NCBI GenBank assembly: GCA_035760645.1
Contig: DASTSO010000119.1
Span: 47,033-111,032 of the forward strand
Direction: 5' to 3'
Source of the DNA: Gemmatimonadales bacterium
Lineage (GTDB): Bacteria; Gemmatimonadota; Gemmatimonadetes; Gemmatimonadales; GWC2-71-9
Length of the DNA: 64,000 nt
The notes under the pieces: model-generated
Seen by the model: the letters and a program-made list of their open reading frames with translations, nothing else
Told to the model about the DNA's origin: nothing
The model's database searches: none
Program-made: the position numbers and the translations under genes
Shown: piece by piece, positions 1 to 64,000 of the stretch
Layout of the letters: the number at the start of each line of letters is the position of its first letter
How positions within the stretch are numbered: position 1 is the stretch's first letter

Positions 1-764
1 TCGACATCCGCCCGCTCCAGGTGCTCATCGAGGTGATGATCGTCGAGGCGCGGCGCGACCGGCAGTTCTCGCTGAGCACCGACCTCTTCGCACCGCTCCA
101 GGAGCCGGCCACGCCGCAGCCGCGCTCCGGCGTGGTCACGAGCACCAGCCTCGGTGACGTCGCCGTCCAGGTGATGAACGTCTCGAAGTACGCCATCGAC
201 GCCACGCTCCACCTGGCGGAATCGAAGGGGGACGTGCAGATCATCTCGCGGCCGGTGCTCCTCGCGATGAACAACCACGAGGCGACGATTCTCGTGGGCT
301 CGCAGCGGCCGTTCATCCAAGTGAGTCGCGCGCTCCCGACCGACAACGCCGCGCGCGACCAGGTCGTGCAGTACCGGGACGTGGGCACCCGGCTCACCGT
401 GCGGCCCACGATCAACCAGGACGGCTACGTCTCGCTCCTCATCCAGCAGGAGATCAACAACGCGACAAGCGAGGTGCAGTTCGACGCGCCCGTGATCTCC
501 ACCCGCGAGACCTCGACCCAGGTGCTCGTGAAGGACAAGCAGACGATCGTGCTCGGCGGTCTCCGCGACCAGCAGAAGGACCGGGTGCGGGCCGGCGTGC
601 CGATCCTCTCGGGGATCCCGCTGATCGGCGGCCTGTTCGGGACGACCAACCGGCGTTCGAGTCAGACGGAGCTCTACCTCTTCCTGACGCCCCGGATCAT
701 CCGCGACGACGCCGAGGCGGACAGCCTGACGACTGAACGCCTGCCGAAGGGGGTAGAACCGTGA
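1..764 (+). CDS. Secretin (GspD/PilQ family) C-terminal part; 5' end lies outside the window
   Basis: Conserved secretin C-domain motifs: VLLAMNNHEATILVGSQRPF, TRLTVRPTINQDGYVSLLIQQEI and SGIPLIGGLFG...ELYLFLTPRII. The reading frame is open to position 1. The stop overlaps the next start (GTGA). Confidence 0.8.
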   Translation, partial: DIRPLQVLIEVMIVEARRDRQFSLSTDLFAPLQEPATPQPRSGVVTSTSLGDVAVQVMNVSKYAIDATLHLAESKGDVQIISRPVLLAMNNHEATILVGSQRPFIQVSRALPTDNAARDQVVQYRDVGTRLTVRPTINQDGYVSLLIQQEINNATSEVQFDAPVISTRETSTQVLVKDKQTIVLGGLRDQQKDRVRAGVPILSGIPLIGGLFGTTNRRSSQTELYLFLTPRIIRDDAEADSLTTERLPKGVEP

Positions 765-1744
765 CCGCCCGTCCGAGCAACCCGGGCACGGTGCTCCAGT
801 TGCCCAGCGCACTCGTGGCTGAGCACGAGATCATCGGCACCTCCCGGGCGACTCGCGCCGTGGTGGAGCTCATGGAGCGGTGCGCCCGGACGCTGCTCCC
901 CGTGCTCATCGTCGGTGCGACCGGCACGGGCAAGGAGCTGGTGGCACGCGGAATTCATCGACTGAGTGGACGACGCGGGGAGTTCGTGGAGGTGGACTGC
1001 GGCGCGTTGCCGAGCACCATGACCGAGGGCCTGCTCTTCGGACACCGCCGTGGCGCCTTTACCGACGCCAGGGAGCACCGGGCGGGCTTCGTCGAAGGGG
1101 CGCACCGCGGCACGCTCTTTCTCGACGAGATCACGAATCTCTCGCTCGGCGGCCAGGGCGCGCTGCTCCGCGTGCTGGAGACCGGGGAAGTCCGACGGCT
1201 TGGCGAGTCCGACAAGCGCCCGGTCGACCTGCGGGTCGTGGCGGCCGCGCAGGACGGTCTGCAGTCCCAACTGACCTCGGGAGCCTTTCGCCGGGACCTG
1301 TTCCACCGGCTCGCCGGCCTGATCATTCACCTGGAGCCCCTTGCGAGACGACCGGACGATGTCCTGCCACTCGCCGACCATTTCGCGCGGCGGTCGGGAA
1401 CTGCCTTGGGCATCGGGGCCGCAGGGGTCCTTCGCAGCCACGCCTGGCCGGGGAATGTCCGAGAGCTGCGCCGGGTCATCGAGCGGGCCAGCATGCTCGC
1501 AGAGGGGAGCGTCCTGGATGGTGTACTCCTCGCGGAGGCGATCCGGCTGGGCAGGCTGAGCGATGCGTCCGGAGAGTCGGTGAAGCGGCAGATGCCCGCC
1601 GAAGATCAGAGATGGGCGGACTTGGTGGCGGTCTGCGAGCGCCACGGCTGGCGGGACGCCGAGCTCATCGCGACGGAGCTTGGGGTCCATCGGACCACTC
1701 TGTTCCGCCTTTTGAGGAAGGCGGGGCTGTCCCTGCGGCGATAG
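761..1744 (+). CDS. Sigma-54-dependent transcriptional activator with no N-terminal sensory domain (PspF/HrpS-like)
   Basis: Walker A GATGTGKE. The GAFTDA loop appears as EGLLFGHRRGAFTDA. RVLETGEVRRLGE matches the sigma-54 interaction domain. A C-terminal Fis-type HTH reads ELIATELGVHRTTLFRLLRKAG. Only the AAA+ and HTH domains are present. Confidence 0.85.
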   Translation: MTARPSNPGTVLQLPSALVAEHEIIGTSRATRAVVELMERCARTLLPVLIVGATGTGKELVARGIHRLSGRRGEFVEVDCGALPSTMTEGLLFGHRRGAFTDAREHRAGFVEGAHRGTLFLDEITNLSLGGQGALLRVLETGEVRRLGESDKRPVDLRVVAAAQDGLQSQLTSGAFRRDLFHRLAGLIIHLEPLARRPDDVLPLADHFARRSGTALGIGAAGVLRSHAWPGNVRELRRVIERASMLAEGSVLDGVLLAEAIRLGRLSDASGESVKRQMPAEDQRWADLVAVCERHGWRDAELIATELGVHRTTLFRLLRKAGLSLRR

Positions 1745-2062
1745 TAGGGCGGTTGTAGATGGTCCTCTCCCCGATCCGGACCATAGCCCTAGCCTGGTTG
1801 CTCCCCCGCCGCGGGAAAGTCAAGAGCAAGACCCCGAGTTGCGCGGGTGAAGGGGCCTGTCCTGACGACGGGACGGTGGGCTGGCACGCAGTGCGTGGTG
1901 AAAGCGTGCCGACGAACGGCGCCGTGACCATGCTGTGCCTCCTAAGCGGAATGGCGAGTCGGAACCCGAAGGCTGTACCGCGCCCGTCCGTTTCGGCGGA
2001 TGTGGACTCAGCGGTCGGGGAATCTCGGGAGAGTCATCGCGCGGGAGGGCGATGAGCGAACT

Positions 2063-2076
2063 TAGGGATTTCCCTA
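2063..2076. promoter_or_regulatory. Perfect 6-2-6 palindrome TAGGGA-tt-TCCCTA in a locally AT-rich intergenic patch; candidate operator
   Basis: Read directly. It lies about 450 bp upstream of the metalloprotease gene and downstream of the sigma-54 activator gene. Confidence 0.3.
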
Positions 2077-2109
2077 GTACCGCGGCAATCGCTCGTTCTC
2101 ATATCTTGC

Positions 2110-2148
2110 AACTGCGGAGTTACTCAACATTACACTGATACCGCAGTT
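2110..2148. promoter_or_regulatory. 8-bp inverted repeat AACTGCGG-N23-CCGCAGTT in an AT-rich spacer; candidate regulator or enhancer-binding site
   Basis: Read directly. The surrounding 2040-2160 is much lower in GC than the rest of the window. Confidence 0.25.
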
Positions 2149-2520
2149 CTAGACCCCTCCATCACATTTCGCGGCTTCTCCGCCCCTTTCTGGCGGCGCT
2201 GACCCGGTGCGCAGCGGCTGGTGCGGAAAGCGCCTACGACGAGCTCGCTGCAGCCGATACGGCCAACACGTCGTCCGACGGGTGGTCGCGACATAGCACC
2301 AACACGATTCGGGGCTTCATCGGACCCCATGAGGGATACTCGAGGTTCGCCGCCGCGCGCTTCTCATCCTGAGGCGGTTGGGGCTCGTACCACAGACACG
2401 TTCTGGATGCACCGATACGAGAGTCAGACGCGGCTGGTGAACGGCGGAAACGGAGCCTCATTGAGATGCCTGTGTGCCTCGGGGGCTCCCCTCTCCATCT
2501 CTCCTCACGGGAGGTCACGC

Positions 2521-4365
2521 ATGCGTGGATGGCAGTCCTTCGGTTTCGTTGCACTCATGGCTGCGGGTGTTGCTTGTTCTGATAACTCGACTGCGCCTTC
2601 GGTCCAGAGTAACCAGCGGGCCATGAGCCCGAAGGTGAGGGAGGTTGGACCCTCTACCCAGGGCGGTGATCTGGAAACACGGCCACGGTTCACCGTGGAT
2701 GTGGAAGTCAGCGGGCACTTTGTGCCCGGCGGTCAGCTGCAGGTGCGACCCCGGATGACCGGATTGGTTGCCACGGCTGATGTTGAATTGCGGGTGACGC
2801 TACCGGAGCTCGAGGTTGCCGCGCGGCCCGACGGCTTCCACGGGGTCATCCCCACTGGGACGCCGCTGCCTGTGAGGGGGCATCGCCGCGCGCCTTTGTC
2901 GGCGGGGGCGAGCGTGGATGCGCCGTTCGCGCTTCGTGTGCCACAGCCCGGGTACTACCGGATTGTGGTGCAGGCGGTCAAACGGTCCGCCGAGCCCGAG
3001 CGCGAAGGCGGTATTTGGTATGAGAGTGGTGCGTCGATAGAGAAGTGGGTGCTTGTTGACACTGCGGGTGGGCGTCTCACGGACCGGTTCGATGCCTCGC
3101 TGCTACCTTCCGGGGCCGCACCCATGGCCGGGCCGTTTCGATCCAAGCGCTCCGGCGCCCTCCTGACCGCCGGGGGCGGTACCGAGGTCGTTCCGCTCCA
3201 GAAGTGCCAAGAGGACTGCATCCCAACCACAACCGTCTGCGTGAACTGGCACGCCGTCTACTACAACGAGGATGTGGGAGGGTACCAGCCGCTGAGCTTT
3301 GCTGCGGTAGAGGGCAGCCGCTACCATAGCGACGGCAGCTTCTTCGGCGCGATCTCGGGCCAGACGGACGCGAACGGCGTAGTGGTACTGTGCGCGACGG
3401 GCTATGACTACTACAGGGCGAACATCGTACTCAAGAATGCCGATGTGATCCAGGGGTCGATCGCGGCCAGCCTCGAGGGCAATGCGTATTGGGGTCCTGA
3501 CGAGACGGTGACAGCGGTGGATCATTACACGCCGCGTGCCTTCGTCGTACTGACCAACACCGCGCAAAAGTCACGCTCGATGCTGGGCTACGGCCGGCCG
3601 CAGACGCGCTTCATCCTGAGCAGTGCCGACTCGAATTCCTACTACAGCCCGTCGGATGACCGAATCGTGCTCAGGACGTCACACGTCTACTATCCCGGCG
3701 TATTCACGATGGCACACGAGTACGGCCATGCACTCCAGGAAAAGGGCCTTGGCGGGAACCCCTACCCGGACTACGGCGGAGCCTGTGGGAAGCCTCACTT
3801 TATGGATGGCGCATACACGCTTGGATGTGCGCTCTCCGAGGGATTTGCGAATTTCCATGCTGCATACGTCCAGGGTGACATCCTGACCTACGGGTTCGGT
3901 AGCGACTACGACATGGAGGACAACCGAGATTACCCAGGCTACTATTACAATGGGTACACGACGCTTGGAGTCGCCACGGACGGATCGCTAATCGAAGGGG
4001 CCGTGGCGGCGTTCCTTTACGATCTCGTCGACGGACCAAGTTCCCCGAACAGCGCGACCAACGGTCCCCGAGGGGTGGACGATGATGGCGTGACGCTGCC
4101 CGGGAGCTACATCGCGACCATCCTGTCCACATGCCAAACCCGGAGCTCGGGGTGGCTCGGATACCACCGAGCAAACGGGATTGACGACATCATTTATTGC
4201 ATGGAGAATCAGATCGATCCGGCCGTCACCGGTTCATCCGTGTACTTCCCGACGCGAGGCTCCGATCCGAACGCATTCACCGAGGGTGCCGCCGAGCCGG
4301 CCGGCTGGAGTGCAGCGGCGGTACGACGGCTTTGGACGCACAACCTCTACGGGGCATCGTGGTGA
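2521..4365 (+). CDS. Secreted zinc metalloprotease (HExxH), lipoprotein-type signal peptide
   Basis: ATG at 2521 is preceded by GGGAGG at -7. Signal peptide MRGWQSFGFVALMAAGVAC. Zincin motif TMAHEYGHALQE. The ORF-track start at 2221 adds a low-complexity Arg/Pro-rich extension and is rejected. Confidence 0.7.
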   Translation: MRGWQSFGFVALMAAGVACSDNSTAPSVQSNQRAMSPKVREVGPSTQGGDLETRPRFTVDVEVSGHFVPGGQLQVRPRMTGLVATADVELRVTLPELEVAARPDGFHGVIPTGTPLPVRGHRRAPLSAGASVDAPFALRVPQPGYYRIVVQAVKRSAEPEREGGIWYESGASIEKWVLVDTAGGRLTDRFDASLLPSGAAPMAGPFRSKRSGALLTAGGGTEVVPLQKCQEDCIPTTTVCVNWHAVYYNEDVGGYQPLSFAAVEGSRYHSDGSFFGAISGQTDANGVVVLCATGYDYYRANIVLKNADVIQGSIAASLEGNAYWGPDETVTAVDHYTPRAFVVLTNTAQKSRSMLGYGRPQTRFILSSADSNSYYSPSDDRIVLRTSHVYYPGVFTMAHEYGHALQEKGLGGNPYPDYGGACGKPHFMDGAYTLGCALSEGFANFHAAYVQGDILTYGFGSDYDMEDNRDYPGYYYNGYTTLGVATDGSLIEGAVAAFLYDLVDGPSSPNSATNGPRGVDDDGVTLPGSYIATILSTCQTRSSGWLGYHRANGIDDIIYCMENQIDPAVTGSSVYFPTRGSDPNAFTEGAAEPAGWSAAAVRRLWTHNLYGASW

Positions 4366-4489
4366 TTGTGGCCTCGGCCCTCCAAGTGTTCGGGGCTAAG
4401 AGGGCCCTGCGGGTCCCAGTCCTCGGGGTGACAAGGGTCCACCAGTCGCATTTCTGAATCCATCGTGGAAGGGTCTCCGGGAGAGTGCC

Positions 4490-4909
4490 ATGTCTCGACT
4501 CGGGTTACATGCAGTTCTGCTGGTTGGCATCGGATTCGGACTGGGTTGCTCGAGCAGCCCTACCAATCAGAGCACAAGCGCAGTGAACGCGTATGTCTTC
4601 GGCACGGTGTTGACCAGTAGCGGAATGCCGGTCGTTGGCGCTACAGTGGCAATCCATGCCGAGATCGATTCTCCGAATGGCCTCCGCCCCTACGCCGCTA
4701 AGACGGCGAGCACGGACGACAAGGGCCGCTATCACATGATTCTCAGTGCTCCGCAGGCTCCCCCTGCCGACGCGCAGCTGACCATTGAGGTGAGCCCTCC
4801 GTCGGGGGCGGCTCTGCAGCCGGTAACAGTTCGGGACCAAGTCGCCCGTTTTCGCGATGCGTTTCCGCCCGCGGATAGTCTCGAAGTGAATGTGACGCTG
4901 ACACCTTGA
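4490..4909 (+). CDS. Small lipoprotein with a carboxypeptidase-regulatory-like beta-sandwich
   Basis: Lipobox GFGLGCSS. VFGTVLTSSGMPVVGATVAIHAE is typical of CarbopepD_reg-like folds. RBS GGGAGAG. Confidence 0.55.
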   Translation: MSRLGLHAVLLVGIGFGLGCSSSPTNQSTSAVNAYVFGTVLTSSGMPVVGATVAIHAEIDSPNGLRPYAAKTASTDDKGRYHMILSAPQAPPADAQLTIEVSPPSGAALQPVTVRDQVARFRDAFPPADSLEVNVTLTP

Positions 4910-5201
4910 CGGTCCGACGCCTTCGGTCTCCTGACAACCAGCGGCTGCTCTGATGGGCATCATGTGGGGGCATCAACTTGCGGCTATCGTAGGGCCGGAC
5001 CGGTACGTATGACTCCTGCATGGCTACCGCATCGGCTCCGCCGGCGCAGCTGGAAGTGCGGCGGCTCCAGGCCATGCGGGACAGCGTGGATCATGTGATC
5101 CACGGCCGTGACGGTGAGATCCGCGAGAACAAGAGTTACGGCCACAACGCGCTGCTGTCGTGCGATCAGCGCTGAGGGAGACGTCAGGTGAGAACTGAAT
5201 G

Positions 5202-5230
5202 GAACCGCCGACCCCATAGGGCGGCGGTTC
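5202..5230. terminator. Strong hairpin GAACCGCCGACCCC-ATA-GGGCGGCGGTTC followed by TGTCTTG; candidate intrinsic terminator
   Basis: Stem of 12 bp with one bulge, followed by a U-rich stretch on the plus strand. It lies 27 bp after an unlisted 48-codon ORF (5029-5175). Confidence 0.4.
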
Positions 5231-5461
5231 TGTCTTGCGACCGGATGGGGGCGCTCCCGGCTACATGTCCGGGCTCTTCGCAAGGACTCGGATTCTGCGC
5301 CCATGGCGTTCGGTCGGTGCATTCCAGCCGCCTCGATCGAGCTGACCGTCTGCTATTCCCGCACGGTGCAACCTGGCGGGCGATAACACCGCGGGGACCT
5401 CGGCATGGCCGACGGGTCCCCGCATCGATCGGCTTGAACTATCTAGGAGACGAAGGCTGGC

Positions 5462-5788
5462 TCACGCCCGGTGAACCTCCCAGGCGAGATGGGTGATGCC
5501 CTTCGTCCGCAGCTTGTCCACCACGAGGACGAACTCATCCCAATCACTCTGGGTGAACACACGAGGGTCGGGCTTTCCCGTGCGGCCCATGCGGAGCCGA
5601 GGCAACAGCCAATCGATCGCGACGACGGTGTAGCCGGTGCCAAGGGTCACTTGGGCCACCTCACTGACGTCCACGAGCCAGAATTCGAGGGCGAAGGGGG
5701 CGAGGCTGTATACCGGGCGCAGCCCGGCCTCGACCGCAACGTCGGCGAGGAGCACCGCATTGAGGGCCAGCGGCGCGAGTTCGCTCAT
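5462..5788 (-). CDS. Hypothetical small protein (108 aa), downstream gene of the coupled pair
   Basis: ATG at 5788 is preceded by GGAGGTGG. The sequence MSELAPLALNAVLLADVAVEAGL...VVAIDWLLPRL is globular-looking. The longer ORF-track N-terminus is an Arg/Pro-rich artefact. Confidence 0.5.
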   Translation of the reverse strand: MSELAPLALNAVLLADVAVEAGLRPVYSLAPFALEFWLVDVSEVAQVTLGTGYTVVAIDWLLPRLRMGRTGKPDPRVFTQSDWDEFVLVVDKLRTKGITHLAWEVHRA

Positions 5789-6069
5789 GGAACCACCTCC
5801 GACTGGCCGAGCCCAGCCGGCGCCCCAGGAGCGGCCGCGCCCTCGAGGCGCTTCAGGAGACCCTGAAGTCCCTGATCGGGATCGGGCCCATGGAGCGCCT
5901 CCTCCAAGCGATTCAGCGCTTCGAGCACCCGGGGGACTGGGTACGGAAAGGAAACGTCCGGGTCGAGCATGAGCTTGATGAGGCAGTAGTGGTGGACCAC
6001 GAACGCGAGGAACTGCGCGTCGCGGCGCGGCAGGACGATGGTGTCGCGAGACCGGGTAGAAGCGGGCAT
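5785..6069 (-). CDS. Hypothetical small protein (94 aa), upstream gene of a two-gene coupled pair
   Basis: Start taken at M31 of the ORF-track entry. The stop TGA overlaps the ATG of the next gene (ATGA). The start is uncertain because no clear SD is present. Confidence 0.4.
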   Translation of the reverse strand: MPASTRSRDTIVLPRRDAQFLAFVVHHYCLIKLMLDPDVSFPYPVPRVLEALNRLEEALHGPDPDQGLQGLLKRLEGAAAPGAPAGLGQSEVVP

Positions 6070-6796
6070 GGAATATGTGTGGGAGGGAAGGGGACCGAGC
6101 GGGGAGGGAGGCGAGCATCGGTCGACCCGCAATACCGGTGGGGCGACCGGGGACATCATGTGAGAGCGCGGGCAGCGGGTGCAAGTGGGCGGGGCGGACT
6201 CAGAGGCGCAATCGCTTGGCTGGACCGACCCTGTTTGGCCAGATGAGTCTGCCCGCCTTCGAGGTGACCCCCAGGCGATCTAGCCGCCGCCGAGGTCGCA
6301 GCCCGCTGCGCGGCGGTGGTGCTTGCTCCCGCATGCGTCAACCGGAGTCCGCGCGAGTACCGTGCCCGGTGGGCGCAGGCGGCGCCGGCCGAATACACCT
6401 TCGGTCAGTTGGATGTCTCGCCCTCCGGGGCGCAATGGAGCTTGGGGGTGGGTACCGCCGGTGGACAGGAGGGGTAAGCGGGAGCATCCCGACGGCCGCG
6501 CTGGGTCCGGTCGTTCGCTGAGGCCTCTCCGTCTTTCTTACGAGAGCCGAGGCCGGTCGATGCCGCGAGCGGGTTTCACCTTGAGGGCTCCGCACCCCCG
6601 GATTTAGGCAATCGAGCCCGCAAAGGTGGCTGAGGCAGCCGTCACCATCCGGATATCGCCCCCGCTTTGAACCCCGGTCTGGCTCCTTGGCGAGCAGCAA
6701 ATCGCCAGTCCGGATTGCCGCGAGGCAAAGGGTGGTGTCAGCCCCGCCTCGTATATTCTCCATCACCCCCCCCACTCTCACCTCCCAGGAGCCCTC

Positions 6797-7351
6797 ATGC
6801 TGCTCAAGGCCGCTGCCTTGAAGGCCGTGGCGCTGTCCGCCATAGCCGCGACTGCGCTGGCTGCTGTTCTTCCCGAGCGCACCGTTATTGTGACGCAGCC
6901 TGGAAGTCCGATTCAGATCACGAAATATCAGGCGCACTACAACGAGGGGAACCGGTTTGTCGCGCGTGGCATCGCGCACATGGTCTCCTACACGAACACC
7001 TCGCCGAAGAAGGTGGTGGCGTTCCGGGTCGGCATCGTGTCGTTCAACGTGTTCGACGAGTTCCTCGGTCGCATGGGTGGCTACGCCACCGAGGATCTCG
7101 TCCCGAACAAGGGCGCCCCGGGTACCTGGACCCAGAACGTCTATGCCGGTTCCTCATTCCACACGGGCATTATGTACGTGGACAAGGTCCGCTTCGAGGA
7201 CGGGACAATGTGGGTCTCCGACAAGGCCCCGGTGCTCGAGGCGATCCGCCAACTCCAGAAGGATTTTGACTCCAAGCTCCTGGAGGAGCGCTTGAACCGC
7301 GAGGTTCCGGGCGGAGAGGCCGCCGGTGGCGCCGCTGCGGCGGGAGACTGA
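6797..7351 (+). CDS. Secreted hypothetical protein (signal peptide)
   Basis: RBS AGGAGCC. Signal peptide MLLKAAALKAVALSAIAATALAAV. Balanced amino-acid composition. Confidence 0.65.
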   Translation: MLLKAAALKAVALSAIAATALAAVLPERTVIVTQPGSPIQITKYQAHYNEGNRFVARGIAHMVSYTNTSPKKVVAFRVGIVSFNVFDEFLGRMGGYATEDLVPNKGAPGTWTQNVYAGSSFHTGIMYVDKVRFEDGTMWVSDKAPVLEAIRQLQKDFDSKLLEERLNREVPGGEAAGGAAAAGD

Positions 7352-7373
7352 CCGAGACCGCTTGAGTCGCTGT

Positions 7374-7420
7374 GTGCCGACGTCGGGGCTCTCTCGGGAG
7401 CCCCGACGTCGGCGCACAGT
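7374..7420. terminator. Bidirectional intrinsic terminator between convergent genes
   Basis: Stem GTGCCGACGTCGGGGCTC with its complement GAGCCCCGACGTCGGCGCAC, followed by AGTTCTACTT. Confidence 0.5.
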
Positions 7421-7477
7421 TCTACTTGCAGTGCCACGGGCGCCGGTTGATGGCAGCCTGGACGGCGTCGCACTGGG

Positions 7478-8188
7478 TTAGGGGTCCACCCCGGGCCGGG
7501 CAAGCAGGCTGTCGACCGGATAGTCCCAGACATAACCGCCGCCATGCACCGCGATATGCGTGATTCCGACCGCCCTGGCCGCCGTCGGAGTGAACGCGCT
7601 CCGGTTCCAGCCCTGCACCGACGCGTCACCGAGTTCGGCCTGGACGAAACTGCCACGCGCGTGACGCTCGGCGGATTCGAGGTCGGCAGCGTACCGGGTC
7701 GTGATGTCGAGCCGACGGGCGAGCGTGTCGCGCACGTAGACCACGTTCGCGCTGCCCCATTGGCGGTAGACCTGCGCGACCTGACGGGCGAAGGCGATCC
7801 GGCGCTGAATCCCACGGCTCGCCTCGTCGCTCACGGGTTGCCACAGAGTCCCCGCCGCATCACGAATCGCAATGTCCCACCGATGGCCGCCCCCCGGCCA
7901 CTGGATCTGGAGCTCCGTGAAGCCCCGCCGCTGCAGCTCCGGAATGGTGGTGAGCCCCTTCGGCTCGAGGTTGCCCGCGATCATCGCTGGCCGCACGCTG
8001 TCCAGGGGCCCGGTCGAGCCGTCCACTCCCGGCCCCTCCGGGCCGATGTCGAGTACGAGGCGCGTTACCTCCGCTCCGACCGCCCCCAGACGCCACGGCA
8101 TCCCGAGTTCCGCTGCCGCTTGTGCTCGCTTCATGAGGTAGTCGGCACGGCGCCGCCCCATCACTGTCTGAGCGCGGTGTCGTGCCAC
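7478..8188 (-). CDS. Hypothetical protein, probably a lipoprotein whose true N-terminus extends to about 8340
   Basis: The same frame upstream of the GTG at 8188 encodes ...IAAGALLVTTATLVTACGPSSESQQ, a lipobox followed by a linker. No ATG, GTG or TTG precedes it before the in-frame stop. Confidence 0.55.
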   Translation of the reverse strand: MARHRAQTVMGRRRADYLMKRAQAAAELGMPWRLGAVGAEVTRLVLDIGPEGPGVDGSTGPLDSVRPAMIAGNLEPKGLTTIPELQRRGFTELQIQWPGGGHRWDIAIRDAAGTLWQPVSDEASRGIQRRIAFARQVAQVYRQWGSANVVYVRDTLARRLDITTRYAADLESAERHARGSFVQAELGDASVQGWNRSAFTPTAARAVGITHIAVHGGGYVWDYPVDSLLARPGVDP

Positions 8189-8764
8189 GTCGGGCGGATA
8201 AATGAGGCTGTCGGCAGAGGGTAGCGCCGCAGGGCTTGAGGCGCCTGTCGGGGACCGCGCGGGCCGCTGCTGCGATTCGGAGCTAGGACCACAGGCCGTG
8301 ACGAGTGTGGCCGTCGTAACGAGGAGGGCCCCTGCGGCAATCGTCGGTAGCGGGGTAATCGACCGACACTTGGCCTCGAGCGGTATCTACATGTCGAGCG
8401 TCTCCTGGTTGGCAGCCGTCTGGTCGACGGCTGTCTATTGACGCATGGGGAGGCACGCCAGGCGGGGCACGTATAGGCAGGAAGGCGGCTGGCCCCGAGC
8501 GTCTTGGTGCTGGTCCGTTGCGGGGGCGCAGTGAGCGCGAGATGGTGGTGTGTGCCCAGCACGTGCCGGACCTCGCACGCGAGGTACTCCGCTCGACTAG
8601 CGTTGCTGGGCCACGTCCGAGCCCATAAAGCATTCCGTCACCGGCGCGGTGCTCGACGATGCAGGTGGTCCTACGAGCTCACTGGGAGGACGGGTTGCCT
8701 GCGTGCCTCATCAACTCCACTGCCCCCCGTCGGGGACACTCCGCGAACCGGGTGCATAACGGCG

Positions 8765-11700
8765 TCAGGAGACTCGCTTGCGCAGGGCGGCGGCGCCGGG
8801 GCAGCCGAGGCGAGCCATGGCCTCGCACACCTCTAGGAGCACCGCACGATCTGCCCGCGCGTCAATGAGCTCGCCCACGAGGGTCTCGAGGTCACCACAC
8901 TCCCAGCGCAGTTGCGTCGTGCCGGCGAGCACGTGCCGGAGCAGACACGCGACGGGCTCCGGCGCCGTGCGGGCGAGGCCTTCCTCGCGAAGCTCATAGA
9001 ACAGCATCGTGTGCTCGCCGAGGGTGATCGGCATCGCCACGAGGAGCTCCACGACCGCCGGCAGCACTGTCCGCAGGCCGAACACCCACTCGAGCATCGC
9101 CCGCCGTTCCTCCTCACTCAGCGGGCTCGGCACACCAGTAAGCCGGTCTCGCCAGTAATCGGCGAGCCAGCGAGTCCACGCCAACTCGGCCGCATCGGCG
9201 CTGAGCTCGCGGAGCTCCCGCCCCATCGCGGCGGCCCACGCCGTGTGCGTAGCGGGGTCGGCGTCCCGAATGAACCGCTCGAGCCAACCGCCGTGCCACG
9301 GATCGGCAGACGAGTAGAGCGCCACGCCAGCGAGTCGTCCCGCAAAGTCCTCGCGACGACGCTCAAGCGCGGAGCCTATCCGCTCGTACGTCTGCTCCAG
9401 GTAGGGCTGGAGCCGCTCGAAGAGCGCGTCGTTCCAGCGCCCCCACTGCAGGTAGCCGTCCCACGCGTGGGCGGCACGATCCTCGTCCACCGTCCAATCG
9501 AATAGCGGCAGCAGCTGGCGACCAGACCATTCCGGATCAAGCGCGTAGAGAAAGTGCGCTTGGCTCGCGAAGATGATCCGGGCCCGGTCCGCACCGACGG
9601 TCGGGACTTCCAGGACATGGTCGAGCCGGTCTCGCTCGGCCGGCGGCAGGCCGGTCCACTCGTCGCCGGCCGTGTTCCGAAGGGTCTCGAGCGTCTGGAG
9701 CCAGGCCATCGCTGCCCGTCCGGCCGGGTGGTTGATGGCCAGGAACAGCCAGTCGGGACCGTCGGAGGTGCTCACCGTGTCCCCGAGGTCGTCCCGGAGC
9801 GCGAGCCGCTCCGCCATGTCGCGCACCGTGTGGAGCAGGGCGGGCGGGGCGCCCCCGTCCCCCTTCGCCGCATGGTCGAGCAGAGACGACACCTCATACG
9901 GAAATGCGTGCTCGAGGTGGCGGTGGGTCTCGAGGAGTTGAAGCACGCGGCGCCACTGGAGTTCGTCGAGCGCGGCACCGCGCCACGCCTCCAGCACCGC
10001 GGGCCAGAGCCCGGCGTCCTCCGCCTCACCGTGGTCGCGGAGCGCCTCGGCGAGCTCCCAGGACCACTCAAACGAGGCCCTGCTGGCGTCCCGCACCACC
10101 TCCAGCAGCCCGTGGCGGTCCGGCCCTTCACCCGTGCGCTGGTCACCTTGATATGCGAGCAGCCAGCCGAGCTCGGCCCTCGGCGACAGGGCCAGGAGCT
10201 CGTCGACGCCGCGCGGGCTCACCGGGATGACCGGCTGCACGCCCGACGACCAGTGGGTCAGGTCCGGGTGCTCCCGCGGCTCGAGGTCCGGGGTAGCCGC
10301 CTTGGCAGCGGCGAGGCGGTCGACTGTGATGGCGGAGTCGGGGGCCGCACGGGCCAGCCAGACGAGCAGGTTGTAGCGCTCGTACGTCTCGATCCCGGTC
10401 TCCTCGGGCGTCGTCGGCGGTTGCTCGAGGACGGGCTGCACGAGTGCGGCATCGAGGAACGCTTGGCGGGTCGCCTCGTCGGCCGCGGCATACGCGCGCG
10501 CGAGCAGGCGGAACGTCTCGTGCTTGAGCGCTGAGTCGTGGAGCCAGCCGGCCGCGAGCACGTCGGCGAGTGCCTCCGCGGGCTGGTTCGGCGCGCGCTC
10601 GGCGAGGCCGTGGATCGCCAGGCGCTTCAGGAGTGGCGACGCCGCCTCCCGCCAGAGGGTGATCCAGGCATCGGCGACCTTCGGCTCCGCGGCCAAGAGG
10701 AACTCCAGCAGATCCCGCGCGGCATCGACCACGACATCGAGGCCCGAGGGATACGGATCCTGCGGGTGTGGCTCGATTGCCGACCGGCGGAAGCTCAGCG
10801 GGTCCCATACGCCGTCCGCGGTCCCGGCGGCGACAAGCAGCACGTGCGCGCGCGTGAGGCTCTCGGTGAGGAGCATGCCGACGGTGCGATGGCATCGCGG
10901 CAGCGCGGGTAGGAAGAGGCGCTGCCAGCTCTTGCGGAGGGTATGGTCGTCCCCGGTCGGGCCGATCGAGAAGCGAAGCCGTGGTGTGACACCGGCTCCG
11001 TCCAGCCCCGGCAGCGCCGGGCCCAGGCTAGAGACCGGAGCGATCAGGTGCCCGAGGAGGAGGAGGGCTCCGGCGAGTGCCTCGGGCGGGCAGCGCCCGA
11101 GGAGCTGGCTCAGGGGGCGGGCGTCCCACTGCGGGTTCCGCGTGGTCACGAGAACCGTGATCCATCGCATGAGGAGCTCGGGCTCCGGCAGCGGGTCCAC
11201 CGCCGCCAGGTGCCAGGCGAGGCTGCGCCAGCACTGGTGCCCGAGTTGGAGATGGTGGGCGCGCAGGAGATCGAGGAGCTCGCCCGAGTGCTCGAGCATG
11301 AAGCGCTCGGCGAGCCACTGGGCGAGCTCGGCCACGGCGCCCGGGTCTGCAGTCGGTGCATTCCCGAAGAGCGGCTCGAGGACGCCGGCGTCGGCAGCGA
11401 ACGTGAGCCAGGCCGGGACGCTCGCGTGCCGCACGAAGAACGGGCGCTGGACCGGGTCGGCGAGCGCCCGCCGCAGGTAATCGACGTCGCGTCGCTCGAT
11501 CGGCGGGGCGACGCTGACCAGCGTGCGGATCCGATGCTCGTGGTCCAGCGCACCCATCGTGGCGAGGTTCGCCCAGGCCTCGAGAGCATCGCTCAAGGCG
11601 CCGTGATCCCGTGGGGCGCGGAGCGGATAGTGGACCGGCCGGATGCCGAGCTCCGCCCAGCGCGCGTCGCTACCCGGAGTCGTCAACGCGAAGCGGGCGG

Positions 11701-12346
11701 TCCCGGGCACCAGGCTCCGTGCCAGATAGCGCATCGTCGGATCGCCGTGGCTGTAGCCCACAAAGCAGACGGTGTTGTGCAGGAACAGCTCGAGCAGCAG
11801 GCGGGTGGCCCACCCCTCTGTCAGGTAGGCACGACCGAAGTCGGCGTCGGTGAGCACGAGCGGGTGGTGGGCTATATCCAGCGCGCCGTGTACGTGGATC
11901 AGGCCACGGGCCTGGCGCCCTAAGGGGAGCGCCGGCGCCGTGTACAGGGGGGCCGCGCCCGCACCGTGGCGGTCGGTGATCACGGTCGCGAAGTGCCGAT
12001 CGAAGTTCGTGGTGACGATCCGGATCCGATCCGGAGCCCCGAAGAGCCGCACGATCGCCTCGTGCATCGGGGTCGGCTTCGACGACGCCACGTCGAGCAA
12101 CTGGCGCGTGCGGCCCTGCACATCCACCCCGCGGTGCTCCGCGCGGCCGAGGTACTGGTCGAGGGGCTCTCCCGCCGTGGGAGCCCCGATCGCGGTCTCC
12201 GCGACCTGTCTGGCAAGCCGCTCGAAATCCGGGAGGTTCGAGGGAGAGCCCATGGAGACGCCGGCGCCGGCGAACACAACGAGGCGCCCCTCTTGGAGCG
12301 CCTCGAGCAGATCGTCGGGAAGGTCCACCTCGGTCGTGACGAACAC
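8765..12346 (-). CDS. Large SIR2-like domain protein (N-terminal SIR2_2-type NADase fold, helical C-terminus of about 850 aa); candidate DSR-like antiphage effector
   Basis: GTG start. Rossmann loop VVFAGAGVSMGS. Catalytic-region motifs IVTTNFDRHF and LIHVHGALD, then VLTDADFGRAYL and CFVGYSHGDP. These are the motifs that define the SIR2 family. No HerA, TIR or Argonaute partner is adjacent. Confidence 0.8.
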   Translation of the reverse strand: MFVTTEVDLPDDLLEALQEGRLVVFAGAGVSMGSPSNLPDFERLARQVAETAIGAPTAGEPLDQYLGRAEHRGVDVQGRTRQLLDVASSKPTPMHEAIVRLFGAPDRIRIVTTNFDRHFATVITDRHGAGAAPLYTAPALPLGRQARGLIHVHGALDIAHHPLVLTDADFGRAYLTEGWATRLLLELFLHNTVCFVGYSHGDPTMRYLARSLVPGTARFALTTPGSDARWAELGIRPVHYPLRAPRDHGALSDALEAWANLATMGALDHEHRIRTLVSVAPPIERRDVDYLRRALADPVQRPFFVRHASVPAWLTFAADAGVLEPLFGNAPTADPGAVAELAQWLAERFMLEHSGELLDLLRAHHLQLGHQCWRSLAWHLAAVDPLPEPELLMRWITVLVTTRNPQWDARPLSQLLGRCPPEALAGALLLLGHLIAPVSSLGPALPGLDGAGVTPRLRFSIGPTGDDHTLRKSWQRLFLPALPRCHRTVGMLLTESLTRAHVLLVAAGTADGVWDPLSFRRSAIEPHPQDPYPSGLDVVVDAARDLLEFLLAAEPKVADAWITLWREAASPLLKRLAIHGLAERAPNQPAEALADVLAAGWLHDSALKHETFRLLARAYAAADEATRQAFLDAALVQPVLEQPPTTPEETGIETYERYNLLVWLARAAPDSAITVDRLAAAKAATPDLEPREHPDLTHWSSGVQPVIPVSPRGVDELLALSPRAELGWLLAYQGDQRTGEGPDRHGLLEVVRDASRASFEWSWELAEALRDHGEAEDAGLWPAVLEAWRGAALDELQWRRVLQLLETHRHLEHAFPYEVSSLLDHAAKGDGGAPPALLHTVRDMAERLALRDDLGDTVSTSDGPDWLFLAINHPAGRAAMAWLQTLETLRNTAGDEWTGLPPAERDRLDHVLEVPTVGADRARIIFASQAHFLYALDPEWSGRQLLPLFDWTVDEDRAAHAWDGYLQWGRWNDALFERLQPYLEQTYERIGSALERRREDFAGRLAGVALYSSADPWHGGWLERFIRDADPATHTAWAAAMGRELRELSADAAELAWTRWLADYWRDRLTGVPSPLSEEERRAMLEWVFGLRTVLPAVVELLVAMPITLGEHTMLFYELREEGLARTAPEPVACLLRHVLAGTTQLRWECGDLETLVGELIDARADRAVLLEVCEAMARLGCPGAAALRKRVS

Positions 12347-13003
12347 GCACGGAATCTATCTGCCCCCGAGACCTTGGCTAGCCGAAGCCCCCGGCCCGCG
12401 AAGCGGGCCGCCTCTAGACGTGCCGGATGGCAGCTGCCGAGGAACTGAAGCGGAAAACACCCGGCAGGTTGACGCGGGAACAGGCGAGAGCGTGAGCCGA
12501 GCGGCCCCTCGCGGCCGCAAGGATGGCTCGGGCTCGGTCGCCACTAGCGGAGCAGCCGGACCCCGTCGCGGCGGACGCGCTCCTGGCGCGGATGCCTCGA
12601 GCAACCCTCAGGGCAGGGGCAAGTCCGAGCTGCCCCGATTCGACGAGGGGAGCCCGGAGCAATCGGTGCTGGTCGGCACGCTCGCTGCCGAGGAAGCCAC
12701 TCCTCCGCGCCCTCCCAGCAGCAGGCGGTCCGGTGTTAGCATTTCCGTGGGTCGTTTCAGAGTCGGCTACGGGACGTGCGCTCAGTCGCCGGTACCGGAC
12801 CTTGGGTCGCGACACTGCCCTTCGCCGGCTGGGGTACCGGTGGGACTCGCCCTCAATCTGCCGTCCGAATGTGCCCGGAGCGAGTGCCGGGCCGAGCCCC
12901 TAGCCGAGTGACAAGTGACAGCGCGATGGCCACCGGTGGCCCGTCGAAGTCTCCTCTAAACGCTTGGTATTAGTGGCCATCGGAAATGGGCGCCCGTCGG
13001 CGA

Positions 13004-13049
13004 AAGGTCTGCAAAACCTCCATCACCGGTTCGACTCCGGTCGGCGCCT
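13004..13049 (+). tRNA. tRNA-Cys(GCA) 3' remnant: anticodon arm through T-arm, acceptor 3' strand and U73, with no D-arm; pseudo-tRNA or att-site core
   Basis: Anticodon arm AAGGT-CTGCAAA-ACCTC carries GCA with U33 and A37. T-arm ACCGG-TTCGACT-CCGGT, then CGGCGCC and discriminator T. A possible 5' acceptor GGCGCCC sits at 12989-12995, but only 8 nt separate it from the anticodon stem. Confidence 0.5.
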
Positions 13050-13423
13050 CTCGATTTCGCATCAGCCCAACCGCCCGTGCCAGAGCTACCTGGCACGGGC
13101 GGTTGGCGCGTTCAGCCCCCGCGAGTCTCACTCCGCGAGTGACAGGATGAGTGACGAGACGCGGACCGCCCGACAGGCCGTGCCTGGGCGCGATGGCCCT
13201 GGGCGGTCTCGCTGGGCGCTGCGGGTGCACGGCGCCTCCACGGATGTGGTGGCGGGGCGGTCGGGGCGGGAGCCTCCCGCGGTGTCACGGATGCCTCTCA
13301 TCGCACGTCATGCTGGTGCAGAGCAGGTTCGATCCGCTTCATCTCGTAGCGCGACTCGGAGCGCGCCGTGTGCCGTCGTGCGCGACGGACGACCGGGAGC
13401 TTCTTCACCGAAAGGGGAACAGC

Positions 13424-14575
13424 GTGCCAGCTCGACTTCTCTTCCGCCGGGCCGCGCTGGCCGTAGCCTGTTGTGCCATCGCCGCGACGCGGACGACGAA
13501 TGCGCAGAGCGCGCAGGGCGCGCAGAGCGGGCAGAGCGCCCAACGCGCGGAGTCCCCGCGACGCGCGGTGGCCCGCGTCCTGGCGGCGGCCGACGCCATC
13601 ACGGCGCCCGGCGGCGTCGATACCCTCGCGCGGGTGGAGCTCGGCGGCATCCCGCAGTGGATCTCCGTGCGCGGCCGGGACCGGCGCAATCCGGTCCTGC
13701 TCTTCCTCCATGGCGGTCCGGGTTTCCCGACCATGCCGGTGAGTCACCGCTGGCAGGGGCCGTGGGAGGAATACTTCACGGTGGTGCAGTGGGACCAGCG
13801 CGGCGCCGGCAAGACTTACGCGGCGAGCGACCCGGCGGCGGTGCGGCCGACGCTCACCATACCGCGCATGATCGCCGATGCCGAGGAGCTGGTGCGCCAC
13901 CTGCGCACGCGCTACGGCCAGGAGCGGATCGTCCTGGTGGGACACTCATGGGGGACCGTGCTCGGCGTCGAGCTGGCGCGGCGGCATCCGGAGTGGTTCT
14001 CGGTCTACGTCGGCATCGGCCAGGGGGTGGATGTCCCCGCGCAGGAGCGGATGGGCTACGAGGCGCTGCTGGACAGCGCCGCGCGCGCGCGCGACACCGT
14101 GGCCCTCGCCGAGCTGCGCGCGCTGGCGCCCTACCCCGAGCGCGACGGCACCATGCCCGTCGCGAAGCTCTACGTCGAGCGCAAGTGGATGCGCGCCTAC
14201 GGCGGCTACAACTACCAGCATCCCGAGGGCGACCACTACGCCGATTTCGTCGCGATGAGCCCCGCCTACACCGACGCCGAGATAGCGACGCTCGGCCCGG
14301 CCATCGAGTTCGGCTTCCGGGCGCTCTGGCCGCAGCTCCAGGCGTACAACTTCTGGGACGTGACCGAGCTCCGCGTGCCGGTGGTGCTGTTCCACGGCAC
14401 CCACGATCTCACGACACCGCTGGTGCTCGCCGAGCGCTGGCTCGACCGCCTGCACGCGCCGTCGAAGGCGCTCGTCCGCTTCGAGCAATCGGCGCACATG
14501 GTGATGATGGAGGAGCCGGGCAAGCTGTTCTTCCACCTGGTGCGCGACGTGCGCCCGCTGGCCTCCCGGCCGTAG
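13424..14575 (+). CDS. Secreted alpha/beta hydrolase (prolyl aminopeptidase / S33 family)
   Basis: GTG at 13424 is preceded by AAAGGGG. The signal peptide follows. HGGPG motif, nucleophile elbow GHSWG. The upstream extension to 13151 is rejected. Confidence 0.8.
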   Translation: MPARLLFRRAALAVACCAIAATRTTNAQSAQGAQSGQSAQRAESPRRAVARVLAAADAITAPGGVDTLARVELGGIPQWISVRGRDRRNPVLLFLHGGPGFPTMPVSHRWQGPWEEYFTVVQWDQRGAGKTYAASDPAAVRPTLTIPRMIADAEELVRHLRTRYGQERIVLVGHSWGTVLGVELARRHPEWFSVYVGIGQGVDVPAQERMGYEALLDSAARARDTVALAELRALAPYPERDGTMPVAKLYVERKWMRAYGGYNYQHPEGDHYADFVAMSPAYTDAEIATLGPAIEFGFRALWPQLQAYNFWDVTELRVPVVLFHGTHDLTTPLVLAERWLDRLHAPSKALVRFEQSAHMVMMEEPGKLFFHLVRDVRPLASRP

Positions 14576-14659
14576 CCGTCCCGCGCCGCGGATGGTCCGC
14601 GAGCAGGCGCCCGGCGGTGGCGGCGGCGCACCATACCTTGGACTCGACGGGAGGGCTGC

Positions 14660-15139
14660 ATGAGCGTGAAGGAGCACCGGTACATGGTGGCGGTGGAGTG
14701 GACGGGCAATACGGGGGCAGGCACGACGGGATACCGCGCCTACGAGCGGTCGCACGAGATCTCCACACCGGGTGCGCCGAAGCCCGCCATCCCGGGCTCG
14801 TCGGACCCGGCGTTTCGCGGCGACCGCTCGCGGTGGAATCCTGAGGAGCTCCTCGTCGCCTCACTCTCAGCCTGCCACAAACTGTGGTACCTGCACCTGT
14901 GTGCCGAAGCCGGCGTGGTGGTCACCGGCTATGTGGACCGCGCCGAGGGATGGATGGTCGAGGAGGACGGGGGCGGCCGCTTTCGTCGCGTCGTGCTGCG
15001 CCCGGTGGTGACGCTCGCGCCCGGCAGCGATGCGGAACGCGCCCGCACGCTTCACCGCGAGGCCCACCGACGCTGCTACATCGCCACCTCGGTCAACTTC
15101 CCTGTCGAGCACGAGCCCGAGATCCGCTCGACCCGCTGA
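14660..15139 (+). CDS. OsmC/Ohr family peroxiredoxin-like protein
   Basis: OsmC-fold motifs: VEWTGNTGAGT...PEELLVASLSACHKLWYL...RCYIATSV. Confidence 0.85.
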   Translation: MSVKEHRYMVAVEWTGNTGAGTTGYRAYERSHEISTPGAPKPAIPGSSDPAFRGDRSRWNPEELLVASLSACHKLWYLHLCAEAGVVVTGYVDRAEGWMVEEDGGGRFRRVVLRPVVTLAPGSDAERARTLHREAHRRCYIATSVNFPVEHEPEIRSTR

Positions 15140-15219
15140 CCGGGACCACCGGCCAGCCCTCCGGGGCAGCCTGCAACCCGACCACATCGAAGACCACATC
15201 GAAGTCCCAGGAGACCCGT

Positions 15220-15399
15220 ATGCCTCTGGAGATGCGCGAGCGCTGCGAGCGGTGCGGCCAGGCCCTCGAACTCGACGGCCCGGCCTCCATCTGCAGCTAC
15301 GAATGCACGTTCTGCAACGCGTGCGCTGAGGCCATGGCCGGCGTCTGTCCGAACTGTGGCGGGGAGCTCGTCGCCCGGCCCCGGCGCCGGTCTGCGTGA
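15220..15399 (+). CDS. DUF1272-type zinc-ribbon protein (59 aa)
   Basis: MPLEMRERCERCGQALELDGPASICSYECTFCNACAEAMAGVCPNCGGEL: CxxC...CxxC ribbon. ATG at 15220 after CAGGAG. Confidence 0.6.
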   Translation: MPLEMRERCERCGQALELDGPASICSYECTFCNACAEAMAGVCPNCGGELVARPRRRSA

Positions 15400-15745
15400 C
15401 CCTGCCGTCGTTTCGGGCCGCGCTCCTCAGGTTGGCGTCGACACCGGCCCACGTACGGTTCCCCACCGCGCGCCGGGCACGCGGAGCCGAGGGGCGCTGC
15501 GACGGCCCGCCGGGTACCCGGCGGACCGCCACGCTCGGCTCACCACGGGTGGTAAGTGGACAAGGGCGCCCCCACATCTCGCGTGGGGGGCTCTCATGCC
15601 GACTCTCGATGCCGCCTGGCCGCACGCGCCGGGTGGCGACATCCTCATCTACATCACGGCCGTCATCGTCCTGCTCGGCTCGCCGGGCCCCGGCATCGCC
15701 GCCCTGCTCGCCGTCGGACGGGAGCGCGGTCTCGCCGGCGCCCTG

Positions 15746-16613
15746 GAGGTCGTTTCATAACCGCCGCTGGGCGGCGGCGTAGATTGCGGGCAGGTGGTTT
15801 GATGGAGCTGCCCGATGGCCTTTCTCACCGATGCCCAATGGGCGCGCATCGCGCCCTTGCTGCCCCCGCCGCGCCCGCACCCGCGCGGCGGCCGCCCGTG
15901 GGCCGATGACCGGGCGTGCCTCGAAGGCATTCTCTGGATCCTGCGCACCGGCGCCCGCTGGCGCGACTTACCACGGACCTACCCGAGCCCGGCGACCTGT
16001 TGGCGGCGCCTCGCGCGCTGGGAGGCCGAGGATCGCTGGAAGCGGATCTGGCGCGCGTTCCTCGGCCAGCTGGATCAGCGGGGGCTGCTCGGCTGGGAAG
16101 AATGCTTCCTCGACGGCACCTTTGCGCCGGCGAAAAAAGGGGGCCCGCCGTCGGCACGACCCGCAAGGGTAAGGGCACGAAGCTCATGGTACTGGTCGAG
16201 CGCGCGGGTCTACCTCTCGGAGTTTGCCTCGACGCTGCCACGGTGGCCGAGGTCAGCCTCGCCGAAGCGACGCTCGCCACGGTCGCGGTCCCGCGCGGCG
16301 GCCCCGGGCACCCGAAGGTGAAGCCCGTGCGCATCATCGCCGACCGGGGCTACGAGAGCCGCGCCCTCTGGCAGCGCCTGCGGCGACGGGGGATCGATCT
16401 CATCGTGCCGCATCGGCGGCAGATCATCCACCGCTTCCAGGACGGCCGGAAGCTCCGACGCTATCGCCGACGCTACATCGTCGAGCGCACGATCAGCTGG
16501 CTGCTGAGCTTCCGCCGGCTGCTCGTCCGCCATGAGCACCGGATCGAGCTCTACCGCGCCTTCGTGCACGTCGCCTGCCTCTGGATCGTGCTCAGGCGGT
16601 TATGAAACGACTA
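15746..16613. mobile_element. IS5-family insertion sequence (IS1031/ISL2-like), 868 bp, 20-bp imperfect terminal IRs, 3-bp target duplication CTG
   Basis: Left end GAGGTCGTTTCATAACCGCC; right end is its reverse complement, GGCGGTTATGAAACGACTAC. The 17-bp core is perfect. CTG flanks both ends (15743-45 and 16614-16). Confidence 0.8.
15815..16605 (+). CDS. IS5-family transposase OrfAB produced by -1 programmed frameshift at AAAAAAG (16133-16139)
   Basis: OrfA MAFLTDAQWARIAPLLPP...GARWRDLP is the DUF4096/HTH part. OrfB in the -1 frame (RKGKGTKLMVLVE...IIADRGYES...YRRRYIVERTISWL) carries the DDE region. Shifting at the A6G run reproduces the OrfB frame exactly. Confidence 0.8.
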
Positions 16614-17128
16614 CTGCGGTTCTACCTCGGCATGCAGCTCGGGCTCGCGATCGCGGCCGGGCTGAGCGTCGCCGGACTCGCCGCGGCGCTCCGCGCCGTT
16701 CCGCTGGCCGCAACGGCGCTCACGCTGATCGGGGCCGCGTACCTGGCCTGGCTCGCGTGGAGCATCGCCACCGCCCCCGTCGGCTCGCCCACGGCATCCG
16801 GAGCGGTGGCGTCGGCCTGGGGCGGTTTCCTTCTCGGGGCCGCGAACCCGAAGGTGTATCTCGCGCTCGTGTCGCTCTTCGCCTCGTTCCGTCTGGTCGC
16901 GGCGGGTGGCGCGACGGCCGAGTACCACGATGCGCTCCTCAAGTGGGCGCTCTGCATCGGGGTCACGGCGGTCGTGGACCTCGGCTGGCTCGGCGTCGGC
17001 GTGGGGCTCGGACGCGTGGCGCTTTCCCCGCGGGCGGAGCGCGTGCTCAACGTCGTCATGGGCGGGACGATCGTCCTCGCCGCCGCGGCCGCACTCCGCT
17101 GAGCGGCGATCAGGCGACACCCCGTCCG

Positions 17129-17584
17129 ATGACGTATCCCATCACCGACGTATTCCATCAGCGACTCCGGAGCGACCCGATGCCGCATCCGACCGACCCG
17201 AACCGCCCGTCGCAGGACCGGACGGACGATGCCGCGACCGACGCCACGGAGCGGCTCTTCTCCTACGGCACGCTGCGGCAGGAGCGGGTCCAGCGCGAGA
17301 CATTCGGACGTCTGCTCGCAGGGACGGCCGACGCGCTCGTCGGCTTCACCCGCCGCCTGCTTCCGATCGAGGACCCGGCCGTCGTCGCCCGGAGCGGGAA
17401 GACGCACCATCCGATCGTGAGCCGCAGCGACGACCCGGCCGACCAGGTGCCGGGCACCGTCTTCGCGATCACGCCGGCCGAGCTCGCGGCGGCGGACCGC
17501 TACGAGGTCGCCGCGTACGAGCGCGTGCGGGTGGTGCTCGCGTCGGGGATCCCGGCGTGGGTGTACATTCAGCGCGAGGCGTAA
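17129..17584 (+). CDS. Gamma-glutamyl cyclotransferase-like (AIG2/GGCT fold) protein
   Basis: LFSYGTLRQE...ADRYEVAAYERV matches the GGCT-like core. The start is uncertain because no good SD is present. Confidence 0.6.
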   Translation: MTYPITDVFHQRLRSDPMPHPTDPNRPSQDRTDDAATDATERLFSYGTLRQERVQRETFGRLLAGTADALVGFTRRLLPIEDPAVVARSGKTHHPIVSRSDDPADQVPGTVFAITPAELAAADRYEVAAYERVRVVLASGIPAWVYIQREA

Positions 17585-17693
17585 GCGCCCCGGCGAGCCG
17601 TACGCCCGGGACGCCGTACCCCCACCGTGGGCTCGATCCCTCCGCTCAGCGGGGGATCGGGCCTCGTCTCATGTCCCGCTCTGGCTGGAGCGC

Positions 17694-18932
17694 ATGGAAA
17701 ACGTCACCCACTCGCTCGCCGGCCTGCTGCTGGCCGAGGCGGCGGTGCGGCTCCGCGCCCGCACGACGGGCACGGAGCCCTCGGCGCGCTTCCGCACCGT
17801 CGCGGCCGTCTCCTCGCTCGTCGCCGCCAACCTGCCCGACGCCGACCTCTTCTACACCGGGGTCGGCGGCGACCGGCTCGCCTACATGCTCCACCACCGC
17901 GGCTACACGCACACGGTGGTCGTCGCCCTGGCCGGCGCGCTACTCGCCTGGGGCGCGGCCTGGCTCGTCTGGCGCCGGCGCGCGCACGCGCCCCCGCCGC
18001 GCGCCGACGCGCGCTGGCTCCTCGGGCTCCTGCTCGTCAGCACGCTCGGCCACCTCGTGCTCGATTGGACCAACAGCTACGGCGTGCACCCGTTCTGGCC
18101 GGTGGACGACCGGTGGCGCTACGGCGACGCGGTGTTCATCGTCGAGCCGTGGTTCTGGGTCGTGGCGGTGCCGCCGCTCGTCGCCGCGAGCCCGCGCCGC
18201 CTCTCGCGCGCGCTGCTCTCGCTCCTGCTCGCGATCGGGCTCGTGCTGGCGTGGCGCGTGAGCCACGTGACGACCGGCGCGGCCGTGGCGCTCACCGCCG
18301 GCGCCCTCCTCTCGATCGGGCTCGCGCGGGCGCTGCGGCCGGGCCCGCGCGCGGCGGTGGCGGTCGGCGGGTGGATCGCGGTCACGCTCGCGCTGGCGAC
18401 GGGCGCCCGGGCCGCGCGCGCCGCGGTGACGCGCGAGGTCCGCGCGGCCGCGCCCGCGGCCGACCTGCTCGACGTCGTCGTGACGCCGCTGCCGTCGAAC
18501 GCCGTGTGCGCGCGGGTGATCGCGGTAGAGCGCGAGCGGGAGACGTACCGCGTCGTCACCGGCCGGGCGAGCGCCGTGCCGCGGCTCGCGCCGGCGGCGC
18601 GCTGCGGCGACGCGGACGACGCGGGACCGCGCTTCGGCACGCCCACCCGGCCCTCGTCGCCGGCGGTGCAGTGGGATGCGGAGTGGACCGCGCCCGCCGC
18701 CGAGCTCGCGACGCTGGCGCGCGCGAGCTGCCCGGCGCTCGCCGCCCTGCGCTTCATCCGCGTCCCGGCGTGGCGCGCGCTCCCCGACTCGACCGTCCTC
18801 CTGGGCGACGTGCGCTACGGCGACCTCTCCGGCCGCGGCTTCACCGACGTGACCGTGCCGCGCCGCTCGGCCGCGTGCCCCGCGGCGGTGCCGCCCTGGG
18901 TGCCGCCGCGGGCGGAGCTGCTCGGGGAGTGA
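17694..18932 (+). CDS. Membrane-bound metal-dependent hydrolase (YdjM/DUF457 family) with a long Ala/Arg-rich C-terminal extension
   Basis: MENVTHSLAGLLLAEAA...MLHHRGYTHT is the N-terminus characteristic of the family. Multiple TM segments. Confidence 0.7.
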   Translation: MENVTHSLAGLLLAEAAVRLRARTTGTEPSARFRTVAAVSSLVAANLPDADLFYTGVGGDRLAYMLHHRGYTHTVVVALAGALLAWGAAWLVWRRRAHAPPPRADARWLLGLLLVSTLGHLVLDWTNSYGVHPFWPVDDRWRYGDAVFIVEPWFWVVAVPPLVAASPRRLSRALLSLLLAIGLVLAWRVSHVTTGAAVALTAGALLSIGLARALRPGPRAAVAVGGWIAVTLALATGARAARAAVTREVRAAAPAADLLDVVVTPLPSNAVCARVIAVERERETYRVVTGRASAVPRLAPAARCGDADDAGPRFGTPTRPSSPAVQWDAEWTAPAAELATLARASCPALAALRFIRVPAWRALPDSTVLLGDVRYGDLSGRGFTDVTVPRRSAACPAAVPPWVPPRAELLGE

Positions 18933-18978
18933 GCGGGGCGCGAGGGCCGGCCCCGGCCCGGATCGGCCCCTGCTCGGC

Positions 18979-19180
18979 CGGCCCCTGAAGGGGCCACTCG
19001 GCCTGCGAGCCCTGAAGGGCTCTCCGAGGCAGCGGTGCTCCGTGCGCTCTCCGGCGCCCGAGTTCTCGCAGCGGAGCCCTGCGCCCGCACAGGGCCCTTC
19101 AGGGGCCTCCGGCCGAGGGGCCCCTTCAGGGGCCGACTCGCAGGGGCCGACTCGCAGGGGCCGACTCGCAGGGGCCGGCC
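18979..19180. repeat. Copy A of an approximately 200-bp multi-hairpin palindromic intergenic repeat, with 3x tandem GGCCGACTCGCAGG
   Basis: Left arm GGCCCCTGAAGGGGCC-ACTCGGCCTGCGAGCCCTGAAGGGCTCTCCGAGG. The right arm is its reverse complement, ...GAGCCCTTCAGGGGCCTC...GGCCCCTTCAGGGGCC. It lies between convergent gene ends (18932 and 19220). Confidence 0.65.
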
Positions 19181-19219
19181 CGCAGCCGCCGCCTCGCGAA
19201 CCACCGCCCCGCGCGTCGC

Positions 19220-19927
19220 TCACTCGAATTCCCCCTCCCGCACCTCCCGAAACCCCGCCCGCGCCTCCGCGACGAACGCCTCCACCTTTTCCCGGCTCTT
19301 CCGCCCGCTCGCGTCCTCGACGCCGGTGTGCACGTCCACGCCCGCGGGCCGCACCGCGCGGATCGCGCGGCGCACGTTGGCGGGCGTGAGGCCGCCGGCG
19401 AGGATCACCGGCCGTGGCGAGAGCTCGACCAGCCGGCGGCTCACCGCCCAGTCGTGCGTCCGGCCCGTGGCGCCGCTCGCGCCGGTGTCGGGCGCGAAGG
19501 TGTCGGTAATGAACCCGTCCACCAGCGGCGCGAGCTCGCGCACCATCCGCTCGAACGCGGGGACGGGATGCAGGCCCACGACGAGACTCTTGATGATGGT
19601 CAGCGAGGGATCGAGCGCGCGGAGCCGCCGCAGCTCTTCCGCGGCGATGTCGCCGTGGAGCTGGACGACGCGCGCGCCGAGCGCGTCGCAGAACCCGGCG
19701 ATGGCGCGCGCCTCGTCGAGGTAGGTGATCAGGACGGCCTGCGCCGGCGGCCGCAGCCCTCGGATGATCGCCGCCGCGTCCGCCTCCGAGAGATCCGGCC
19801 GGTGCACCGGCAGCCGCAGCGGGAAGCCGAGCCACTCGACGCCGCACGCCTGGAGCAGCGCCGCCTCGGCCGCGTCGGCGATGCCGGCGACCTGGATCAG
19901 CTCGGGCGCGAGCGGGATCGCGGGCAC
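19220..19927 (-). CDS. trpF: Phosphoribosylanthranilate isomerase
   Basis: (beta/alpha)8 PRAI signatures: VQLHGD, GGLTPANV and the phosphate-binding region DTGASGATGRTHDW. Confidence 0.85.
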   Translation of the reverse strand: MPAIPLAPELIQVAGIADAAEAALLQACGVEWLGFPLRLPVHRPDLSEADAAAIIRGLRPPAQAVLITYLDEARAIAGFCDALGARVVQLHGDIAAEELRRLRALDPSLTIIKSLVVGLHPVPAFERMVRELAPLVDGFITDTFAPDTGASGATGRTHDWAVSRRLVELSPRPVILAGGLTPANVRRAIRAVRPAGVDVHTGVEDASGRKSREKVEAFVAEARAGFREVREGEFE

Positions 19928-19936
19928 GGCGGAGCG

Positions 19937-20374
19937 TCAGCGCGCCGGAGCGAGCAGCGCCCGCACGCGCAGGTCGCGCAGGTACAGCCCGCCCCAGAGG
20001 AACGCGGCGACGTAGATCGGGAAGAGGAGGTGCGTGAAGAGCGGATTGTCGAGCCGCAGGTGCGTCGCGATCGCGCCGCCCAGGTAGCCGGTCCAGAGCA
20101 CCGCGCCGAGGGGCGCCGTCCGCGGCACGAGGTAGAGGAGCAGGCACACGACCTCGATGACGCCGAGGATCGGCACGTGATGCGCCGCGAAGCCGAGCTC
20201 CGCGCTGCCGGCGATCACCGCCGCCGGGCGGGCCAGCTTGCCCAGCGTGTCCACGGCGAGGAAGAGCACGGCGATGCCGCTGAGCACGCGCCCGGCAAGG
20301 CGGGCGCGCCGGGAGACGCCGGGGACGGTCGCGGGATCGAGGGACGGCGCGGACGGCGTGAGCACTGCGGACAC
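19937..20374 (-). CDS. DoxX family membrane protein
   Basis: DoxX-like TM pattern: GIAVLFLAVDTLGKL...PILGVIEVVCLLLYL. Confidence 0.75.
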   Translation of the reverse strand: MSAVLTPSAPSLDPATVPGVSRRARLAGRVLSGIAVLFLAVDTLGKLARPAAVIAGSAELGFAAHHVPILGVIEVVCLLLYLVPRTAPLGAVLWTGYLGGAIATHLRLDNPLFTHLLFPIYVAAFLWGGLYLRDLRVRALLAPAR

Positions 20375-20585
20375 GGTGACCTCCCGGTTGATGGTAAGGT
20401 GTGGCGGATCTTGCGCGCTGGCGCCCGATCTCTCATCGTGGGGCTCCGGACGACCCGGAGGTTCCGCTTTCCTCGGCTCTCACGAGCTCTCAGTCTTCGT
20501 CGATCACGTCATCGACGTGCCGCGCGGCCCTCGGCCACCGACACGCCTCGGGCGCCCCGCCCGGGTGCCCGGCCTGGAGGCACTC

Positions 20586-21584
20586 ATGCGCGCCCTTCCC
20601 CTGCTGGCCCTCGCGGCCCTCGTCCTCGCTCCCGCCGCGCGCGTCTCGGCGCAGGTCCGGACCGACACCACCGCCGGCCGCGCCGGCGACTCCACCCTCA
20701 CCGTCGCCCCCGCGGCGGAGCGCGCCGCCCGCACGCCGGCCGCGCGACAGGTCCTCGCGTTCGAGCGCGCCCTGGGCACGGCCTACGTCCGGAGGGACAG
20801 CGCCGCGCTCCTGAAGCTGTTCGCGCCCGACTACCGCGAGTTCGCCCCCGACGGCCGGATCCGCGGCCGCGCGGAGGCGGCTGCCGCCGCGGCGACCGAC
20901 ACCATGGGGATCGCCGCGGCCACGCTCGACACGGCGACCATGAGCGTCCAGGGCGACGTCGCCGTCGTGCTGGGTGTCGTGACGCTTCGGGGCGCCGGCG
21001 ACCGGGGCGAGCTCGGCGAGCTGCACTACGCCGATACCTGGGTCCGCCGCGGCGGGCGCTGGCAGCTCGCGGCGTCGCAGGGCGAGCTGCGGCCCGCGGG
21101 TGCGAACGCCATGGGGTACGCGCCCTCCGGCCAGGGTCCGAGCGGCATGGACGTCCAGGCGCTGGCCTCGCGCCTCCAGCAGGCCGAGCGCACCCTGCAC
21201 CAGGCCTTCGTCCAGCGCGACTCGGCCACCATGGCGCGGCTCGAGCCGCACGACGCCGTCATCACGAATCCCGACGGCACGACGATCTCCGGCGCCGAGG
21301 ACGTCCGCAGCACGCTCGCGGGCGAGACCATGATCCAGTCGAGCAGCCAGGATTCGGTGCAGGTGATCCCGCTCGGCGCCGCCGCGGCCGTCGTGATCTC
21401 CCGCGTCCACCTCGCGGGCCACGCCCGGAGCCCGAGCGGCGCGACCCAGAACCTGAACGGCGACTTCCGCTACCAGGACGTCTGGCAGCAGCGCAACGGC
21501 GAGTGGCAGATGGTGGCGCAGCAGATCACCCCGATCGGGTCGAGCACGCCGGCGCAGGGGAGCCAGCCGACGCCCGGGCGCTGA
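20586..21584 (+). CDS. Secreted protein with two tandem SnoaL/DUF4440-like (NTF2-fold) domains
   Basis: ATG at 20586 after GGAGG. Signal peptide MRALPLLALAALVLAPAARVSA. Two repeats of ...YADTWVRRGGRWQLAASQ / YQDVWQQRNGEWQMVAQQ. Confidence 0.65.
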   Translation: MRALPLLALAALVLAPAARVSAQVRTDTTAGRAGDSTLTVAPAAERAARTPAARQVLAFERALGTAYVRRDSAALLKLFAPDYREFAPDGRIRGRAEAAAAAATDTMGIAAATLDTATMSVQGDVAVVLGVVTLRGAGDRGELGELHYADTWVRRGGRWQLAASQGELRPAGANAMGYAPSGQGPSGMDVQALASRLQQAERTLHQAFVQRDSATMARLEPHDAVITNPDGTTISGAEDVRSTLAGETMIQSSSQDSVQVIPLGAAAAVVISRVHLAGHARSPSGATQNLNGDFRYQDVWQQRNGEWQMVAQQITPIGSSTPAQGSQPTPGR

Positions 21585-21600
21585 GGCGCGCGGCGCCGCG

Positions 21601-22509
21601 CTACTGCGCGAACATGCTCTTCGGCGTCTCGCCCCTGAGGAACGGCTCCATGACGGCGTGGAGCAGCGCGGGCTGGGTGATGACGGCCGTGTGCGACGTC
21701 GCCGGCAGCACGGCGAGGCGCGAGGCCGGCAGCGGCCTGCCCATGTCGCCCATGGCGCCGCCGCCCAGCAGCCGGAAGAGCGCGACCGAGTGCTCGAGCG
21801 TGGCGACGTCGGCGTCGCCGGTGATGATCAGGACCGGGGTCGTCAGCTTTCTCACGTCCGCCTCCCAGGCCATCGGCTCCTTCTCGAGCGCGATCAGCTT
21901 CGACACGAGGGCGGGGAAGCCGTCGGGATTCGGCGCGAGCTTGCGGTACTCCGCGGCGAAGGGCATGCCGAGCATCATCTCGACCGTGAGCTGCGGGATC
22001 ATCGCCTTGAACTCGGGCTGCCACCCCTCGGCGTCGTAGACGACGGAGGCGGCGACGAGCTTGCGCACCTTCTCGGGGTGGCGGATGGCGAGCTGGAGCC
22101 CCGCGGCGGCGCCCATCGAGTAGCCGAAGACGTCCGCCCGCGCGAGCCCCACGGCGTCCATGAAGGCGGCGACGTCGTCGGCGAGGCTGGGATAGGTGAT
22201 CGGCCGGTCGAGGTCGGTGGTCCGGCCGTGGCCCTGCAGCTCGAGGGCGTAGACCCGGTGCGTCTTCGCGAGCGTCGGGATGATGGCGCCCATCGACGGG
22301 ATGTTCATGTAGGCGCCGTGCAGCACGACGAGCGGCTCGCCGCGGCCCGAGACCTCGTAGTACATCCGCATCCCGTTGACTTCGACGCGCTTGCCGACCG
22401 GCGCGGCCGGGGCCTGTGCGGTCTGGGCCGGCGCGGGGCGGGGGGCGAGCAGGCCGGCCGCCGCGAGCGCGGCTAGGGCGAGCGGCTTCACCAACGTCGG
22501 TCGGGGCAT
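21601..22509 (-). CDS. Secreted alpha/beta hydrolase
   Basis: Signal peptide, HG motif (VLHGAY), nucleophile elbow GYSMGA. Confidence 0.8.
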   Translation of the reverse strand: MPRPTLVKPLALAALAAAGLLAPRPAPAQTAQAPAAPVGKRVEVNGMRMYYEVSGRGEPLVVLHGAYMNIPSMGAIIPTLAKTHRVYALELQGHGRTTDLDRPITYPSLADDVAAFMDAVGLARADVFGYSMGAAAGLQLAIRHPEKVRKLVAASVVYDAEGWQPEFKAMIPQLTVEMMLGMPFAAEYRKLAPNPDGFPALVSKLIALEKEPMAWEADVRKLTTPVLIITGDADVATLEHSVALFRLLGGGAMGDMGRPLPASRLAVLPATSHTAVITQPALLHAVMEPFLRGETPKSMFAQ

Positions 22510-22609
22510 CGCTGGTCTCCTCGGGGTGGGTGTCGCGGGCGCGTACCGCGCCTCCTTCCATTCCTACGTCGAACGGCGGACGGCGAAATCGACACGCGCG
22601 GTTCGCGGC

Positions 22610-23443
22610 TCACCTTCCCCGGCAGGATCCCTCCCCGCCTGCCGCCGCGCCGAGCCACGCCGCGGCGAACGTCCGCAGCTCGCCGGCGTTGAGGTCGGAG
22701 ACGGCCCAGACGCGCATCCCCGCGACCTCGCCGCGGACCAGGTTGAAGCCCTGCTCGATGCGGGGCGCCTCCTGCCGGCACGTGCCCGCGGCCGTTCCGC
22801 CGGCGGGCCAGACGAAGACGTTGATCCGGTGCGGTCCCCGCTGGTAGACGAGCCCGGCGGCGGCCCGGCCGTTCAGGTATTCGGTGCGCGCGCCGAGCAG
22901 CGGGAAGCCCTGCGCCGCGAGGTCGGGCACCGGCGGCGAGAAGTCGAGCTTCCCGGCGAACCACGGCTTGACGACGTGATGCTCCGACGAGGCGACGTCC
23001 ACCAGATGGTCGACCTGCAGCGAGCGCACGTGCGCCGCGACGACCTGATCGATCACGCCCGCCGCCCCGCCGTCCCGCGCGCCGGTGAGGCGGCCGAGGC
23101 CGAAGCCCACGCCGAGGACCAGCAGCGCCGCGAGCGCCGCGGGCCACCCCGCGAGCCAGCCGCGCCGCGCGGGGGGCGGCCCGGCCGCGATGCGGGGCGG
23201 TTCCGCCGGGGCCGCGGTGCGCACCGCGGTGCGCACCGCGGCGCGGAGTGCGGCCGAGGGCTCGGCGGTCGGCAGCTGCTGGCGGAGGGTGGCGCCGAGG
23301 GTGCGGATGCGGCGGACCTCCGCGGTGCACTCGGCGCAGTCGTGCAGGTGACGGTCCCACCAGGCGCGCTCGGCGCCGGCCAGCTCGCCGTCCGCGTAGG
23401 CGCCCAGCATGGGCGTCGTCGCATGCTCGCAGCGTGGGGTCAT
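22610..23443 (-). CDS. Anti-sigma factor (zinc-finger ZAS-type N-terminus, one TM, periplasmic domain)
   Basis: HLHDCAECTAEV matches an HxxxCxxC ZAS motif. TM AALAALLVLGVGFGL. The ATG overlaps the sigma-factor stop (ATGA). Confidence 0.7.
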   Translation of the reverse strand: MTPRCEHATTPMLGAYADGELAGAERAWWDRHLHDCAECTAEVRRIRTLGATLRQQLPTAEPSAALRAAVRTAVRTAAPAEPPRIAAGPPPARRGWLAGWPAALAALLVLGVGFGLGRLTGARDGGAAGVIDQVVAAHVRSLQVDHLVDVASSEHHVVKPWFAGKLDFSPPVPDLAAQGFPLLGARTEYLNGRAAAGLVYQRGPHRINVFVWPAGGTAAGTCRQEAPRIEQGFNLVRGEVAGMRVWAVSDLNAGELRTFAAAWLGAAAGGEGSCRGR

Positions 23444-24003
23444 CCTTCCATCTCCTGGGCCTCGAGCGCCCGCTGGAGCCGCCCCCGCGCGCGGGCGAGC
23501 CGCGACATCACGGTGCCGACCGGCACGCCCGTCACCTCGGCGATCTCGGCGTAGCTCAGCTCGTGCAGCTCGTGCAGCACGATCACCTCGCGGAAGGGAA
23601 GCGGGAGCGCATCCACCGCGCGCAGGAGCCGCTCGCGGAGGTCGAGCCGCAGGAACGCGGTCTCGGGGTCGTCGGCGGCGGCCGGCACCTCCTCGAGCGT
23701 GGCGCCCGCGGCGCCGGCCGGCGCGAACCGCCGCTCGCGCTCGCTCCACGCCCAGCAGACCCGCCGCACGATCGTCAGGATCCACGCCTTCGCGTTCTCG
23801 CCGCGGAAGCCGTCGAAGTGGCGGATGGCCTGGAGATACGCCTCCTGGACCGCGTCCTCCGCGTCCGCCCCGTCGTGCAACAGGTACCGCGCCAACGTCA
23901 GCGCGGCGGCGAGGTGCGGCACGATCAGTCGCTCGAACGCGCCGCCGGTCTCCTGATCCACGTCCTGCCTCCTGCTCGATCGCGCTGCATCCCGTCCCTG
24001 CAA
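23440..24003 (-). CDS. ECF (extracytoplasmic function) sigma-70 family factor
   Basis: Region 2: DAEDAVQEAYLQAIRHFDGF. Region 4: LSYAEIAEVTGVPVGTVMSRLARAR. Confidence 0.85.
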   Translation of the reverse strand: MQGRDAARSSRRQDVDQETGGAFERLIVPHLAAALTLARYLLHDGADAEDAVQEAYLQAIRHFDGFRGENAKAWILTIVRRVCWAWSERERRFAPAGAAGATLEEVPAAADDPETAFLRLDLRERLLRAVDALPLPFREVIVLHELHELSYAEIAEVTGVPVGTVMSRLARARGRLQRALEAQEMEG

Positions 24004-24148
24004 GCTACCCCCTCACGCCTGGGGAGGGATCGGCCCGGCGAAATATTCCCGGGCCGCGGCGGCGGCCGGTCGGGAATACCCGGGCGCCGCCGCTCCTCTG
24101 CTTCCCCGACTCGCCGCGCCATCGGCGGCGGAACGGGGGAGGTACCTG

Positions 24149-24472
24149 ATGAACTCGATCTGCTTTCTCGACGGGGCCCGCTTCACGGATGTGCCGGGCC
24201 TCCTGCGCACCCTCCACCGCGCGATCGCGGAGATGCCGGGCGCCGCGCGCCACGCCCAGGGGCTGCACGACCTGCTGCTCGGCCGCGCGGCCCCCGGCCC
24301 GGCGGACGATCCCGCGCTCCCGGCCCGGCTCCACGTCGTCTGGCTGAACTCCGAGCTCTCGCGCCGGCGACTCGGCGCGCAGGCGCTGGTGCCGGGCGGC
24401 GGCGGGAACGCCTTCGACGCCGCGCTCCGCTGGCTCGCGGCGTCGCGCAGCGTGGACCTCATTCTCCTGTGA
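24149..24472 (+). CDS. Barstar-like (ribonuclease-inhibitor fold) protein, orphan
   Basis: LDGARFTDVPGLLRTLHRAIAEMPGAARHAQGLHDLLLG and RLHVVWLNSE align with the barstar core motifs LHxxL, NLDALWDCL and LVLEW. No barnase-like gene is adjacent. Confidence 0.45.
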   Translation: MNSICFLDGARFTDVPGLLRTLHRAIAEMPGAARHAQGLHDLLLGRAAPGPADDPALPARLHVVWLNSELSRRRLGAQALVPGGGGNAFDAALRWLAASRSVDLILL

Positions 24473-24493
24473 CCCGAGCGGAGGGCAACGATC

Positions 24494-25786
24494 ATGACGG
24501 ACGCGATCCTGCACGACCACGGCGGCGACGGCATCGATCGCCGCGGCTTTCTCAAGTGCATGGCCTGGGCGGGCACCGGCGCGCTCTGGGCGGTCCACGG
24601 CGGCGTGCTCCGCTCCGTGGCGCTGGGCAACGCGGGTGTGCCGGCCGAGCTGCTGACAGGCGAGCTGGTGTTCGCCCAGATCAGCGACAGCCACATCGGC
24701 TTCGCCAAGGCGGCGAACCCCGACGTCACCGCCACGCTGCAGGAGGCGGTGGATCGGCTCAACCGCTCGGCCCGGCCCGCCTTCGTGCTCCACACCGGCG
24801 ACATCACGCAGCTCTCGAAGCCGGCCGAGTTCGACACGGCCGACGAGGTGATCCGGGGGATCCGGACCGACCGCGTCTTCCACGTCCCCGGCGAGCACGA
24901 CGTGCTGGGCGACGAGGGGAAGGCGTACCTCGCGCGCTACGGACGACGGACGCAGGGCAACGGCTGGTACAGCTTCGACCACGCCGGCGTGCACTTCGTC
25001 GGGCTGGTCAACGTGCTGAACCTCAAGGCGGGCGGGCTCGGCAACCTGGGCGCGGAGCAGCTCGCCTGGCTCCGACGCGACCTCGCGGGGCGCTCGGCGA
25101 GCACGCCGATCGTGCTCTTCGCGCACGTGCCGCTCTGGAGCGTGTATCCCGACTGGGGCTGGGGAACGGACGACAGCGAGCAGGCGCTCGCGCTGGTGCG
25201 GCGCTTCGGCTCGGTGACCGTGCTGAACGGGCACATCCACCAGGTGATGCAGAAGGTGGAGGGGAACGTCCACTTCCACACCGCGATGTCCACCGCCTTT
25301 CCGCAGCCCGCGCCGGGCACGGCGCCGTCGCCGGGGCCGCTCACCGTGGCGCCGGGGCGGCTGCGCAGCCTGCTGGGGCTGAGTCACGTCACCTATCACC
25401 AGGGTCACCACTCGCTGGCGATCGTGGACCACGCGCTCGCCACGGCCGCGCCCGGCGCCGCGGCCGGCGGCACCGTCGCGACCAGCGCGTCGAGCGCCTC
25501 GGGCGCGCACGCCGCCACGCCGGCGGTCGTGGGGGACGCGAAGGTCGTGCGGATCGACAACTTCAGCTTCACCCCGCCCGAGCTGCGCCTGCGCGCGGGC
25601 GAGAAGGTGCTCTGGGTGAACGGCGACGACGTGCCGCACGTGATCGCGAGCGCCGACGGGCGCTTCCCGTCGTCGCAGCCGCTCGACACCGACGAGCACT
25701 ACACGCTCACGCTCGCGCGGCCGGGGACGTATCCCTACTACTGCTCGATCCACCCGAAGATGACGGGGCGGATCGTGGTGCAGTGA
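24494..25786 (+). CDS. Tat-secreted calcineurin-like metallophosphoesterase fused to a C-terminal cupredoxin (type-1 copper) domain
   Basis: Tat motif DRRGFLKCMAW. The metal ligands of the metallophosphoesterase domain are DSHIG, GDITQ, GEHD and NGHIH. The C-terminal cupredoxin domain shows ...PHVIASADGRF...YYCSIHPKMTGRIVV, giving the His/Cys/His/Met type-1 copper ligands. Confidence 0.75.
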   Translation: MTDAILHDHGGDGIDRRGFLKCMAWAGTGALWAVHGGVLRSVALGNAGVPAELLTGELVFAQISDSHIGFAKAANPDVTATLQEAVDRLNRSARPAFVLHTGDITQLSKPAEFDTADEVIRGIRTDRVFHVPGEHDVLGDEGKAYLARYGRRTQGNGWYSFDHAGVHFVGLVNVLNLKAGGLGNLGAEQLAWLRRDLAGRSASTPIVLFAHVPLWSVYPDWGWGTDDSEQALALVRRFGSVTVLNGHIHQVMQKVEGNVHFHTAMSTAFPQPAPGTAPSPGPLTVAPGRLRSLLGLSHVTYHQGHHSLAIVDHALATAAPGAAAGGTVATSASSASGAHAATPAVVGDAKVVRIDNFSFTPPELRLRAGEKVLWVNGDDVPHVIASADGRFPSSQPLDTDEHYTLTLARPGTYPYYCSIHPKMTGRIVVQ

Positions 25787-25848
25787 GCGGGCGGCGGCCA
25801 TATTACGGCGCTCATCGACGATTCCCATTCTGCAACGAGGACCCGCGA

Positions 25849-26388
25849 GTGCCCGACGACCCCGTGCTCGAGACCGCCCGCCTCCTCCTCCGTCCCACTC
25901 GGCTGGAGGACTTCGACCGCTGGGCCGACATGATGGCCGACGAGCGCGCCGCCCGCTTCCTCGGCGGCGTGCAGCAGAAGGCGGCCGCGTGGCGCGCCTT
26001 CCTCACGATGGCCGGCGCGTGGTCGCTCACCGGGGTGGCGATGTTCTCGGTGATCGAGAAGGGGAGCGGCCGGTGGGTGGGCCGCATCGGGCCGTGGCAG
26101 CCGTACGGCTGGCCGGGCACCGAAGTCGGCTGGGGCCTGCATCCCGACGCCTGGGGCCGCGGCTACGCCGTCGAGGCCGCGACCGCGACGATCGACTACG
26201 CCTTCGCGACCTTCGGCTGGACGGAGGTCATCCACACCATCGACCCGGCGAACGTCCCGTCGCAGCGCGTCGCCGAGCGGCTCGGCTCGACGGTGCGCGG
26301 ACAGACCCGGCTGCCCGCGCCGTACGAGCACGTCACGGTGGACGTCTGGGGCCAGTCGCGCGCCGAATGGGAGGCGCGGCGCGGCTAG
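25849..26388 (+). CDS. GNAT family N-acetyltransferase
   Basis: GTG at 25849 after GAGGA. LETARLLLRP...GWGLHPDAWGRGYAVEAA. Confidence 0.75.
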   Translation: MPDDPVLETARLLLRPTRLEDFDRWADMMADERAARFLGGVQQKAAAWRAFLTMAGAWSLTGVAMFSVIEKGSGRWVGRIGPWQPYGWPGTEVGWGLHPDAWGRGYAVEAATATIDYAFATFGWTEVIHTIDPANVPSQRVAERLGSTVRGQTRLPAPYEHVTVDVWGQSRAEWEARRG

Positions 26389-26438
26389 ACCGCGCCGGGC
26401 CTCATCCGCCGCACCTCACCCGCCGCACCGCACCCGCC

Positions 26439-27344
26439 TCACCCGTCGCACGCCGGAGCGCCGACGCCGATCGCCGCGAGCAGCGCCGCGGCGGCGCGCT
26501 CGGCCGCCTCCGGCGCCTGCGTGAAGAAGAGCGTCGGCTCGATCACCTCGAGCTCCATCAGCCGGAACGCCCCGTCCACCACGCAGCCGTCCACCCGCGC
26601 GTAGGCGAGCGCGGCCGCACCGCACCCGGTCGCCTCGCCCGCGGCGGCGAGCACCCGCTCGGCCGCCTCGCGCAGCGCCGCGGGCGGGGTCTCGAGGGTG
26701 GTGACGCCGCCGTGCTGCGGCTGGACGCGGAAGTCGCCCGCGCGCGGCCGCTTGCGCACGGCGTGCGAGAAGGCGCCGCCGAAGAAGAGCAGCGACCACT
26801 CGCCCTCCCGCTCGATCTCCGGCAGGTACGGCTGCACGAGCACCGTGCCGGCGGCGAGCGCGCGGAAGCGCGCGTCGTCGGCCGCGGCGCTCGCGCGCGC
26901 GGTGCGCCACGTCTCGTGCGCCGCGGCGGAGACGGCGGGCTTCACGACCACCGCGTCCCAGCCGGTCTCGGCGAGGAGCGCGGCGAGGTCGGCCGGCTCG
27001 CCCGGCTCGACCCAGCGCGTCGGCACCACCGCGACGCCGCGCCCGGCGAGGTCGCGGAGATAGCGCTTGTCGAGGTTCCAGCGGACGACGGGCGGCGGGT
27101 TGAGCACCGGCGTTCCCGCCGCCTCGCGGGCGTCGAGCCAGGCGCGGAAGCCGGCGGGGTCGAGGTAGTAGTCCCAGGTCGAGCGCAGGACGACGGCGTC
27201 GAACGCGTCCCAGGTCACCGCGGGATCGTTCCAGGCGGCGGCGGTCACGCCGCCGCCGCGGCGCGCGAGCGCCGCGGCGAGGCGCTCGTCGTCGGGCTGC
27301 AGCGCGGGCACGGCGGCGTAGGTGGCGAAGGCGAGATGGGGCAT
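26439..27344 (-). CDS. ATP-grasp family ligase (RimK/glutathione-synthetase-like)
   Basis: DKRYLRDLAGRGVAVVPT...VVKPAVSAAAHETWR...LLFFGG matches the ATP-grasp fold. Confidence 0.7.
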   Translation of the reverse strand: MPHLAFATYAAVPALQPDDERLAAALARRGGGVTAAAWNDPAVTWDAFDAVVLRSTWDYYLDPAGFRAWLDAREAAGTPVLNPPPVVRWNLDKRYLRDLAGRGVAVVPTRWVEPGEPADLAALLAETGWDAVVVKPAVSAAAHETWRTARASAAADDARFRALAAGTVLVQPYLPEIEREGEWSLLFFGGAFSHAVRKRPRAGDFRVQPQHGGVTTLETPPAALREAAERVLAAAGEATGCGAAALAYARVDGCVVDGAFRLMELEVIEPTLFFTQAPEAAERAAAALLAAIGVGAPACDG

Positions 27345-27510
27345 GGGCTACAAAGGCGCGAGTGAAGGCAAGCGGTCGACCGTCGGACGAGACGGCGGCT
27401 GCCGCCCACGCACCGAATCGGACGGAATCATAGCGAGGCGTACCGTCTTCGACGACCGCGAGCGCGGCGCGCTCCACCGTCCGCTCGCGAGTCGGCGCTT
27501 CGCGTCAGGT

Positions 27511-27690
27511 CGGCCCCTGAAGGGGCCGCTCGGCCTGCGAGCCCTGAAGGGCTCTCCGAGGCAGCCGTCCTCCGTGCCCACTCCGAGCGTCGTCCGCCCG
27601 GCGCGGTGCTCACGCCCGCAAAGGGCCCTTCAGGGGCCTCAGGCCGAGTGGCCCCTTCAGGGGCCGACTCGCCGAGTGGCGCCTTCAGCC
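27511..27690. repeat. Copy B of the multi-hairpin palindromic intergenic repeat
   Basis: Same arms as copy A: GGCCCCTGAAGGGGCC...GAGCCCTGAAGGGCTC on the left and GGGCCCTTCAGGGGCC...GGCCCCTTCAGGGGCC on the right. It lies directly downstream of the gene ending at 27685. Confidence 0.65.
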
Positions 27691-28146
27691 GCCGACCCGC
27701 GCGACCGGCGCCGGCTTCCCGATCGTCCGCCACGCGATCCACCCCGCCGTCACCAGGTCCCAGCTCAGGCACGGCACCGTCCACCACGTCGGCGCGAAGG
27801 CGCCGCCGGGGCCGGCGTAGTGGAGTGCGACGTCCCAGACGGGGTGCAGCGCCCAGGCGGCGGCGAGCCACCACATCGAGCCGCGCAGGCTCCGGAGCGC
27901 CAGCCCGCCGTAGACCCCGACGCCCAGGAGCTCGAGCAGGAGCCACCGCGGCGATGCGCCCGCGAGTGCGGCGAAGGCGACGTAGACGAGCGCGGCCACG
28001 ACGAGCACCCCGGCGAGGATCCGCCGCGTGTGGCGCGGGACGGCGTAGGCGAGGGCGACGAAGAGGCCGCCGAGGATGACGCCGGCGCGCAGCAGCGCGC
28101 CGAACTCCCGGGTCGTCAGCGGTGGGGCAAACTGGGCCGTGAGCAT
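27685..28146 (-). CDS. Hypothetical 4-TM membrane protein, co-transcribed with the cytochrome c peroxidase
   Basis: Hydrophobic helices. 4-bp gap to the upstream gene. Confidence 0.55.
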   Translation of the reverse strand: MLTAQFAPPLTTREFGALLRAGVILGGLFVALAYAVPRHTRRILAGVLVVAALVYVAFAALAGASPRWLLLELLGVGVYGGLALRSLRGSMWWLAAAWALHPVWDVALHYAGPGGAFAPTWWTVPCLSWDLVTAGWIAWRTIGKPAPVARVGG

Positions 28147-28149
28147 CGG

Positions 28150-29457
28150 TCACTCCTGGGTCGTGGGGGCCGCCAGCAGCGCCGCCGGCGCGGCGATCGG
28201 GCCGTCGAGGGTACGGAGGAACGCGACGAGCTGGGCGCGCTCGACGGCCGTGAGCTCGAGCGGCCGGAGCTCGCTGTGGCCCGCCGGCGCCGCGGGGGCG
28301 CGGTCGTAGTGGCGCACGACGTCGTCGAGCGTCGCGAGCTGGCCCGCGTGCATGTAGGGCGCACGGTCGGCGACGTGGCGGAGCGACGGCGTCTTGTAGG
28401 CGCGCACCAGCTCGGCGCCGCTGTCGGCGGCGAAGCGGAGCTCGCCGCACTGCTCGGGGCGCGCGTCGCTGTAGGGCCCGAGGCAGTTGAACTCGTCGGC
28501 GAGCGCCTGCCGCACGCCGCTCGCGCGGCCGTCGTCGGGCGGGAGCGCGGCGACGGCGGGCACGCCGGTGTTGTGGAAGCTCTGGTCGGTCAGGAGCGGC
28601 CCGTTGTGGCAGTTGGTGCAGTCGCCCTTGCCGATGAAGATCCGGAGCCCCGCGGCCTCGTCCGGCGTGAGCGCGCTCGCCGCGTCGGGCGCGCGGCCGT
28701 GCGTCACCGCGGCGACGTAGCGGTCGAAGCGGCCGGGCCCCGGCTCGAGCCGGCGCTCGTAGGCGGCGATCGCCTTGCCGATGTTGGCGAAGACGCGCGA
28801 GACGTCGGCGCGGCGCGGCGCGGGGAGCCGCTGCCAGGCGGTGCGCCGCACCGCATCCGCCACGGGGCCCGCGCGTCCGGGGAGCCCGGCGAGGTTCGGC
28901 AGCGGGCCGAAGAGCGCCTCGTACTCGGCCCCGTAGTGCGTGGCGACGAGGTGCGCGTACCGGGTGCGGTCGCCGCCGTGCTCGACCGGGCTCTCGAGGG
29001 GCCCGAGCGCCTGCGACCACTGGCTGTCCTTCCGCCCGTCCCAGAACATCCACGCACCGTGGGCCGTGCCGGCGATCGGCATCGTGCGCCGCGCGGTGGT
29101 GCCGACGCCGCGAGCGAGGGGGACGTCGTCCTGGAACTGTCGTGCCGGCAGGTGGCACGTGGCGCACGACACCCGGCCGTTGCTGCTGAAGCGCGTGTCG
29201 AAGAAGAGCCGGTGGCCGAGCGCGACGGCGCGCGGGTCGTCGGCGACGCGGTTCGACGGGTCGGGCGCGAGCGGCGCGAGCTCGGTGAGGGCGAGGGTGC
29301 GCAGCGTGGCGAGCTCGTCCGCCGTCCAGGCGACCGGCGCGCCCCGAGAGCCGCGGGCGCCGCGGGCGCCGCCGAGCGCGGCGAGGGCCGTCGCGGCGAC
29401 GGTCGCGAGGAGCGCCGCGACGGCGGCGAGCACGCGGAAGCGGGACGAGCGCGGCAT
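28150..29457 (-). CDS. Di-haem cytochrome c peroxidase (CCP/MauG family)
   Basis: Two CxxCH haem motifs, CATCH and CTNCH. Signal peptide. Conserved GRVSCATCH context. Confidence 0.85.
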   Translation of the reverse strand: MPRSSRFRVLAAVAALLATVAATALAALGGARGARGSRGAPVAWTADELATLRTLALTELAPLAPDPSNRVADDPRAVALGHRLFFDTRFSSNGRVSCATCHLPARQFQDDVPLARGVGTTARRTMPIAGTAHGAWMFWDGRKDSQWSQALGPLESPVEHGGDRTRYAHLVATHYGAEYEALFGPLPNLAGLPGRAGPVADAVRRTAWQRLPAPRRADVSRVFANIGKAIAAYERRLEPGPGRFDRYVAAVTHGRAPDAASALTPDEAAGLRIFIGKGDCTNCHNGPLLTDQSFHNTGVPAVAALPPDDGRASGVRQALADEFNCLGPYSDARPEQCGELRFAADSGAELVRAYKTPSLRHVADRAPYMHAGQLATLDDVVRHYDRAPAAPAGHSELRPLELTAVERAQLVAFLRTLDGPIAAPAALLAAPTTQE

Positions 29458-29469
29458 GGTTCCGGCGCC

Positions 29470-29922
29470 TCAGAAGACGAGGTTGAAGGCGAGGCTGTCG
29501 CGACCGGCCGCCGGCGCCGCGATGGCGAGCTTCACGTTCCACCAGCCGCCGCGCTCGAAGTCGAGCCCCTCGACCCGGTAGCGCCCGCCCCCCAGCTCGG
29601 CCGCGACGCGCGGCTGCGCGGCGGCGACCCGCTCCTCCTCGGGCATCCAGCTCTCGAGCGCGAGCGCCGCGCCCTCCACCGGCCGGCCCTGGGCGTCGCG
29701 CAGCTCGAGCGTCCACGCCTGGGGCTCGCCGAGCGCGATCGGCGCCGCGCTGGGCAGCAGCGAGGCGCGGTAACGCTCCTGGTGAGACGGGATGTCGGTG
29801 AGGCGCGTGAGCGTGGCCGTCGAGCGCGCCTTCCCTTCGGCCGTCCACAGCGCGGCGGCGGCGAGGGTGATGCCCGCGACCAGGGTGACGTCCCGCATCC
29901 ACTGCACGATCGAGCGACGCAT
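29470..29922 (-). CDS. YtkA/FixH-like domain protein, paralog 1
   Basis: AWTLELRDAQGRPVEGAALALESWMPEE...GGGRYRVEGLDFERGGWWNVKLAIAAPAAG...FNLVF. RBS GGAGG. Confidence 0.6.
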   Translation of the reverse strand: MRRSIVQWMRDVTLVAGITLAAAALWTAEGKARSTATLTRLTDIPSHQERYRASLLPSAAPIALGEPQAWTLELRDAQGRPVEGAALALESWMPEEERVAAAQPRVAAELGGGRYRVEGLDFERGGWWNVKLAIAAPAAGRDSLAFNLVF

Positions 29923-30146
29923 GTGATCCTCCGGTGTGCCGTTGACGTTGCCGTTGCGTGGAGGACAATGTCGTCGCGCAAGGGACGCCCGGCTTGAACG
30001 AACCGGCTGATCTTCTTGAACGTTCGGGCTGACTTTTCCGGGGCGCGCGGGCGAAGCCCCTTCGTTCAAGCCCGCCGGGGAGGCAGGCGATAGGATGACG
30101 TCGCGCTCGATGCGCCAGGACGTCACACTCTCGCCCGGAGGTCACG

Positions 30147-30620
30147 ATGTCGAAGGTCACGCTGCTCGCTCGCCGCCCGTTCCGTCTTCCCGCGCGCCGC
30201 CTCGGCGTCGCCGGCGCGGCGCTCGGCGCCGCGGTGCTTCTCGCCACCCACCTGCACGCGATGATGCAGGCGCCCGCCGATCTCGACTACGCGCGCACCC
30301 GGCTCAGCGCGAGCGGCGCCTACCGCGCGACGATCGCGCCCGAGGCCGATCCGATTCCGGTCGGCCGCCTGCACGCGTGGACGGTGCATCTGGAGACCAG
30401 CGCCGGCCAGCCGGTGGACGGCGCGACGCTGCGGGTGTCGGGCGGGATGCCGCAGCACGGGCATGGGCTGCCCACGAAGCCCCGGGTGACCGCCGCGCTG
30501 GGAGGCGGGGACTACAAGGTGGAGGGGATGAAGTTCAACATGCGGGGGTGGTGGACGGTGACGCTCGCGCTCGCCGCGCCTGCCGGCGCCGACAGCGTCA
30601 CCTTCAACCTCAAGCTCTGA
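30147..30620 (+). CDS. YtkA/FixH-like domain protein, paralog 2 (contains MPQHGHG)
   Basis: AWTVHLETSAGQPVDGATLRVSGGMPQHGHGLP...GGGDYKVEGMKFNMRGWWTVTLALAAP...FNLKL. Confidence 0.65.
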   Translation: MSKVTLLARRPFRLPARRLGVAGAALGAAVLLATHLHAMMQAPADLDYARTRLSASGAYRATIAPEADPIPVGRLHAWTVHLETSAGQPVDGATLRVSGGMPQHGHGLPTKPRVTAALGGGDYKVEGMKFNMRGWWTVTLALAAPAGADSVTFNLKL

Positions 30621-30657
30621 CGGTGCGTCGGCGCTACGCTCCGCGTGACGCGCCCGC

Positions 30658-31815
30658 TCAGGCGGCGGCGACGCCCCCACGAGATGCCTCGTGGAGGCGT
30701 CGCCGCATCGGGCGCCGGGCGAGGTGTTCGACGATCGCGCGCGCGTCGTTGCCGACGCCGCCGATGAGCGAGGAGCGCGGGTTGGTCTGGAAGCGGAGGC
30801 CGAGGAAGTAGAGGCCGGGCACGACGGTGACGCCGCGCCGGTGCACGGGCCGGCCGGCGGTGTCGGTGACGGGGAACGGCTCGAGCCACGGGTAGGCGTT
30901 CCCGTAGCCCGTGCACCAGACGATCGCCGCGACGTCGAGCGCCTCCACCTCGTTCCCGCCGGCGGCGCCGTCGAGCAGCGGCCGCCCGTCGCGCACGCCG
31001 GCGACGCGGCCGGTGCGGCGGATGCCGGCGCGCGCGATCTCGTCGCGCCTGATGCCGACGAGCGGGTCGCCGCCGGTCATCCGGCTCCGCATCCGGCGCC
31101 CGAGGCGGCTGTCCGCGTCGATGCGCCCGCCGATCGGCCAGAGCCAGTCGTAGATGTCGCGGCCGAGGAAGCGGCGGGGAATCGCGCCGGTGTCGCGGCC
31201 GGCGAGGAGGACGCGGGCGGTGCCGCGCCGCGCGGCGGCGAGCTCGAGCGCGATCTGCGCCCCCGAGTTCCCGGCGCCCACGACGAGCACGTCGCCGGCG
31301 GGGAGCTGCGCGGGATTGCGGTAGGCGCTCGAGTGGAGCTGCACGATCGCGGGATCGAGCGCCGCGGCGCACGCCGGGACGCGCGGCACCTGCGCCGCGC
31401 CGGTCGCCACGATCACGTTGGCGGCGCGGAACGTCTCCCCTGCGGTCTCGACGACGAAGCCGGCAGCATCGCCTGCGGCGTCGCCGGCCGCGCGCACCGC
31501 CGCCACCCGGGCCCCGGTGCGCACGGGCAGCGCGAAGTGCCGCGCGTAGCCCTCGAGGTAGTCGGCCACCTCGTCCTTCGCCGGCAGGTGATAGGGCGCG
31601 GCGGGGAAGGGGAGGCCCGGCAGCCCGCTGTAGCGCGCCGGGGTGAAGAGCCGGAGCGAGTCCCAGCGCGCGCGCCACCCGTCGCCGACCCGGGCGGCGG
31701 CTTCGAGGACGACGAAGCGCAGGTCGCGGCGCGCGAGCTCGTGGCCCGCCGCGAGGCCCGCCTGGGCGCCGCCGATCACGACGGCGTCGAGCATCTCCGA
31801 CGGTGCAGGACTCAT
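30658..31815 (-). CDS. Flavin-containing monooxygenase-like oxidoreductase (CzcO/TrkA-C-like two-dinucleotide-binding)
   Basis: FAD motif VIGGAQAGL, second Rossmann motif VVGAGNSGAQIA. Confidence 0.8.
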   Translation of the reverse strand: MSPAPSEMLDAVVIGGAQAGLAAGHELARRDLRFVVLEAAARVGDGWRARWDSLRLFTPARYSGLPGLPFPAAPYHLPAKDEVADYLEGYARHFALPVRTGARVAAVRAAGDAAGDAAGFVVETAGETFRAANVIVATGAAQVPRVPACAAALDPAIVQLHSSAYRNPAQLPAGDVLVVGAGNSGAQIALELAAARRGTARVLLAGRDTGAIPRRFLGRDIYDWLWPIGGRIDADSRLGRRMRSRMTGGDPLVGIRRDEIARAGIRRTGRVAGVRDGRPLLDGAAGGNEVEALDVAAIVWCTGYGNAYPWLEPFPVTDTAGRPVHRRGVTVVPGLYFLGLRFQTNPRSSLIGGVGNDARAIVEHLARRPMRRRLHEASRGGVAAA

Positions 31816-31822
31816 CGTCGTC

Positions 31823-32227
31823 TCACTCCAGCGCGAGGTTGAGGGTGACGGCGTCGGCGCCCGGCGCCGCCGCGATGCCGAGCCGCACGAGCCACCAGCC
31901 CGGCTCGGTGAAGACGAGCCCGGTGAGGCGATACCGCCCCGGCTCGGCCGCGGCCGCCACCCGCGGTGCGCCGGGGAAGCGGAGCCCGCGGCGCGGCATC
32001 CCGCCGTCCACGGCGACCGCCGCGCCCGCGAGCGGCCGCGCGTCGGGGCCCGTGAGGTCGAGCGTCCAGGCCGTCGGCACGCCGAGGGCGACGGGCCGCG
32101 CCGCGGGCGCGAGCACCGCGTGATAGAGCCCGCGCTCGCTGGTGCGCGCGGCCGAGAGGTCCAGGCAGTGCGGGACCGGGCAGCCGCATTCCGGGCCGCA
32201 GCGGCGGCAGCAGGTCGTGGGGTCCAT
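31823..32227 (-). CDS. YtkA/FixH-like domain protein, paralog 3, with a Cys-rich N-terminus (CCRRCGPECGCPVPHC)
   Basis: AWTLDLTGPDARPLAGAAVAVDGGMPRRGLRF...GRYRLTGLVFTEPGWWLVRLGIAAAPG...LNLALE. Confidence 0.55.
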   Translation of the reverse strand: MDPTTCCRRCGPECGCPVPHCLDLSAARTSERGLYHAVLAPAARPVALGVPTAWTLDLTGPDARPLAGAAVAVDGGMPRRGLRFPGAPRVAAAAEPGRYRLTGLVFTEPGWWLVRLGIAAAPGADAVTLNLALE

Positions 32228-32289
32228 GGCCACCGAGTCTAGCGGCCGGCGGCGGGCGGGGCTTGAACGAAGGGGCTGTCGGGGCCGGC

Positions 32290-33105
32290 TCAGTCGCGCC
32301 GGGCGCGCAGCAGCGCGCTCGGCGCCGCGCCGATCATGCGGCGGAAGGTGCGCGTCATGTGCGCCGCGTCGGCGAAGCCGGCGGCGAGGGCGGCGTGCGT
32401 GAGATTCTCGCGGTCGGCCGCGCTGAGGTCGCGGATGGCGCGCTGGAGCCGCTGCCAGAGCACGTAGGTGCGGAACGGCTGCCCCACCTCCTCGACGAAG
32501 AGGTGCCGCAGCCGGCTCGGTGAGACATGGAGCTCGCGGGCTACGTCGGAGAGCGTCACCCGCCCGTCGAGCCGGGCGCGGATCAGCTCGATCGCGCCGA
32601 GGACGCGCGGGTCGGTCGTGGCGCGCAGGGCCGCGGTGCCGGCGAGCTCGCGCACGACCTCGCGCGCCACCGGCTCGAGCCGGGCGCAGTCGCTCGATTC
32701 CGTCCAGGCGCCGTAGAGCCGGTCGGCCGCCGCGCGCGACTCGGCCGCGCCGAGCGCGGTGATGGCACCCGGCGTGGTGCGGGCCGCGAGCGCGCGGCCC
32801 TCGGCGGTCTCCGGATCCACGAAGATGATCGCGAAGCGTCGCTCGGCGGCGTCGATCGCGTGCGGCAGGTCGGCGGGGATGAGACTGCCCGCGTAGTCCG
32901 TCCAGGCGGCGTCGCTGCCGCGTCGGAAGCCGAGCGGCCGGTCGTCGCCGAAGGCGAGCTGGATGGCGTGGTGCGCGTGCACGCTCCCCTGGCTCCCGGC
33001 GCTGCCGATCCAGAGGATCCCGCCGGCCCAGACGCAGACCTGCCCGCGGCCGCCCGCGAGGGGACGGTCGAGCCGGCGTGCCGACGATGGATGGGGGGCG
33101 ACCAT
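32290..33105 (-). CDS. AraC-family transcriptional regulator (cupin-like N-terminus, C-terminal HTH)
   Basis: C-terminal ...LTHAALAAGFADAAHMTRTFRRMIG matches the AraC HTH. Confidence 0.8.
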   Translation of the reverse strand: MVAPHPSSARRLDRPLAGGRGQVCVWAGGILWIGSAGSQGSVHAHHAIQLAFGDDRPLGFRRGSDAAWTDYAGSLIPADLPHAIDAAERRFAIIFVDPETAEGRALAARTTPGAITALGAAESRAAADRLYGAWTESSDCARLEPVAREVVRELAGTAALRATTDPRVLGAIELIRARLDGRVTLSDVARELHVSPSRLRHLFVEEVGQPFRTYVLWQRLQRAIRDLSAADRENLTHAALAAGFADAAHMTRTFRRMIGAAPSALLRARRD

Positions 33106-33257
33106 GATGCAGGGAAAGATACGCCGGGCCGGCGCGGTCGGAAGCAGGTCGTACGAGGTTGCCGACTGCGCGTGGCGGCCTAGATTGGACTGTTCCGAAT
33201 CGATACGAGCACAGCGACGGGCCGCGGGTCCATGACAACGGGACGGGGAGGAAGCGC

Positions 33258-34682
33258 GTGAGCAACGAGCTGAACGAGTCGGCCTTCGACCGATTCGCGA
33301 TGCAGGTGGCACGGGGGTGGAGCCGGCGGAACATGCTGCGGCTCCTCGGCGGCGGCGTGGTCGGCGGCCTCGTCCTCGGCCTCGCCGGATGCGGCTCCGA
33401 CAAGACGGGGCCGAACGACGGCGACGGCGGGGACGGGGGCGACGGCGGCGACGGCGGCGACCCGGGCGACGGGGACGATCCCTATCCGACCTTCGAGTGC
33501 GCCGACCCGGCGACCGACGTGGTCACCGCCGCCTCGCTCGCCGCGGCGCGCACGGCCATCGAGACGCAGGCACCGGTCAAGTGGAACGGCATCCTGCGCC
33601 TCGACGTCAAGCTGAGCCCGGGCGGCTGCGTGCGCTACGAGCGGCTCACGACCGGCACGCCCGGTGTCGACTTCGCCGTCGAGACGCTCTACTCGAACAA
33701 CACGACGCTCGACACCTGGCAGCGGCAGAACGGCGTCACCACGAGCCAGACGTACCGCACGGGCGAGGGCTCGCGCCTGAAGCAGGAGTTCGCGACGGTC
33801 GCCGGCGGTACGAAGGTGGTGACGACCGAGGAGCCGTACTACCTGACCGACCGGCCGACGCGGCGCACGACGCGCACGCCCCTGGGGGCGGACACCGTGC
33901 GCGTCGTCGTCGAGGAGGAGACCGACGGCGGGTTCGTGACGGTGGCGCAGTACGACGAGCCGGCGATCCGCGGCAGCGGCTTCGGCGACGGCGAGGCCGC
34001 GACGGCCCAGGCCCCCTACCGCCGGGCGGGCGTCGTCACGCCGCGGCCCGCGCTGAGCATGCGCGCCGACACCTGCACCGACGCGCAGCGGCAGATGATC
34101 GCCGACCTCATGGCCGACGCCGTGATCCAGGGGACGGACTGCCTCAACAAGCTGGGCCAGCAGGCGCTCTCCGACCGCATGCTGCACGACTTCGTCCGCC
34201 GCAACCGCATCTACAACTGCGTCTCGGGCACGGACTACATCGCCGCGGTGGACACCGGGGCGGGGCCCGACACGCTCGACCTCTACATCAACATCTCGCA
34301 GCTCCCGAACGGCCAGGCCTGGGAGCAGATGAGCACCTTCTTCCACGAGCTGCTGCATCTCTCGGCGGGCGGGCACGACAAGGAGATCGAGGCGCGCTCG
34401 AAGCGCCTGCCGCACGCCGACCAGATCTACGGCTGCGAGATGGCGTGCTTCCAGCCCAATGCGAGCAAGTGCACCTGCGCGGCGTGCGTGAAGACGAACG
34501 TCTGCGACCGTCGCTGCGCCGGCTTCAAGGACTGCACCGCGCCGACCGAGGTCGGGGCGATGTGCGAGGTGAACGCGACGACGCGCACGTGGTACGAGTC
34601 CTCGGTCGAGTGCGAGGCGGGGTGCATCGGCGGTAGCTGCAAGAAGCACTCGCTCGACTGCGACCAGTGCACCTCGAACTGA
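33258..34682 (+). CDS. Tat/lipoprotein-signal secreted protein with an HExxH motif and a Cys-rich C-terminal domain
   Basis: GTG at 33258 after GGGGAGG. SRRNMLRLLGGG...LAGCGSD, then an Asp/Gly-rich linker. FFHELLHLSAGGHD. The C-terminal 90 aa carry about 16 Cys. Confidence 0.6.
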   Translation: MSNELNESAFDRFAMQVARGWSRRNMLRLLGGGVVGGLVLGLAGCGSDKTGPNDGDGGDGGDGGDGGDPGDGDDPYPTFECADPATDVVTAASLAAARTAIETQAPVKWNGILRLDVKLSPGGCVRYERLTTGTPGVDFAVETLYSNNTTLDTWQRQNGVTTSQTYRTGEGSRLKQEFATVAGGTKVVTTEEPYYLTDRPTRRTTRTPLGADTVRVVVEEETDGGFVTVAQYDEPAIRGSGFGDGEAATAQAPYRRAGVVTPRPALSMRADTCTDAQRQMIADLMADAVIQGTDCLNKLGQQALSDRMLHDFVRRNRIYNCVSGTDYIAAVDTGAGPDTLDLYINISQLPNGQAWEQMSTFFHELLHLSAGGHDKEIEARSKRLPHADQIYGCEMACFQPNASKCTCAACVKTNVCDRRCAGFKDCTAPTEVGAMCEVNATTRTWYESSVECEAGCIGGSCKKHSLDCDQCTSN

Positions 34683-36151
34683 TCGCGCGGGTCCTGCTCG
34701 CGGCGACCTTCGCCGTCGCGGGCGGGGCCAAGCTGCGCGACCGTGCGGGCTTCCGCGCGGCGCTCGCCGGCTTCGGCGTGCCCGCGCGGCTGCTCGCCCC
34801 GCTCGCGGCGGTGCTGCCCGTCGTCGAGCTCGCGGCGGCCCTCCTCCTCCTCCTGCCGGCCACGGCGCGCGCGGGTGCGCTCGCGGGCGCCGCGCTTCTC
34901 CTCGGCTTCACCGGCGCGATCGCCTGGAACCTGGCGCGCGGGCGCCGGCCCGACTGCCGCTGCTTCGGCCAGCTCTCGGCGCGGCCCATCGGCGCCCTCA
35001 CGCTCGCGCGGAACGCCGGGCTCCTCGGCCTCGCCGCGCTCGTCGCCGCGGTGGGGCCGGGCGGCGGCCCCGCGCTCGCCATGCCCGGCTCGGCGCCCAC
35101 GAGCGGGTTCGAGCGGCTCGCGCTCGCCACGGCGGTCGTGGGCGGCGCGCTCCTCCTCGCGCTCGCCTGGCTCGCCATGCAGCTCCTCCGGCAGCAGGGC
35201 CGGCTGCTCGCGCGGGTCGCGCTGCTCGAGGGCCGCGTCGCGGCGCTCGCCGCGAGACCCGGCGCGCCGGCGGGCGAGCCGGGCGCGCCGGGGCCCGTGG
35301 CCGCGGGGTCCCTCGCGCCGCGCTTCGCACTGCCGACGCTCGCGGGGGGCGAGGTCTCGCTCGACGGCCTGCTCGCCGCGGGGAAGCCGGTGCTGCTCGC
35401 CTTCGTGGATCCGGCCTGCAAGCCGTGCGGCGCGCTGCTGCCGGAGCTCGTCCGCTGGCGCCGGGAGCACGCCGACCGACTCACCGTCGCCGTCGTCTCG
35501 CGCGGCCCGCTCGAGGCGAACACCGCCAAGCTGGGCGGCCACGACCTGGGCGACGTCCTCCTGCAGCGCGCCGACGAGGTGGCCGACCGCTACGGCGTGA
35601 TGGCGACGCCGGGCGCGGTGCTCGTGCGCGCCGACGGCCGCATCGGTAGCGCGCCGGCGCAGGGCGACGAGATCGCGCGCCTCGTCGCGCGCGTGGCGGC
35701 CGAGCCGCGCCCGCTCGCCGTGGGCGACGCGGTGCCCGAGCTGCGCCTCGCCGACGCCGAGGGCCGCGAGGTGGCGCTCGCCGCGCTCGCCGCGCTCGCC
35801 GCGGACCGCGAGCGGCCGACGGCGCTCCTCTTCTGGAGCTCGGCGTGCGCGCACTGCCAGGCACTGCTCCCGGTGCTCGAGGGATTCGTGGCGCGGCCGC
35901 CCGCCGGCGCGCCGGCGCTCGTGCTGGTGGAGACCGCCGCGCGCGAGGCGGCCGCACGGCCCCCGGCGCTCGACGCGCCCGTGCTCTTCGACGCCTCGGG
36001 CCACGCGCTCCGGCTCTTCGGCGCGCGCGGCACGCCGTCGGCCGCGCTGATCGGCGCCGACGGACGGCTCGCCGTGCCCGTGGCGGGCGGCGGCCGCGGC
36101 GTGGCCGAGCTGCTCGGCCTGGTGCGGGGAGCGCAGTCCCCGGCCGCGTGA
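34667..36151 (+). CDS. MauE/DoxX-like membrane domain fused to two thioredoxin-like (TlpA/redoxin) domains
   Basis: N-terminal 4-TM MauE-like region (LAATFAVAGGAKL). CxxC motifs CKPC and CAHC. Overlaps the upstream stop. Confidence 0.75.
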   Translation: MHLELIARVLLAATFAVAGGAKLRDRAGFRAALAGFGVPARLLAPLAAVLPVVELAAALLLLLPATARAGALAGAALLLGFTGAIAWNLARGRRPDCRCFGQLSARPIGALTLARNAGLLGLAALVAAVGPGGGPALAMPGSAPTSGFERLALATAVVGGALLLALAWLAMQLLRQQGRLLARVALLEGRVAALAARPGAPAGEPGAPGPVAAGSLAPRFALPTLAGGEVSLDGLLAAGKPVLLAFVDPACKPCGALLPELVRWRREHADRLTVAVVSRGPLEANTAKLGGHDLGDVLLQRADEVADRYGVMATPGAVLVRADGRIGSAPAQGDEIARLVARVAAEPRPLAVGDAVPELRLADAEGREVALAALAALAADRERPTALLFWSSACAHCQALLPVLEGFVARPPAGAPALVLVETAAREAAARPPALDAPVLFDASGHALRLFGARGTPSAALIGADGRLAVPVAGGGRGVAELLGLVRGAQSPAA

Positions 36152-37731
36152 AGCGTCCCGCCGCCGCCGTCGTCCTCGCGCTCACCCTGACCGGCATCGC
36201 GCTCGCCGCGGTGCCGGTCGCGCGTTTCTCCCTCGACCGCTTCGGGCTCGCCAAGGAGCTCGTGCTCGTCGCGGGCGCGGCGCTCGCCGCCGCGCTGCGG
36301 CTCGGCGCGGCACGGCGGCTGCGCGCGGATGCGGCCGATGGCCTGCTCGCCGCGACGCTCGCGCTGGCGGCGGTCTCCGCCCTGGGGGCCGAGAGCCCCT
36401 GGCTCGCCGTGCGCGCGCTCGCGCTCCTGGGCGCGGGCATCGCCGCGTTCGAGGCCGCGCGCGGCGCGCGCGCGCTGCTCGCCCCCGTCGCACTCGCGGT
36501 CGTGCTCGCCGCGCTGCCGGCCGTGCTCACCGCCTGGGGCGCGCTGCCCGACTGGGCCGACGGGCGCCGCGCGCCGGCCGGCACCTTCGGCAACCGCAAC
36601 TTCCTCGCGCACCTCCTCGTCGTCGGCCTGCCGGCGCTCGCCCTCGTCACGGCGCGCACCCGGCGCAGGGCGGCCGGGCTCGCGTGGAGCGCGGGACTCG
36701 CGTGCGTGAGCGCGGCCCTCGTCCTCACGCGCACGCGCGCGGCGTGGGTCGCAGGGATCGCAGCCCTCGTCGCCGCGGTGGCCGCGCTCCTCGTGCTCCG
36801 ACGCGCGAACCGCGCGGGACCGGCGAGCATCGTGGCGGGCGCCGGGCGCGTGGCGCTGCCGGTGATCGCGGGCGTCGTGCTCGCGGTGGCGCTGCCGAAC
36901 CGGCTCCGCTGGCACTCGCCCACGCCGTACCGCGACACGCTGCGGCGGCTGGTGGACGCGCGCGAGGGGAGCGGACGGGGGCGGGTGATCCAGGCCCGCA
37001 CGACGCTGCGCCTCGTGGGCGAGCACCCGCTCCTCGGCGTGGGGCCGGGAAACTGGATGGTCGCCTATCCGCGCTACGCGGCGTCGGACGATCCGTCGTA
37101 CGACCCGGGCTCGCCGGTGCCGACCAACCGCGTCGCCAACGCGGACTGGACCGGGCTCGCGGCGGAGCTGGGCGTGCCGGCGCTCGTCGCCCTGGTGGCG
37201 GCGGGGCTCGTGCTGCTGACGGGGGCGGGACGGCGGCTCAGGACCGGCGAGGGGGAGGCCGGTGCGGGGGAGGCCGGCGAGGCGGTGGTCGTGGTCGCGA
37301 CCGTCGCCGCGCTCGCCGTCGCGGGCGCGCTCGACGCGGTGCTGCAGCGGCCGGGGCCGTTGCTCGTCGGCGCCGTGGTGCTCGGCGCGCTCGGTCCGCG
37401 CACCCGGGCGCGCGTCGAGTGGCGCCTGCCGCGGTCCGTGGCCGCGGTGCTCGCCGCGCTCGTGCTCGCCGCGGGACTCGGCGCGGCCTCGCTCGTCGCG
37501 CGCTCGATCGCGGCGGGCGCGATCTACGCCACCGACCGCCGCGCGCCCGCCCTCGAGCGCGCGGCCGACGTCGCGCCCGCGGAGTACCGGCTGCAGTACC
37601 TCGCCGCGCAGTACTGGACCTACCAGGGCGACTGCGCCCGCGCCGAGCGCTTCGTCGCGCGGGCGCGCGGGCTCCTGCCCTCGGCGCCGGCGCTGGGGAT
37701 GCTGGAAGAGCGGTGTGCAGGGCGGCCGTGA
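36148..37731 (+). CDS. O-antigen ligase/polymerase family (Wzy_C) polytopic membrane protein
   Basis: GTG overlaps the upstream stop (GTGA). Motifs GTFGNRNFLAHLL and TRTRAAW. Many TM helices. Confidence 0.65.
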   Translation: MKRPAAAVVLALTLTGIALAAVPVARFSLDRFGLAKELVLVAGAALAAALRLGAARRLRADAADGLLAATLALAAVSALGAESPWLAVRALALLGAGIAAFEAARGARALLAPVALAVVLAALPAVLTAWGALPDWADGRRAPAGTFGNRNFLAHLLVVGLPALALVTARTRRRAAGLAWSAGLACVSAALVLTRTRAAWVAGIAALVAAVAALLVLRRANRAGPASIVAGAGRVALPVIAGVVLAVALPNRLRWHSPTPYRDTLRRLVDAREGSGRGRVIQARTTLRLVGEHPLLGVGPGNWMVAYPRYAASDDPSYDPGSPVPTNRVANADWTGLAAELGVPALVALVAAGLVLLTGAGRRLRTGEGEAGAGEAGEAVVVVATVAALAVAGALDAVLQRPGPLLVGAVVLGALGPRTRARVEWRLPRSVAAVLAALVLAAGLGAASLVARSIAAGAIYATDRRAPALERAADVAPAEYRLQYLAAQYWTYQGDCARAERFVARARGLLPSAPALGMLEERCAGRP

Positions 37732-37751
37732 GGCCGCCCCGTTCCTCACGT

Positions 37752-38111
37752 CTACGCCGCGTGGGCCATCCGCTCGCAGGTCGCCACGCACCGGCGGCAG
37801 GCCGCGACGCACGCCTGCATCGCCGGATCGTTGCCCAGCTGCTCGCAGCTCTCGGCGCAGCGCCGGCAGACCTCGGCGCAGAGGCCGCACGTCTGGTGAT
37901 GCAGCTCCGAGCCGCGGAGGAGGAAGTGGGCGCAGGTCTGGCACATCTCGACGCAGTCGGCCATGAGCCGGATGTGGTCCGGCGCGGCGTGCCTGCCGCC
38001 CTGCGCGAGGCAGTAGCCGATCGTGCGGATGCAGGTGGCGTGGCAGGCGAGGCAGGCGTCGATGCACTCCTGCATCTCGGCGCTGGCGCGGTGGACGTGG
38101 GCCGTGGTCAT
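37752..38111 (-). CDS. Cys-rich four-helix-bundle copper-binding protein (DUF326 / Csp-like)
   Basis: Repeated CxxxC, CxxC and CxxxH: CIDACLACHATC, CVEMCQTCAHF, CGLCAEVCRRCAESC, CVAACRRCVATC. Confidence 0.75.
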   Translation of the reverse strand: MTTAHVHRASAEMQECIDACLACHATCIRTIGYCLAQGGRHAAPDHIRLMADCVEMCQTCAHFLLRGSELHHQTCGLCAEVCRRCAESCEQLGNDPAMQACVAACRRCVATCERMAHAA

Positions 38112-38242
38112 GGGGTCACCTCGGGGAAGAAGTCGGGCCGTTCTTCTGGGAACGGACCCGGGGCCGGCGCCTCGCGCAGCGGCGCCGCGCGTGAGTCGGC
38201 TCCTGCCCGAGTCGGCGGCTGGAGGCGGCGCTCGGCGTGAGG

Positions 38243-38440
38243 CCGGCCCCTGAAGGGGCCACTCGGCCTGAGAGCCCTCAAGGGCTCTCCGCGGCGGCCG
38301 CGCTCCGTGCCCGCCCCGAGCGCCGCCCCCCCGCGGCGGAGCGGCGTGCCCGCCGAGAGCCCTTCAGGGGCCTCAGGCCGAGGGGCGGCTTCAGCCGCCG
38401 ACTCACCGGGGCCGACTCGCAGCCGCCGAGTCTCGCCGAG
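38243..38440. repeat. Copy C of the multi-hairpin palindromic intergenic repeat (right arm partly degenerate)
   Basis: GGCCCCTGAAGGGGCCACTCGGCCTGAGAGCCCTCAAGGGCTCTCCG...GAGAGCCCTTCAGGGGCCTCAGGCCGAGG. It lies downstream of the gene ending at 38451. Confidence 0.6.
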
Positions 38441-38450
38441 GCCGCGCCAG

Positions 38451-39614
38451 CTACCCCAGCCGCTCCAGCGCCTGCGCGAGATCGGCGAGCAGGTCCTCCA
38501 CCCGCTCCAGCCCCACGTTGAAGCGCACCAGCGACTCGCGGCGCTGCGTGGGCGTCGAGCGGGGGATGCCGAACTGCGGCACCACGAGGCTCGTCACCCC
38601 GCCCCAGCTGTAGCCGATCTCGAAGAGCTCGAGCGCGTCCGCGAAGGCGAGGAGCTGCGCCTCGGTATAACGGGGCTGGAAGACGACCGAGAAGATACTG
38701 GTCGAGCCGGTGAAGTCGCGGCACCAGAGCTCGTGGCCGGGGCAGGAGGGGAGCGCGGGATGGAGCACCCGCTCGACCTCGGGCCGCTCGGCGAGCCAGC
38801 GCGCCACGGCGAGCGTCGAGCGCTCGAGCGCGGCGAGCCGGACGGCGAGCGTCTGGAGCCCCCGCAGCGCGAGGCTGCACTCGTCGGGCGAGACGCCCAT
38901 GCCGAGGAACTGGAGCGTGTCGCCGAGCCGCTCGACGAGCGCCGTGTCGCGCGCCGTGACCGAGCCCAGCAACACGTCGCTGTGCCCGCCGACGTACTTG
39001 GTGAGCGCCTGCATCGTGACGTCCACCCCGTGGGCGAAGGCGTCGAAGTAGACGCCGGCCGCATAGGTGTTGTCGAGCGCGACGAGCGCGCCGCGCGCGT
39101 GCGCCGCCGTGGCGATCGCCGGGACGTCCTGCACCTCCATCGTCACCGAGCCCGGGCTCTCGCACCAGACGAGCGTCGTGGTGTCGCGGATGAGGCCGGC
39201 GATCTCCGCGCCGATCGTCGGCGGGTAGAACTCCGCCTCGACGCCGAAGCGCGCGAGCACGCCGGTGGCGAGTCCGCGGTTCGGGCCATAGGCGCTGTCG
39301 GGGACGAGGACGTGGTCGCCCGCCTTGGTGAGGGCGAGATAGATGAGCGCGATCGCGCCCTGGCCGCCGGGGGTGAGGAAGGTGTGGCGCCCGCCCTCGA
39401 GCTCCGCGAGCCGCGCCGCGAGCTCGAGCGACGTCGGCGTGCCGAAGAGGCCGTAGGTGTAGCCGACCTCGTGCTGGCGCCAGTCGTCGGTGGCCGCGGC
39501 GGCGTTCGGGAAGAGCGTCGTCGAGCCGCGATAGACGGGGGTCGCGAGCGAGCGGTAGCCCTCGGGGACGCGGGCGTCGGTGTGGATGAGCTTCGTCTGC
39601 CAGGAGCGGTCCAT
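38451..39614 (-). CDS. metC: Cys/Met-metabolism PLP-dependent enzyme, cystathionine beta-lyase-like
   Basis: MDRSWQTKLIHTD...TPVYRGSTTLF. PLP-lysine region ALTKYVGGHSD. The upstream part of the ORF-track entry is an Arg-rich artefact. Confidence 0.75.
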   Translation of the reverse strand: MDRSWQTKLIHTDARVPEGYRSLATPVYRGSTTLFPNAAAATDDWRQHEVGYTYGLFGTPTSLELAARLAELEGGRHTFLTPGGQGAIALIYLALTKAGDHVLVPDSAYGPNRGLATGVLARFGVEAEFYPPTIGAEIAGLIRDTTTLVWCESPGSVTMEVQDVPAIATAAHARGALVALDNTYAAGVYFDAFAHGVDVTMQALTKYVGGHSDVLLGSVTARDTALVERLGDTLQFLGMGVSPDECSLALRGLQTLAVRLAALERSTLAVARWLAERPEVERVLHPALPSCPGHELWCRDFTGSTSIFSVVFQPRYTEAQLLAFADALELFEIGYSWGGVTSLVVPQFGIPRSTPTQRRESLVRFNVGLERVEDLLADLAQALERLG

Positions 39615-39637
39615 CGGGGCCTCGGGCGGGGTGCGCG

Positions 39638-40240
39638 TCAGCTCGGATTCGGCGTCGCCGGGGCCGGGGCCGGCGTCGCGCCGGGCGGCACCACCGAGCT
39701 CGGGGTGCGCAGCTCGGGGTGGCGGATCTGGCCACCGAGCAGCGCGGCGTAGGCGAACAGGTAGAAGGCGACGATGAGGCAGACCATCACGACGAGCGGC
39801 CAGGCGCCGCGGCCCTGCGCCGCGGGCGAGGGCTCGACCACCACGGCGTCCACCGCGACGGCGTCGGGCCGGGCGTCGGGGCCGGCGACGGGGACCGTCC
39901 GGTGCTCCTCGCGCCGGCGCGTGGCCCAGAGCGCCACCAGGGCGACGGCGCCGGTGACGAGGACGAAGATGAAGCCGCGCTCGCCGCTCTCCTCGTGCTC
40001 GTGCATGAGGCGCCGCGGGGCGCTCGGGTCGAAGGCGCGCAGCTGATCCTCGGCGGGCTCGCCGGTGAGGTAGACGGGAATCGTCGCCAGCGCGAGGAGC
40101 ACGGCGAGCCAGAGCCCCAGGCGCATCCCCTCGCGCGAGCGGCGCACCCAGGCCCACAGGAGCACCAGCAGAATGAAGACCGAGCCGAAGAGCGGAAGGT
40201 GGTTGAGCATCAGGTGCAGGTGCAGCGGACTGAGATCCAT
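39638..40240 (-). CDS. Hypothetical membrane protein
   Basis: ATG at 40240 after GGAGG. TM helices HLPLFGSVFILLVLLWAWV and LWLAVLLALATIPVYL. Confidence 0.55.
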   Translation of the reverse strand: MDLSPLHLHLMLNHLPLFGSVFILLVLLWAWVRRSREGMRLGLWLAVLLALATIPVYLTGEPAEDQLRAFDPSAPRRLMHEHEESGERGFIFVLVTGAVALVALWATRRREEHRTVPVAGPDARPDAVAVDAVVVEPSPAAQGRGAWPLVVMVCLIVAFYLFAYAALLGGQIRHPELRTPSSVVPPGATPAPAPATPNPS

Positions 40241-40369
40241 GCGGCCTCCGGATGCGTCGTGCCGAGAGTGGGCGGGCGCGTGTGGCCCGCCGGCGGCGCG
40301 CGCCGGCGATGCACACCGATGCAGCGAAGATATCCCGGCCCCGATATGTTGCGATAGCACCCGGGACGC

Positions 40370-41716
40370 GTGGGAGGACGCATGGCCGAATCGGGGCCCA
40401 CCCCCGCCGACGCAGTCGCCGAGCGGGCCGCGCGCCGCGCCCGCCCGGGGCTGCTGCGCGCGCTCCGGCACCCCAACTACCGCCTCTTCTTCAGCGGGCA
40501 GCTCGTCTCGCTGATCGGCACCTGGATCACCCGCATCGCCACGAGCTGGCTCGTCTACCGGCTCACCGGCTCCGACCTCCTGCTCGGCGTCGTCGGCTTC
40601 TGCGGCCTGATCCCGACCCTCGTCCTGGGGCCCGTGGCGGGCGTCTTCGTGGACCGGTGGAACCGCCACCGGGTGCTCGTCGGGACCCAGGTGCTCTCGA
40701 TGCTGCAGTCGCTGGCGCTCGCGGTGCTCACCCTCACGCACCGGATCACCGTCGCCGACATCCTCGTGCTGCAGGTCTTCCAGGGGCTCATCAACGCCTT
40801 CGACACGCCGGCCCGCCAGGCGTTCGTCGTCACCATGATCGAGGACCGGGCCGACCTGCCCAACGCCATCGCGCTCAACAGCTCGATGTTCAACGCGAGC
40901 CGCATCGCGGGCCCCGCGCTCGGCGGCGTGATCATCGCCGCGGTGGGCGAGGGGTGGTGCTTCATGATCGACGCGATCTCCTACCTGGCCGTGATCGCCT
41001 CGCTCCTCCTGATGCGGCTGCCCGACCTCACCCCCGCGCGGCGCGAGAGCCGCGTGCTCGAGGAGTTGCGCGAGGGCTACCGCTACGTGAGCGGCTTCAC
41101 GCCGATCCGCTCGGTGCTCCTCCTGCTCGCGCTGGTGAGCATGGCGAGCATGCCCTACGTGACGCTCATGCCCGCGATCGCGACCGAGACGCTGCACGGC
41201 GGCGCCAACACGCTGGGCTGCCTGATGGCGGCCTCGGGCGTCGGCGCGCTCGTCGGCGCGCTCTATCTCGCCTCGCGCGCCTCGGTGCTGGGCCTCGGGC
41301 GCGCCATCGCGGTGGCGAACCTCGTCTTCGGCCTCGCCCTGGGCGCCTTCGCCCTCTCGCGCGCGCTCTGGCTCTCGCTGCTCGTCCTGCCGGTCGTGGG
41401 GGCCGGGTTCATGATCGCCACGGCCTCGACCAACACGATCGTGCAGACGATCGTGAGCGAGGAGATCCGCGGGCGGGTGATGGCCTTCTACGCCGTCGCC
41501 TTCCTCGGCACCGCCCCGATCGGCAGCCTCCTCGCCGGCGTCATCGCCGAGCGCATCGGCGCGCCGGCGACGATCTTCCTGGGCGGCGGCGTCTGCGTGG
41601 CGGGGGCGGGGTGGTTCGCGCTCCGCCTGCCGCATCTGCGGCGGCTGGTGCGGCCGATCTACGTCGAGCGCGGGATCCTGCCGGCCGCGGAGGCGGAAGC
41701 GCGTGCGGGGCTCTGA
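40370..41716 (+). CDS. MFS transporter (EntS/MFS_3-like)
   Basis: 12 TM helices. Motifs HPNYRLFFSGQLVSLIGTW and FVDRWNR. Confidence 0.8.
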   Translation: MGGRMAESGPTPADAVAERAARRARPGLLRALRHPNYRLFFSGQLVSLIGTWITRIATSWLVYRLTGSDLLLGVVGFCGLIPTLVLGPVAGVFVDRWNRHRVLVGTQVLSMLQSLALAVLTLTHRITVADILVLQVFQGLINAFDTPARQAFVVTMIEDRADLPNAIALNSSMFNASRIAGPALGGVIIAAVGEGWCFMIDAISYLAVIASLLLMRLPDLTPARRESRVLEELREGYRYVSGFTPIRSVLLLLALVSMASMPYVTLMPAIATETLHGGANTLGCLMAASGVGALVGALYLASRASVLGLGRAIAVANLVFGLALGAFALSRALWLSLLVLPVVGAGFMIATASTNTIVQTIVSEEIRGRVMAFYAVAFLGTAPIGSLLAGVIAERIGAPATIFLGGGVCVAGAGWFALRLPHLRRLVRPIYVERGILPAAEAEARAGL

Positions 41717-41717
41717 G

Positions 41718-42095
41718 ATGTCTGCGAAAGTGCGTCGCGAGCCGCCGAACGGCGGCAGTCTCCCCTCGGCGATCAACTGGATGGGCGGCCTCGCGCTGCT
41801 CCTCTTCTGGCTGCCGGTGGCGGGGCCGTTCCTCGCCGGGCTCGTCGGCGGGCGGATCGCGGGGACGGTGACGCGCGCGGTGGTCGCGGTCTTCCTCCCC
41901 GCCATCCTCACCGGCGTGCTCGTCGCCGCGGGCGTCACCTACCTCGCCGATGCCTTCTGGGGCGTGCTCGCCGGGCTCGGTGGCGTCGCGCTCTCGCTGC
42001 TCAACGTGGGGCCGCTGTTCGTCGGCGCGGTCGTCGGCGGGCTCGTCGCCCAGGCGACGGGACGGGCGCGGTGGCGGCGACCCGGGGCGGGCTGA
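41718..42095 (+). CDS. Small hypothetical membrane protein
   Basis: Hydrophobic helices. Immediately follows the MFS gene. Confidence 0.45.
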   Translation: MSAKVRREPPNGGSLPSAINWMGGLALLLFWLPVAGPFLAGLVGGRIAGTVTRAVVAVFLPAILTGVLVAAGVTYLADAFWGVLAGLGGVALSLLNVGPLFVGAVVGGLVAQATGRARWRRPGAG

Positions 42096-42467
42096 AGCGC
42101 GACGGCCCGGCGTGCCGCACCTGCGGCACGCCGGGCCGTCGTTCCCCCACACGGGACGGCGCGCCGGGGCTCCCCCGCGCCCTCGGCCGCGCCCGCCGCC
42201 CGCGCCGCTCGCCGGCGGCGGGCCTCGGTGGTGCCGCCCGCCGCGGCCGCGCCCGCGAGGCGCTCTGCCGTCGCGCCGGGGGAGGGCAGACGCCGTGCCA
42301 GGGCAGGGGGCGCCGCACTGTCGCCACCGGAGCGGCCCGGGCGGGCGCACGACGGCGAGTGCGGCCCCAGTGGCGGCACGCTGCCGCATGGGTGGACGCG
42401 GCCGGGCCGCGCCGCGAGCGCGCGGCTGCACGCAGCGGGCTGCGCGGCGCGGACTATCTTTCGAGCC

Positions 42468-43712
42468 ATGACCGCCACCACCCGCCTCTACTACACCGAC
42501 GCCTACTGCGCCGGCTTCGACGCCCGGCTCGTGGCCCTCGAGGACGAGGGCCGGCGCGCCTACCTCGACCACACCGCATTCTATCCCACTTCGGGCGGCC
42601 AGCCCGCCGACCGCGGCACGCTCGCCGGGGTGCCGGTGGTGGACGTCGTGGACGAGGGGGAGCGGATCGCCCACGTGCTCGCCGAGCCGCTCACGGGGCT
42701 CGCGGCGCGCACCGGGGCGGAGCTGCACGGGCTCATCGACTGGGCCCGGCGCTTCGACCACATGCAGCAGCACACCGGGCAGCACCTCCTTTCGGCGCTC
42801 TTCGCCGATCTCTACGGCATGGCGACGACCAGCGTGCACTTCGGCGCCGAGAGCTCGACGATCGACCTCGGCACGGAGCGGCTCGAGCCCGAGCAGACGC
42901 TCGCCGTCGAGACGCGGGCCAACGCGATCGTGCTCGAGCATCGCCCCGTGACGGTGAGCTTCGAGGCGGCGGACGCCGTCGAGGGACTTCGCAAGGCGTC
43001 GAGGCGCGCGGGCGAGCTGCGCATCGTGACGATCGCGGCGATCGACCGCAACGCCTGCGGCGGGACCCACGTGCGCACGACGGCGGAGATCGGCCCGGTC
43101 CTGCTGCGCGGCGTCGAGCGCGCGAAGCGGCAGGTGCGGGTCGAGTTTCTCTGCGGCTGGCGCGCGCTCCGCGCCGCGCGCGCCGATCACGAGCTGCTGC
43201 AGCGCGCGTCGCTCGCGCTGAGCGCGGCGCCGGAGGAGGTGCCGCCGCGCGTCGGCGCGCTGCTGGAGCAGCTCAGGGAGAGCCAGCGCCGCCTCGAGCG
43301 CCTCGAGCGCGAGGCGCGGGCCCGGCAGGCGCGCGAGCGCTGGGCGGCGGTGCCGCCCGATGCCGACGGTGTGCGCCGCATCCTCGAGCGGCGCGCCGCG
43401 ACCGACGCCGGCGGCGCCGCCGAGCTGCGGGAGCTGGCGCAGGCGATGGCGGCGCTCGAGCGCACGGTGTTCGTCGGGATCGCGGGGGAGCCGGCGGCGA
43501 TTGTCGTCGGCGCGTCGGAGGACAGCGGCGTGGAGGCGGGGAGCGCGCTGCGCGCGGCGCTGGAGGCGGCCGGCGGGCGCGGCGGCGGCTCGCCGCGCCT
43601 CGCGCAGGGAAGCGTGCCCTCGGCCGAGCGGCTGCCGCCGCTGCTCGACGCGCTCGGCCCGCGTCTCGGCTTCGTCGCACCACTCGCGCCGGACCGCATG
43701 ACGAAGTCGTAA
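42468..43712 (+). CDS. Alanyl-tRNA editing protein AlaX-like (AlaRS second additional domain + C-terminal domain)
   Basis: Zinc motifs HxxxH (MQQHTGQHLL) and CGGTH. Start at M81 of the ORF-track entry. Confidence 0.8.
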   Translation: MTATTRLYYTDAYCAGFDARLVALEDEGRRAYLDHTAFYPTSGGQPADRGTLAGVPVVDVVDEGERIAHVLAEPLTGLAARTGAELHGLIDWARRFDHMQQHTGQHLLSALFADLYGMATTSVHFGAESSTIDLGTERLEPEQTLAVETRANAIVLEHRPVTVSFEAADAVEGLRKASRRAGELRIVTIAAIDRNACGGTHVRTTAEIGPVLLRGVERAKRQVRVEFLCGWRALRAARADHELLQRASLALSAAPEEVPPRVGALLEQLRESQRRLERLEREARARQARERWAAVPPDADGVRRILERRAATDAGGAAELRELAQAMAALERTVFVGIAGEPAAIVVGASEDSGVEAGSALRAALEAAGGRGGGSPRLAQGSVPSAERLPPLLDALGPRLGFVAPLAPDRMTKS

Positions 43713-43760
43713 TTCCGGGGTAAGGGTTCCTTCATGGGCGCGAGGGCATCGTGCGGCACG

Positions 43761-44126
43761 ATGCCCTCGCGCCGTTTGTCTCCCCGCTCCTCCTTCGGCG
43801 TGCCGCGCCGGCTCGCGCCCGTGCTCCTGGCTGCCGGGGCGCTCGGGGCGGTGCGGCCGACCCCGGTGGCCGCGCAGGCGGCGACGCTCCAGGTCACGGC
43901 GCGCGTCGTGGCGGTGGACGCGCCGCTCGCCGCGCTCGATCCGGTCATCGTGACGCGGGACTCGAGCGCGGGCCGCTGGGACACGCTCCGGCGGGTGCTC
44001 GAGGCGGGGACGCCGCTCGACCTCCACCCCGCGACCTCGGCCGCGGTGGTGCGGATCCGGCCCGAAGCGGCGACGGGCACCGCGCCGGCGCGCCTCGTCG
44101 TGACGATCGACTACGTGCGGAACTGA
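43761..44126 (+). CDS. Small secreted hypothetical protein
   Basis: Signal peptide RRLAPVLLAAGALGAVRPTPVAAQA. Confidence 0.45.
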   Translation: MPSRRLSPRSSFGVPRRLAPVLLAAGALGAVRPTPVAAQAATLQVTARVVAVDAPLAALDPVIVTRDSSAGRWDTLRRVLEAGTPLDLHPATSAAVVRIRPEAATGTAPARLVVTIDYVRN

Positions 44127-44198
44127 GTGCAGCACCGAAGCCCCGGCCGCGTGCGGCCGGGGCTTCGGGCATTCGGACGGCCCGGGTGGCCGGCCGGC

Positions 44199-44909
44199 TC
44201 AGGCGACGAAGACCGGGGGCCGGGTCGCCGGCAGGTCGCGCGGGGCGGCAAGGACGAAGCCCACGCCGCGCACCGCCGTCACCGCCGGTTGCGCGCCCGC
44301 GTCGCGCAGCTTGCGGCGCAGCCGGGCGACATGGACGTCCACGACGTTAGAGCCGGGATCGAAGTGCATGTCCCAGACCTTCTCGAGCAGCGTGCTGCGG
44401 GTGACGATCTCGCCGGCATGCACCATGAGGCGCTCGAGCAGGGCGAACTCGCGCGGGGTGAGGGCGAGCTCCACCGTGTCGCAGAGCGCCCGCCGGGTGA
44501 GACGGTTGAGGACGAGGTTGGCGCAGACGAGCACCTCGCTGCGACGCGGCCCGCCGCGCCGCAGCAGCGCCCGGATCCGGGCCTTGAACTCCTCGGTGAG
44601 GAACGGCTTGACGACGTAGTCGTCGGCCCCCGCGTCGAGGGCGCGCACGATGGTGCCGGTGTCCCCGGCGCCGCTGACGACCAGGACGGGCGTCAGCCGG
44701 CCCTCGCGCCGCAGCTCCTGGAGGATGCTGAGCCCGTGCCGATCGGGCAGCGACAGGTCGAGCACGATGCCGTCGTAGTCGTGCACGAACGCCAGCGCGC
44801 CGCCCGCGCCGCCCGAGTGCTCGACGTCGACCGCGTGCCCCATCTCGGCCAGCAGCATGCGCGTCCACTGCGCCAGCGACGGCTCGTCCTCGATGACCAG
44901 TACCCGCAC
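44199..44909 (-). CDS. OmpR/PhoB-family response regulator
   Basis: GTG at 44909 after GGGGAG. REC motifs VLVIEDE, DLSLPD and VVSGAGD. Winged-helix C-terminus (VHVARLRRKL). Confidence 0.85.
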   Translation of the reverse strand: MRVLVIEDEPSLAQWTRMLLAEMGHAVDVEHSGGAGGALAFVHDYDGIVLDLSLPDRHGLSILQELRREGRLTPVLVVSGAGDTGTIVRALDAGADDYVVKPFLTEEFKARIRALLRRGGPRRSEVLVCANLVLNRLTRRALCDTVELALTPREFALLERLMVHAGEIVTRSTLLEKVWDMHFDPGSNVVDVHVARLRRKLRDAGAQPAVTAVRGVGFVLAAPRDLPATRPPVFVA

Positions 44910-45113
44910 GGGCTCACTCCCCGGGGCCGCCGTCGCGCCGCCGCGTTCACCGGCGTCGGTGAATGCGACGGTGTCGCGAAAGCCCACGGCCCCATGTCGC
45001 GAAGATTGACGGCGCATCACAAATCTGATGGCACGGAACTCGCCCGCGTCGCAGGGTCAAGATCCATGCCTCCGAGTCGAACGGCGCGATCCAGCAAGGG
45101 AGTGCGCGGGAAA

Positions 45114-46289
45114 ATGCCAGAGTCTGCACGGACGGAGACGGTTGTCGGTGGCGGCGGGTCGCCCGCAATCTGCGGCGGGCCCGGCTTTTCGCCGCCCGCG
45201 CTGAGCGGCGTCGAGCTCCTCGTCGTGGACGACGATGCGCAGCTGCGCGCGACGCTGGTGCGGTGTCTCCGGCACGCCGGCGCGTCGGTCCATGCGGCTG
45301 ATTCCGGCGGGGCGGCGCTCGCGGTGGTGCAGCGGCGCAAGATCGCCGGCATCGTGCTGGACGTCTGCATGCCGGACGTCAGCGGGATCGACCTCGTGCC
45401 CCGGCTGCTCGAGGCGGAGCCGAACGCGGCGATCGTCATGCTCACCGGGATGGACGCGGCGGCGGCCGCCGCGCGCTCGCTCCAGCGCGGCGCGATGGAG
45501 TACCTCACCAAGCCCTTCGACCTGGACGACCTGGTGCGGGCGGTGCGCGAGGGGCTGGCCCGTCGCGCCCGCCGCATCGCCCGGCAGGAGCGCGACGCCT
45601 GGCTGCGCGACGAGCTGGTGGCGCGCGGCGTCGCGCTGCGGCGCGAGCAGGAGCAGCGCGAGCAGCTGGAGCTCGCCACGCTCGACGCGCTGGTGAACGC
45701 GCTCGAGGCCAAGCACCCGTTCTTCCGCGGCCACGCCGCCCGCGTGAGCGATCTCGCCGCCACGGTCGCCGCCGAGCTCGGCCTGGGCGACGAGATGATC
45801 GAGGCGGTCCGGGTCGCCGGCCGGCTGCACGACCTCGGCATGATCGGGGTGCGGGACGACCTGCTCGCCACCCCGCGCCGGCTCACGGCCGAGGAGCACG
45901 CGGAGGTGGCGCGGCACGTCGCCATCGGCTCGCAGATCCTGGCGCCCCTCGGCGGCCTGGCCGAGGTCGCGCGGATGGTGCGCGGCCACCACGAGCGCTG
46001 GGACGGGCAGGGCTATCCCGACCGGCTCGCGGGCGACGCCATCCCCCTCGGCGCCCGGATCCTCGCGGCGGCGGAGATCTTCGACGCGATGACGACGCCG
46101 CGCTCCTATCAGCCGACGCGCGAGCCGGCGCGCGCGCTGGCGGCGATGGCGGCGCTCGTGGACACCTCGCTCGAGCGCCGCACCTTCGAGGCGCTGCGCG
46201 CGGTCGTCGAGCGGCGGCGGGCGCTGGTGTTCGTGGACCGGGATCCCGCCGAGGTGCCGCCGGCCCTCGCGGGCGGCGGCGTGCTCTGA
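45114..46289 (+). CDS. Response regulator with an HD-GYP phosphodiesterase domain (RpfG-like)
   Basis: REC motifs LLVVDDD and DVCMPD. HD-GYP signatures HDLGMIGV and HHERWDGQGYP. The stop overlaps the next ATG. Confidence 0.8.
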   Translation: MPESARTETVVGGGGSPAICGGPGFSPPALSGVELLVVDDDAQLRATLVRCLRHAGASVHAADSGGAALAVVQRRKIAGIVLDVCMPDVSGIDLVPRLLEAEPNAAIVMLTGMDAAAAAARSLQRGAMEYLTKPFDLDDLVRAVREGLARRARRIARQERDAWLRDELVARGVALRREQEQREQLELATLDALVNALEAKHPFFRGHAARVSDLAATVAAELGLGDEMIEAVRVAGRLHDLGMIGVRDDLLATPRRLTAEEHAEVARHVAIGSQILAPLGGLAEVARMVRGHHERWDGQGYPDRLAGDAIPLGARILAAAEIFDAMTTPRSYQPTREPARALAAMAALVDTSLERRTFEALRAVVERRRALVFVDRDPAEVPPALAGGGVL

Positions 46290-49200
46290 TGACCGTCGCT
46301 CCCGCCCCGCGTCCGCCGGCGCCGCCCGAGGCGCTGCCCGAGATGCTGCCCGAGGCGCTCCGCCTGGTGCTCGGGGTTCTCCCCCACAGCCTGGTCGTCC
46401 TCGACGAGACCGGGACGATCGTCGCGGTCAACGCCCGGTGGCGGGAGCACGCGGCGCGCGCCCGCCTCATCGGGGGCGCCGGCACCGTGGGGGACAACTA
46501 TCTCGGGCTGACCACCGACGACCGATCCGGTCACCGGGAGGCGGGCGAGGCGGCGGCGGCCGGGGTGCGCGAGGTGATCCTCGGGTGGCAGGAGGAGTAC
46601 CGGCTGGAGTACGAGGGCGGGGAGCCCGGCCGGCTCGAGTGGTTCCTCCTGCGGGCCACGCGGGTGGCCACGGCGGGCCGGGCCTACGTGCTCGTCGCGC
46701 ACGAGGACATCGGCGATCGCAAGCGCGTCGAGCTGCAGCTCCGGGCGCGCACGCAGTACCAGGGGCTCATCTCCCGGCTGGGCGGGCTCGCGCTCGCGGG
46801 CCTGCCGCTCGACCGGCTCTTCGAGGAGGCGGTGACCGTCGCCGCCCTCGGCCTGGGGGTCGAGAAGAGCGCCATCCTGGAGCTCCGTCCCGGCGAGGAC
46901 GCGCCCGACGGGCGGGCGCTGGTCTGCTGCGCGCAGATCGGGTGGGCCGGATTGCCCGTGGGGCTGTCGATCCCGGCGGGGAGCGGGGCGCACGCCGAGT
47001 ACGCGCTCACGACCGGCGAGCCGGTCGTGATGGAGGACGTCGCCCTCGAGCGCCGCTTCGTGCCCTGCCCGATCCTGCGCGCCGCGCGCGTGGTCAGCGG
47101 CATCGCGGTCATCATCCAGCCGGGTGGGACCGCCTTCGGCGCGCTGACCGTCCACGCCACGAAGGCGCGCCGCTTCGCGGCGGAGGACGTCGCGTTCGTG
47201 CAGGCGGTGGCCAACACGCTCGCGGCCGCGGTCCTGCAGGCGCGGGCCATCGGCGAGCTGCGGCGCAGCCGGCAGGAGTTCGCGGCGGTGGTCGAGAACA
47301 GCCCCGACCTCATCGCGCGCTTCGACCGCGCCGGCCGGCATCTCTACGTGAATCCCGCCGTGGCGGCGGTAACGGGTCGCCCGGTGACGGACTTCTTCGG
47401 CCGGACCCACGAGGAGCTCGAGCTGCCGGCGGAGCTGTGCGCGGCCTCGCGCCGGGGCCTCGCGGAGGTCTTCCGGCGGGGCGAGCCCGGGGAGCTCGAG
47501 TTCGAGCTCGCGGGCCCGAACGGGACGCGCTGGTTCCATTCCAAGATCGTCCCCGAGCGCGATGCGAACGGGGAGGTGGCCACGGTGCTGTCCATCGCGC
47601 GCGACATGACCGAGCAGCGGTGGGCCGAGGCGGCGCTGCGCGAGCGCGAGGAGCACTTCCGCTCGCTCATCGAGGACGGCTCCGACATCATCCTCGAGCT
47701 CGCGCTCGACGGCCGGCTCTGCTACGCCAGTCCCTCCGCCGCCCGCGCGACGGGATACCCGGCGCACTCGCTCCTCGGCCGGTCCATCCTCGCGATCGTG
47801 CACCCCGAGGACCAGGTCGTCGTGCGTCACGGCCTCGCCACGTGCGTCGCGGCGGCCGACCCCGTGGCGGCCGACCCCGTGGCGGCCGAGGTCCCGCCTG
47901 CGCCGGTCGAGCTCCGGGTCCGCCACGCCGACGACTCGTGGCACGTCTACGAGGCGAACTGTCGGCCCCGGCCTCAGGCCGCCGGCGAGCCGACGCTGAT
48001 CGTCAACCTCCACGACCTCACCGAGCTGCGGCGCGCCGAAGGCCAGCGGCGCGAGACGGCGCTGCGCCTCGAGGCGACGCTCGAGAGCATGGGCGACGCG
48101 TTCTACATGGTGGACCGCGGCTTCCGGGTGCTCTACCTGAACCGGCAGACGGAGGTGCTCCTCGGCCGCAGCCGGACGGAGCTGCTGGGTCGCTGCATCT
48201 GGGAGCTGTACGACGGGCTGCGGGAGAGCGTCTTCGGCTGCGCGTTCGAGCGCGTGATGGCGACGGGGCAGCGGGAGGAGGTCAGCGGTTACCTCCCGGC
48301 GCTCGAGCGGTGGTTCGAGGCGCGGGTGCATCCGTCCGAGGGGGGCCTGTCGGTCTACTTCAGCGACGTCACCGCGCGCGTGCAGGCCGAGCGGGCGCTG
48401 CACGAGCGCGAAGCGCAGCTGCGGCAGGTGCAGAAGATGGAGGCGGTGGGCCAGCTCGCCGGCGGCATCGCGCACGACTTCAACAACCTGCTCACGGCGA
48501 TCACGACGACCGCCGAGATGACGCTCGCCGAGCTGGGGGCCGACCCCGCCACGCGCGGCGCGATGGGCGAGATCCTCGGCTCCAGCCGGCGGGCGGCCGC
48601 GCTCACGCGCCAGCTGCTCGCCTTCAGCCGGCGCCAGGAGCTGCAGCCGCAGGTGCTCGACCTCGCGCAGGTGATCGCCGAGGCGGAGAAGATGCTGCGC
48701 CGGCTGATCGGCGAGAACATCGCCCTCGAGGCGTCCTACGCCGAAGGGAGCGGGCTCGTCAAGGCGGACCCGGGGCAGCTCGAACAGGTGCTCGTCAACC
48801 TCGTCGTCAACGCGCGCGACGCGATGTCCGGCGGTGGCCGGCTGACGATCGCCACGGCGAACGTGGAGGTGGACGCCGAGGAGGCCGCCGGGCGGCAGGC
48901 GATGCAGCCCGGCGCCTACGTGCGCCTGACGGTGACGGACACCGGCTGCGGCATGGACGCCGAGACGCAGGCGCGCATCTTCGAGCCCTTCTTCACGACC
49001 AAGGAGGTGGGCTACGGCACCGGGCTCGGCCTCGCGACGGTCTACGGCATCGTGAAGCAGAGCGAGGGCTACATCTACGTCGAGAGCGCGCCGGGGGCGG
49101 GCACCACCTTCACCATCCTGCTCCCGCGGGCGAGCGGCACCGCCGCGGCCTACCGCACGGCGGCGCGGCTGGATCCGGCCGCCCTGCCGCGCGGCACCGA

Positions 49201-49582
49201 GACGGTGCTCCTCGTCGAGGACGAGGATGTGGTGCGCAACTCCGTCCGCCGCATCCTTACCCGGCACGGCTACAAGGTGGTCGAGGCGGTCTCGGGCGTG
49301 GACGCGCTGCGTCTCTGCGAGGCGCGCACCGAGCCGATCGACCTCGTGATCACCGACGTGGTGATGCCGGAGATGGGCGGCGTGGAGCTGTACCGCGAGC
49401 TGGCGGCGCGCCACGCCGGGCTGAAGGTGCTCTTCCTCTCCGGGTACACGGCCGACGGCATCGCGGCGCAGCTCGGGCCGGCGACGCCGATCAGCTTCGT
49501 CGAGAAGCCGTTCGAGATGCCGGTCCTGCTGCAGCGCGTGCGGGAGCTGCTGGCGCCGACCCCGACCGGCGCCGCGGCGTAG
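46289..49582 (+). CDS. Hybrid sensor histidine kinase (multiple PAS/GAF, HisKA, HATPase_c, C-terminal REC)
   Basis: H-box IAHDFNNLL. N, G1 and G2 boxes: NLVVNARDA, DTGCGM, GTGLGL. C-terminal receiver LLVEDED...DVVMPEMGG. Confidence 0.9.
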   Translation: MTVAPAPRPPAPPEALPEMLPEALRLVLGVLPHSLVVLDETGTIVAVNARWREHAARARLIGGAGTVGDNYLGLTTDDRSGHREAGEAAAAGVREVILGWQEEYRLEYEGGEPGRLEWFLLRATRVATAGRAYVLVAHEDIGDRKRVELQLRARTQYQGLISRLGGLALAGLPLDRLFEEAVTVAALGLGVEKSAILELRPGEDAPDGRALVCCAQIGWAGLPVGLSIPAGSGAHAEYALTTGEPVVMEDVALERRFVPCPILRAARVVSGIAVIIQPGGTAFGALTVHATKARRFAAEDVAFVQAVANTLAAAVLQARAIGELRRSRQEFAAVVENSPDLIARFDRAGRHLYVNPAVAAVTGRPVTDFFGRTHEELELPAELCAASRRGLAEVFRRGEPGELEFELAGPNGTRWFHSKIVPERDANGEVATVLSIARDMTEQRWAEAALREREEHFRSLIEDGSDIILELALDGRLCYASPSAARATGYPAHSLLGRSILAIVHPEDQVVVRHGLATCVAAADPVAADPVAAEVPPAPVELRVRHADDSWHVYEANCRPRPQAAGEPTLIVNLHDLTELRRAEGQRRETALRLEATLESMGDAFYMVDRGFRVLYLNRQTEVLLGRSRTELLGRCIWELYDGLRESVFGCAFERVMATGQREEVSGYLPALERWFEARVHPSEGGLSVYFSDVTARVQAERALHEREAQLRQVQKMEAVGQLAGGIAHDFNNLLTAITTTAEMTLAELGADPATRGAMGEILGSSRRAAALTRQLLAFSRRQELQPQVLDLAQVIAEAEKMLRRLIGENIALEASYAEGSGLVKADPGQLEQVLVNLVVNARDAMSGGGRLTIATANVEVDAEEAAGRQAMQPGAYVRLTVTDTGCGMDAETQARIFEPFFTTKEVGYGTGLGLATVYGIVKQSEGYIYVESAPGAGTTFTILLPRASGTAAAYRTAARLDPAALPRGTETVLLVEDEDVVRNSVRRILTRHGYKVVEAVSGVDALRLCEARTEPIDLVITDVVMPEMGGVELYRELAARHAGLKVLFLSGYTADGIAAQLGPATPISFVEKPFEMPVLLQRVRELLAPTPTGAAA

Positions 49583-49627
49583 GGCGCCGCGGCGTAGGGC
49601 GCCGCGACGGCGTGAGCCGCCGCGCGC

Positions 49628-50041
49628 TCAGGCCGTCCCGCCCTGCTTCGCCGCCCGCTCGAAGCGCTGCTCGGTGCGGGCGAGCTCCGATTCCATTTCC
49701 CGCTCCAGGAAATAGTTGAGGCCGGTCCGGATCACCGCAATCGCGCCGAGCTTGCCGATCTGCGTCCACGACGGCGCGATCGCCGTCGAGAGGATGTCGG
49801 CGGCGAGCTGGAACTCGAGCGCGAGGGCGAGATAGCGGGCGAGGGTGAGGCGGATCCCGGTGTAGCCCTCGCGGCGACCGCGCGAGAAGGAGCCGAGGAA
49901 GGCGACCATCGCGAAGACGGCGCCGGTGCCGATGACGACGGCACCGAGGGTCTCGACGCCGAGCCGCAGCCACTGCACCGCCGCGTTGACGGTCGCCTCG
50001 ACCGTGTCGTACCACTCGGATGGCGCGGGGAGCTGCAGCAC
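49628..50041 (-). CDS. DUF1622-family membrane protein
   Basis: Two TM segments plus an ARYLALALEFQLAADIL pattern. Confidence 0.6.
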   Translation of the reverse strand: MLQLPAPSEWYDTVEATVNAAVQWLRLGVETLGAVVIGTGAVFAMVAFLGSFSRGRREGYTGIRLTLARYLALALEFQLAADILSTAIAPSWTQIGKLGAIAVIRTGLNYFLEREMESELARTEQRFERAAKQGGTA

Positions 50042-50056
50042 GAGGCCCGCACGCCC

Positions 50057-50341
50057 TCAGCGCTCGATGGCGCGCACGCGCGGGTGCGCCCGCACCGCGA
50101 GCGGCGCACCGCGGCGGCCGGGCGCGAGCTCCACGTTGCGGGGCCGGCCGCCGCGGAACTCGAAGTGCGCGTCGCTGAGGATGCGCTCGGGGAGATGCCC
50201 GACGACGCCCGCCCCGACGACGTAGAGGAAGACCCTGCGGGCGACCTCGGTGGCGGGGAGCCAGACGCTCGGGACCAGGGTGGGATAGAGTTCGGCGAAC
50301 TGCGGCCTGAGACAGGCTTCGCGGACCATCTGCTGCGGCAT
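50057..50341 (-). CDS. Hypothetical protein (94 aa)
   Basis: Start at the internal M (MPQQMV...). Weak support. Confidence 0.35.
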   Translation of the reverse strand: MPQQMVREACLRPQFAELYPTLVPSVWLPATEVARRVFLYVVGAGVVGHLPERILSDAHFEFRGGRPRNVELAPGRRGAPLAVRAHPRVRAIER

Positions 50342-50451
50342 GACACGCTCCCTGCACCAGCCCCACCCGGCCGCCCCCGCGCGATGGCGTCCGCGCGCGG
50401 AGCGGCATACCTTCGTGTCTTCCCTGCATAGGTAAGACGCTCCCGATCCCG

Positions 50452-51438
50452 ATGCAACCTCCGCCGTCACCGACATCCGCGCCCGCGGCCCCCGCGGCGC
50501 TGCTCGATCCCGCCGCCCTCGCCGCGGCGCTCGCCGCGCGGCTGCCGGCCGCGCCGCGCACGCGCTTCGCGCCGAGTCCGACGGGCTACCTGCACCTGGG
50601 CCACGTGGCCAACGCGGTCTGGGTCTGGGGCCTTGCGCGCGCGCTCGGCGGGCGCGTGCTGCTCCGGCTGGAGGACCACGACCGCGGCCGCTGCCGCCCC
50701 GAGTACGAGGCGGCGCTCCTCGACGACCTCGACTGGCTCGGCCTCCTGCCCGACGAGCCGGCGACCGATCACTTCCGCACGGGCGCGCCCTCGCCCTATC
50801 GCCAGAGCGACAACGACGCGGTCTACGACGCGGCGCTCGCGCGGCTCGCCGGCGCGTACGCGGTGTATGCCTGCGCCTGCTCGCGACGGGAGATCGCGCG
50901 GCTGGTCCCCACCGCGGCCCACGCGGAGCCGCACTACCCGGGCACCTGCCGCACGCGCGGGCTCGCGCGCGAGGCGGGCCGCGGCGTGCGCCTCGTGCTC
51001 GCGCCGGGGGAGGAGCGGTTCGTGGACGGCGTCGTGGGCGCGCAGGCGCAGGCGCCGGCCGAGCAGTGCGGCGATCTCCTGCTGCGCGACCGGCTGGGGC
51101 AGTGGACCTATCAGTTCGCCGTCGTGGTGGACGACCTGCGGCACGGCGTGGACCTCGTCGTCCGCGGGCAGGACCTCCTCGCGTCCACCGGTCGCCAGAT
51201 CCGCCTGGCCCGCATGCTGGGGCGGGACGCGCCGCCGGTGTTCGCGCACCACCCGCTCATCCTCAAGCCCTCGGGCGACAAGCTCAGCAAGGCGAGCGGC
51301 GACACCGCGCTGCGCGAGCTGCGGGCCGCCGGCGCCACGCCCGAGCGGGTGCTCGGCGAAGCGGCGTGGCGCACGGGGCTGCTCGCGGCGATGCGGCCGG
51401 TGGAGGCGGGGGAGGTGGGAGTGCTGTTCAGGGGCTAG
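50452..51438 (+). CDS. gluQ: Glutamyl-Q tRNA(Asp) synthetase (truncated GluRS paralog)
   Basis: HIGH motif RFAPSPTGYLHLGH. KMSKS-like KLSKASGD. No anticodon-binding domain. Confidence 0.85.
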   Translation: MQPPPSPTSAPAAPAALLDPAALAAALAARLPAAPRTRFAPSPTGYLHLGHVANAVWVWGLARALGGRVLLRLEDHDRGRCRPEYEAALLDDLDWLGLLPDEPATDHFRTGAPSPYRQSDNDAVYDAALARLAGAYAVYACACSRREIARLVPTAAHAEPHYPGTCRTRGLAREAGRGVRLVLAPGEERFVDGVVGAQAQAPAEQCGDLLLRDRLGQWTYQFAVVVDDLRHGVDLVVRGQDLLASTGRQIRLARMLGRDAPPVFAHHPLILKPSGDKLSKASGDTALRELRAAGATPERVLGEAAWRTGLLAAMRPVEAGEVGVLFRG

Positions 51439-51463
51439 CCCCTAGCCCCTAGCCCCTGCTCCC

Positions 51464-53359
51464 TCACCTTCCCCGCATGATCCCCGCACGGATCCGCACC
51501 GCCTTCGGCGATGCGCTCGGGTCGCCCGTGACGCGCTGGAGGACGTCGACGACGTAGTGCACCTTGCCCGGCAGCGTGAGCGTCTGCGCGCCGCGCCGCA
51601 CGCCGATCGGGAAGGCGGTGCCCTCGGGCTGCGTGCCGTAGCGCTGGCGGTAGGCGGCGCCGAAGTCCTGGTCGGTTCCCACCCGCACGTCCCCCAGACT
51701 CACGAGCAGATCGCCCGGCTGCACGCCGGCCGCCTCGGCCATGCCGCCGGGCACGACGCCGGTGACGCGGGCGCCGGCCGAGTCGAACGCGGTCTGGATG
51801 CCGACGCGCGCGACGCGGCTGCTGTCGGCCTCGATGCGGAGCCCGGCGAGCGGGAGGAGCCGCGCGAACGGGTACGGGTCGCGGCCGTCCACGTAGCGCC
51901 GCTGGAACTCGGCGAGGTCGATCGCCGTGCGGCCGCCCGCGGCGCGGCGCACCGCCGCCCACCACTGGTCGCCGGTGAAGCCGCGGCCCTGCTTGTAGTC
52001 GGTCGCGTACAGCTCGCGCATGACGGTGTCGAGCGAACGCTGGTTGTCGCTCGCGTCACGGATCAGGATGTCGAGCAGGAAGCCGGCGAGCGCGCCCTTC
52101 GGGTAATAGAGGTAGCCGGTGCCGTCCTGCGGATGGATCCAGGTCGAGAGCGAGGCGTCCTCGAGCGCCACCGGCGGCACCTCGACGACGTTGGTGATCT
52201 TGTTCGTGAGGTTGGCGTAGAAGTAGCTCGAGTCCCCGATGCCGCCGCGCGTCATGGCGAGCGCGGCGTAGTAGTCGGTGATCCCCTCGCTCACCCAGAG
52301 CCACGGCGTCGGCATCGCGCGGTCGTACTCGTAGGGCCACATGTCGGCGGGGCGCAGCCGCTTCACGTTCCACGAGTGGAACATCTCGTGGGCGGTGACC
52401 TCGTAGAGGAGCGGCTGGCCGATGAGCTGCGGCGTGTAGACGCCGAGGTGGCTGCGGCTGTGCTCGAGCGCGCTGCCGCCCGGATACTCGTCGGGGAAGA
52501 CCATCATCGTGGTGTAGTCCGGCCACGGCGTGTCGGCGAAGACCGCGCCCTCCGCCGGCGCCATCGCCGCGATCGCGCGCCACGCCTCGGCGCGCGCGGG
52601 GCCCTGCAGCCGTCCCGCGGGATAGGTCGCGAGCCGCTGCCACTTGCCCGCCACCTGCTGCGAGTCCACGTCGAAGCGGCCGACGAAGAACGGCATGTCC
52701 ACGAGGTCGTGGTAGTTCGACTCGCCCCAGGTGTTCACCCCCGGGCGCGGGCGCATGCTGGTCACCACCCGCCAGCCGGGCTGCGTCTTCACCGTCACCG
52801 TCGCGGGGTAGTCGAGGCTCCGGCCCTCGGGGTAGAGGAAGACGTTCGTCCCGTTGAAGAAGGCGAAGTCGGGTCGGGCCCACGCCATCGCGTTGTCGAG
52901 CGTGTCGGCGATGTAGTCGAACGCCACCGTCACCGGGCCCGCGCCGGTGGGGCGCACGCGCCAGGTGTCGGGGTCGGTCTTGTCCCACACGAGCGGCCGC
53001 CCGGCCGCCTCGGCCGCGAAGTCCACGACCCAGTGCGCGTAGTTGCTCACCTCGTACGCCCCCGGCGTCCAGATCGGGAGCGAGAGGAGCACCGGCTCGG
53101 CCGACGCCGCGTCGAAGCTCAGCGCGACGTGCAGCCGCCGCCGGCGCGCCGTGGCGGAGTCGAAGGTGACCTCGTAGCGCACGTTCGTGACCGGCGCCGA
53201 GTGGAGGGCGGCCGGCGTGGCCGGCGCGGCCGGGCGGGTCGTCCGGGCGGGGCGCGCCGTGCCGGGTGGGGTGGTGCGCTGAGCGTGGAGGGCCGGGGCG
53301 CAGAGGAGCGCGCCCGCGAGGGCGAATCCGAGCGCCGGGAGCGGGAGCAGCGGTCGCAT
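51464..53359 (-). CDS. Secreted M61 glycyl-aminopeptidase family metallopeptidase with a C-terminal PDZ domain
   Basis: Signal peptide. HEMFHSWN zinc motif. PDZ-like GVQPGDLLVSLGD. Confidence 0.8.
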   Translation of the reverse strand: MRPLLPLPALGFALAGALLCAPALHAQRTTPPGTARPARTTRPAAPATPAALHSAPVTNVRYEVTFDSATARRRRLHVALSFDAASAEPVLLSLPIWTPGAYEVSNYAHWVVDFAAEAAGRPLVWDKTDPDTWRVRPTGAGPVTVAFDYIADTLDNAMAWARPDFAFFNGTNVFLYPEGRSLDYPATVTVKTQPGWRVVTSMRPRPGVNTWGESNYHDLVDMPFFVGRFDVDSQQVAGKWQRLATYPAGRLQGPARAEAWRAIAAMAPAEGAVFADTPWPDYTTMMVFPDEYPGGSALEHSRSHLGVYTPQLIGQPLLYEVTAHEMFHSWNVKRLRPADMWPYEYDRAMPTPWLWVSEGITDYYAALAMTRGGIGDSSYFYANLTNKITNVVEVPPVALEDASLSTWIHPQDGTGYLYYPKGALAGFLLDILIRDASDNQRSLDTVMRELYATDYKQGRGFTGDQWWAAVRRAAGGRTAIDLAEFQRRYVDGRDPYPFARLLPLAGLRIEADSSRVARVGIQTAFDSAGARVTGVVPGGMAEAAGVQPGDLLVSLGDVRVGTDQDFGAAYRQRYGTQPEGTAFPIGVRRGAQTLTLPGKVHYVVDVLQRVTGDPSASPKAVRIRAGIMRGR

Positions 53360-53483
53360 GGGGATCCTCGAAGGGGGAAGGGTGACGTGTCCGCACTCTC
53401 GGACGGTCGGGGACCCGAAAAAGTTGCGGGCGGTCAGGAAGCATCTCCGGACCGCCCGCACCCGCTGAACCGACCGCGACCGC

Positions 53484-55115
53484 CTAGTTACGCCGCACCG
53501 ACTCCACCAGCGGCGCCACCGGATCGTCGCCCTTCGCCGGGGTCTCGCCGCCGTTGGCGGCGGCGGGCGCGGCGGACACCGTCGGCGCGGGCGTCTCCGG
53601 CGTCATCGTGCCCATGAAGGCGGGGAGGTCCACGCCGGCCACGTCGCGCAGCACCTGCATCATCGGGGGCATCGCGCGGGTGAGGCCCTGGACGAAGCCC
53701 GCGGTGCCGCCGACGCCGTTGAGGCTCCCGTTGCCGCCCTCCCAGACGACGACCTTGTCGAGCTTGATGTTCGAGATCGCCTTGGCCGCGGAATCCATGA
53801 GCAGGGGCATCTGCTCGACCATCTGGAGCATGAACGCCTCGCGCGCGCCGCCGGCCTGCTCGACCATCTGGCCCATCGCCTCGGCCTTCTTGGCGAGGAT
53901 CTCGTACTCGCCGCGCGCCTGCGCCTCGAGGCGGGCGTAGGTGGCGCGCGCCTCCGCCTCGGCCGCGATCCGCACCCGCTCGGCCTCGGCCTCGGCCTCG
54001 ACGATCTTCTTCGCCTTCTCGGCCTTGGCCGGCGCCTCGAGCGCCGCGCGCTTCTCGGCCTCGACGCGGTCGGCCTCGGCCAGCGCGGCCTTCGCCAGCG
54101 CGCGGTTCTGCGCCTCCTGCACCGCGGCCTCCGCCTCGCGCTTGCGCGTCTCGGCCGTCTGATAGGCCTCGGCCTTCTTCACCTGCAGCGTCGCCTGGGT
54201 CGCGACCACCTGCGCCTGCGACTCCGCCTCGCCCGCGATCGCCTTCGCCTCGGCCTGCGCCACGGCGACGCGCTTCAGCTGCTCGGCCTCCTTGATGTGC
54301 GCCTCCGCCTGGAAGGCGGCCGTCTGCTCGCCGATGCGCTGCTCGCGCTCGAGCTCGGCGACGCGCACCGCCTGCTCGCGCACGTTCTCACGGAGCGCGA
54401 TCTCGCGGTCCTTCGCCGCCGTGGCGACCTGGACCGCCTTCTCCCGCTCGTTCTCCGCCACGCGGATCTCGCCCAGCTTCTCCTGCTCGGCCACGTCGCC
54501 GCGGGCCTGCTGCACCGCCTGGCTCGCCGCCTTGCGGCCGATCGCCTCGATGTAGCCCGAGTCGTCCTTGAGGTCGGTGATGTTCACGTTGATGAGCACC
54601 AGGCCGACCTTCTTGAGCTCCGGCTCGAGCGAGTTCTGGATCTTGTGCAGGAAGGCGTCGCGGTCGCGGTTGATCTGCTCGATCGTCATCGAGGCGATCA
54701 CCTGGCGCAGCTGGCCGAAGATGATGTCCTGCGCCGTCTTCACGATCTCGTCGTGAGTGAGCCCCAGGAGCCGGACCGCCGCGTTCTGCTGCAGCTCGTG
54801 GTCGGTGCCGATCGCCACGGTGAAGACGCTGGGCACGGCGACGCGGATGTTCTCGAACGAGAGCGCGTCGCGCAGCGGGATGTTGATCTGGATCGGCACC
54901 AGGTCGAGATAGGCGAACTCCTGGATCACCGGCCACACGAAGGCGCCGCCGCCCGAGATCGTCTTCGCGGCGTTGCCGCCGCCCACCTTGCCCGAGATGA
55001 CGAGCAGCTTGTTCGCCGGGCAGCGCCGGTAGCGGGAGGCGAAGAAGAGGATCATCCCGAGGACCAGCGCGACCAGCAGCGCAGCGCCCGCCACGACGGG
55101 AAGGAAGTCAGGCAT
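53484..55115 (-). CDS. Flotillin (SPFH/band-7 family)
   Basis: N-terminal TM, then the SPFH domain, then long Ala/Glu-rich coiled-coil repeats (EAEAE). Confidence 0.85.
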   Translation of the reverse strand: MPDFLPVVAGAALLVALVLGMILFFASRYRRCPANKLLVISGKVGGGNAAKTISGGGAFVWPVIQEFAYLDLVPIQINIPLRDALSFENIRVAVPSVFTVAIGTDHELQQNAAVRLLGLTHDEIVKTAQDIIFGQLRQVIASMTIEQINRDRDAFLHKIQNSLEPELKKVGLVLINVNITDLKDDSGYIEAIGRKAASQAVQQARGDVAEQEKLGEIRVAENEREKAVQVATAAKDREIALRENVREQAVRVAELEREQRIGEQTAAFQAEAHIKEAEQLKRVAVAQAEAKAIAGEAESQAQVVATQATLQVKKAEAYQTAETRKREAEAAVQEAQNRALAKAALAEADRVEAEKRAALEAPAKAEKAKKIVEAEAEAERVRIAAEAEARATYARLEAQARGEYEILAKKAEAMGQMVEQAGGAREAFMLQMVEQMPLLMDSAAKAISNIKLDKVVVWEGGNGSLNGVGGTAGFVQGLTRAMPPMMQVLRDVAGVDLPAFMGTMTPETPAPTVSAAPAAANGGETPAKGDDPVAPLVESVRRN

Positions 55116-55698
55116 CGAACAACTCGCTTTCGGTTGGAGTGGCGACGACCTCGACGACGCCGGGGCCGACGACCCCGACGACCGTCACCGGCGCGCCGGT
55201 CGCCAGCGCCGCGCCCTCGCGGGTCAGCGCCTCGTACTCGACGGTCCGGTTCTGCACCATCAGCTGCACCTTCCCGTGCCCCGCCCCCGCTGCGGGGATC
55301 GGCACGTACACCGTGGCCGGCCGCCCCACGGCGCCCTCGATGCGCACCGTGCCGTCGTCCTCGAAGCGCAGCAGCGAGCGCATGAGCACGGCGACGAGCA
55401 GCATGGCGAGGAAGCCCGCGAGGAGCGCGAGGGGGAAGGCGAGCCAGGGCGACGCGCCCGCGCGCTCCAGCCCCCAACCGGCGAGGCCGAAGAAGGCGGC
55501 CGCCGCCGTGACGCCGCGCAGCGTGACGAGCTGGAGCGCGGGACCGGCGGCGCCGTCGCCGTGGTGCCCGCCGTGCCCACCCTGCCCGGCGTCGTGGCCG
55601 TCGAGCCCGTGATGGTCGAGCCCGAGCAGCCCGAGGACGAGCTGCAGGAGGAGGAGGAAGCCGCCGGCGAGGGCCAGCAGGAGATAGAACGGCCCCAT
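55108..55698 (-). CDS. NfeD-like membrane protein (flotillin partner)
   Basis: N-terminal TM helices, C-terminal OB-like soluble domain. Overlaps the flotillin start. Confidence 0.7.
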   Translation of the reverse strand: MGPFYLLLALAGGFLLLLQLVLGLLGLDHHGLDGHDAGQGGHGGHHGDGAAGPALQLVTLRGVTAAAAFFGLAGWGLERAGASPWLAFPLALLAGFLAMLLVAVLMRSLLRFEDDGTVRIEGAVGRPATVYVPIPAAGAGHGKVQLMVQNRTVEYEALTREGAALATGAPVTVVGVVGPGVVEVVATPTESELFDA

Positions 55699-55714
55699 CG
55701 CGGGCGCCTGCGCC

Positions 55715-57019
55715 TCAGCTCTCGCTCTGCGCCGCCGCCGCGACCGCCGGGGGCACGGGGTAGGCGCCGACCTCCTCGGTCGCGGCGTCGTCGAACTCGC
55801 CCTCCCAGCGCGCCATCACGACCGAGGCGAGGCAGTTGCCGAGGAGGTTCACCGAGGTGCGGGCCATGTCCATGATCGCGTCCACGCCGAGGATGACGGC
55901 GACGCCCTCGAGCGGCAGCCCGAAGGTGGCGAGTGTGCCCGAGAGGATCACGAGCGAGGCGCGCGGCACCGCGGCCACGCCTTTGCTCGTGAGCATCAGG
56001 GTCAGCATCATCAGGAGCTGCTGCCCGATGGACATGTCGATCCCCGCGGCCTGCGCCACGAAGACCGAGGCGACGGCGAGGTAGAGCGTCGAGCCGTCGA
56101 GGTTGAAGCTGTACCCGGTGGGCAGGACGAAGGCGACGATGCGCTTGGGCACGCCGAGCTTCTCGAGGTTCTCCATCGCGAGCGGCAGCGCCGCCTCGCT
56201 CGAGGCGGTGGAGAAGGCGATGAGCCACGGCTCCTTCACCCAGCGCCAGAAGCGCTTGATCGGCACCCGGGCGAGGAGCGCCACCGGCAGGAGCGCGAAG
56301 AGCAGGAAGGCGAAGAGCGCGATGTAGAGCGTGCCGACCAGGGCGGCGAGGTTCTTGAGCACCCCGAGCCCGCTCGCGCCGATCGTCACCGCGACGGCGG
56401 CGCCGATGCCGATCGGGGCGAAGTACATGACCATCGCCGTGAACTTGAACATCACCTGCGAGAGCCCCTCGCAGAAGCCGAGCATGATCTCCTTCGGCCG
56501 TCCCGCCGGCGCCTTCGCGAGCGCCACGGCGAAGAGGATCGCGAAGAAGACGATCTGCAGCACCTCGTTCGACGCCGCCGCCTCGAAGAAGCTCTGCGGC
56601 ACCGTGTGCTCGAGCACGCTGCCGAAGGTCGGCGTCTTCGTCACCAGCTGCTCGGCCACCGCGGTCGAGCCGTGCAGCGTGACGCCCGCGCCCGGCTTCG
56701 CGAGGTTCACGGCGAGGAGCCCGAAGAGGAGGGCGAGCGAGGTGACGACCTCGAAGTAGACGATCGAGCGCAGCGCGAGCCGGCCCACCTTCTTCATGTC
56801 GTCGCCGTGGCCCGCGATGCCGACCACGAGCGTGCCGAAGATCAGCGGCGCCACGATCGACTTGATCATCCGCAGGAAGACCGTCGCCAGCGGCTTGATC
56901 CAGGGGGCGAGGTCCACGGTGGTCCAGACCGCGTTGTCGAGGTAGCCGACGACGACGCCGACGACCATCGAGATCACGATCCACCAGGTGAGCGAAATGC
57001 TACGCAGGGTGCGCCACAT
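55715..57019 (-). CDS. Dicarboxylate/amino acid:cation symporter (DAACS, GltP/DctA-like)
   Basis: Conserved AALPLAMENLEKLGV. Start at MWRTLRSI (first base 57019). Confidence 0.85.
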   Translation of the reverse strand: MWRTLRSISLTWWIVISMVVGVVVGYLDNAVWTTVDLAPWIKPLATVFLRMIKSIVAPLIFGTLVVGIAGHGDDMKKVGRLALRSIVYFEVVTSLALLFGLLAVNLAKPGAGVTLHGSTAVAEQLVTKTPTFGSVLEHTVPQSFFEAAASNEVLQIVFFAILFAVALAKAPAGRPKEIMLGFCEGLSQVMFKFTAMVMYFAPIGIGAAVAVTIGASGLGVLKNLAALVGTLYIALFAFLLFALLPVALLARVPIKRFWRWVKEPWLIAFSTASSEAALPLAMENLEKLGVPKRIVAFVLPTGYSFNLDGSTLYLAVASVFVAQAAGIDMSIGQQLLMMLTLMLTSKGVAAVPRASLVILSGTLATFGLPLEGVAVILGVDAIMDMARTSVNLLGNCLASVVMARWEGEFDDAATEEVGAYPVPPAVAAAAQSES

Positions 57020-57116
57020 AGATATCGGGCCGGGTTGTGGGGGGAAGGGGGGAAAGGTAAGAGGCCGGGCGGGAGGGCGGGAGGGCGGGACGGCGGGAGG
57101 TGGTTCCGATGCGAAA

Positions 57117-57146
57117 CGAGCCTCCGGTGACCAAACACCGGAGGCT
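57117..57146 (-). terminator. Perfect 12-bp hairpin GAGCCTCCGGTG-ACCAAA-CACCGGAGGCTC downstream of the transaldolase gene
   Basis: On the minus strand it is followed by GUUUCG. It lies between the tal stop (57187) and the DAACS start (57019). Confidence 0.4.
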
Positions 57147-57186
57147 CGTCCATTCGAGGAGTTTCCTGCCCTCCCGCCTCTCCCGC

Positions 57187-58293
57187 CTACCTCGCCGCCA
57201 GCTCCCCCGCCTTCGCCTCGATCCCCTTGAGCAGCGAGTCGTAGCTCGCCGCGAACTTCTTCACCCCCTCGGCCTCGAGCTCGTCGGTGACGGCGGCGAG
57301 GTCGATCCCGGCGCGCGCGAGCGCGGCGAGGCGCCCGGGCGCCTCGGCCATCGCCTGCTGGATGCGCACCTCGGGGCGGCCGTGGTCCTTGTACGCCGCG
57401 AAGGTCTCGGGCGGCATCGTGTTCACGGTCTGCGGCGCCACGAGCGCCTCGACGTAGTAGATGTCGGGGAACTGCGGATCCTTCGTGCTCGTGGAGGCCC
57501 AGAGCGGCCGCTGCACGTGGGCGCCCTGCGCCGCGAGCGCCTTCCAGCGCGGGCTGGCGAGCGTCTGCTGGAAGAGGTCGTAGGCGAGCGCGGCGTTCGC
57601 GATGGCGATGGTGCCGCGGATGTGCTCCGGGTCGCCCCGCTTGTCGAGCAGGGGATCGATCTTCGTGTCCACCCGGCTCACGAAGAAGCTCGCCACCGAG
57701 TGCAGGTGGTCGATCGGCTGGCCCGCGTCGAGGCGCTGCTCGAGGCCCGCGAGCCAGGCGCCGATCACCTGCTCGTAGCGCTGCAGCGAGAAGAGCAGGG
57801 TGATGTTGACGTTGATCCCCTCGGCGAGGCAGCGGGTGATCGCCGCGAGTCCGGGCTCGGTGCCCGGGATCTTGATGAACGCGTTGGGCCGCCCGACGCT
57901 CGTCCACAGCCGCCGCGCCTCGGCGACCGTGGCCTCGGTGTCGAACGCCGCGCCCGGCGACACCTCGATCGAGACGGTGCCGTCGCCGTTGTTGAGCCGG
58001 TCGAAGGTCTCGCGGAAGTGGTCGCACGCGCCCCGCACGTCGGCCACGGCGAGCGCCTCGAAGATCTCGGCCGGCGCCTTCCCGGCGCGCACGCCCTGCA
58101 CGATGTCGTCGTCGTAGAGGTCGCTCCCGCTCACCGCCTTCTCGAAGATCGTCGGGTTCGACGTCATGCCGAGGAGGTCGTCCTCGCGGATGAGCCGGTC
58201 GAGCTCGCCCGTGGTGAGGAGGTCGCGGGTGATGTAGTCGTACCAGGGGCTCTGGCCGAGCCGGCCCAGCCCGACGAGCGGATTGACGGGCAT
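57187..58293 (-). CDS. tal: Transaldolase
   Basis: SNPTIF, IKIPGT and the Schiff-base region match transaldolase. Confidence 0.85.
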   Translation of the reverse strand: MPVNPLVGLGRLGQSPWYDYITRDLLTTGELDRLIREDDLLGMTSNPTIFEKAVSGSDLYDDDIVQGVRAGKAPAEIFEALAVADVRGACDHFRETFDRLNNGDGTVSIEVSPGAAFDTEATVAEARRLWTSVGRPNAFIKIPGTEPGLAAITRCLAEGINVNITLLFSLQRYEQVIGAWLAGLEQRLDAGQPIDHLHSVASFFVSRVDTKIDPLLDKRGDPEHIRGTIAIANAALAYDLFQQTLASPRWKALAAQGAHVQRPLWASTSTKDPQFPDIYYVEALVAPQTVNTMPPETFAAYKDHGRPEVRIQQAMAEAPGRLAALARAGIDLAAVTDELEAEGVKKFAASYDSLLKGIEAKAGELAAR

Positions 58294-58295
58294 GA

Positions 58296-60359
58296 TTACC
58301 TCCGCGTGCGCGCGAGCACGCGCTTGACGGCCGCCACCGCGTGCGCCGCGGTGAGGCCGAATTCCTCGTAGATGCGCTCGGCCGGGGCCGAGGCGCCGAA
58401 GTGGTCGATGGCGATCATCTCGCCGTCCTCCGTCACCCACTGCAGCCAGCCCATGGGGCTCGCCGCCTCGATGCCGACGCGCGCGCGGATCGCGGGCGGC
58501 AGCACCTCATCGCGGTAGCTCTGGGGCTGGGCGCGGAAGAGCTCCCACGAGGGGAGCGACACGACGCGGGCGCGGATCCCTTCGCCCGCGAGCCGGTCGG
58601 CCGCCTCCAGCGCGATCTGCACCTCGCTGCCCGTCGCGAGGAGGATCGCCTCGGGCGCGCCGTCCGCGGGGTCGCGCAGCACGTAGCCGCCGCGCGCCAC
58701 CCCCTCGGCCGCCTGGAGCTTCGTGCGGTCGAGGATCGGCAGCTTCTGCCGGGTGAGGACGAGGAACGAGGGCCCCTCGGTGCGGTTGATGATCACGCGC
58801 CAGGCGGCGATGGTCTCCGTGGCGTCGGCCGGGCGGAGCGTGACGAGCCCGGGGATGGCGCGCAGCATCGCCAGGTGCTCGATCGGCTGGTGCGTCGGTC
58901 CGTCCTCGCCCAGGCCGATCGAGTCGTGCGTGCCGATGTAGATCACCGGCAGCTGCATGATCGAGGAGAGCCGGACCGCCGGCTTCATGTAGTCGCTGAA
59001 GACGAGGAAGGTGCTGCCGAACGGCCGCAGCCCGCCGTGCGCGGCGATGCCGTTCATCGTCGCGGCCATCCCGTGCTCGCGCACGCCCCAGTGGAAGATG
59101 CGGCCCGCCGACTCGGGGCCGAAGGTCCCGCCCTCCTTGATCGTCATCCCGGTGCTCTCGCCGAGGTCGGCCGAGCCGCCGATGAAGTTCGGCAGCACCC
59201 GGGCGATCACCTCGAGCGCGAGCCCCGAGGCCTGCCGGGTGGCGAGCTGGCCCTTGTGCTGGTCGGGCGTGATCGTGGGGAGATCCCGGTCCCACCCCGC
59301 GGGCGGCTGGCCGGTGAGCCACTGCCGGTACTCGGCCGCCTCGGCCGGATACTTCTCGGCGTAGCGCGCCATCAGCTCTTCCCACTCCCGCTGCCACTCG
59401 GCGCCGCGGTCCACCGCCTCGCGCCAGTGGGCGAGCGCGTCCTCGGGCACGAAGAACGCGGGCTCCTGCGGCCAGCCCATGATCTCCTTCGTGCGCCGCA
59501 CCTCCTCGGCCCCCAGCGGCGCGCCGTGCGCCGCGGCGGTGTCGCGCTTGGTGGGCGCGGGGTCGCCGATGTGGGTGCGCATGACGATGAGCGTCGGGCG
59601 CTGCGTCTCCCGGCGGGCCCCTTCGAGCGCCTCGGCGATCGCCACGAGGTCGTTGCCGTCCGCGACGTGGAGCACGTGCCAGCCGTAGGCCGTGAAGCGC
59701 TCGCCCACGTCCTCGCTGAAGGCGAGCGCGGTGTCGCCGTCGATCGTGATGTGGTTGTCGTCGTAGATGAGGCAGAGATTGCCGAGCTTGAGGTGCCCGG
59801 CGAGGCTCGCCGCCTCGCTCGCCACGCCTTCCATCATGTCGCCGTCGGAGCAGAAGCCCCAGACCTTGTGGTCGACGACCGGGAAGCCCTCGCGGTCGAA
59901 GCGCGCGGCGAGGAAGCGCTCGGCGATCGCCATGCCGACGGCGTTGCCCACGCCCTGGCCGAGCGGGCCGGTGGTGGTCTCGACGCCCGGCGTGTGGGTG
60001 CGCTCGGGGTGGCCCGGCGTCTTGGAGCTCCACTGGCGGAACTGCTTGATGTCGTCGAGCGAGAGATCGTAGCCCGTCAGGTAGAGCAGCGAGTAGAGCA
60101 GCATCGACGCGTGGCCGCAGGAGAGCACGAAGCGGTCGCGGTCGGGCCAGTGCGGGTCGCGCGGGTTGTGCTTGAGGAAGCGGGTCCAGAGGACGTAGGC
60201 CGCCGGGGCGAGGGCCATCGGCGTGCCGGGGTGCCCCGAGTTGGCCTTCTGCACGGCGTCCATCGCGAGGGCGCGGATCGAGTTGATGCAGCGCCAGGCG
60301 AGGGCCTCGTCGAGCGAGGAGAGGTCGGGGCGGACGACGGGGGTGGCGGCGGTGGTCAG
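58296..60359 (-). CDS. tkt: Transketolase
   Basis: [14 protein letters not shown] and the TPP-binding motifs. The true N-terminus probably starts at an in-frame CTG (60357-60359) preceded by AGGAG, about 32 codons upstream of the ATG at 60263. Confidence 0.8.
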
Positions 60360-60561
60360 GGCGAACTCCTGTGGTCGAGTGCGCGAGCGATGCGGGCGCG
60401 CCGTGCCGCCGGGGCGACGCGCCGGAACGCGGGCGCCCCGGGCGCGGGCGCGACTCCGGGAACCGCCCGAAAGCTAACCGTGCCGGGGAGGGGGCCGTAG
60501 GGGCGTGATGGCCCAGAGGGGCGGCCGGGCGGGCGCCCGGGCGGGCGCCCGGGCGGGCGGC

Positions 60562-61200
60562 CTAGGGGACCTGGTTGACCATCAGGTGGGCGTAGGGTGT
60601 GCCGGCCCACATGATCCACGAGCCGGTGCGCTTGGGCCGGGCCGAGAGGCCGGTGACCAGGGTGTCGAACGGCCAGAGCACCATGTAGTGCGGCGGGGAG
60701 ACGATCCAGCGGGTCTCCCGGCCTGGCCGGGCCCACGGGTCGGTGGCGCTGATGTCGGTGGCGCCCTGGAGCATGTAGACGATCCCGGGCGCGGTGTTGC
60801 CGGGGCGCATGTCGTGGCGCATCCACGACTCGAGCCAGCGCAGCCCCTGGGCGTCGACGCACATCGGGTCGAGCCCCGGGGTGTCGGGGCTGTCGGGGAA
60901 GCAGGTGAAGCCGTTGGTGCCGCGGCGCAGCTCCATCAGCCGGCCGAGGGAGTCGGGCGCCATGACGGTCGCGTCCTCGGTGACGTGGGGCGGACCGGCG
61001 GAGAGCGCCTGCCGGATGAGCGCCTCGAGGCCGGGGCCGAGCGACGCGGCCGTATCGTGGCGCAGCCGCGCCGTCGCGGCCGGGCGGCCGTTGGTCCGGC
61101 CCCCGCCCGCCCGGCCGTGCTGCGCCATCCCTGTCATGGGGGCCATGGGGAGCAGGCCGAGGCCCAGGGCCAGGGCGGCGCAGGGAAGGAGCGAGGGCAT
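60562..61200 (-). CDS. Secreted hypothetical protein
   Basis: Signal peptide MPSLLPCAALALGLGLLPMAP. Trp-rich globular remainder. Confidence 0.55.
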   Translation of the reverse strand: MPSLLPCAALALGLGLLPMAPMTGMAQHGRAGGGRTNGRPAATARLRHDTAASLGPGLEALIRQALSAGPPHVTEDATVMAPDSLGRLMELRRGTNGFTCFPDSPDTPGLDPMCVDAQGLRWLESWMRHDMRPGNTAPGIVYMLQGATDISATDPWARPGRETRWIVSPPHYMVLWPFDTLVTGLSARPKRTGSWIMWAGTPYAHLMVNQVP

Positions 61201-61448
61201 GCAGGGCTCGATGGTCTGGGGGATACCCGATGCGCGACGGTTCCAAGCTGGCGCGGGGTGGTCAGCGGACCGTCAAGTGGCTACGGACGCTGGCAGCGCG
61301 CCGGCCGCGCGGGCGTCAGATCGGTGCTGGATCGGCCGTAGCCGGCCCGTCAGGCTGGCGACCGCGCCCGGCGCTCCCCACATTGCAGGCGTCGGGCGAG
61401 GCGGGCAGGCATGCGGGTGCGGGACTCGAGGCGGGAGCCGAGGACGAC

Positions 61449-62732
61449 ATGAGCGCCGGGCTGGTGCTCGTCGTGGTGGTGGCCGGAGCGTATCTCGCGG
61501 CGCACCTGGTCTTCGAGTGGCTCGCCCGCCGCTTCCTGATCGTCTCGGGGGCGGAGTACCTCCTCCTCGGCATCCTGATCGGGCCGAACGTCTCGAACCT
61601 CGTTTCGGCCAGCGTCGTCTCCTCCTTCGCGCCCTTCATGGTGCTCGCCCTCGGCTGGACGGGGGCGGTGATCGGCACCCAGTTCCATCTCCCCACGCTG
61701 CTCCGGGTCCGCGCCCGCTACTCGCAGGTCGCCTTCCTCGAGGCGCTCCTCACGCTCGTCGTCGTCACCGCGGTGATGGCCGTGGGCCTCGCGGCCCAGT
61801 TCGAGCGACCGACGGCGGCGGTGCTCGAGCCGGCCGTCACCCTGGGTGCCATCGCGACCACCTCGTCGCTCTGGGGGATCGCCCTCATCACGCGGCGGCT
61901 CCGGCACCGCGCCGTCATCGTGCGCCAGCTCGAGGTGGCGGCGGCGGTGGATGCCTTCGTCGGGATCACCGCCTTCGGCCTCCTGCTCTGCTGGCGTCAC
62001 GCCGCGCCGCCGGGCCTCGCGCGGGCGCCGACGACGACCGAGTGGGCCGTGATCACCGTGGCGATCGGCGCGGTGGGCGGGGCGCTGTTCCACCTCTTCC
62101 TCCACGGCGAGCGCAAGCCCGACCGGCTCTACGTCTCGCTGATCGGCGCCCTGACGCTCGCGAGCGGTGCCGCGGCCCACCTGCAGCTCTCGCCGCTGCT
62201 GCCGACGATGCTGATCGGCGCGATCCTCATCAACACCTCGCGCAATCCCGCGACGATCCGCGACGCGCTCAACACCGTACACCGGCCGCTCTACTACGTC
62301 CTGCTCGTCTTCGCCGGCGCGGCGTGGCGGCCCACCGTGGGCGCGGCGCTCCTGCCGGTGCTCCTCTTCCTCGCCATCCGCACAGCGGCGAAGATGGGCG
62401 GTGCCGACCTCGCCGCCCGCCTCGCCGGCACCCGCGGCACGCTGGGGCCGGACTGGGGGCGCGCGCTCCTGGGCCAGGGCCGGCTCGCCACGGCGATCGC
62501 ACTCAACTACCTCATCCTCGACGGCGCGCCGCTCGCCGAGGTGGTGTTCACGGCCACCGTCGCCTCCGTGCTCCTCACCGATCTCGCCTCGGCGCGGCTG
62601 GTCGCGTCCGTGGTGCGGCAGTACCGCGAGCGCCGCGCCGCCCGTCCGCTGGCCGGCGCGATGGCGGGCCCGCCGGGGGCGGCGCCGACGGCGGCCGAGG
62701 CGAACGACTTGCCGGCCGAGGCCGCGGGGTAG
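61449..62732 (+). CDS. Cation:proton antiporter (CPA/Na+-H+ exchanger family)
   Basis: ATG at 61449 after GGGAG. 10-12 TM helices. Confidence 0.7.
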   Translation: MSAGLVLVVVVAGAYLAAHLVFEWLARRFLIVSGAEYLLLGILIGPNVSNLVSASVVSSFAPFMVLALGWTGAVIGTQFHLPTLLRVRARYSQVAFLEALLTLVVVTAVMAVGLAAQFERPTAAVLEPAVTLGAIATTSSLWGIALITRRLRHRAVIVRQLEVAAAVDAFVGITAFGLLLCWRHAAPPGLARAPTTTEWAVITVAIGAVGGALFHLFLHGERKPDRLYVSLIGALTLASGAAAHLQLSPLLPTMLIGAILINTSRNPATIRDALNTVHRPLYYVLLVFAGAAWRPTVGAALLPVLLFLAIRTAAKMGGADLAARLAGTRGTLGPDWGRALLGQGRLATAIALNYLILDGAPLAEVVFTATVASVLLTDLASARLVASVVRQYRERRAARPLAGAMAGPPGAAPTAAEANDLPAEAAG

Positions 62733-62735
62733 CCG

Positions 62736-64000
62736 ATGGGACGGGTCCTCATCCTCGCCCTGCTGCTGGGGGCGATGCGCGCCATTCTCCCGCTGGGCTC
62801 GGCGGGCGAGGGCTCGGAGACGCTCCTCGCCTTCGGCTTCCTCGTGCTCGCCGCGCACACCGTGGGCGAGATCGCCGCGGCGGTGCGGGTGCCGAAGATC
62901 ATCGGCTATCTCGCGGCGGGGGTCCTCTTCGGCCCCTCGGCCTTCGGCGCGGTCAGCCACGACGCGGTCGTCGCGCTCGGGCCGATCGGGCAGCTCGCGA
63001 TCGCGCTCATCGCCTTTCTGGCGGGTGCCGAGCTGCGCTGGAGCGAGGTCAGGGACCGGGGCGTCTTCCTCCTCAAGCTCACCGTGAGCGAGCTCGCCTG
63101 CAGCTTCGTCGCACTCGCGGCCGTGCTCTGGGCGCTGCACGGCGTCTCGCCCGCGCTCCGCGACTTCACGGCGGCGGAGGCGCTCGCGGTGAGCCTCCTC
63201 TTCGGCGGGATCGCCATCGTGCACTCGCCGGCAGTGACGATGGCGCTGCTGAGCGACACCGGCGCGCGCGGCCCCGTGGCGCGCACCACCCTCGGCGTCG
63301 TGCTCCTCGCCGACATCGTCGTGGTGCTCGTCTTCAGCGCCACCGCCGCGGCCGCGCGCGCGCTCGTGCCGCTCGCCGCGCCGGGCGAGGCGGTCTCGGT
63401 GGGGTCGCTCGTCTGGGAGATCGCGGGCGCGATCCTGGTGGGGGCGCTGCTGGGCGGGGCGGTGGCGCTCTACCTGCGCTTCATCGGGCGCGAGCTGTTT
63501 CTCTTCGCGCTGCTGGTGACGTTCCTGGGGAGCGAGGTGGCGCGGCTCGCGCACGTCGAGACGCTGCTCACGCTGCTCACCGCGGGCTTCCTCACCGAGA
63601 ACCTCACCGACCGGCTGCCGGGACCCGCGCGCGTCGTCGCGCGCGGCGGATCGCACGGCGAGGCGCTCCGGCACGCCATGGAGCGCTCGGCCGCGCCGGT
63701 CTTCGTCGTCTTCTTCGCGCTCTCGGGCGCCAAGATCGACGTCGGCGGCGTGCTCTCGGTGCTGCTGCTGGTGGTGCCGCTCGCCCTGACGCGTATCGGG
63801 GCGATGTGGGCGGGGATCCGGCTCGGCACGCGCTGGGCCCGCCGCGACGCGCCGCCGGAGACGGTCGCGGCGGCGGCGCGCTACACCTGGCTCGGGCTCG
63901 TCTCGCAGGCCGGCGTGGCGATCGGGCTCGCGACGATCGCGGCGGAGTCGTTCCCGCGGCTGGGACCGCCGCTGCGGACGCTGCTCCTCGCGCTCATCGC
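62736..64000 (+). CDS. Second cation:proton antiporter (CPA family); runs off the window
   Basis: ATG at 62736, open frame to position 64000. Not listed in the ORF track because no stop occurs. TM-rich. Confidence 0.65.
   Translation, partial: MGRVLILALLLGAMRAILPLGSAGEGSETLLAFGFLVLAAHTVGEIAAAVRVPKIIGYLAAGVLFGPSAFGAVSHDAVVALGPIGQLAIALIAFLAGAELRWSEVRDRGVFLLKLTVSELACSFVALAAVLWALHGVSPALRDFTAAEALAVSLLFGGIAIVHSPAVTMALLSDTGARGPVARTTLGVVLLADIVVVLVFSATAAAARALVPLAAPGEAVSVGSLVWEIAGAILVGALLGGAVALYLRFIGRELFLFALLVTFLGSEVARLAHVETLLTLLTAGFLTENLTDRLPGPARVVARGGSHGEALRHAMERSAAPVFVVFFALSGAKIDVGGVLSVLLLVVPLALTRIGAMWAGIRLGTRWARRDAPPETVAAAARYTWLGLVSQAGVAIGLATIAAESFPRLGPPLRTLLLALI

What the first reader, a model, noticed from the sequence alone, without database searches (positions are those of the whole stretch)
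8341..13049. Stand-alone 1,193-aa SIR2-domain protein between long spacers and a tRNA-Cys remnant: candidate single-gene NADase antiphage island
The protein at 8765-12346 opens with the three conserved SIR2 blocks: the Rossmann loop FAGAGVS, then TTNFD and HVHGALD. This is the SIR2 NADase core found in the DSR1/DSR2, Thoeris ThsA, SIR2-HerA and SIR2-pAgo defence systems. About 850 aa of helical sequence with no recognisable enzymatic motif follow.

No HerA, TIR, Argonaute or other partner gene is adjacent. This matches the single-protein DSR-like architecture, in which the C-terminal region senses a phage structural protein.

The gene is bracketed by 420 bp and about 650 bp of non-coding DNA, unusually long for this compact window. 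The upstream spacer ends in a tRNA-Cys 3' fragment, which is an integration-scar signature.

Novelty cannot be judged without database searches.
Basis: partly seen in the sequence, partly recalled or inferred. Interest (0 to 1): 0.8.

Follow-up and report, generated by a model that had tools for sequence, protein, structure and literature searches.

The report
Divergent Dsr1-family antiphage sirtuin gene
A stand-alone 1,193-residue gene in a Gemmatimonadales chromosome encodes a divergent member of the known Dsr1 family of antiphage proteins (an NAD+-destroying SIR2 head fused to a long helical phage sensor); it is one ordinary example of a very large family that is already deposited.

Summary
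The ORF is real: 8765-12346, minus strand, 1,193 aa, with FAGAGVS, TTNFD and HVHGALD. Pfam finds SIR2_2 plus C-terminal DUF4020, which is the Dsr1 architecture. PADLOC and NCBIfam both name Dsr1.

A profile-profile comparison with five NCBI-named Dsr1 proteins aligns 1,116 columns end to end (probability 100%, E 2e-86). Identity is only about 20-34%, and the NCBIfam score is 275 bits against a cut-off of 1,400. The protein therefore belongs to a populous, unnamed sister clade of about 1,190 aa (1,595 clusters at E<=1e-30, many phyla).

The exact protein is already in NCBI (HEU4700026.1, "DUF4020 domain-containing protein"). The catalytic Asn and His are invariant, dN/dS is about 0.18, and no partner gene is conserved. 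The four nearest homologues lie in four different defence islands.

Most likely mechanism, by homology only: the sensor binds a phage protein (the major capsid protein for E. coli Dsr1) and switches on NAD+ hydrolysis.

The "tRNA-Cys remnant" is real. Its 3' 45 nt are identical to intact tRNA-Cys genes and the D arm is missing. No integrase, intact tRNA or repeat is present, so the integration-scar reading is unproven.

Verdict: new member of a known kind; low interest.

The parts
8765..12346 (-). Dsr1-like gene, 1,193 aa plus stop; identical to NCBI HEU4700026.1
   Evidence: The ORF is listed and has a GC3 of 0.87. It is 100% identical to P0001 / HEU4700026.1. Pfam finds SIR2_2 + DUF4020. Comparison with canonical Dsr1 by hhalign gives E 2e-86 over 1,116 columns. 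dN/dS is 0.17-0.19.
11477..12346 (-). SIR2 (SIR2_2-type) NADase head, aa 1-290, holding the GAGVS loop, N114/D116 and H153
   Evidence: Pfam SIR2_2 scores 60 bits. PDB sequence hits are KomC (9v0g), DSR2 and ThsA. Foldseek matches the head at TMt 0.6-0.68 to KomC and DSR2 SIR2 domains. The catalytic residues are invariant. This is the most conserved region: 50% identity to distant members and dN/dS of 0.10-0.12.
8768..11476 (-). All-helical solenoid sensor region, aa 291-1193, with one beta-hairpin at aa 437-463
   Evidence: The AF2 secondary structure is. The region is collinear with the Dsr1 sensor: BLASTP aa 508-1140 against 608-1226 gives E 2e-17, and hhalign supports the same. Foldseek matches the tail to HEAT/ARM solenoids and to full-length DSR2. 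Identity to distant members is 30-41% and dN/dS is about 0.21.
8828..9286 (-). DUF4020 match, aa 1021-1173
   Evidence: Pfam PF13212 scores 27.7 bits, above the gathering score of 22.7.
12347..12987 (.). Upstream non-coding spacer of 641 nt; the presumed promoter region was not identified
   Evidence: There is no codon periodicity, no Pfam hit on its ORFs and no Rfam hit. It is not conserved with the nearest relatives: similarity starts only 13 nt before the start codon. No sigma-70-like site was found.
8189..8764 (.). Downstream non-coding spacer of 576 nt
   Evidence: There is no clean periodicity, no Pfam hit and no similarity to relatives beyond the stop codon.
12989..13049 (+). tRNA-Cys(GCA)-derived pseudogene or remnant. 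Positions 13005-13049 are identical to intact tRNA-Cys genes. The 5' acceptor half is kept and the D arm is missing.
   Evidence: Supporting results are.
13065..13109 (+). Very stable hairpin directly after the tRNA-derived element; probably the native tRNA terminator
   Evidence: strand folding gives dG -42.2 kcal/mol and z -7.9, with 0 of 200 shuffles folding as well.

Best explanation
The gene encodes a single-protein antiphage sensor-effector of the Dsr1 (defence-associated sirtuin 1; SIR2 + DUF4020) family. It belongs to a large, divergent sister clade of about 1,190 aa.

Proposed mechanism:
- In uninfected cells the N-terminal SIR2 NADase is held inactive.
- During infection the long helical C-terminal sensor binds a phage protein. 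By analogy with E. coli Dsr1 this is the newly made major capsid protein.
- Binding activates the SIR2 head through N114, D116 and H153.
- The head hydrolyses NAD+ to ADP-ribose and nicotinamide. The resulting NAD+ depletion blocks phage replication.

Shown here: family membership in the broad sense, intact catalytic residues, purifying selection, stand-alone architecture and mobility among defence islands.

Inferred from homology only: NADase activity, antiphage function and the identity of the trigger.

The gene was probably acquired horizontally. It sits in a compositionally atypical stretch, next to a tRNA-Cys-derived remnant.
For: Family identity:
- Pfam finds SIR2_2 (60 bits) and DUF4020 (27.7 bits, above the gathering score).
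- PADLOC Dsr1 models give E 1.9e-62 and 1.8e-54.
- NCBIfam Dsr1 is the only hit, E 8.7e-82.
- BLASTP against NCBI-named Dsr1 gives 32-34% identity for the SIR2 head, plus a collinear sensor match at 20-24% identity, E 2e-17.
- hhalign of 42 clade members against 5 canonical Dsr1 gives probability 100%, E 2.1e-86 and 1,116 aligned columns, 10-1167 against 2-1252.

Integrity of the protein:
- N114, D116, H153 and the Gly loop are invariant or nearly so.
- The same Asn and His are the residues mutated in the KomC inactive-mutant structure 9v12 (alignment).
- dN/dS is 0.17-0.19.
- The AF2 model has pLDDT 87, with a SIR2 head and a helical solenoid. The best full-length PDB matches are DSR2.

Architecture and context:
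- DNA similarity to the relatives at 65-79% DNA identity stops at the ORF borders. Their flanking ORFs are unrelated.
- The neighbours of the four nearest homologues are defence or mobility genes: PD-Lambda-3_B; PDC-S14 + HerA-like + TIR; AbiEii + integrase + tRNA-Ser; PDC-S39 + E1-E2.

Function of the family in the literature:
- Dsr1 depletes NAD+ on phi29 infection (10.1101/2021.12.14.472415).
- The Dsr1 sensor is homologous to the Avs7 sensor, and the phage ZL19 major capsid protein is the unique trigger of EcDsr1 toxicity (PMC12803255 / PMC13581612).
Against: - The NCBIfam score is 275 bits against the equivalog cut-off of 1,400; the E. coli Dsr1 control scores 1,674. Functional equivalence with tested Dsr1 is therefore not guaranteed.
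- Single-model HMM hits rest mostly on the SIR2 head.
- The sensor is only about 20-24% identical to canonical Dsr1, so trigger specificity may differ.
- No member of this sister clade was shown here to have been tested experimentally.
- In this window no other defence gene lies within about 7 kb.
- No promoter was identified.
- Homology between this sensor and Avs7 was not tested directly here.
Confidence: 0.8

Rival explanations
1. The protein has the same fold and the same NADase effector, but this sister clade senses a different cue from the HK97-fold major capsid protein recognised by E. coli Dsr1. The cue could be another phage structural protein or another replication protein.
For: The sensor is only 20-24% identical to canonical Dsr1. 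It evolves about twice as fast as the head: dN/dS is 0.21 against 0.10-0.12, and identity to distant members is 30-41% against 50%. Related DSR2 senses a different protein, the tail tube (PMC10981675 abstract). Canonical Dsr1 is about 75 aa longer, with inserts in the N-lobe region.
Against: The sensor aligns collinearly end to end with canonical Dsr1, and many Trp and Leu positions are conserved. The literature reports MCP sensing as a shared property of this sensor type across different effectors (PMC13581612).
Confidence: 0.25
2. The gene arrived on a tRNA-Cys-integrating genomic island. Positions 13005-13049 would be the surviving attR-type copy of the tRNA 3' end, and the rest of the island (intact tRNA, integrase) has decayed or lies outside the window.
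For: - Identity to intact tRNA-Cys genes is perfect over the 3' 45 nt and breaks abruptly in the anticodon stem.
- A strong, native-looking terminator hairpin follows.
- The gene lies on the side where an island would be.
- Window 1-17 kb is 61-72% GC, against 72-81% for most of the rest, and GC3 is lower.
- An IS5 element lies nearby.
- A 65% homologue lies in an integrase/tRNA-Ser island.
- E. coli dsr1 lies in an integrase/tRNA-Leu island.
Against: - There is no intact tRNA in the 64-kb window.
- There is no second copy of the segment or of the tRNA 5' half, and no bracketing repeats.
- No integrase-like sequence was found, and the spacers show no decayed-gene signal.
- The segment is absent from viral contigs.
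- No syntenic empty site was found: relatives of the flanking hydrolase are all in other phyla.
- The retained 5' acceptor half (GGCGCC, GT) fits a whole gene with an internal deletion better than a pure 3' fragment.
Confidence: 0.35
3. The protein is a housekeeping or regulatory sirtuin (an NAD-dependent protein deacylase) with a large scaffold domain, unrelated to phage defence.
For: Some database entries name a homologue 'NAD-dependent protein deacetylase' (Moorella). NCBIfam gives very weak hits of homologues to a deacylase model, E about 1e-4. The window's other genes are ordinary chromosomal genes.
Against: - The head matches SIR2_2 and the defence NADases (KomC, DSR2, ThsA), not classical sirtuins: sirtuin-3 gives E 0.5 over 30 residues only.
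- Distribution is patchy across phyla, and every close homologue has a different neighbourhood, all of them defence islands.
- DNA similarity is limited to the ORF.
Confidence: 0.03
4. The gene is an inactive relic of a decayed island and is no longer functional.
For: It has long non-coding flanks, a damaged tRNA next door, an IS5 nearby and no recognisable promoter.
Against: The reading frame is intact over 3.6 kb. All family-invariant residues are retained. dN/dS is about 0.18 against relatives and codon periodicity is strong.
Confidence: 0.07

Closest known systems
Dsr1 (defence-associated sirtuin 1; NCBIfam NF041818; e.g. E. coli Dsr1, Nitrosococcus pNHAL01 Dsr1)
   Same: Both are single-gene systems. 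Both have an N-terminal SIR2_2 NADase head with the same GAG loop, TTNFD and HG motifs, followed by a long helical sensor ending in DUF4020. Profile alignment is collinear end to end (probability 100%, E 2e-86). Both are carried in defence islands.
   Different: Identity is only 32-34% in the head and 20-24% in the sensor. This protein is about 70-80 aa shorter. It scores 275 bits against the 1,400-bit equivalog cut-off. It belongs to a separate clade together with Rhodococcus, Bacillus, Moorella and Petrotoga proteins. No member of this clade was found here to have been tested.
DSR2 (B. subtilis; PDB 8k98, 8wyb and others)
   Same: DSR2 has a SIR2 head plus an alpha-solenoid sensor in one polypeptide. 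It gives the best full-length Foldseek matches (E 2e-8). It is an NAD+-depleting abortive-infection protein triggered by a phage structural protein.
   Different: Only the SIR2 head is detectably homologous by sequence: aa 8-208, E 1.7e-5. The window protein gives no NCBIfam Dsr2 hit. DSR2 lacks DUF4020, and its trigger is the tail tube protein.
Avs7 (antiviral STAND family 7)
   Same: According to PMC13581612, the Dsr1 sensor is homologous to the Avs7 TPR sensor, which envelops the phage major capsid protein.
   Different: Avs7 has a STAND NTPase and other effectors; this protein has no NTPase domain. Homology of this particular sensor to Avs7 was not tested here, and no Avs7 sequence or structure was available.
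Thoeris ThsA, SIR2-HerA and KomC (other defence SIR2 NADases)
   Same: They share a homologous SIR2 catalytic domain. KomC 9v0g gives E 4e-11, ThsA gives E 5e-5, and structural TMt is 0.4-0.68.
   Different: This protein has no SLOG domain, no ThsB/TIR partner, no HerA partner and no KomB partner at the locus. Those systems are multi-gene; this one stands alone.

Membership tests
Dsr1 (SIR2 + DUF4020 defence-associated sirtuin), broad family | N-terminal SIR2_2-type domain with catalytic Asn and His | tested here: met
   Pfam SIR2_2 scores 60 bits. N114, D116 and H153 are invariant in 42 members and align with the Asn and His mutated in KomC 9v12.
Dsr1 (SIR2 + DUF4020 defence-associated sirtuin), broad family | C-terminal DUF4020 at the end of a long helical sensor | tested here: met
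   Pfam PF13212 scores 27.7 bits against a gathering score of 22.7, aa 1021-1173. The tail is helical in the AF2 model.
Dsr1 (SIR2 + DUF4020 defence-associated sirtuin), broad family | Full-length collinear homology with recognised Dsr1 proteins | tested here: met
   hhalign of A2 against A3 gives probability 100%, E 2.1e-86 and 1,116 columns. BLASTP gives sensor matches at E 2e-17 and 5e-9.
Dsr1 (SIR2 + DUF4020 defence-associated sirtuin), broad family | Single-gene system with no conserved partner | tested here: met
   Only the ORF is shared with the relatives at 65-79% DNA identity. Their flanking ORFs are unrelated.
Dsr1 (SIR2 + DUF4020 defence-associated sirtuin), broad family | Association with defence islands or mobile elements | tested here: met
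   This holds for the four nearest homologues. In the window itself there is only an IS5, a tRNA remnant and atypical GC, with no neighbouring defence gene.
Dsr1 (SIR2 + DUF4020 defence-associated sirtuin), broad family | Phage-triggered NAD+ depletion and protection from phage | not testable with these tools
   Known only for tested Dsr1 proteins (10.1101/2021.12.14.472415; PMC13581612).
Dsr1 equivalog (NCBIfam NF041818) | Whole-protein score at or above the curated cut-off of 1,400 bits | tested here: not met
   The score is 275.5 bits, with the best stretch at aa 2-295. The E. coli Dsr1 control scores 1,674 bits. Clade relatives score 246-325 bits.
DSR2 | Homology beyond the SIR2 domain to the DSR2 middle and C-terminal domains | tested here: not met
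   Sequence matches to DSR2 chains cover only aa 4-208. The window protein gives no NCBIfam Dsr2 hit. Full-length Foldseek TM is only about 0.2.
Thoeris (ThsA/ThsB) | SLOG/STALD domain in ThsA and an adjacent TIR ThsB gene | tested here: not met
   PADLOC ThsA hits are weak (E 1.6e-5) and limited to the SIR2 part. No TIR gene is nearby.
SIR2-HerA | Adjacent HerA-type ATPase gene | tested here: not met
   No HerA lies within about 7 kb in the window. A HerA-like gene lies next to the 70% homologue in L006 but is not conserved in other loci.
Avs7 (STAND) | STAND NTPase domain between effector and sensor | tested here: not met
   Pfam, NCBIfam and PADLOC find no NTPase domain.
tRNA-integrated genomic island | Intact tRNA plus a direct repeat of its 3' end bracketing an integrase-bearing segment | tested here: not met
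   Only one tRNA-Cys-derived copy is present. There is no intact tRNA, no repeat and no integrase in the window. The left end may lie outside the window.

The most novel reading that the evidence does not exclude
The roughly 1,190-aa 'DUF4020 domain-containing' clade contains this gene. It fails the Dsr1 equivalog model and is named only generically in databases. The most novel reading not excluded is that it is a functionally distinct defence family, whose sensor recognises a different phage component from the major capsid protein sensed by E. coli Dsr1, possibly with a different outcome for the cell. A more remote possibility is that the D-arm-less tRNA-Cys-like element next to the gene is a functional tRNA-like RNA and not a scar.
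Probability: 0.15. Interest if true: 0.45.

Novelty: new member of a known kind. Interest (0 to 1): 0.2.

Why it matters
The locus itself matters only modestly. It adds a Gemmatimonadales example to a very large family of single-protein NAD+-depleting antiphage sensors.

The useful by-product is a sharper picture of the family. A populous sister clade of canonical Dsr1 is homologous end to end but lies far below the NCBIfam equivalog threshold. It has at least 1,595 clusters at 50% identity and occurs in Gemmatimonadota, Bacillota, Actinomycetota, Thermotogota, Planctomycetota and Acidobacteriota. It is therefore annotated only as 'DUF4020 domain-containing' or 'SIR2 family' protein.

Testing one member would show whether capsid sensing extends across the whole SIR2-DUF4020 superfamily.

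Tried and rejected
1. Empty-site test. Relatives of the right-flank alpha/beta hydrolase in 185,579 reference genomes were all at or below 57% identity and in other phyla, with no synteny and no tRNA in the 12 longest of these loci scanned. No conclusion on insertion was possible.

2. Looking up the source contig through the exact protein: not on record.

3. Search for att repeats, a second copy of the tRNA 3' segment, the tRNA 5'/D-arm part, or integrase-like sequence in the window: none found.

4. The tRNA segment in viral contigs: none. None of the 74 contigs that match the segment shares the window's flanks.

5. A conserved upstream small ORF (51 aa in three relatives) or a conserved downstream partner: these ORFs are unrelated to each other and absent from the window.

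6. Decayed genes or known RNAs in the two spacers: none.

7. A solved structure or sequence covering the sensor (Dsr1 or Avs7) in the PDB: only SIR2-domain matches.

8. Supplementary tables of the Avs7/Dsr1 paper, to see whether this accession is already catalogued there: not held as text.

10. Viral contigs encoding this clade: only 1 locus, at 33% identity.


Full report
**Observation**

The window has an ORF at 8765..12346 on the minus strand, with a GTG start and 1,193 aa. Its codon-position GC is that of a real gene in this high-GC genome: GC1/2/3 = 0.77/0.50/0.87.

ARAGORN finds no tRNA anywhere in the 64-kb window. The two flanks lack codon periodicity and give no Pfam or Rfam family hit. 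They measure 576 nt downstream (8189-8764) and 641 nt upstream (12347-12987). The median gap between ORFs with coding-like composition in this window is about 105 nt, so both flanks are long. They are not unique, however: they are 2 of 9 uncovered stretches of 300 nt or more.

**What the protein is**

- Pfam gives SIR2_2 (aa 110-213, 60 bits) and DUF4020 (aa 1021-1173, 27.7 bits, above the gathering score of 22.7). This is the domain pair that defines Dsr1.
- PADLOC's best hits are three Dsr1 models, the best at E 1.9e-62. ThsA hits are only weak.
- NCBIfam's single hit is the Dsr1 equivalog model, but at 275.5 bits against a cut-off of 1,400, with the best stretch at aa 2-295. As a control, an E. 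coli plasmid Dsr1 scores 1,674 bits over the full model. Relatives of the window protein from Rhodococcus, Bacillus and Moorella, and the 78% homologue, score 246-325 bits.

Direct comparison with NCBI-named Dsr1 proteins fetched from plasmids shows two things:
- The SIR2 head is 32-34% identical (E 4e-39 and 1e-36).
- The sensor gives a collinear but weak match. For Nitrosococcus Dsr1 it covers aa 508-1140 against 608-1226 at 24% identity, E 2e-17. For E. coli Dsr1 it is 20% identical, E 5e-9.

A profile-profile comparison of 42 members of the window's clade against 5 canonical Dsr1 proteins gives probability 100%, E 2.1e-86 and 1,116 aligned columns, positions 10-1167 against 2-1252. An all-against-all BLAST matrix separates two clades. 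Canonical Dsr1 proteins are about 1,265 aa and score 1,180-1,750 bits against each other. The window, Rhodococcus and Bacillus proteins are about 1,170-1,195 aa, score 290-440 bits against each other and about 190 bits against canonical Dsr1.

The protein is therefore homologous to Dsr1 over its whole length. It belongs to a sister clade and is not an equivalog.

**How common it is**

The exact sequence is already deposited as HEU4700026.1, [quoted passage not shown], from a 111-kb MAG contig.

- The word-indexed search found 2,161 homologues among its scored candidates. The top 120 are nearly all full length (about 1,160-1,220 aa) at 34-78% identity. Those that carry a name come from Gemmatimonadota, Moorella, Petrotoga, Actinomycetota, Planctomycetes and Blastocatellia.
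- The exhaustive HMMER search of 1.84 billion cluster representatives found 4,677 hits at E<=1e-3 and 1,595 at E<=1e-30. Most of the best 150 are full length.

**Integrity and structure**

T112, T113, N114, F115, D116, H153 and G154 are invariant in the 42-sequence alignment. The glycine loop is conserved in at least 90% of sequences. In the PDB alignment, the inactive-mutant KomC chain (9v12) differs from the wild-type chain (9v0g) at exactly the Asn and His that align with N114 and H153.

dN/dS against the three closest genes is 0.17-0.19. It is 0.10-0.12 in the head and 0.20-0.21 in the sensor. Identity to distant members is 50% in the head and 30-41% in the sensor segments.

An AlphaFold2 model built on the family alignment is confident (pLDDT 87, pTM 0.71). 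It shows an alpha/beta head up to about aa 280, followed by an uninterrupted helical solenoid with one beta-hairpin at aa 437-463.

Foldseek against the PDB ranks full-length DSR2 chains first (E 2e-8, but TM about 0.2). It matches the head to KomC, DSR2 and ThsA SIR2 domains (TMt 0.4-0.68) and the tail to importin/HEAT-type solenoids. No solved structure covers the sensor by sequence, even with a family profile.

**Architecture and mobility**

The four nearest homologues (78, 70, 65 and 55% identity) lie on contigs with four unrelated neighbourhoods. For the three closest, DNA similarity to the window begins 0-13 nt before the start codon and ends at the stop codon. The flanking small ORFs called in those contigs are unrelated to each other and to the window. 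The gene is therefore the only conserved unit, which makes this a single-gene system.

The relatives' neighbours are defence or mobility genes by PADLOC, Pfam and ARAGORN:
- L004: PrlF/YhaV and PD-Lambda-3_B (E 6e-85).
- L006: a TIR protein, PDC-S14 (E 2e-101) and a HerA-like ATPase.
- L007: AbiEii, IS elements and an integrase abutting tRNA-Ser.
- L008: PDC-S39 (E 5e-171) and an E1-E2/JAB operon.

Canonical E. coli dsr1 likewise sits between a tRNA-Leu/integrase pair, a phosphorothioate-dependent restriction enzyme and a type I R-M system.

In the window itself the neighbours are not defence genes. They are a secretin fragment, a sigma-54 activator, a putative lipoprotein with an HEYGH motif, small unknown ORFs, an alpha/beta hydrolase, OsmC, a LysE gene split by an IS5 element, GGACT and YdjM. 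The rest of the window is ordinary chromosome, including transketolase and sensor kinases.

The first roughly 17 kb are compositionally atypical. GC is 61-72% there, against 72-81% for most of the rest, and GC3 is 0.81-0.90 against 0.93-0.99. Only one IMG/VR contig encodes a relative, at 33% identity.

**The tRNA-Cys element**

Rfam in sensitive mode reports one sub-threshold tRNA-like match at 12988-13049 on the plus strand (24 bits, E 0.2). It has a GCA anticodon loop and an intact T arm.

The 43-nt stretch 13006-13048 occurs exactly in 74 metagenome contigs. In the contigs tallied, it continues upstream into the 5' half of a complete tRNA-Cys: GGCGCCGTAGCCAAGTGGTAAGGCAGAGGTCTGCAAAACCTCCATCACCGGTTCGACTCCGGTCGGCGCCT. 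That sequence folds as a cloverleaf.

The window copy keeps GGCGCC, but has CGTCGGCGAAA (11 nt) in place of the 21-nt D-arm region, and it cannot form a cloverleaf. BLAST identity to the intact genes starts at 13005 in every hit listed (40 of 74 shown), and none of the 74 contigs shares any flank with the window. A very stable hairpin follows at 13065-13109 (dG -42.2 kcal/mol, z -7.9).

A perfect 45-nt 3' block that breaks off in the anticodon stem, followed by a native-looking terminator, is what an attR-type remnant would look like, and the Dsr1-like gene lies on the island side. Several results argue against a clear scar:
- The window holds no intact tRNA, no second copy of either tRNA half, no bracketing repeat and no integrase-like sequence.
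- The segment is absent from viral contigs.
- No syntenic empty site could be found, because the flanking hydrolase has its nearest relatives (57% or less) in other phyla.
- The retained 5' acceptor half fits an internally deleted pseudogene equally well.

I therefore treat the scar reading as plausible but unproven, at about 0.35.

**Mechanism**

Shown in the literature for the family:
- Dsr1 expressed in B. subtilis protects against phi29 and causes transient NAD+ depletion without culture collapse (10.1101/2021.12.14.472415).
- NAD+-reconstituting phage pathways overcome Dsr1 (10.1101/2024.02.11.579819).
- The Dsr1 sensor is homologous to the Avs7 TPR sensor, both are predicted to be bilobed, and the major capsid protein of phage ZL19 is the unique trigger of E. 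coli Dsr1 toxicity (PMC12803255 and its Nature version PMC13581612).

Inferred for this gene: the helical sensor binds a phage protein made during infection, most likely an HK97-fold major capsid protein. Binding releases the SIR2 head to hydrolyse NAD+, which starves phage replication.

The weak link is trigger identity. The sensor is only 20-24% identical to canonical Dsr1, and I found no tested member of this sister clade.

**Comparison and verdict**

The locus is a new member of a known kind. It is a divergent Dsr1-family gene, already deposited and generically annotated, in a very large family. Interest is low (0.2).

The residual novelty lies in the sister clade as a whole. It is missed by the equivalog model and might have a distinct trigger. 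I put the probability of that at about 0.15.

Noticed in passing
window 15356-17102: An IS5-family element at 15815-16605 splits a LysE-type translocator gene. The element has a DUF4096 ORF and a DDE_Tnp_1 ORF in different, overlapping frames. The LysE N-terminus lies before the element, and profile positions 24-188 of 193 resume at 16602-17102.
   Followed up: partly
window 2221-4365 (+): A 714-aa ORF lies in the lowest-GC part of the window (61-64%). It has a probable lipoprotein signal (MRGWQSFGFVALMAAGVAC) and an HEYGH zinc-protease motif. It has no hit in Pfam, PADLOC or PHROGs.
   Followed up: partly
window 1745-6796: About 5 kb has few or no ORFs with the genome's usual codon-position GC pattern, and its GC is 61-67%. 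It is probably foreign or decayed DNA to the left of the Dsr1-like gene.
   Followed up: no
window 13065-13109 (+): A hairpin with a stem of about 19 bp (17 contiguous pairs, then a one-base bulge and 2 more) lies directly after the tRNA-Cys-derived element. dG is -42.2 kcal/mol and z is -7.9. It is probably the tRNA's terminator.
   Followed up: partly
window 18979-19196: There are 64-nt inverted arms at 18979-19042 and 19072-19135 (80% complementary). Next to them is a 14-nt tandem repeat, CAGGGGCCGACTCG, in about 5 units including two degenerate ones, at 19127-19196. Both lie between the YdjM-like and PRAI genes.
   Followed up: no
L007 9202-17065: The 65% homologue lies in a classical island: an AbiEii gene, IS110/IS5 transposases and a tyrosine integrase that ends exactly at a tRNA-Ser(TGA) gene.
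   Followed up: partly
L006 1365-10744: The 70% homologue is flanked by a small TIR protein, a PDC-S14 protein and a convergent 825-aa HerA-like (DUF87) ATPase. The HerA-like neighbour is not conserved in the other loci, so it was not treated as a partner.
   Followed up: partly
L008 197-16357: The 55% homologue lies next to an E1/E2/JAB ubiquitin-like (Bub-type) operon and a PDC-S39 protein, E 5e-171.
   Followed up: no
L109 (E. coli GF43 chromosome) 2164-15792: Canonical dsr1 sits in a tRNA-Leu/integrase island together with a phosphorothioate-dependent restriction endonuclease, a 5'-nucleotidase and a type I R-M system. Only 15 of 5,426 complete E. coli genomes carry this allele.
   Followed up: partly
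window 761-1744 (+): The sigma-54 activator appears to consist only of an AAA+ core and lid (327 aa as called), with no receiver or sensor domain detected. It matches only the AAA part of PADLOC RtcR models, with no CARF.
   Followed up: no

What the first reader, a model, noticed from the sequence alone, without database searches (positions are those of the whole stretch)
12989..13049. D-arm-less tRNA-Cys(GCA) 3' fragment: probable integrase attachment-site remnant
The sequence AAGGT-CTGCAAA-ACCTC / CATC / ACCGG-TTCGACT-CCGGT / CGGCGCC-T reproduces the anticodon arm (GCA anticodon, U33, A37), T-arm, acceptor 3' strand and U73 discriminator of bacterial tRNA-Cys. Its T-arm is identical to that of E. 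coli tRNA-Cys.

Only 8 nt separate a possible 5' acceptor strand from the anticodon stem, so no D-arm can form. Such 3' tRNA copies are what site-specific integrases leave at the distal end of tRNA-inserted islands.

The fragment is on the plus strand, so the island would lie to its left, where the SIR2 gene is. No intact tRNA-Cys or integrase is visible in the window. The left boundary is therefore unresolved, and the element may be an old, decayed insertion.
Basis: partly seen in the sequence, partly recalled or inferred. Interest (0 to 1): 0.6.

Follow-up and report, generated by a model that had tools for sequence, protein, structure and literature searches.

The report
Leftover tRNA-Cys tail marking island edge
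This is a 45-base leftover copy of the back half of the cysteine tRNA gene, of the ordinary kind left at the far edge of a block of foreign DNA (here carrying an anti-phage gene) that inserted into a tRNA gene. It is not a working tRNA.

Summary
Window 13005-13049 (+) matches, 45 of 45 bases, the 3' part (standard positions 28-73) of the tRNA-Cys(GCA) gene that is invariant across Gemmatimonadales, the order this MAG contig belongs to. Identity stops at position 27. The D-arm and true 5' half are absent from the whole window. ARAGORN and Rfam call no tRNA. The "possible 5' acceptor strand" (GGCGCC, 12989-12994) is within chance.

- The fragment keeps a native-type terminator hairpin and downstream gene order seen next to intact tRNA-Cys in relatives.
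- DNA to its left is lower in GC (0.67 against 0.745) and carries a DSR1-type SIR2 defence gene.
- The closest homologues of that gene sit in tRNA-bounded islands elsewhere.
- Three other 3' tRNA fragments break at the same sublocation, and one has its intact partner and an integrase-like ORF 16 kb away.

Not shown: the intact partner tRNA-Cys and the integrase. Neither lies within the 13 kb to the left, and the rest of the contig could not be fetched. "Old and decayed" is not supported, since the fragment has no substitutions. This is an ordinary feature of low interest.

The parts
13005..13049 (+). Displaced 3' fragment of tRNA-Cys(GCA): 4 nt of the 5' strand of the anticodon stem, the anticodon loop, the 3' strand of the stem, the variable loop, the T-arm, the 3' acceptor strand and discriminator U73 (standard positions 28-73). 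Putative attR core.
   Evidence: 45/45 identical to the 71-nt gene found unchanged in 80 of 118 loci. Unique in the window. Not called as a tRNA.
12989..13004 (+). Junction on the island side. GGCGCCC plus 8 nt plus A, unrelated to the D-arm or 5' half of tRNA-Cys. The GGCGCC that can pair with the 3' acceptor strand is a chance match.
   Evidence: Alignment with intact genes. GGCGCC frequency. Pairing null test p = 0.40. The 61-nt fold has z = -1.24.
13065..13109 (+). Strong hairpin (17 uninterrupted G+C-rich pairs, 13067-13083 with 13090-13106) starting 16 nt after the fragment. Read as the native terminator of the original tRNA-Cys transcription unit; it has no T-run.
   Evidence: -47.4 kcal/mol, z = -8.25. 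62 of 77 Gemmatimonad loci have a stem of at least 8 pairs within 90 nt downstream of the intact tRNA-Cys. The consensus terminator scan finds none, because there is no T-tract.
8765..12346 (-). DSR1-type defence gene (N-terminal SIR2_2, C-terminal DUF4020; 1193 aa). Its start faces the fragment across 642 nt of non-coding DNA. Putative island cargo next to attR.
   Evidence: Pfam SIR2_2 3.5e-16 and DUF4020 2.7e-06. PADLOC Dsr1 1.9e-62. Identical to NCBI protein P0121. Homologues lie in tRNA-bounded islands.
1745..8764 (.). Low-GC accessory segment (GC 0.649), the putative island interior. It holds a 714-aa lipoprotein-like ORF with an HEYGH motif (2221-4365), a small CarboxypepD_reg lipoprotein (4490-4909) and other short secreted-protein-like ORFs. 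No recombinase is present.
   Evidence: Composition. Pfam on ORFs and on all 88 stop-to-stop frames of at least 60 aa: no integrase, transposase or excisionase domain. No match in the phage or plasmid collections.
13424..14575 (+). Alpha/beta hydrolase, the first gene on the chromosomal (right) side of the fragment.
   Evidence: Pfam Abhydrolase_1 8.6e-19. 100% identical to NCBI P0001 from a Gemmatimonadales MAG.
50344..60473 (.). Housekeeping block (GluQ-tRNA-synthetase-like, M61 peptidase, SDF symporter, transaldolase, transketolase). In at least 14 relatives it lies 1-6 kb downstream of the intact tRNA-Cys, in the same order and orientation as here. It marks the right side of the fragment as the ancestral downstream flank.
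   Evidence: blastn and tblastn against tRNA-Cys loci. Pfam.

Best explanation
The 45-nt stretch is the original 3' part of the chromosomal tRNA-Cys gene, displaced when a mobile island integrated into that gene.

Proposed mechanism: a tyrosine integrase recombined an element-borne attP, carrying a copy of tRNA-Cys positions 28-73, with the chromosomal gene. Strand exchange took place in the anticodon stem-loop. The 5' part of the gene was joined to the element's copy, keeping a working tRNA at the near end of the island (attL, expected beyond the left edge of the window). The old 3' part, with its terminator hairpin and downstream genes, was left at the far end (attR). The DNA to the left, including a DSR1-type SIR2 anti-phage gene, is island cargo. 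The fragment itself has no function of its own other than as a possible excision site.

Shown: the identity and exact extent of the fragment; the absence of any 5' half; the native-type 3' flank; and the association of the cargo gene with tRNA-bounded islands elsewhere.

Inferred: the integrase, the intact partner copy and the recombination event.
For: 1. Extent. Identity to the order-wide tRNA-Cys is 45/45 and stops at position 27/28, inside the 5' strand of the anticodon stem. Three other 3' tRNA fragments start at the same sublocation: L017 at position 29 and L070 at position 30, and L123 at the anticodon loop of a CAU tRNA. In Islander, 3760 of 3919 mapped islands have a 3' tDNA fragment, and 2083 have an anticodon-centred attP (PMC4383910, read). 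Partial tRNA genes of about 44 bp are described there as attR sites (PMC9897764).

2. Worked example. On contig CAVXHM010000001.1 an intact tRNA-Cys (L099 587-659) is followed 212 nt later by an ORF with a Phage_int_SAM_3 domain. About 16 kb further on, on the same strand, lies the 3' fragment (L017 714-754).

3. Right side is native. The hairpin has z = -8.25 and resembles the stems downstream of intact tRNA-Cys in 62 of 77 relatives. Genes found 1-6 kb (L090: 3 kb) downstream of the intact tRNA-Cys in relatives lie to the right of the fragment, in the same order and orientation.

4. Left side looks acquired. GC is 0.674 (0.649 for 1745-8764) against 0.745 +/- 0.028 to the right. No gene from the left 13 kb occurs near tRNA-Cys in any of 118 loci. 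The upstream gene conserved in 31 relatives is absent.

5. Cargo. The DSR1 gene has its closest homologues in tRNA-bounded islands.
- L123 (78% aa identity) lies 1.4 kb from a tRNA 3' fragment, in the mirror-image arrangement, with an HTH_17 gene at the far end.
- L126 (65%) lies 3 kb from a PF00589 integrase abutting tRNA-Ser.
- Only the ORF itself is shared between these loci and the window.
Against: - No intact tRNA-Cys, no 5' half and no second copy of the core lie anywhere in the 64-kb window.
- No integrase, excisionase or transposase domain occurs in any reading frame of at least 60 aa between 1609 and 13139. Any island must therefore exceed 13 kb or have lost its recombination module.
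- The leftmost genes are a secretin with GC3 of 0.94 and a sigma-54 activator. They look host-like in codon use, and the sharpest GC drop begins only at about 1750-2000, where no tRNA lies.
- Integrases are not common next to tRNA-Cys in this order. None appeared among the 25 most frequent of 88 Pfam families (those listed) hit by the first downstream ORFs of 60 loci.
- The distance from the fragment to the conserved housekeeping block is 37 kb, against 1-6 kb in relatives. The locus has therefore had further rearrangement that this model does not explain.
Confidence: 0.74

Rival explanations
1. Dead remnant of the ancestral tRNA-Cys gene, destroyed by a non-site-specific event. An insertion, deletion or rearrangement would have cut the gene in the anticodon stem with no integrase involved, and the working tRNA-Cys would be supplied by another copy elsewhere.
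For: The fragment sits where the ancestral gene should be relative to downstream genes. No integrase or partner copy lies in the 13 kb to the left. An IS transposase is nearby at 15916-16605. Upstream contexts of tRNA-Cys vary among relatives. Integrases are rare next to tRNA-Cys in this order.
Against: The cut falls within 3 nt of the start points of three independent fragments, one of which has a proven partner. A random break would not do this. tRNA-Cys appears to be single-copy in these genomes: the only Gemmatimonad genomes with two hits are explained by overlapping contigs or duplicate haplotypes. Destroying it without regeneration should then be lethal (inference). The missing 5' half is nowhere in the window.
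Confidence: 0.15
2. A functional D-arm-less tRNA-like RNA (acceptor stem, anticodon arm and T-arm). It would be expressed and used either in translation or as a decoy or regulator linked to the neighbouring defence gene.
For: GGCGCC at 12989-12994 can form 6 pairs with the 3' acceptor strand. The Rfam tRNA-Sec model aligns end to end at 24.1 bits, E = 0.022. The anticodon loop, T-arm and U73 are perfect.
Against: - It scores below every tRNA threshold.
- The fold is no better than shuffled sequence (z = -1.24), and the minimum-energy structure does not form the T-arm.
- No promoter-like site was found.
- The pairing 5' strand is within chance and is not enriched in the other three fragments.
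- Positions 27-43 form an A-C mismatch.
- No other sequence with GGCGCC 4-14 nt upstream of this 3' half exists in the JGI metagenome collection, so there is nothing to show conservation.
Confidence: 0.03
3. Assembly artefact: a chimeric join of two populations at the conserved tRNA-Cys sequence in a metagenome assembly.
For: The contig comes from a MAG. In another MAG, contigs break at tRNA-Cys (L054 and L081). The tRNA is identical across many species.
Against: A join through the shared 71-nt gene would keep the whole gene, not truncate it at position 28. The 45-nt shared stretch is shorter than the final k-mer sizes seen in the related assembly contig names (k127, k141). The same kind of fragment occurs in independent assemblies, including long-read ones.
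Confidence: 0.03

Closest known systems
Displaced 3' tDNA fragments (attR) of tyrosine-integrase genomic islands, anticodon-centred ('A') attP class, as catalogued in Islander (PMC4383910; sublocation classes from Williams 2002, cited there, paper itself not held)
   Same: A 3' fragment in the same orientation as the tRNA. It starts in the anticodon stem, runs to the discriminator, abuts the native downstream flank on one side and compositionally foreign cargo on the other, and is about 45 nt long.
   Different: The two other items Islander requires, the intact cognate tDNA and a PF00589 integrase between the two copies, are not seen. If present they lie more than 13 kb away, outside the window.
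PYG1 island of Pyrococcus yayanosii and similar partial tRNA genes discussed in PMC9897764
   Same: A partial tRNA gene copy of about 44 bp at one end of a roughly 9-23 kb insertion. Such copies can be mistaken for an odd tRNA gene.
   Different: There both copies and the island limits are known, and tRNAscan-SE even calls the fragments as tRNAs. Here ARAGORN and Rfam call nothing, and only one end is visible.
tRNA-Cys island in Actinomycetes MAG contig CAVXHM010000001.1
   Same: The same tRNA isoacceptor and the same kind of repeat (positions 29-74 there, 28-73 here). The fragment lies downstream, on the same strand as the intact gene.
   Different: It is in a different phylum, its tRNA sequence differs in the anticodon stem and variable loop, and its partner copy and an integrase-like N-terminal domain are visible 16 kb away.
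DSR1 (defence-associated sirtuin 1) single-gene anti-phage systems (PADLOC model Dsr1)
   Same: The neighbouring 1193-aa gene has an N-terminal SIR2_2 domain, a C-terminal DUF4020 and matches two Dsr1 profiles (1.9e-62 and 1.8e-54).
   Different: Only sequence membership was tested, and the best-matching stretches cover only the first ~320 residues of ~1250-position profiles. DSR1 is context for the finding, not the finding itself.
D-arm-less mitochondrial tRNAs of nematodes and other metazoa (from my own knowledge)
   Same: A superficial three-arm outline with a short connector in place of the D-arm.
   Different: Those are transcribed, conserved, aminoacylated gene products with dedicated partner proteins. 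Here there is no conservation, no detectable promoter and no fold signal, and the 5' strand is within chance.

Membership tests
Displaced 3' tDNA fragment (attR) of an integrase-borne genomic island | Sequence identical or nearly identical to the 3' part of a genuine tRNA gene of the host, with the 5' part lacking | tested here: met
   45/45 identity to the tRNA-Cys gene that is invariant in 80 loci of the same order. The 5' half is absent. The host's own intact copy was not available, so the comparison is with the order-wide consensus.
Displaced 3' tDNA fragment (attR) of an integrase-borne genomic island | Fragment begins at a recognised integrase crossover sublocation (anticodon loop/stem or T-loop/acceptor junction) | tested here: met
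   Identity starts at position 28, in the 5' strand of the anticodon stem. Fragments L017, L070 and L123 start at the same sublocation. The class definition is taken from PMC4383910.
Displaced 3' tDNA fragment (attR) of an integrase-borne genomic island | Intact cognate tRNA gene on the same replicon, same orientation, on the 5' side of the fragment | not testable with these tools
   None within the 13 kb available to the left. The contig is 111,032 nt, but the MAG is not indexed for retrieval.
Displaced 3' tDNA fragment (attR) of an integrase-borne genomic island | Tyrosine integrase gene (PF00589) between the intact tDNA and the fragment | tested here: inconclusive
   No integrase domain in any ORF or stop-to-stop frame of at least 60 aa between 1609 and 13139. 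The near (attL) end, where integrase genes usually lie, is outside the window.
Displaced 3' tDNA fragment (attR) of an integrase-borne genomic island | Distal side of the fragment is the native chromosomal flank of the tRNA gene | tested here: met
   A terminator-type hairpin like those in relatives. Downstream genes are collinear with those downstream of the intact tRNA-Cys in L090 and at least 14 other loci.
Displaced 3' tDNA fragment (attR) of an integrase-borne genomic island | Proximal side is acquired DNA (atypical composition, accessory or defence cargo, absent from relatives) | tested here: met
   GC is 0.674 against 0.745. A DSR1 defence gene is present. No homologue of the left-side genes lies near tRNA-Cys in 118 loci. 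Caveat: the secretin gene at 3-764 has host-like GC3.
Functional tRNA gene (including D-arm-less forms) | Detected by tRNA covariance or heuristic models, with all helices formed | tested here: not met
   ARAGORN finds 0 genes. Rfam finds nothing at gathering score, and the best hit is 24.1 bits against a cutoff of 47. Positions 27-43 mismatch. The minimum-energy fold lacks the T-arm.
Functional tRNA gene (including D-arm-less forms) | Conservation of the same architecture in related genomes | tested here: not met
   0 matches in JGI metagenomes for a GGCGCC 5' strand 4-14 nt upstream of this 3' half. All 80 other Gemmatimonad-type hits are full-length genes.
DSR1 defence system (neighbouring gene 8765-12346) | Single large protein with an N-terminal SIR2 domain that matches DSR1 profiles | tested here: met
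   Pfam SIR2_2 and DUF4020. PADLOC Dsr1 1.9e-62 and 1.8e-54. Function was not tested.

The most novel reading that the evidence does not exclude
The junction could be more than a scar. The island-borne arm might supply a 5' strand that, with the tRNA-Cys 3' half, encodes a D-arm-less mini-tRNA-like RNA expressed next to the DSR1 defence gene, for example as a decoy or sensor. Alternatively, this lineage might have lost its canonical tRNA-Cys locus altogether. My evidence does not strictly exclude either, because the rest of the genome and any transcript data are unavailable.
Probability: 0.03. Interest if true: 0.6.

Novelty: new member of a known kind. Interest (0 to 1): 0.15.

Why it matters
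It matters little beyond annotation. The fragment marks one edge of an acquired segment in an uncultured Gemmatimonadales genome. It also flags tRNA-Cys as an integration site used in this order and in soil Actinomycetota, with the crossover at the anticodon stem-loop. It adds one more case of a DSR1 sirtuin defence gene travelling as cargo at the far end of islands that sit beside tRNA genes or tRNA fragments of different identities (Cys here, a CAU tRNA in L123, Ser in L126). For genome annotation it shows that such fragments should be labelled as attR scars and not as tRNA pseudogenes or unusual tRNAs.

Tried and rejected
1. Finding the partner copy. Exact-protein look-ups failed for four window proteins, including three confirmed identical to NCBI entries (P0001, P0121, P0241). 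The source MAG is not in that index.

2. Finding an empty site or the same junction elsewhere. Two metagenome scans gave 0 hits: one for a D-arm-less pattern that includes the window's own junction, one for the 3' end plus downstream flank. A viral-contig scan for the 41-mer gave 0 hits. The phage and plasmid collections had no match to 1745-8764, and the fragment found only generic tRNA similarity in phages.

3. A degenerate 5' half of the tRNA at the low-GC boundary (GGCGCCGTGACCATGC at 1918) or at 12894. Both are at chance level: 14 sites in the window match at 12 or more of 16 positions, and 15 sites score at least 18 of 30. Rejected.

4. The 5' acceptor-like strand as a shared feature of attR junctions. 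A null test on four fragments gave p = 0.40, 0.69, 0.99 and 0.68. Rejected.

5. Integrase search. Pfam was run on ORFs and on every frame of the left 11 kb. jackhmmer and phmmer were run with the L126 integrase against all six-frame ORFs of the window and the loci. Nothing was found in the window.

6. tRNA-Cys as a frequent integrase hot spot in Gemmatimonadales. The first downstream ORFs of 60 loci hit 88 Pfam families, and no integrase family is among the 25 listed. Not supported. The downstream neighbourhood is variable, but not visibly through integrases.

7. Close orthologues of the sigma-54 activator, to fix the left boundary. The best is 56% identical, which is uninformative.

8. Synteny through the hydrolase. 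The closest contigs (L001-L004) are short and carry no tRNA.

Full report
**Source.** The window is high-GC DNA. Three of its proteins are 100% identical to NCBI entries from a third-party-annotated 'Gemmatimonadales bacterium' MAG, on a contig of 111,032 nt: the hydrolase (P0001), the SIR2 protein (P0121) and the sigma-54 activator (P0241).

**The observation.** ARAGORN finds no tRNA or tmRNA in the 64 kb. Rfam finds nothing at gathering scores. A permissive Rfam scan of 12700-13300 gives only a sub-threshold tRNA-Sec alignment at 12988-13049 (24.1 bits against a cutoff of 47, E = 0.022), in which the D-arm and variable arm are collapsed.

To learn what the real tRNA-Cys of this lineage looks like, I scanned one genome per species for a pattern covering the anticodon loop to the discriminator. 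The scan stopped at its limit with 118 loci, mostly Gemmatimonadales plus Gaiellales/Thermoleophilia.
- 80 loci carry one identical 71-nt gene: GGCGCCGTAGCCAAGTGGTAAGGCAGAGGTCTGCAAAACCTCCATCACCGGTTCGACTCCGGTCGGCGCCT.
- Window 13005-13049 equals its last 45 nt without a mismatch.
- The next base upstream differs (A for G27), and nothing further upstream resembles the D-arm.

This is the anticodon arm (minus its first base), variable loop, T-arm, 3' acceptor strand and U73 of the genuine tRNA-Cys of this order, with no 5' half. The fragment is unique in the window. The 5' half is absent at up to 3 mismatches and in an ungapped scan.

**The 'D-arm-less tRNA' aspect.** The GGCGCC that could pair with the 3' acceptor strand is a palindromic hexamer present 153 times in the window.
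- In a null test, a 7-mer giving at least 6 of 7 pairs within reach occurs at 40% of random positions. The other three tRNA fragments I found show no such strand.
- The 61-nt RNA folds no better than shuffled sequence (z = -1.24), and its minimum-energy structure does not form the T-arm.
- No promoter-like site is present.
- No sequence with a GGCGCC 5' strand 4-14 nt upstream of this 3' half exists in the JGI metagenome collection.

I therefore treat it as a plain 3' fragment.

**What lies to the right.** Sixteen bases after the fragment starts a hairpin with 17 uninterrupted pairs (-47.4 kcal/mol, z = -8.25). In 62 of 77 Gemmatimonad loci the intact tRNA-Cys is followed within 90 nt by a stem of at least 8 pairs. 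The fragment therefore seems to have kept the native terminator.

Further right, the genes have host-typical GC (0.745 +/- 0.028) and ordinary metabolic functions. None of the ORFs scanned between 13 and 55 kb has an integrase domain.
- In L090, the tRNA-Cys locus most similar to the window at the DNA level (74% over 1.5 kb), the intact tRNA-Cys lies 3 kb upstream of homologues of window genes 27685-29469.
- In at least 14 more distant genomes it lies 1-6 kb upstream of a block homologous to window 50344-60473: a GluQ-synthetase-like gene, M61 peptidase, SDF symporter, transaldolase and transketolase.
- In every case the order and orientation match the window.

The right side of the fragment is thus the ancestral downstream flank of tRNA-Cys. 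This lineage holds about 37 kb between the two where relatives hold a few kb.

**What lies to the left.** After 642 nt of non-coding DNA comes the start of a 1193-aa gene on the minus strand. It has SIR2_2 and DUF4020 domains and matches the PADLOC Dsr1 profiles (1.9e-62).
- Beyond it, 1745-8764 has GC 0.649. It encodes a 714-aa lipoprotein-like ORF with an HEYGH motif and several short secreted-protein-like ORFs.
- The first 1.7 kb encode the end of a secretin and a short sigma-54 activator.
- No gene of this left part occurs near tRNA-Cys in any of the 118 loci.
- An upstream gene shared by 31 relatives has no orthologue in the window.
- No integrase, excisionase or transposase domain occurs in any ORF or any stop-to-stop frame of at least 60 aa between 1609 and 13139.

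**Comparative support for the integration reading.**

1. The break point. Besides the window, the scan returned two fragments without a 5' half, L017 and L070, whose identity to their own tRNA-Cys begins at positions 29 and 30. A fourth fragment, from a CAU-anticodon tRNA in L123, begins at the anticodon loop. Four independent fragments starting within a few bases of one another is what integrases that cross over in the anticodon stem-loop produce. In the Islander survey, 3760 of 3919 islands have a 3' tDNA fragment and 2083 have an anticodon-centred attP (PMC4383910). Partial tRNA genes of about 44 bp are described as attR sites in PMC9897764.

2. A complete example. On contig CAVXHM010000001.1 an intact tRNA-Cys (L099 587-659) is followed after 212 nt by an ORF with a phage-integrase SAM-like N-terminal domain. 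About 16 kb downstream, on the same strand, lies the L017 fragment.

3. The cargo.
- The nearest homologue of the DSR1 gene (L123, 78% aa) lies 1.4 kb from the tRNA(CAU) 3' fragment. Its start faces the fragment, as in the window. A toxin-antitoxin pair lies between them, and an HTH_17 gene lies at the far end of the contig.
- The 65% homologue (L126) lies 3 kb from a PF00589 integrase that abuts a tRNA-Ser.
- The 70% homologue (L125) sits among other defence-type genes with no tRNA in 12 kb.
- Only the DSR1 reading frame itself is shared between these loci and the window.

**Mechanism.** An element carrying a copy of tRNA-Cys positions 28-73 in its attP recombined with the chromosomal gene by a tyrosine integrase, with strand exchange at the anticodon stem-loop.
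- The regenerated gene stayed at the near end of the island.
- The original 3' part, its terminator and the downstream chromosome were displaced to the far end, which is what we see.

Shown: the fragment's identity and limits, its native right flank, its atypical left flank, and the parallels elsewhere. Inferred: the integrase, the partner copy and the event itself.

**Weak points.**
- The partner tRNA-Cys and the integrase are not within 13 kb.
- The secretin gene at the left edge has host-like codon use (GC3 0.94), and the sharpest GC drop begins near 1750-2000, where there is no tRNA.
- Integrases are not a common neighbour of tRNA-Cys in this order.

The main rival is a non-site-specific disruption of the ancestral gene with a working copy elsewhere. 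I rate it at about 0.15. It is weakened by the coincidence of break points and by tRNA-Cys being apparently single-copy. A functional mini-tRNA and an assembly chimera are each at about 0.03. 'Old and decayed' is not supported for the fragment itself, which has no substitution in 45 nt, although the absence of a nearby recombination module allows an eroded or composite island.

**Comparison with the known, and verdict.** This is a member of a very well known kind: the displaced 3' tDNA fragment marking the distal end of a tRNA-inserted island. It meets four of the six membership criteria I listed. The other two, the intact cognate gene and the integrase, were respectively untestable and inconclusive here. 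It is a new instance in an uncultured lineage, not a new kind. Interest is low (0.15). Its practical value is as an annotation landmark, and as one more case of DSR1 carried at the far end of islands that sit beside different tRNA genes.

Noticed in passing
window 18976-19167, 27508-27699, 38241-38432: A ~192-nt intergenic repeat family (61-81% identity). It contains tandem 14-nt units CAGGGGCCGACTCG, with three or more units at 19127-19184. It looks like a REP/MITE-type dispersed element.
   Followed up: no
window 13050-50344: About 37 kb of host-like genes separates the tRNA-Cys site from the GluQ-synthetase/M61/SDF/transaldolase/transketolase block. In at least 14 relatives that block lies only 1-6 kb downstream of the tRNA-Cys. 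The neighbourhood downstream of tRNA-Cys is highly variable across the order (88 Pfam families among 60 first-downstream ORFs), with no integrase family among the 25 listed.
   Followed up: partly
window 15916-16605: An ORF with a DDE_Tnp_1 transposase domain (229 aa) lies 3 kb right of the fragment, running into a LysE-type transporter ORF (16536-17102). It is possibly a truncated IS.
   Followed up: no
window 2221-4365: A 714-aa ORF in the lowest-GC part of the window has a lipoprotein-type N-terminus (…VALMAAGVAC…) and an HEYGH zinc-protease-like motif. It matches no Pfam or PADLOC model.
   Followed up: no
window 13151-14575: The hydrolase is annotated at NCBI as 335 aa (start 13568). The frame is open from 13151, and a signal-peptide-like N-terminus with a good ribosome-binding site starts at GTG 13424 (383 aa). 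Close homologues are 370-375 aa and are preceded by a SnoaL-like gene that is missing here.
   Followed up: partly
L123 6418-6472 (- strand): A second tRNA 3' fragment (CAU anticodon loop, T-arm, 3' acceptor; Rfam tRNA 18.6 bits; not called by ARAGORN). It lies 1.4 kb from the 78%-identical DSR1 homologue, with a PrlF/YhaV toxin-antitoxin pair between them. Homology to the window covers only the DSR1 reading frame, which suggests the gene moves as a cassette between islands that sit beside different tRNAs.
   Followed up: partly
L126 15492-17065: A 495-aa PF00589 integrase gene ends exactly where a full-length tRNA-Ser(TGA) begins, on the same strand, 36 nt from the contig end. The island with the DSR1 homologue therefore lies on the 5' side of this tRNA, which is unusual geometry for a 3'-end integration.
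   Followed up: no
L099 3500-6500: A 3-kb stretch with GC 0.19-0.38 and AT skew 0.6-0.7 sits inside the 16-kb tRNA-Cys island of a ~65% GC actinomycete long-read MAG. It may be an assembly or base-calling artefact, or very unusual A-rich DNA.
   Followed up: no
L054 1-73 and L081 1-109: Two contigs of the same Gemmatimonadales MAG (GcA5-1) both end at the tRNA-Cys gene and share the same downstream 68 nt. The assembly breaks at the tRNA, as expected if strains differ in what follows or precedes it.
   Followed up: no
118 tRNA-Cys loci (L005-L122): The 71-nt tRNA-Cys gene is base-for-base identical in 80 loci from many Gemmatimonadales species. It does not encode the CCA end (…GGCGCCT followed mostly by CT…).
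   Followed up: partly

Follow-up and report, generated by a model that had tools for sequence, protein, structure and literature searches.

A REP-like family of tagged palindromic repeats in the phylum Gemmatimonadota

REP/REPIN-type repeats are best understood in Proteobacteria. Within the BIMEs of E. coli and other enterobacteria, inversely oriented units of two REP subtypes, which differ at a few compensated stem positions, alternate with short conserved linkers between them, and the number of units varies by locus; these elements lie between co-directional operon genes and between convergent genes, rarely between divergent ones, and binding of gyrase, IHF and Pol I as well as mRNA stabilisation have been demonstrated for them. 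The IS200/IS605-derived PATEs carry end hairpins that lie on the same strand and are not mirrored, and in DDE-type MITEs, Correia and RUP among them, the terminal repeats are defined and the target is duplicated. Gemmatimonadota are an abundant, poorly cultured soil phylum, and full-text literature searches yielded no description of REP-like repeats in it. REPINs, which are REP doublets forming hairpins, have been described together with RAYT transposases in Pseudomonas fluorescens SBW25 and other bacteria (Bertels & Rainey 2011; PMC3116915, PMC3337134). The REPIN is an inverted REP doublet with a spacer that is non-conserved yet hairpin-organised (PMC3337134), and RAYT-type Y1/HUH transposases are the best-known candidate movers of such hairpins (PMC3337134, PMC6006769, PMC3733652). 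The GTAG- and CGTC-tagged repeats are short GC-rich stem-loops, abundant and intergenic, with the tag abutting the stem and with head-to-head or tail-to-tail dimers (Di Nocera et al. 2013, PMC3733652); these superfamilies were surveyed in about eight phyla, with no mention of Gemmatimonadota or of a GCCGAG tag (PMC3733652).

In the window, by which we mean the whole 64,000-nt stretch of Gemmatimonadales DNA analysed here (GC content 73%), we found three copies of a palindromic element (A, B and C), all in one orientation, which can be defined from consistent differences between the inner hairpins and linkers of the left and right sides. A sequence-only reading of this DNA had proposed a family of repeats of about 200 bp at three places; related copies do lie there, but the elements are longer, being imperfect palindromes of 230-290 nt whose outer palindromic arms push the limits to ~18933-19219, ~27485-27711 and ~38189-38447. 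By repeat detection, the three copies make up the largest direct-repeat family of the window, with a mean column identity of 81% and near-invariant arms in the three-way alignment, and A and C are 81% identical in a gap-free stretch of 192 nt. The 16-mer GGCCCCTGAAGGGGCC, with up to 3 mismatches allowed, had 17 matches in the window as compared to 2.2 expected, a number reached in 0 of 100 shuffles, and all matches except one fell inside the copies. Solo hairpins with TGAA or TTCA loops and stems of at least 5 bp were not found in the window outside the three copies, and a profile made from A, B and C and searched over the window returned no further copy.

Copy A (18933-19219, plus strand; fold z = -7.5) fills the gap between a YdjM-like gene and TrpF, with its outermost arms (18927-18945 and 19207-19225) being 84% complementary. 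The four GC hairpins per copy read from the sequence were confirmed in position. For copy A, these are: 1) the outer left hairpin H1, GGCCCC-TGAA-GGGGCC (18980-18995), followed by the tag complement CTCGGC (18997-19002); 2) the inner left hairpin H2, GAGCCC-TGAA-GGGCTC (19007-19022); 3) beyond a 69-nt centre (19023-19091) that is part-conserved between copies and self-complementary, the inner right hairpin H2', GGGCCC-TTCA-GGGGCC (19092-19107), with one stem mismatch; and 4) the outer right hairpin H1', GGCCCC-TTCA-GGGGCC (19119-19134), which together with the tag GCCGAG (19112-19117) forms one REP-like unit (19112-19134), all on the plus strand. Tandem 14-nt units, CAGGGGCCGACTCG, then extend over 19127-19197 of the plus strand; they are partial repeats of the 3' half of H1' plus linker (TRF: period 14, 5.1 copies, 89% matches), and the three units previously ascribed to this copy are indeed clean (19127-19170), the rest being degenerate. 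Copy B (27485-27711, plus strand) has a left arm at 27511-27554 (H1 27511-27528, CTCGGC 27529-27534, H2 27539-27554), a right arm at 27623-27665 (H2' 27623-27638, GCCGAG 27643-27648, H1' 27650-27665) and an extra degenerate outer unit, GGCGCC-TTCA-GCCGCC, at 27678-27693, each on the plus strand. Copy C (38189-38447, plus strand) carries extra GAGTCGGC / GCCGACTC outer units on both sides; its plus-strand left arm spans 38245-38287 (H1 38245-38260, CTCGGC 38262-38267, H2 38272-38287 with a TCAA loop) and its plus-strand right arm 38357-38399 (H2' 38357-38372, GCCGAG 38377-38382, H1' 38384-38399), with H1' reading GGCGGC-TTCA-GCCGCC, a compensated CC>GG / GG>CC change relative to H1. Overall, the REP-like units measure 29-30 nt and comprise GCCGAG, a 6-7 bp stem and a TTCA loop; the window holds six outer units in three elements over 64 kb, intergenic in every case.

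The whole left half of each copy had been taken for the reverse complement of the right. This is true of the arms in general (62-64 nt, 78-82% complementary), but the hairpins are not exact complements, as exemplified by GGGCCC..GGGGCC in H2' vs. GAGCCC..GGGCTC in H2. Likewise, the variable spacer of 60-80 bp turned out to be 68-69 nt long and variable in part only, with the first ~30 and last ~15 nt conserved, and this centre is largely self-complementary. Copies A, B and C each fold as one long imperfect hairpin on either strand, with RNA z-scores of -6.7 to -7.8 vs. shuffles and z = -6.7 for the element with DNA parameters. Given the self-complementary centre and the inverted units, either DNA strand, or an RNA transcribed in either direction, can form four local hairpins or one long one. 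Rfam 15 covariance models had no match at their gathering scores over the whole window, only noise-level matches on copy A (E of 0.3 or more) and none on a short form of the element (in L130) described below.

We looked for the same family elsewhere with a 23-base arm pattern, scanned exactly against 185,579 representative genomes. There was a single match, on a 3.2-kb contig (L001) of a MAG labelled Longimicrobiales; the same pattern in the JGI metagenomes gave no match. The L001 copy and copy A are 87% identical along 235 nt, the centre included, with flanks that share no similarity, and the L001 copy has a 19-nt tandem array on the side opposite to that of the 14-nt array of copy A. A looser two-loop pattern, used in a metagenome scan, returned 120 loci, of which only one (L076) fits the family profile; at this locus and at L128 the arms are as in the window copies and the centre is a different, perfect palindrome, and the stop codon of the M48 peptidase gene flanking L076 lies inside the TGAA loop of the outer hairpin. 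Most of the 120 loci belong to unrelated CCCTGAAGGG hairpin families (GTAG-type REP arrays, tandem repeats and conserved unknown sequence). The element family is lineage-restricted, with zero copies present in ~84 kb of the closest sampled relatives (L002, L123, L124, L125, L126 and L127). Relatives with 76-86% identical MetC or TrpF had different neighbouring genes, with the synteny around the window copies not kept.

About 17 of the 120 metagenome loci hold short relatives of the element, in which the parts follow one another in the same order while the stem sequences differ considerably, and it was by this architecture, not by the family profile, that we recognised them as members of a superfamily. 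The short form begins with a 7-bp stem with TGAA loop, CTCGGC, a linker of ~12 nt and a 4-6 bp stem with TGAA loop, followed by a centre of 0-10 nt and the mirror image, which ends in GCCGAG and a 7-bp stem with TTCA loop. Such elements of ~90-100 nt were found at L003 (two copies), L031, L037, L046, L052, L073, L110 and L115. The span from outer hairpin to outer hairpin is 89-97 nt in the short forms vs. 155 nt in the window copies and L001 (149 nt in L076), indicating that the window family is the long-centre version of the superfamily. As judged from the sequences, the superfamily is spread through Gemmatimonadota; the proteins flanking L031, L007 and L110 fall into 90%-identity clusters with Gemmatimonadales or Gemmatimonadota names in an exact-sequence look-up.

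In the metagenome pattern, loops were prescribed for just one arm; in the unconstrained arm, GCCGAG was present in 10/10 complete elements and the TTCA loop in 9/10. To gauge conservation of the hairpin, 36 distinct units of tag plus hairpin were aligned on the loop, and 96.8% of stem cells were found to pair, as compared to 61% in shuffled units and 28-48% with slid partners, with both-sided changes in 6 of the 7 stem pairs; these counts refer to sequences, not to independent events, and the collecting pattern required the inner four pairs, CCGAG and TTCA, so that conservation of the inner pairs and part of that of loop and tag is inflated. All 36 units carry the GCCGAG tag, in which the G before CCGAG was not imposed by collecting and is nonetheless invariant, as is the closing C:G pair; for the three outer stem pairs, pairing amounts to 92-94% among the 36 units. 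H1 and H1' within an element often differ by a compensated dinucleotide adjoining the closing pair, e.g. CCCAGGC vs. CCCACCC in short forms and GGCCCC vs. GGCGGC in window copy C and L001. Such changes leave the local hairpins intact, but are predicted to create 2x2 internal loops in the minimum-energy long hairpin.

Two polymorphisms bear on how the element comes and goes. The first was seen upon comparing the assembled contigs L128 and L129, which stem from two ENA samples of one study (ERZ27248630 and ERZ27248632), are 99.1% identical over 2.9 kb and have an identical flanking M48 protein; a clean indel of 133 nt sets them apart, with the full element in L128 and, at the element site in L129, one perfect hairpin with a 14-bp stem, CGCCGGTCGGCCCC-TGAA-GGGGCCGACCGGCG, so that X-H1-inner-H1'-X' becomes X-H-X'. 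Bertels and Rainey reported that REPIN excision leaves an 'a-palindrome-a^c' singlet (PMC3337134), and the fused hairpin of L129 matches this footprint, with the involvement of an enzyme being putative. A 7-nt direct repeat, AGGGGCC, flanks the deletion at the foot of the long hairpin, a junction made of loop or 3'-stem sequence common to both outer hairpins, and transposase-independent replication slippage could also yield the deletion. As the allele junctions share the AGGGGCC 7-mer only, the shared sequence is too short for a k-mer assembly shortcut. The second polymorphism concerns the plsY-gpsA gap, which is 124 nt long and holds a 91-nt short element in 11 assemblies (L110 and ten more, all identical), as compared to 16 nt in the same syntenic operon of L140 (GCA_001917665.1), with flanks 91-94% identical to those of L130, one of the occupied loci; identity of the element in 10 assemblies means that there is no covariation information at this site. 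Neither occupied/empty pair (L128/L129 and L130/L140) showed a target-site duplication at the junctions. The element is therefore gained or lost as a precise unit, with no target-site duplication. Along with the unrelated gene contexts in which it occurs across assemblies, these two unit-sized polymorphisms at orthologous sites support the earlier suggestion of a non-autonomous mobile element.

The 7-nt repeat flanking the L128/L129 indel, as well as the 14-nt and 19-nt tandem expansions at element edges, is what would be expected if the copies owed their existence to passive instability of palindromes, in which ordinary GC-rich terminator hairpins undergo gene conversion, local duplication and slippage stimulated by the hairpin, with no dedicated enzyme. 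However, such processes cannot put 87%-identical copies of 235 nt into unrelated loci of different assemblies, and they leave unexplained why tag and loop are invariant across the phylum while stems vary freely. We consider this account very improbable, the least likely of those weighed here.

The absence of target-site duplications bears as well on whether the copies are classical MITEs, that is, deletion derivatives of a DDE-transposase IS that are mobilised in trans via terminal inverted repeats and make target-site duplications; the sequence-only reading had named MITE-like elements in passing. The size of 150-290 bp, the inverted-repeat ends, the intergenic placement and the lineage restriction all agree with a MITE, and an IS5-family element does reside in the window at 15749-16611. 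This element is the only IS in the window, but the 17 bp at its termini, the repeats GTCGTTTCATAACCGCC, bear no relation to the element described here, and a link between the two was rejected. In addition, the ends of the copies are ragged and modular, with a variable number of outer units and no defined termini; the footprint in L129 is a fused hairpin, neither an empty site nor a duplication remnant; and the compensated changes preserve local hairpins, of which a DDE transposase acting on double-stranded ends has no need. A DDE-type MITE is accordingly disfavoured and, to our mind, very unlikely.

The genes around the copies were called by third-position GC frame analysis and Pfam. Two of the copies had been placed between convergent genes; this applies to copy A only, which lies between the YdjM-like gene (17694-18932, plus strand) and TrpF (19220-19927, minus strand). 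Copies B and C are each flanked by two co-directional genes on the minus strand, namely DUF6010 (27685-28146) and an ATP-grasp-like gene (26439-27344) for B, and metC (38451-39614) and a gene of 119 aa (37752-38111) for C; an ORF ending at 38240 beside copy C was dismissed as a shadow frame. The genes beside the copies are ordinary housekeeping genes, and the gaps of 287, 340 and 339 nt in which A, B and C lie rank among the widest intergenic spaces of the window's GC-rich portion. The observation that each copy follows a stop codon held for all three, and in B the stop codon is even within the element: that of DUF6010 (27685-27687, minus strand) is found in the loop of the outer degenerate hairpin, which reads TGAA on the minus strand. 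Among complete elements with both neighbours visible, in the window and at other loci, ~7 have co-directional neighbours, 4 convergent and 1 divergent ones, a distribution that resembles that of REP/BIME and does not fit a pure terminator. Integron attC sites have R''/R' core sites (RYYYAAC / GTTRRRY) around an imperfect palindrome and are found at the 3' end of co-oriented cassettes with an integrase nearby. We rejected this candidate, as the core sites are absent in A, B and C, Pfam scans showed no integrase, and the copies, spaced by 8.5 and 10.7 kb, are surrounded by housekeeping genes that point in both directions; readings as a CRISPR array, as a coding region or as a known Rfam RNA were rejected as well.

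The position of A, B and C, each starting no more than ~10 nt from a stop codon, raises the prospect that they are selected cis-acting RNA elements, acting as bidirectional terminators lacking a U-tract, as 3'-end stabilisers or as operon processing sites, with multiplicity reflecting function. Such an RNA would presuppose a conserved protein binding to the C-UGAA-G / C-UUCA-G loops, and conservation of loops and tag does extend over diverged genomes; moreover, the palindrome folds alike in transcripts from both directions, as would suit convergent genes. T runs 3' of the hairpins are absent in copies A, B and C, a scan of 18700-19500 for hairpin plus T-tract terminators found 0 sites, and there is no match to an Rfam family. 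In a comparison of G:U pairs and folding energy between strands, which addresses RNA- vs. DNA-level selection, the minus-strand RNA, which is sense for the gene upstream of B and C, folds 0-8 kcal/mol better than the plus strand, but the differences are small, and that in folding energy is shared by all copies. The short form is fixed and invariant within the der-plsY-gpsA operon of 10 assemblies, but a close relative (L140) has the same operon position with no element, and a 99%-identical strain lost the element at another locus. The L001 copy lies between divergent genes, where 3' ends are absent. These placements, within an operon and between divergent genes, mean that a 3'-end function cannot explain everything, and near-identical copies in unrelated contexts require a copying mechanism regardless. 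We therefore regard a selected RNA element as an unlikely primary explanation; an RNA-level function may exist as a co-opted role.

Taken together, the copies are probably non-coding, non-autonomous palindromic repeats of the REP/BIME/REPIN kind that are moved by a hairpin-recognising (RAYT-type) enzyme. The REP/BIME-like class named in the sequence-only reading fits well: the elements are dispersed and intergenic, with modular hairpins in inverted pairs and a variable yet palindromic centre. Like REP and REPIN elements, whose imperfect palindromes measure about 20-40 nt, they are built of short multi-copy extragenic palindromes sharing a consensus and arranged as inverted pairs with a variable, hairpin-forming spacer, and like REPINs they are intergenic and lineage-specific and make no target-site duplication, with loss leaving a single extended palindrome (L129 vs. 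L128). There are differences from REPINs as evidenced by: 1) a second inner hairpin with the same loop in each arm, giving four hairpins instead of two; 2) outer units of one element that differ by compensated dinucleotides; 3) no RAYT among the window ORFs or in the ~0.89 Mb of fetched loci; and 4) GCCGAG as the tag, in contrast to the GT[AG]G found at the 5' foot of REP and REPIN hairpins. With regard to the last point, some published REP classes are missing GT[AG]G (PMC6006769; the CGTC class, PMC3733652), so this motif is typical but not universal. Compared with the GTAG and CGTC superfamilies, the build is the same, but the tag is the hexamer GCCGAG, which belongs to neither superfamily, and the loop and closing pair are also invariant here. 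The elements share with BIMEs the modular build, the two unit subtypes and similar gene placements, but sequence, tag and loops are unrelated, and the long, part-conserved centre of 69 nt has no BIME counterpart. Like PATEs, Correia/NEMIS, ERIC and RUP, they are small, non-coding, structured and dispersed, and can overlap gene ends and supply stop codons; unlike in PATEs, the hairpins are mirrored, and unlike Correia and RUP, the elements lack target duplications at two occupied/empty pairs and have no defined ends.

The basic unit is a tagged hairpin comprising GCCGAG, a GC-rich stem of 6-7 bp, closure by C:G and a TTCA loop, and the element consists of H1 and H1' inverted on the outside, H2 and H2' with the same loops on the inside, and a centre that varies in length yet stays self-complementary. 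We surmise that movement proceeds via single-stranded hairpin DNA and depends on a dedicated hairpin-specific enzyme that reads the constant tag and loop; the likeliest candidate is a RAYT-type Y1/HUH transposase with a single gene elsewhere in the genome. Slippage would have given rise to the tandem units at the element edges. By analogy to REPs, and in view of the stop-codon overlaps, effects on the host would be by-products or secondary co-options, such as protection of upstream mRNA 3' ends, attenuation of read-through or provision of a new stop codon.

As for the candidate enzyme itself, none of the 55 predicted ORFs of the window had a Pfam match to Y1_Tnp, and tblastn of the window and the superfamily loci, with an approximate E. 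coli RayT sequence and the L069 Y1 protein as queries, gave no RAYT match in the ~0.89 Mb of fetched loci. RAYTs are typically single-copy, so their absence from the window and these loci says little; the cognate REPs usually lie on either side of the gene, an arrangement called a REPtron. The contig L069, from Chloroflexota, harbors a Y1_Tnp/RayT gene with TGAA-looped hairpins on one side and inverse, TTCA-looped hairpins on the other, an arrangement which implies that hairpins broadly resembling those of the window can be RAYT substrates in soil bacteria. The L069 hairpins are inverted arrays of the CCCTGAAGGG type, a family distinct from the window repeats, and the homologues of its protein are from Chloroflexota, unrelated to the window lineage, with no Gemmatimonadota RAYT among them. 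A bolder notion, and one that we hold to be doubtful, more so than the RNA element above, is that GCCGAG and C-TTCA-G mark a phylum-wide partnership with a hairpin enzyme other than a canonical RAYT, cutting in or near exposed tetraloops. If true, these repeats would constitute a third 'tag class' of REP-like elements with their own mobilising or processing machinery, and the machinery or the elements may be domesticated for host function within operons.

The family is new, as are its tag and its occurrence in the phylum Gemmatimonadota, while the kind of element is already known. The excision-like polymorphism points to recent activity of the element in soil populations. In MAGs, such elements interrupt assemblies, add length to intergenic regions and at times provide stop codons, and the signature described here (GCCGAG plus a C:G-closed hairpin with TTCA loop, in mirrored double hairpins) would let annotators spot them; it also serves as a handle for finding the cognate enzyme. 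Views on how such repeats work are unchanged by these findings, which extend a known phenomenon to a new lineage and a new tag.

Copies A and B of the palindromic repeat extend into the ends of neighboring reading frames. The outermost arms of copy A, the repeat between the convergent YdjM-like and TrpF genes (18927-18945 and 19207-19225), are 84% complementary, and the final codons GAG TGA of both genes fall within these arms; copy A may thus have been the source or the reshaper of both stop codons. A stop codon also lies in a TGAA hairpin loop of copy B (27685-27687), as it does in the related elements of three loci from other assemblies (L076, L128 and L129). The TrpF encoded by four Logan contigs (L141-L144) is 85% identical to that of the window, and all four contigs stop ~60 nt past the TrpF stop codon, within a palindrome other than the window repeat (GCCGCCTAAT...ATTAGGCGGC, with a CTGAAG motif close to its center). 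That all of them end inside this palindrome suggests that 3'-end palindromes are assembly break points in this group.

Among the other loci fetched, a contig assigned to Chloroflexota (L069) carries a REPtron at 2700-3709, comprising a Y1_Tnp/RayT gene (2892-3353; Pfam E = 3.5e-17) with CCGCCC-TGAA-GGGCGG hairpin repeats upstream and a ~10-unit tandem array of inverse, TTCA-loop hairpins downstream. Several soil metagenome contigs (L012, L022, L027, L030, L058, L078 and others) harbor classical-looking REP arrays, in which tandem GCAGCCC-TGAA-GGGCTGC units are followed by GCTACG, the GTAG tag read on the opposite strand; these GTAG-tagged arrays share the C-TGAA-G loop with the palindromic family of the window. 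A further, near-identical stretch, ACCCGCAGAGCGGGTGGTTTGAGGATACCCCCCTGAAGGGGGGTACTGAGG...GCCCCCTGAAGGGGGTGCATGAGG, recurred in L005, L006, L014, L024, L026, L036, L062, L081, L089 and ~10 more loci, on many contigs of varied GC content; of these, L089 and L036 were searched against Rfam, and neither had a match at gathering score.

An 863-bp IS5-family insertion sequence (15749-16611), unrelated to the palindromic repeats, is bounded by perfect 17-bp terminal inverted repeats (GTCGTTTCATAACCGCC / GGCGGTTATGAAACGAC) and contains overlapping DUF4096 (15815-16321) and DDE_Tnp_1 (15916-16605) ORFs. It appears to interrupt a LysE-type translocator gene, with the ORF at 15356-15760 containing an N-terminal-like piece and 16602-17102 the C-terminal part. 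Near the window start, within 1700-12350, GC content is 59-66% across 1.7-8.7 kb vs. 73% for the window overall, and none of the six ORFs of this stretch (2221-4365, 4505-4963, 5462-6184, 6338-6979, 6797-7351 and 7478-8188) had a Pfam match. On the minus strand, the adjoining gene (8765-12346) encodes a product of 1193 aa that combines SIR2_2 and DUF4020 domains. This stretch has the appearance of an acquired island, perhaps one with a role in defense.

In the closest sampled relative (L002; MetC 83% identical), metC directly follows the cytochrome c peroxidase gene, whereas in the window these genes (38451-39614 and 28150-29457, respectively) are separated by 9 kb. Copy B lies close behind the peroxidase gene, past one further gene, and copy C directly after metC. 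Given this difference in gene order, with a copy close behind each gene, we surmise that copies B and C may mark rearrangement junctions.
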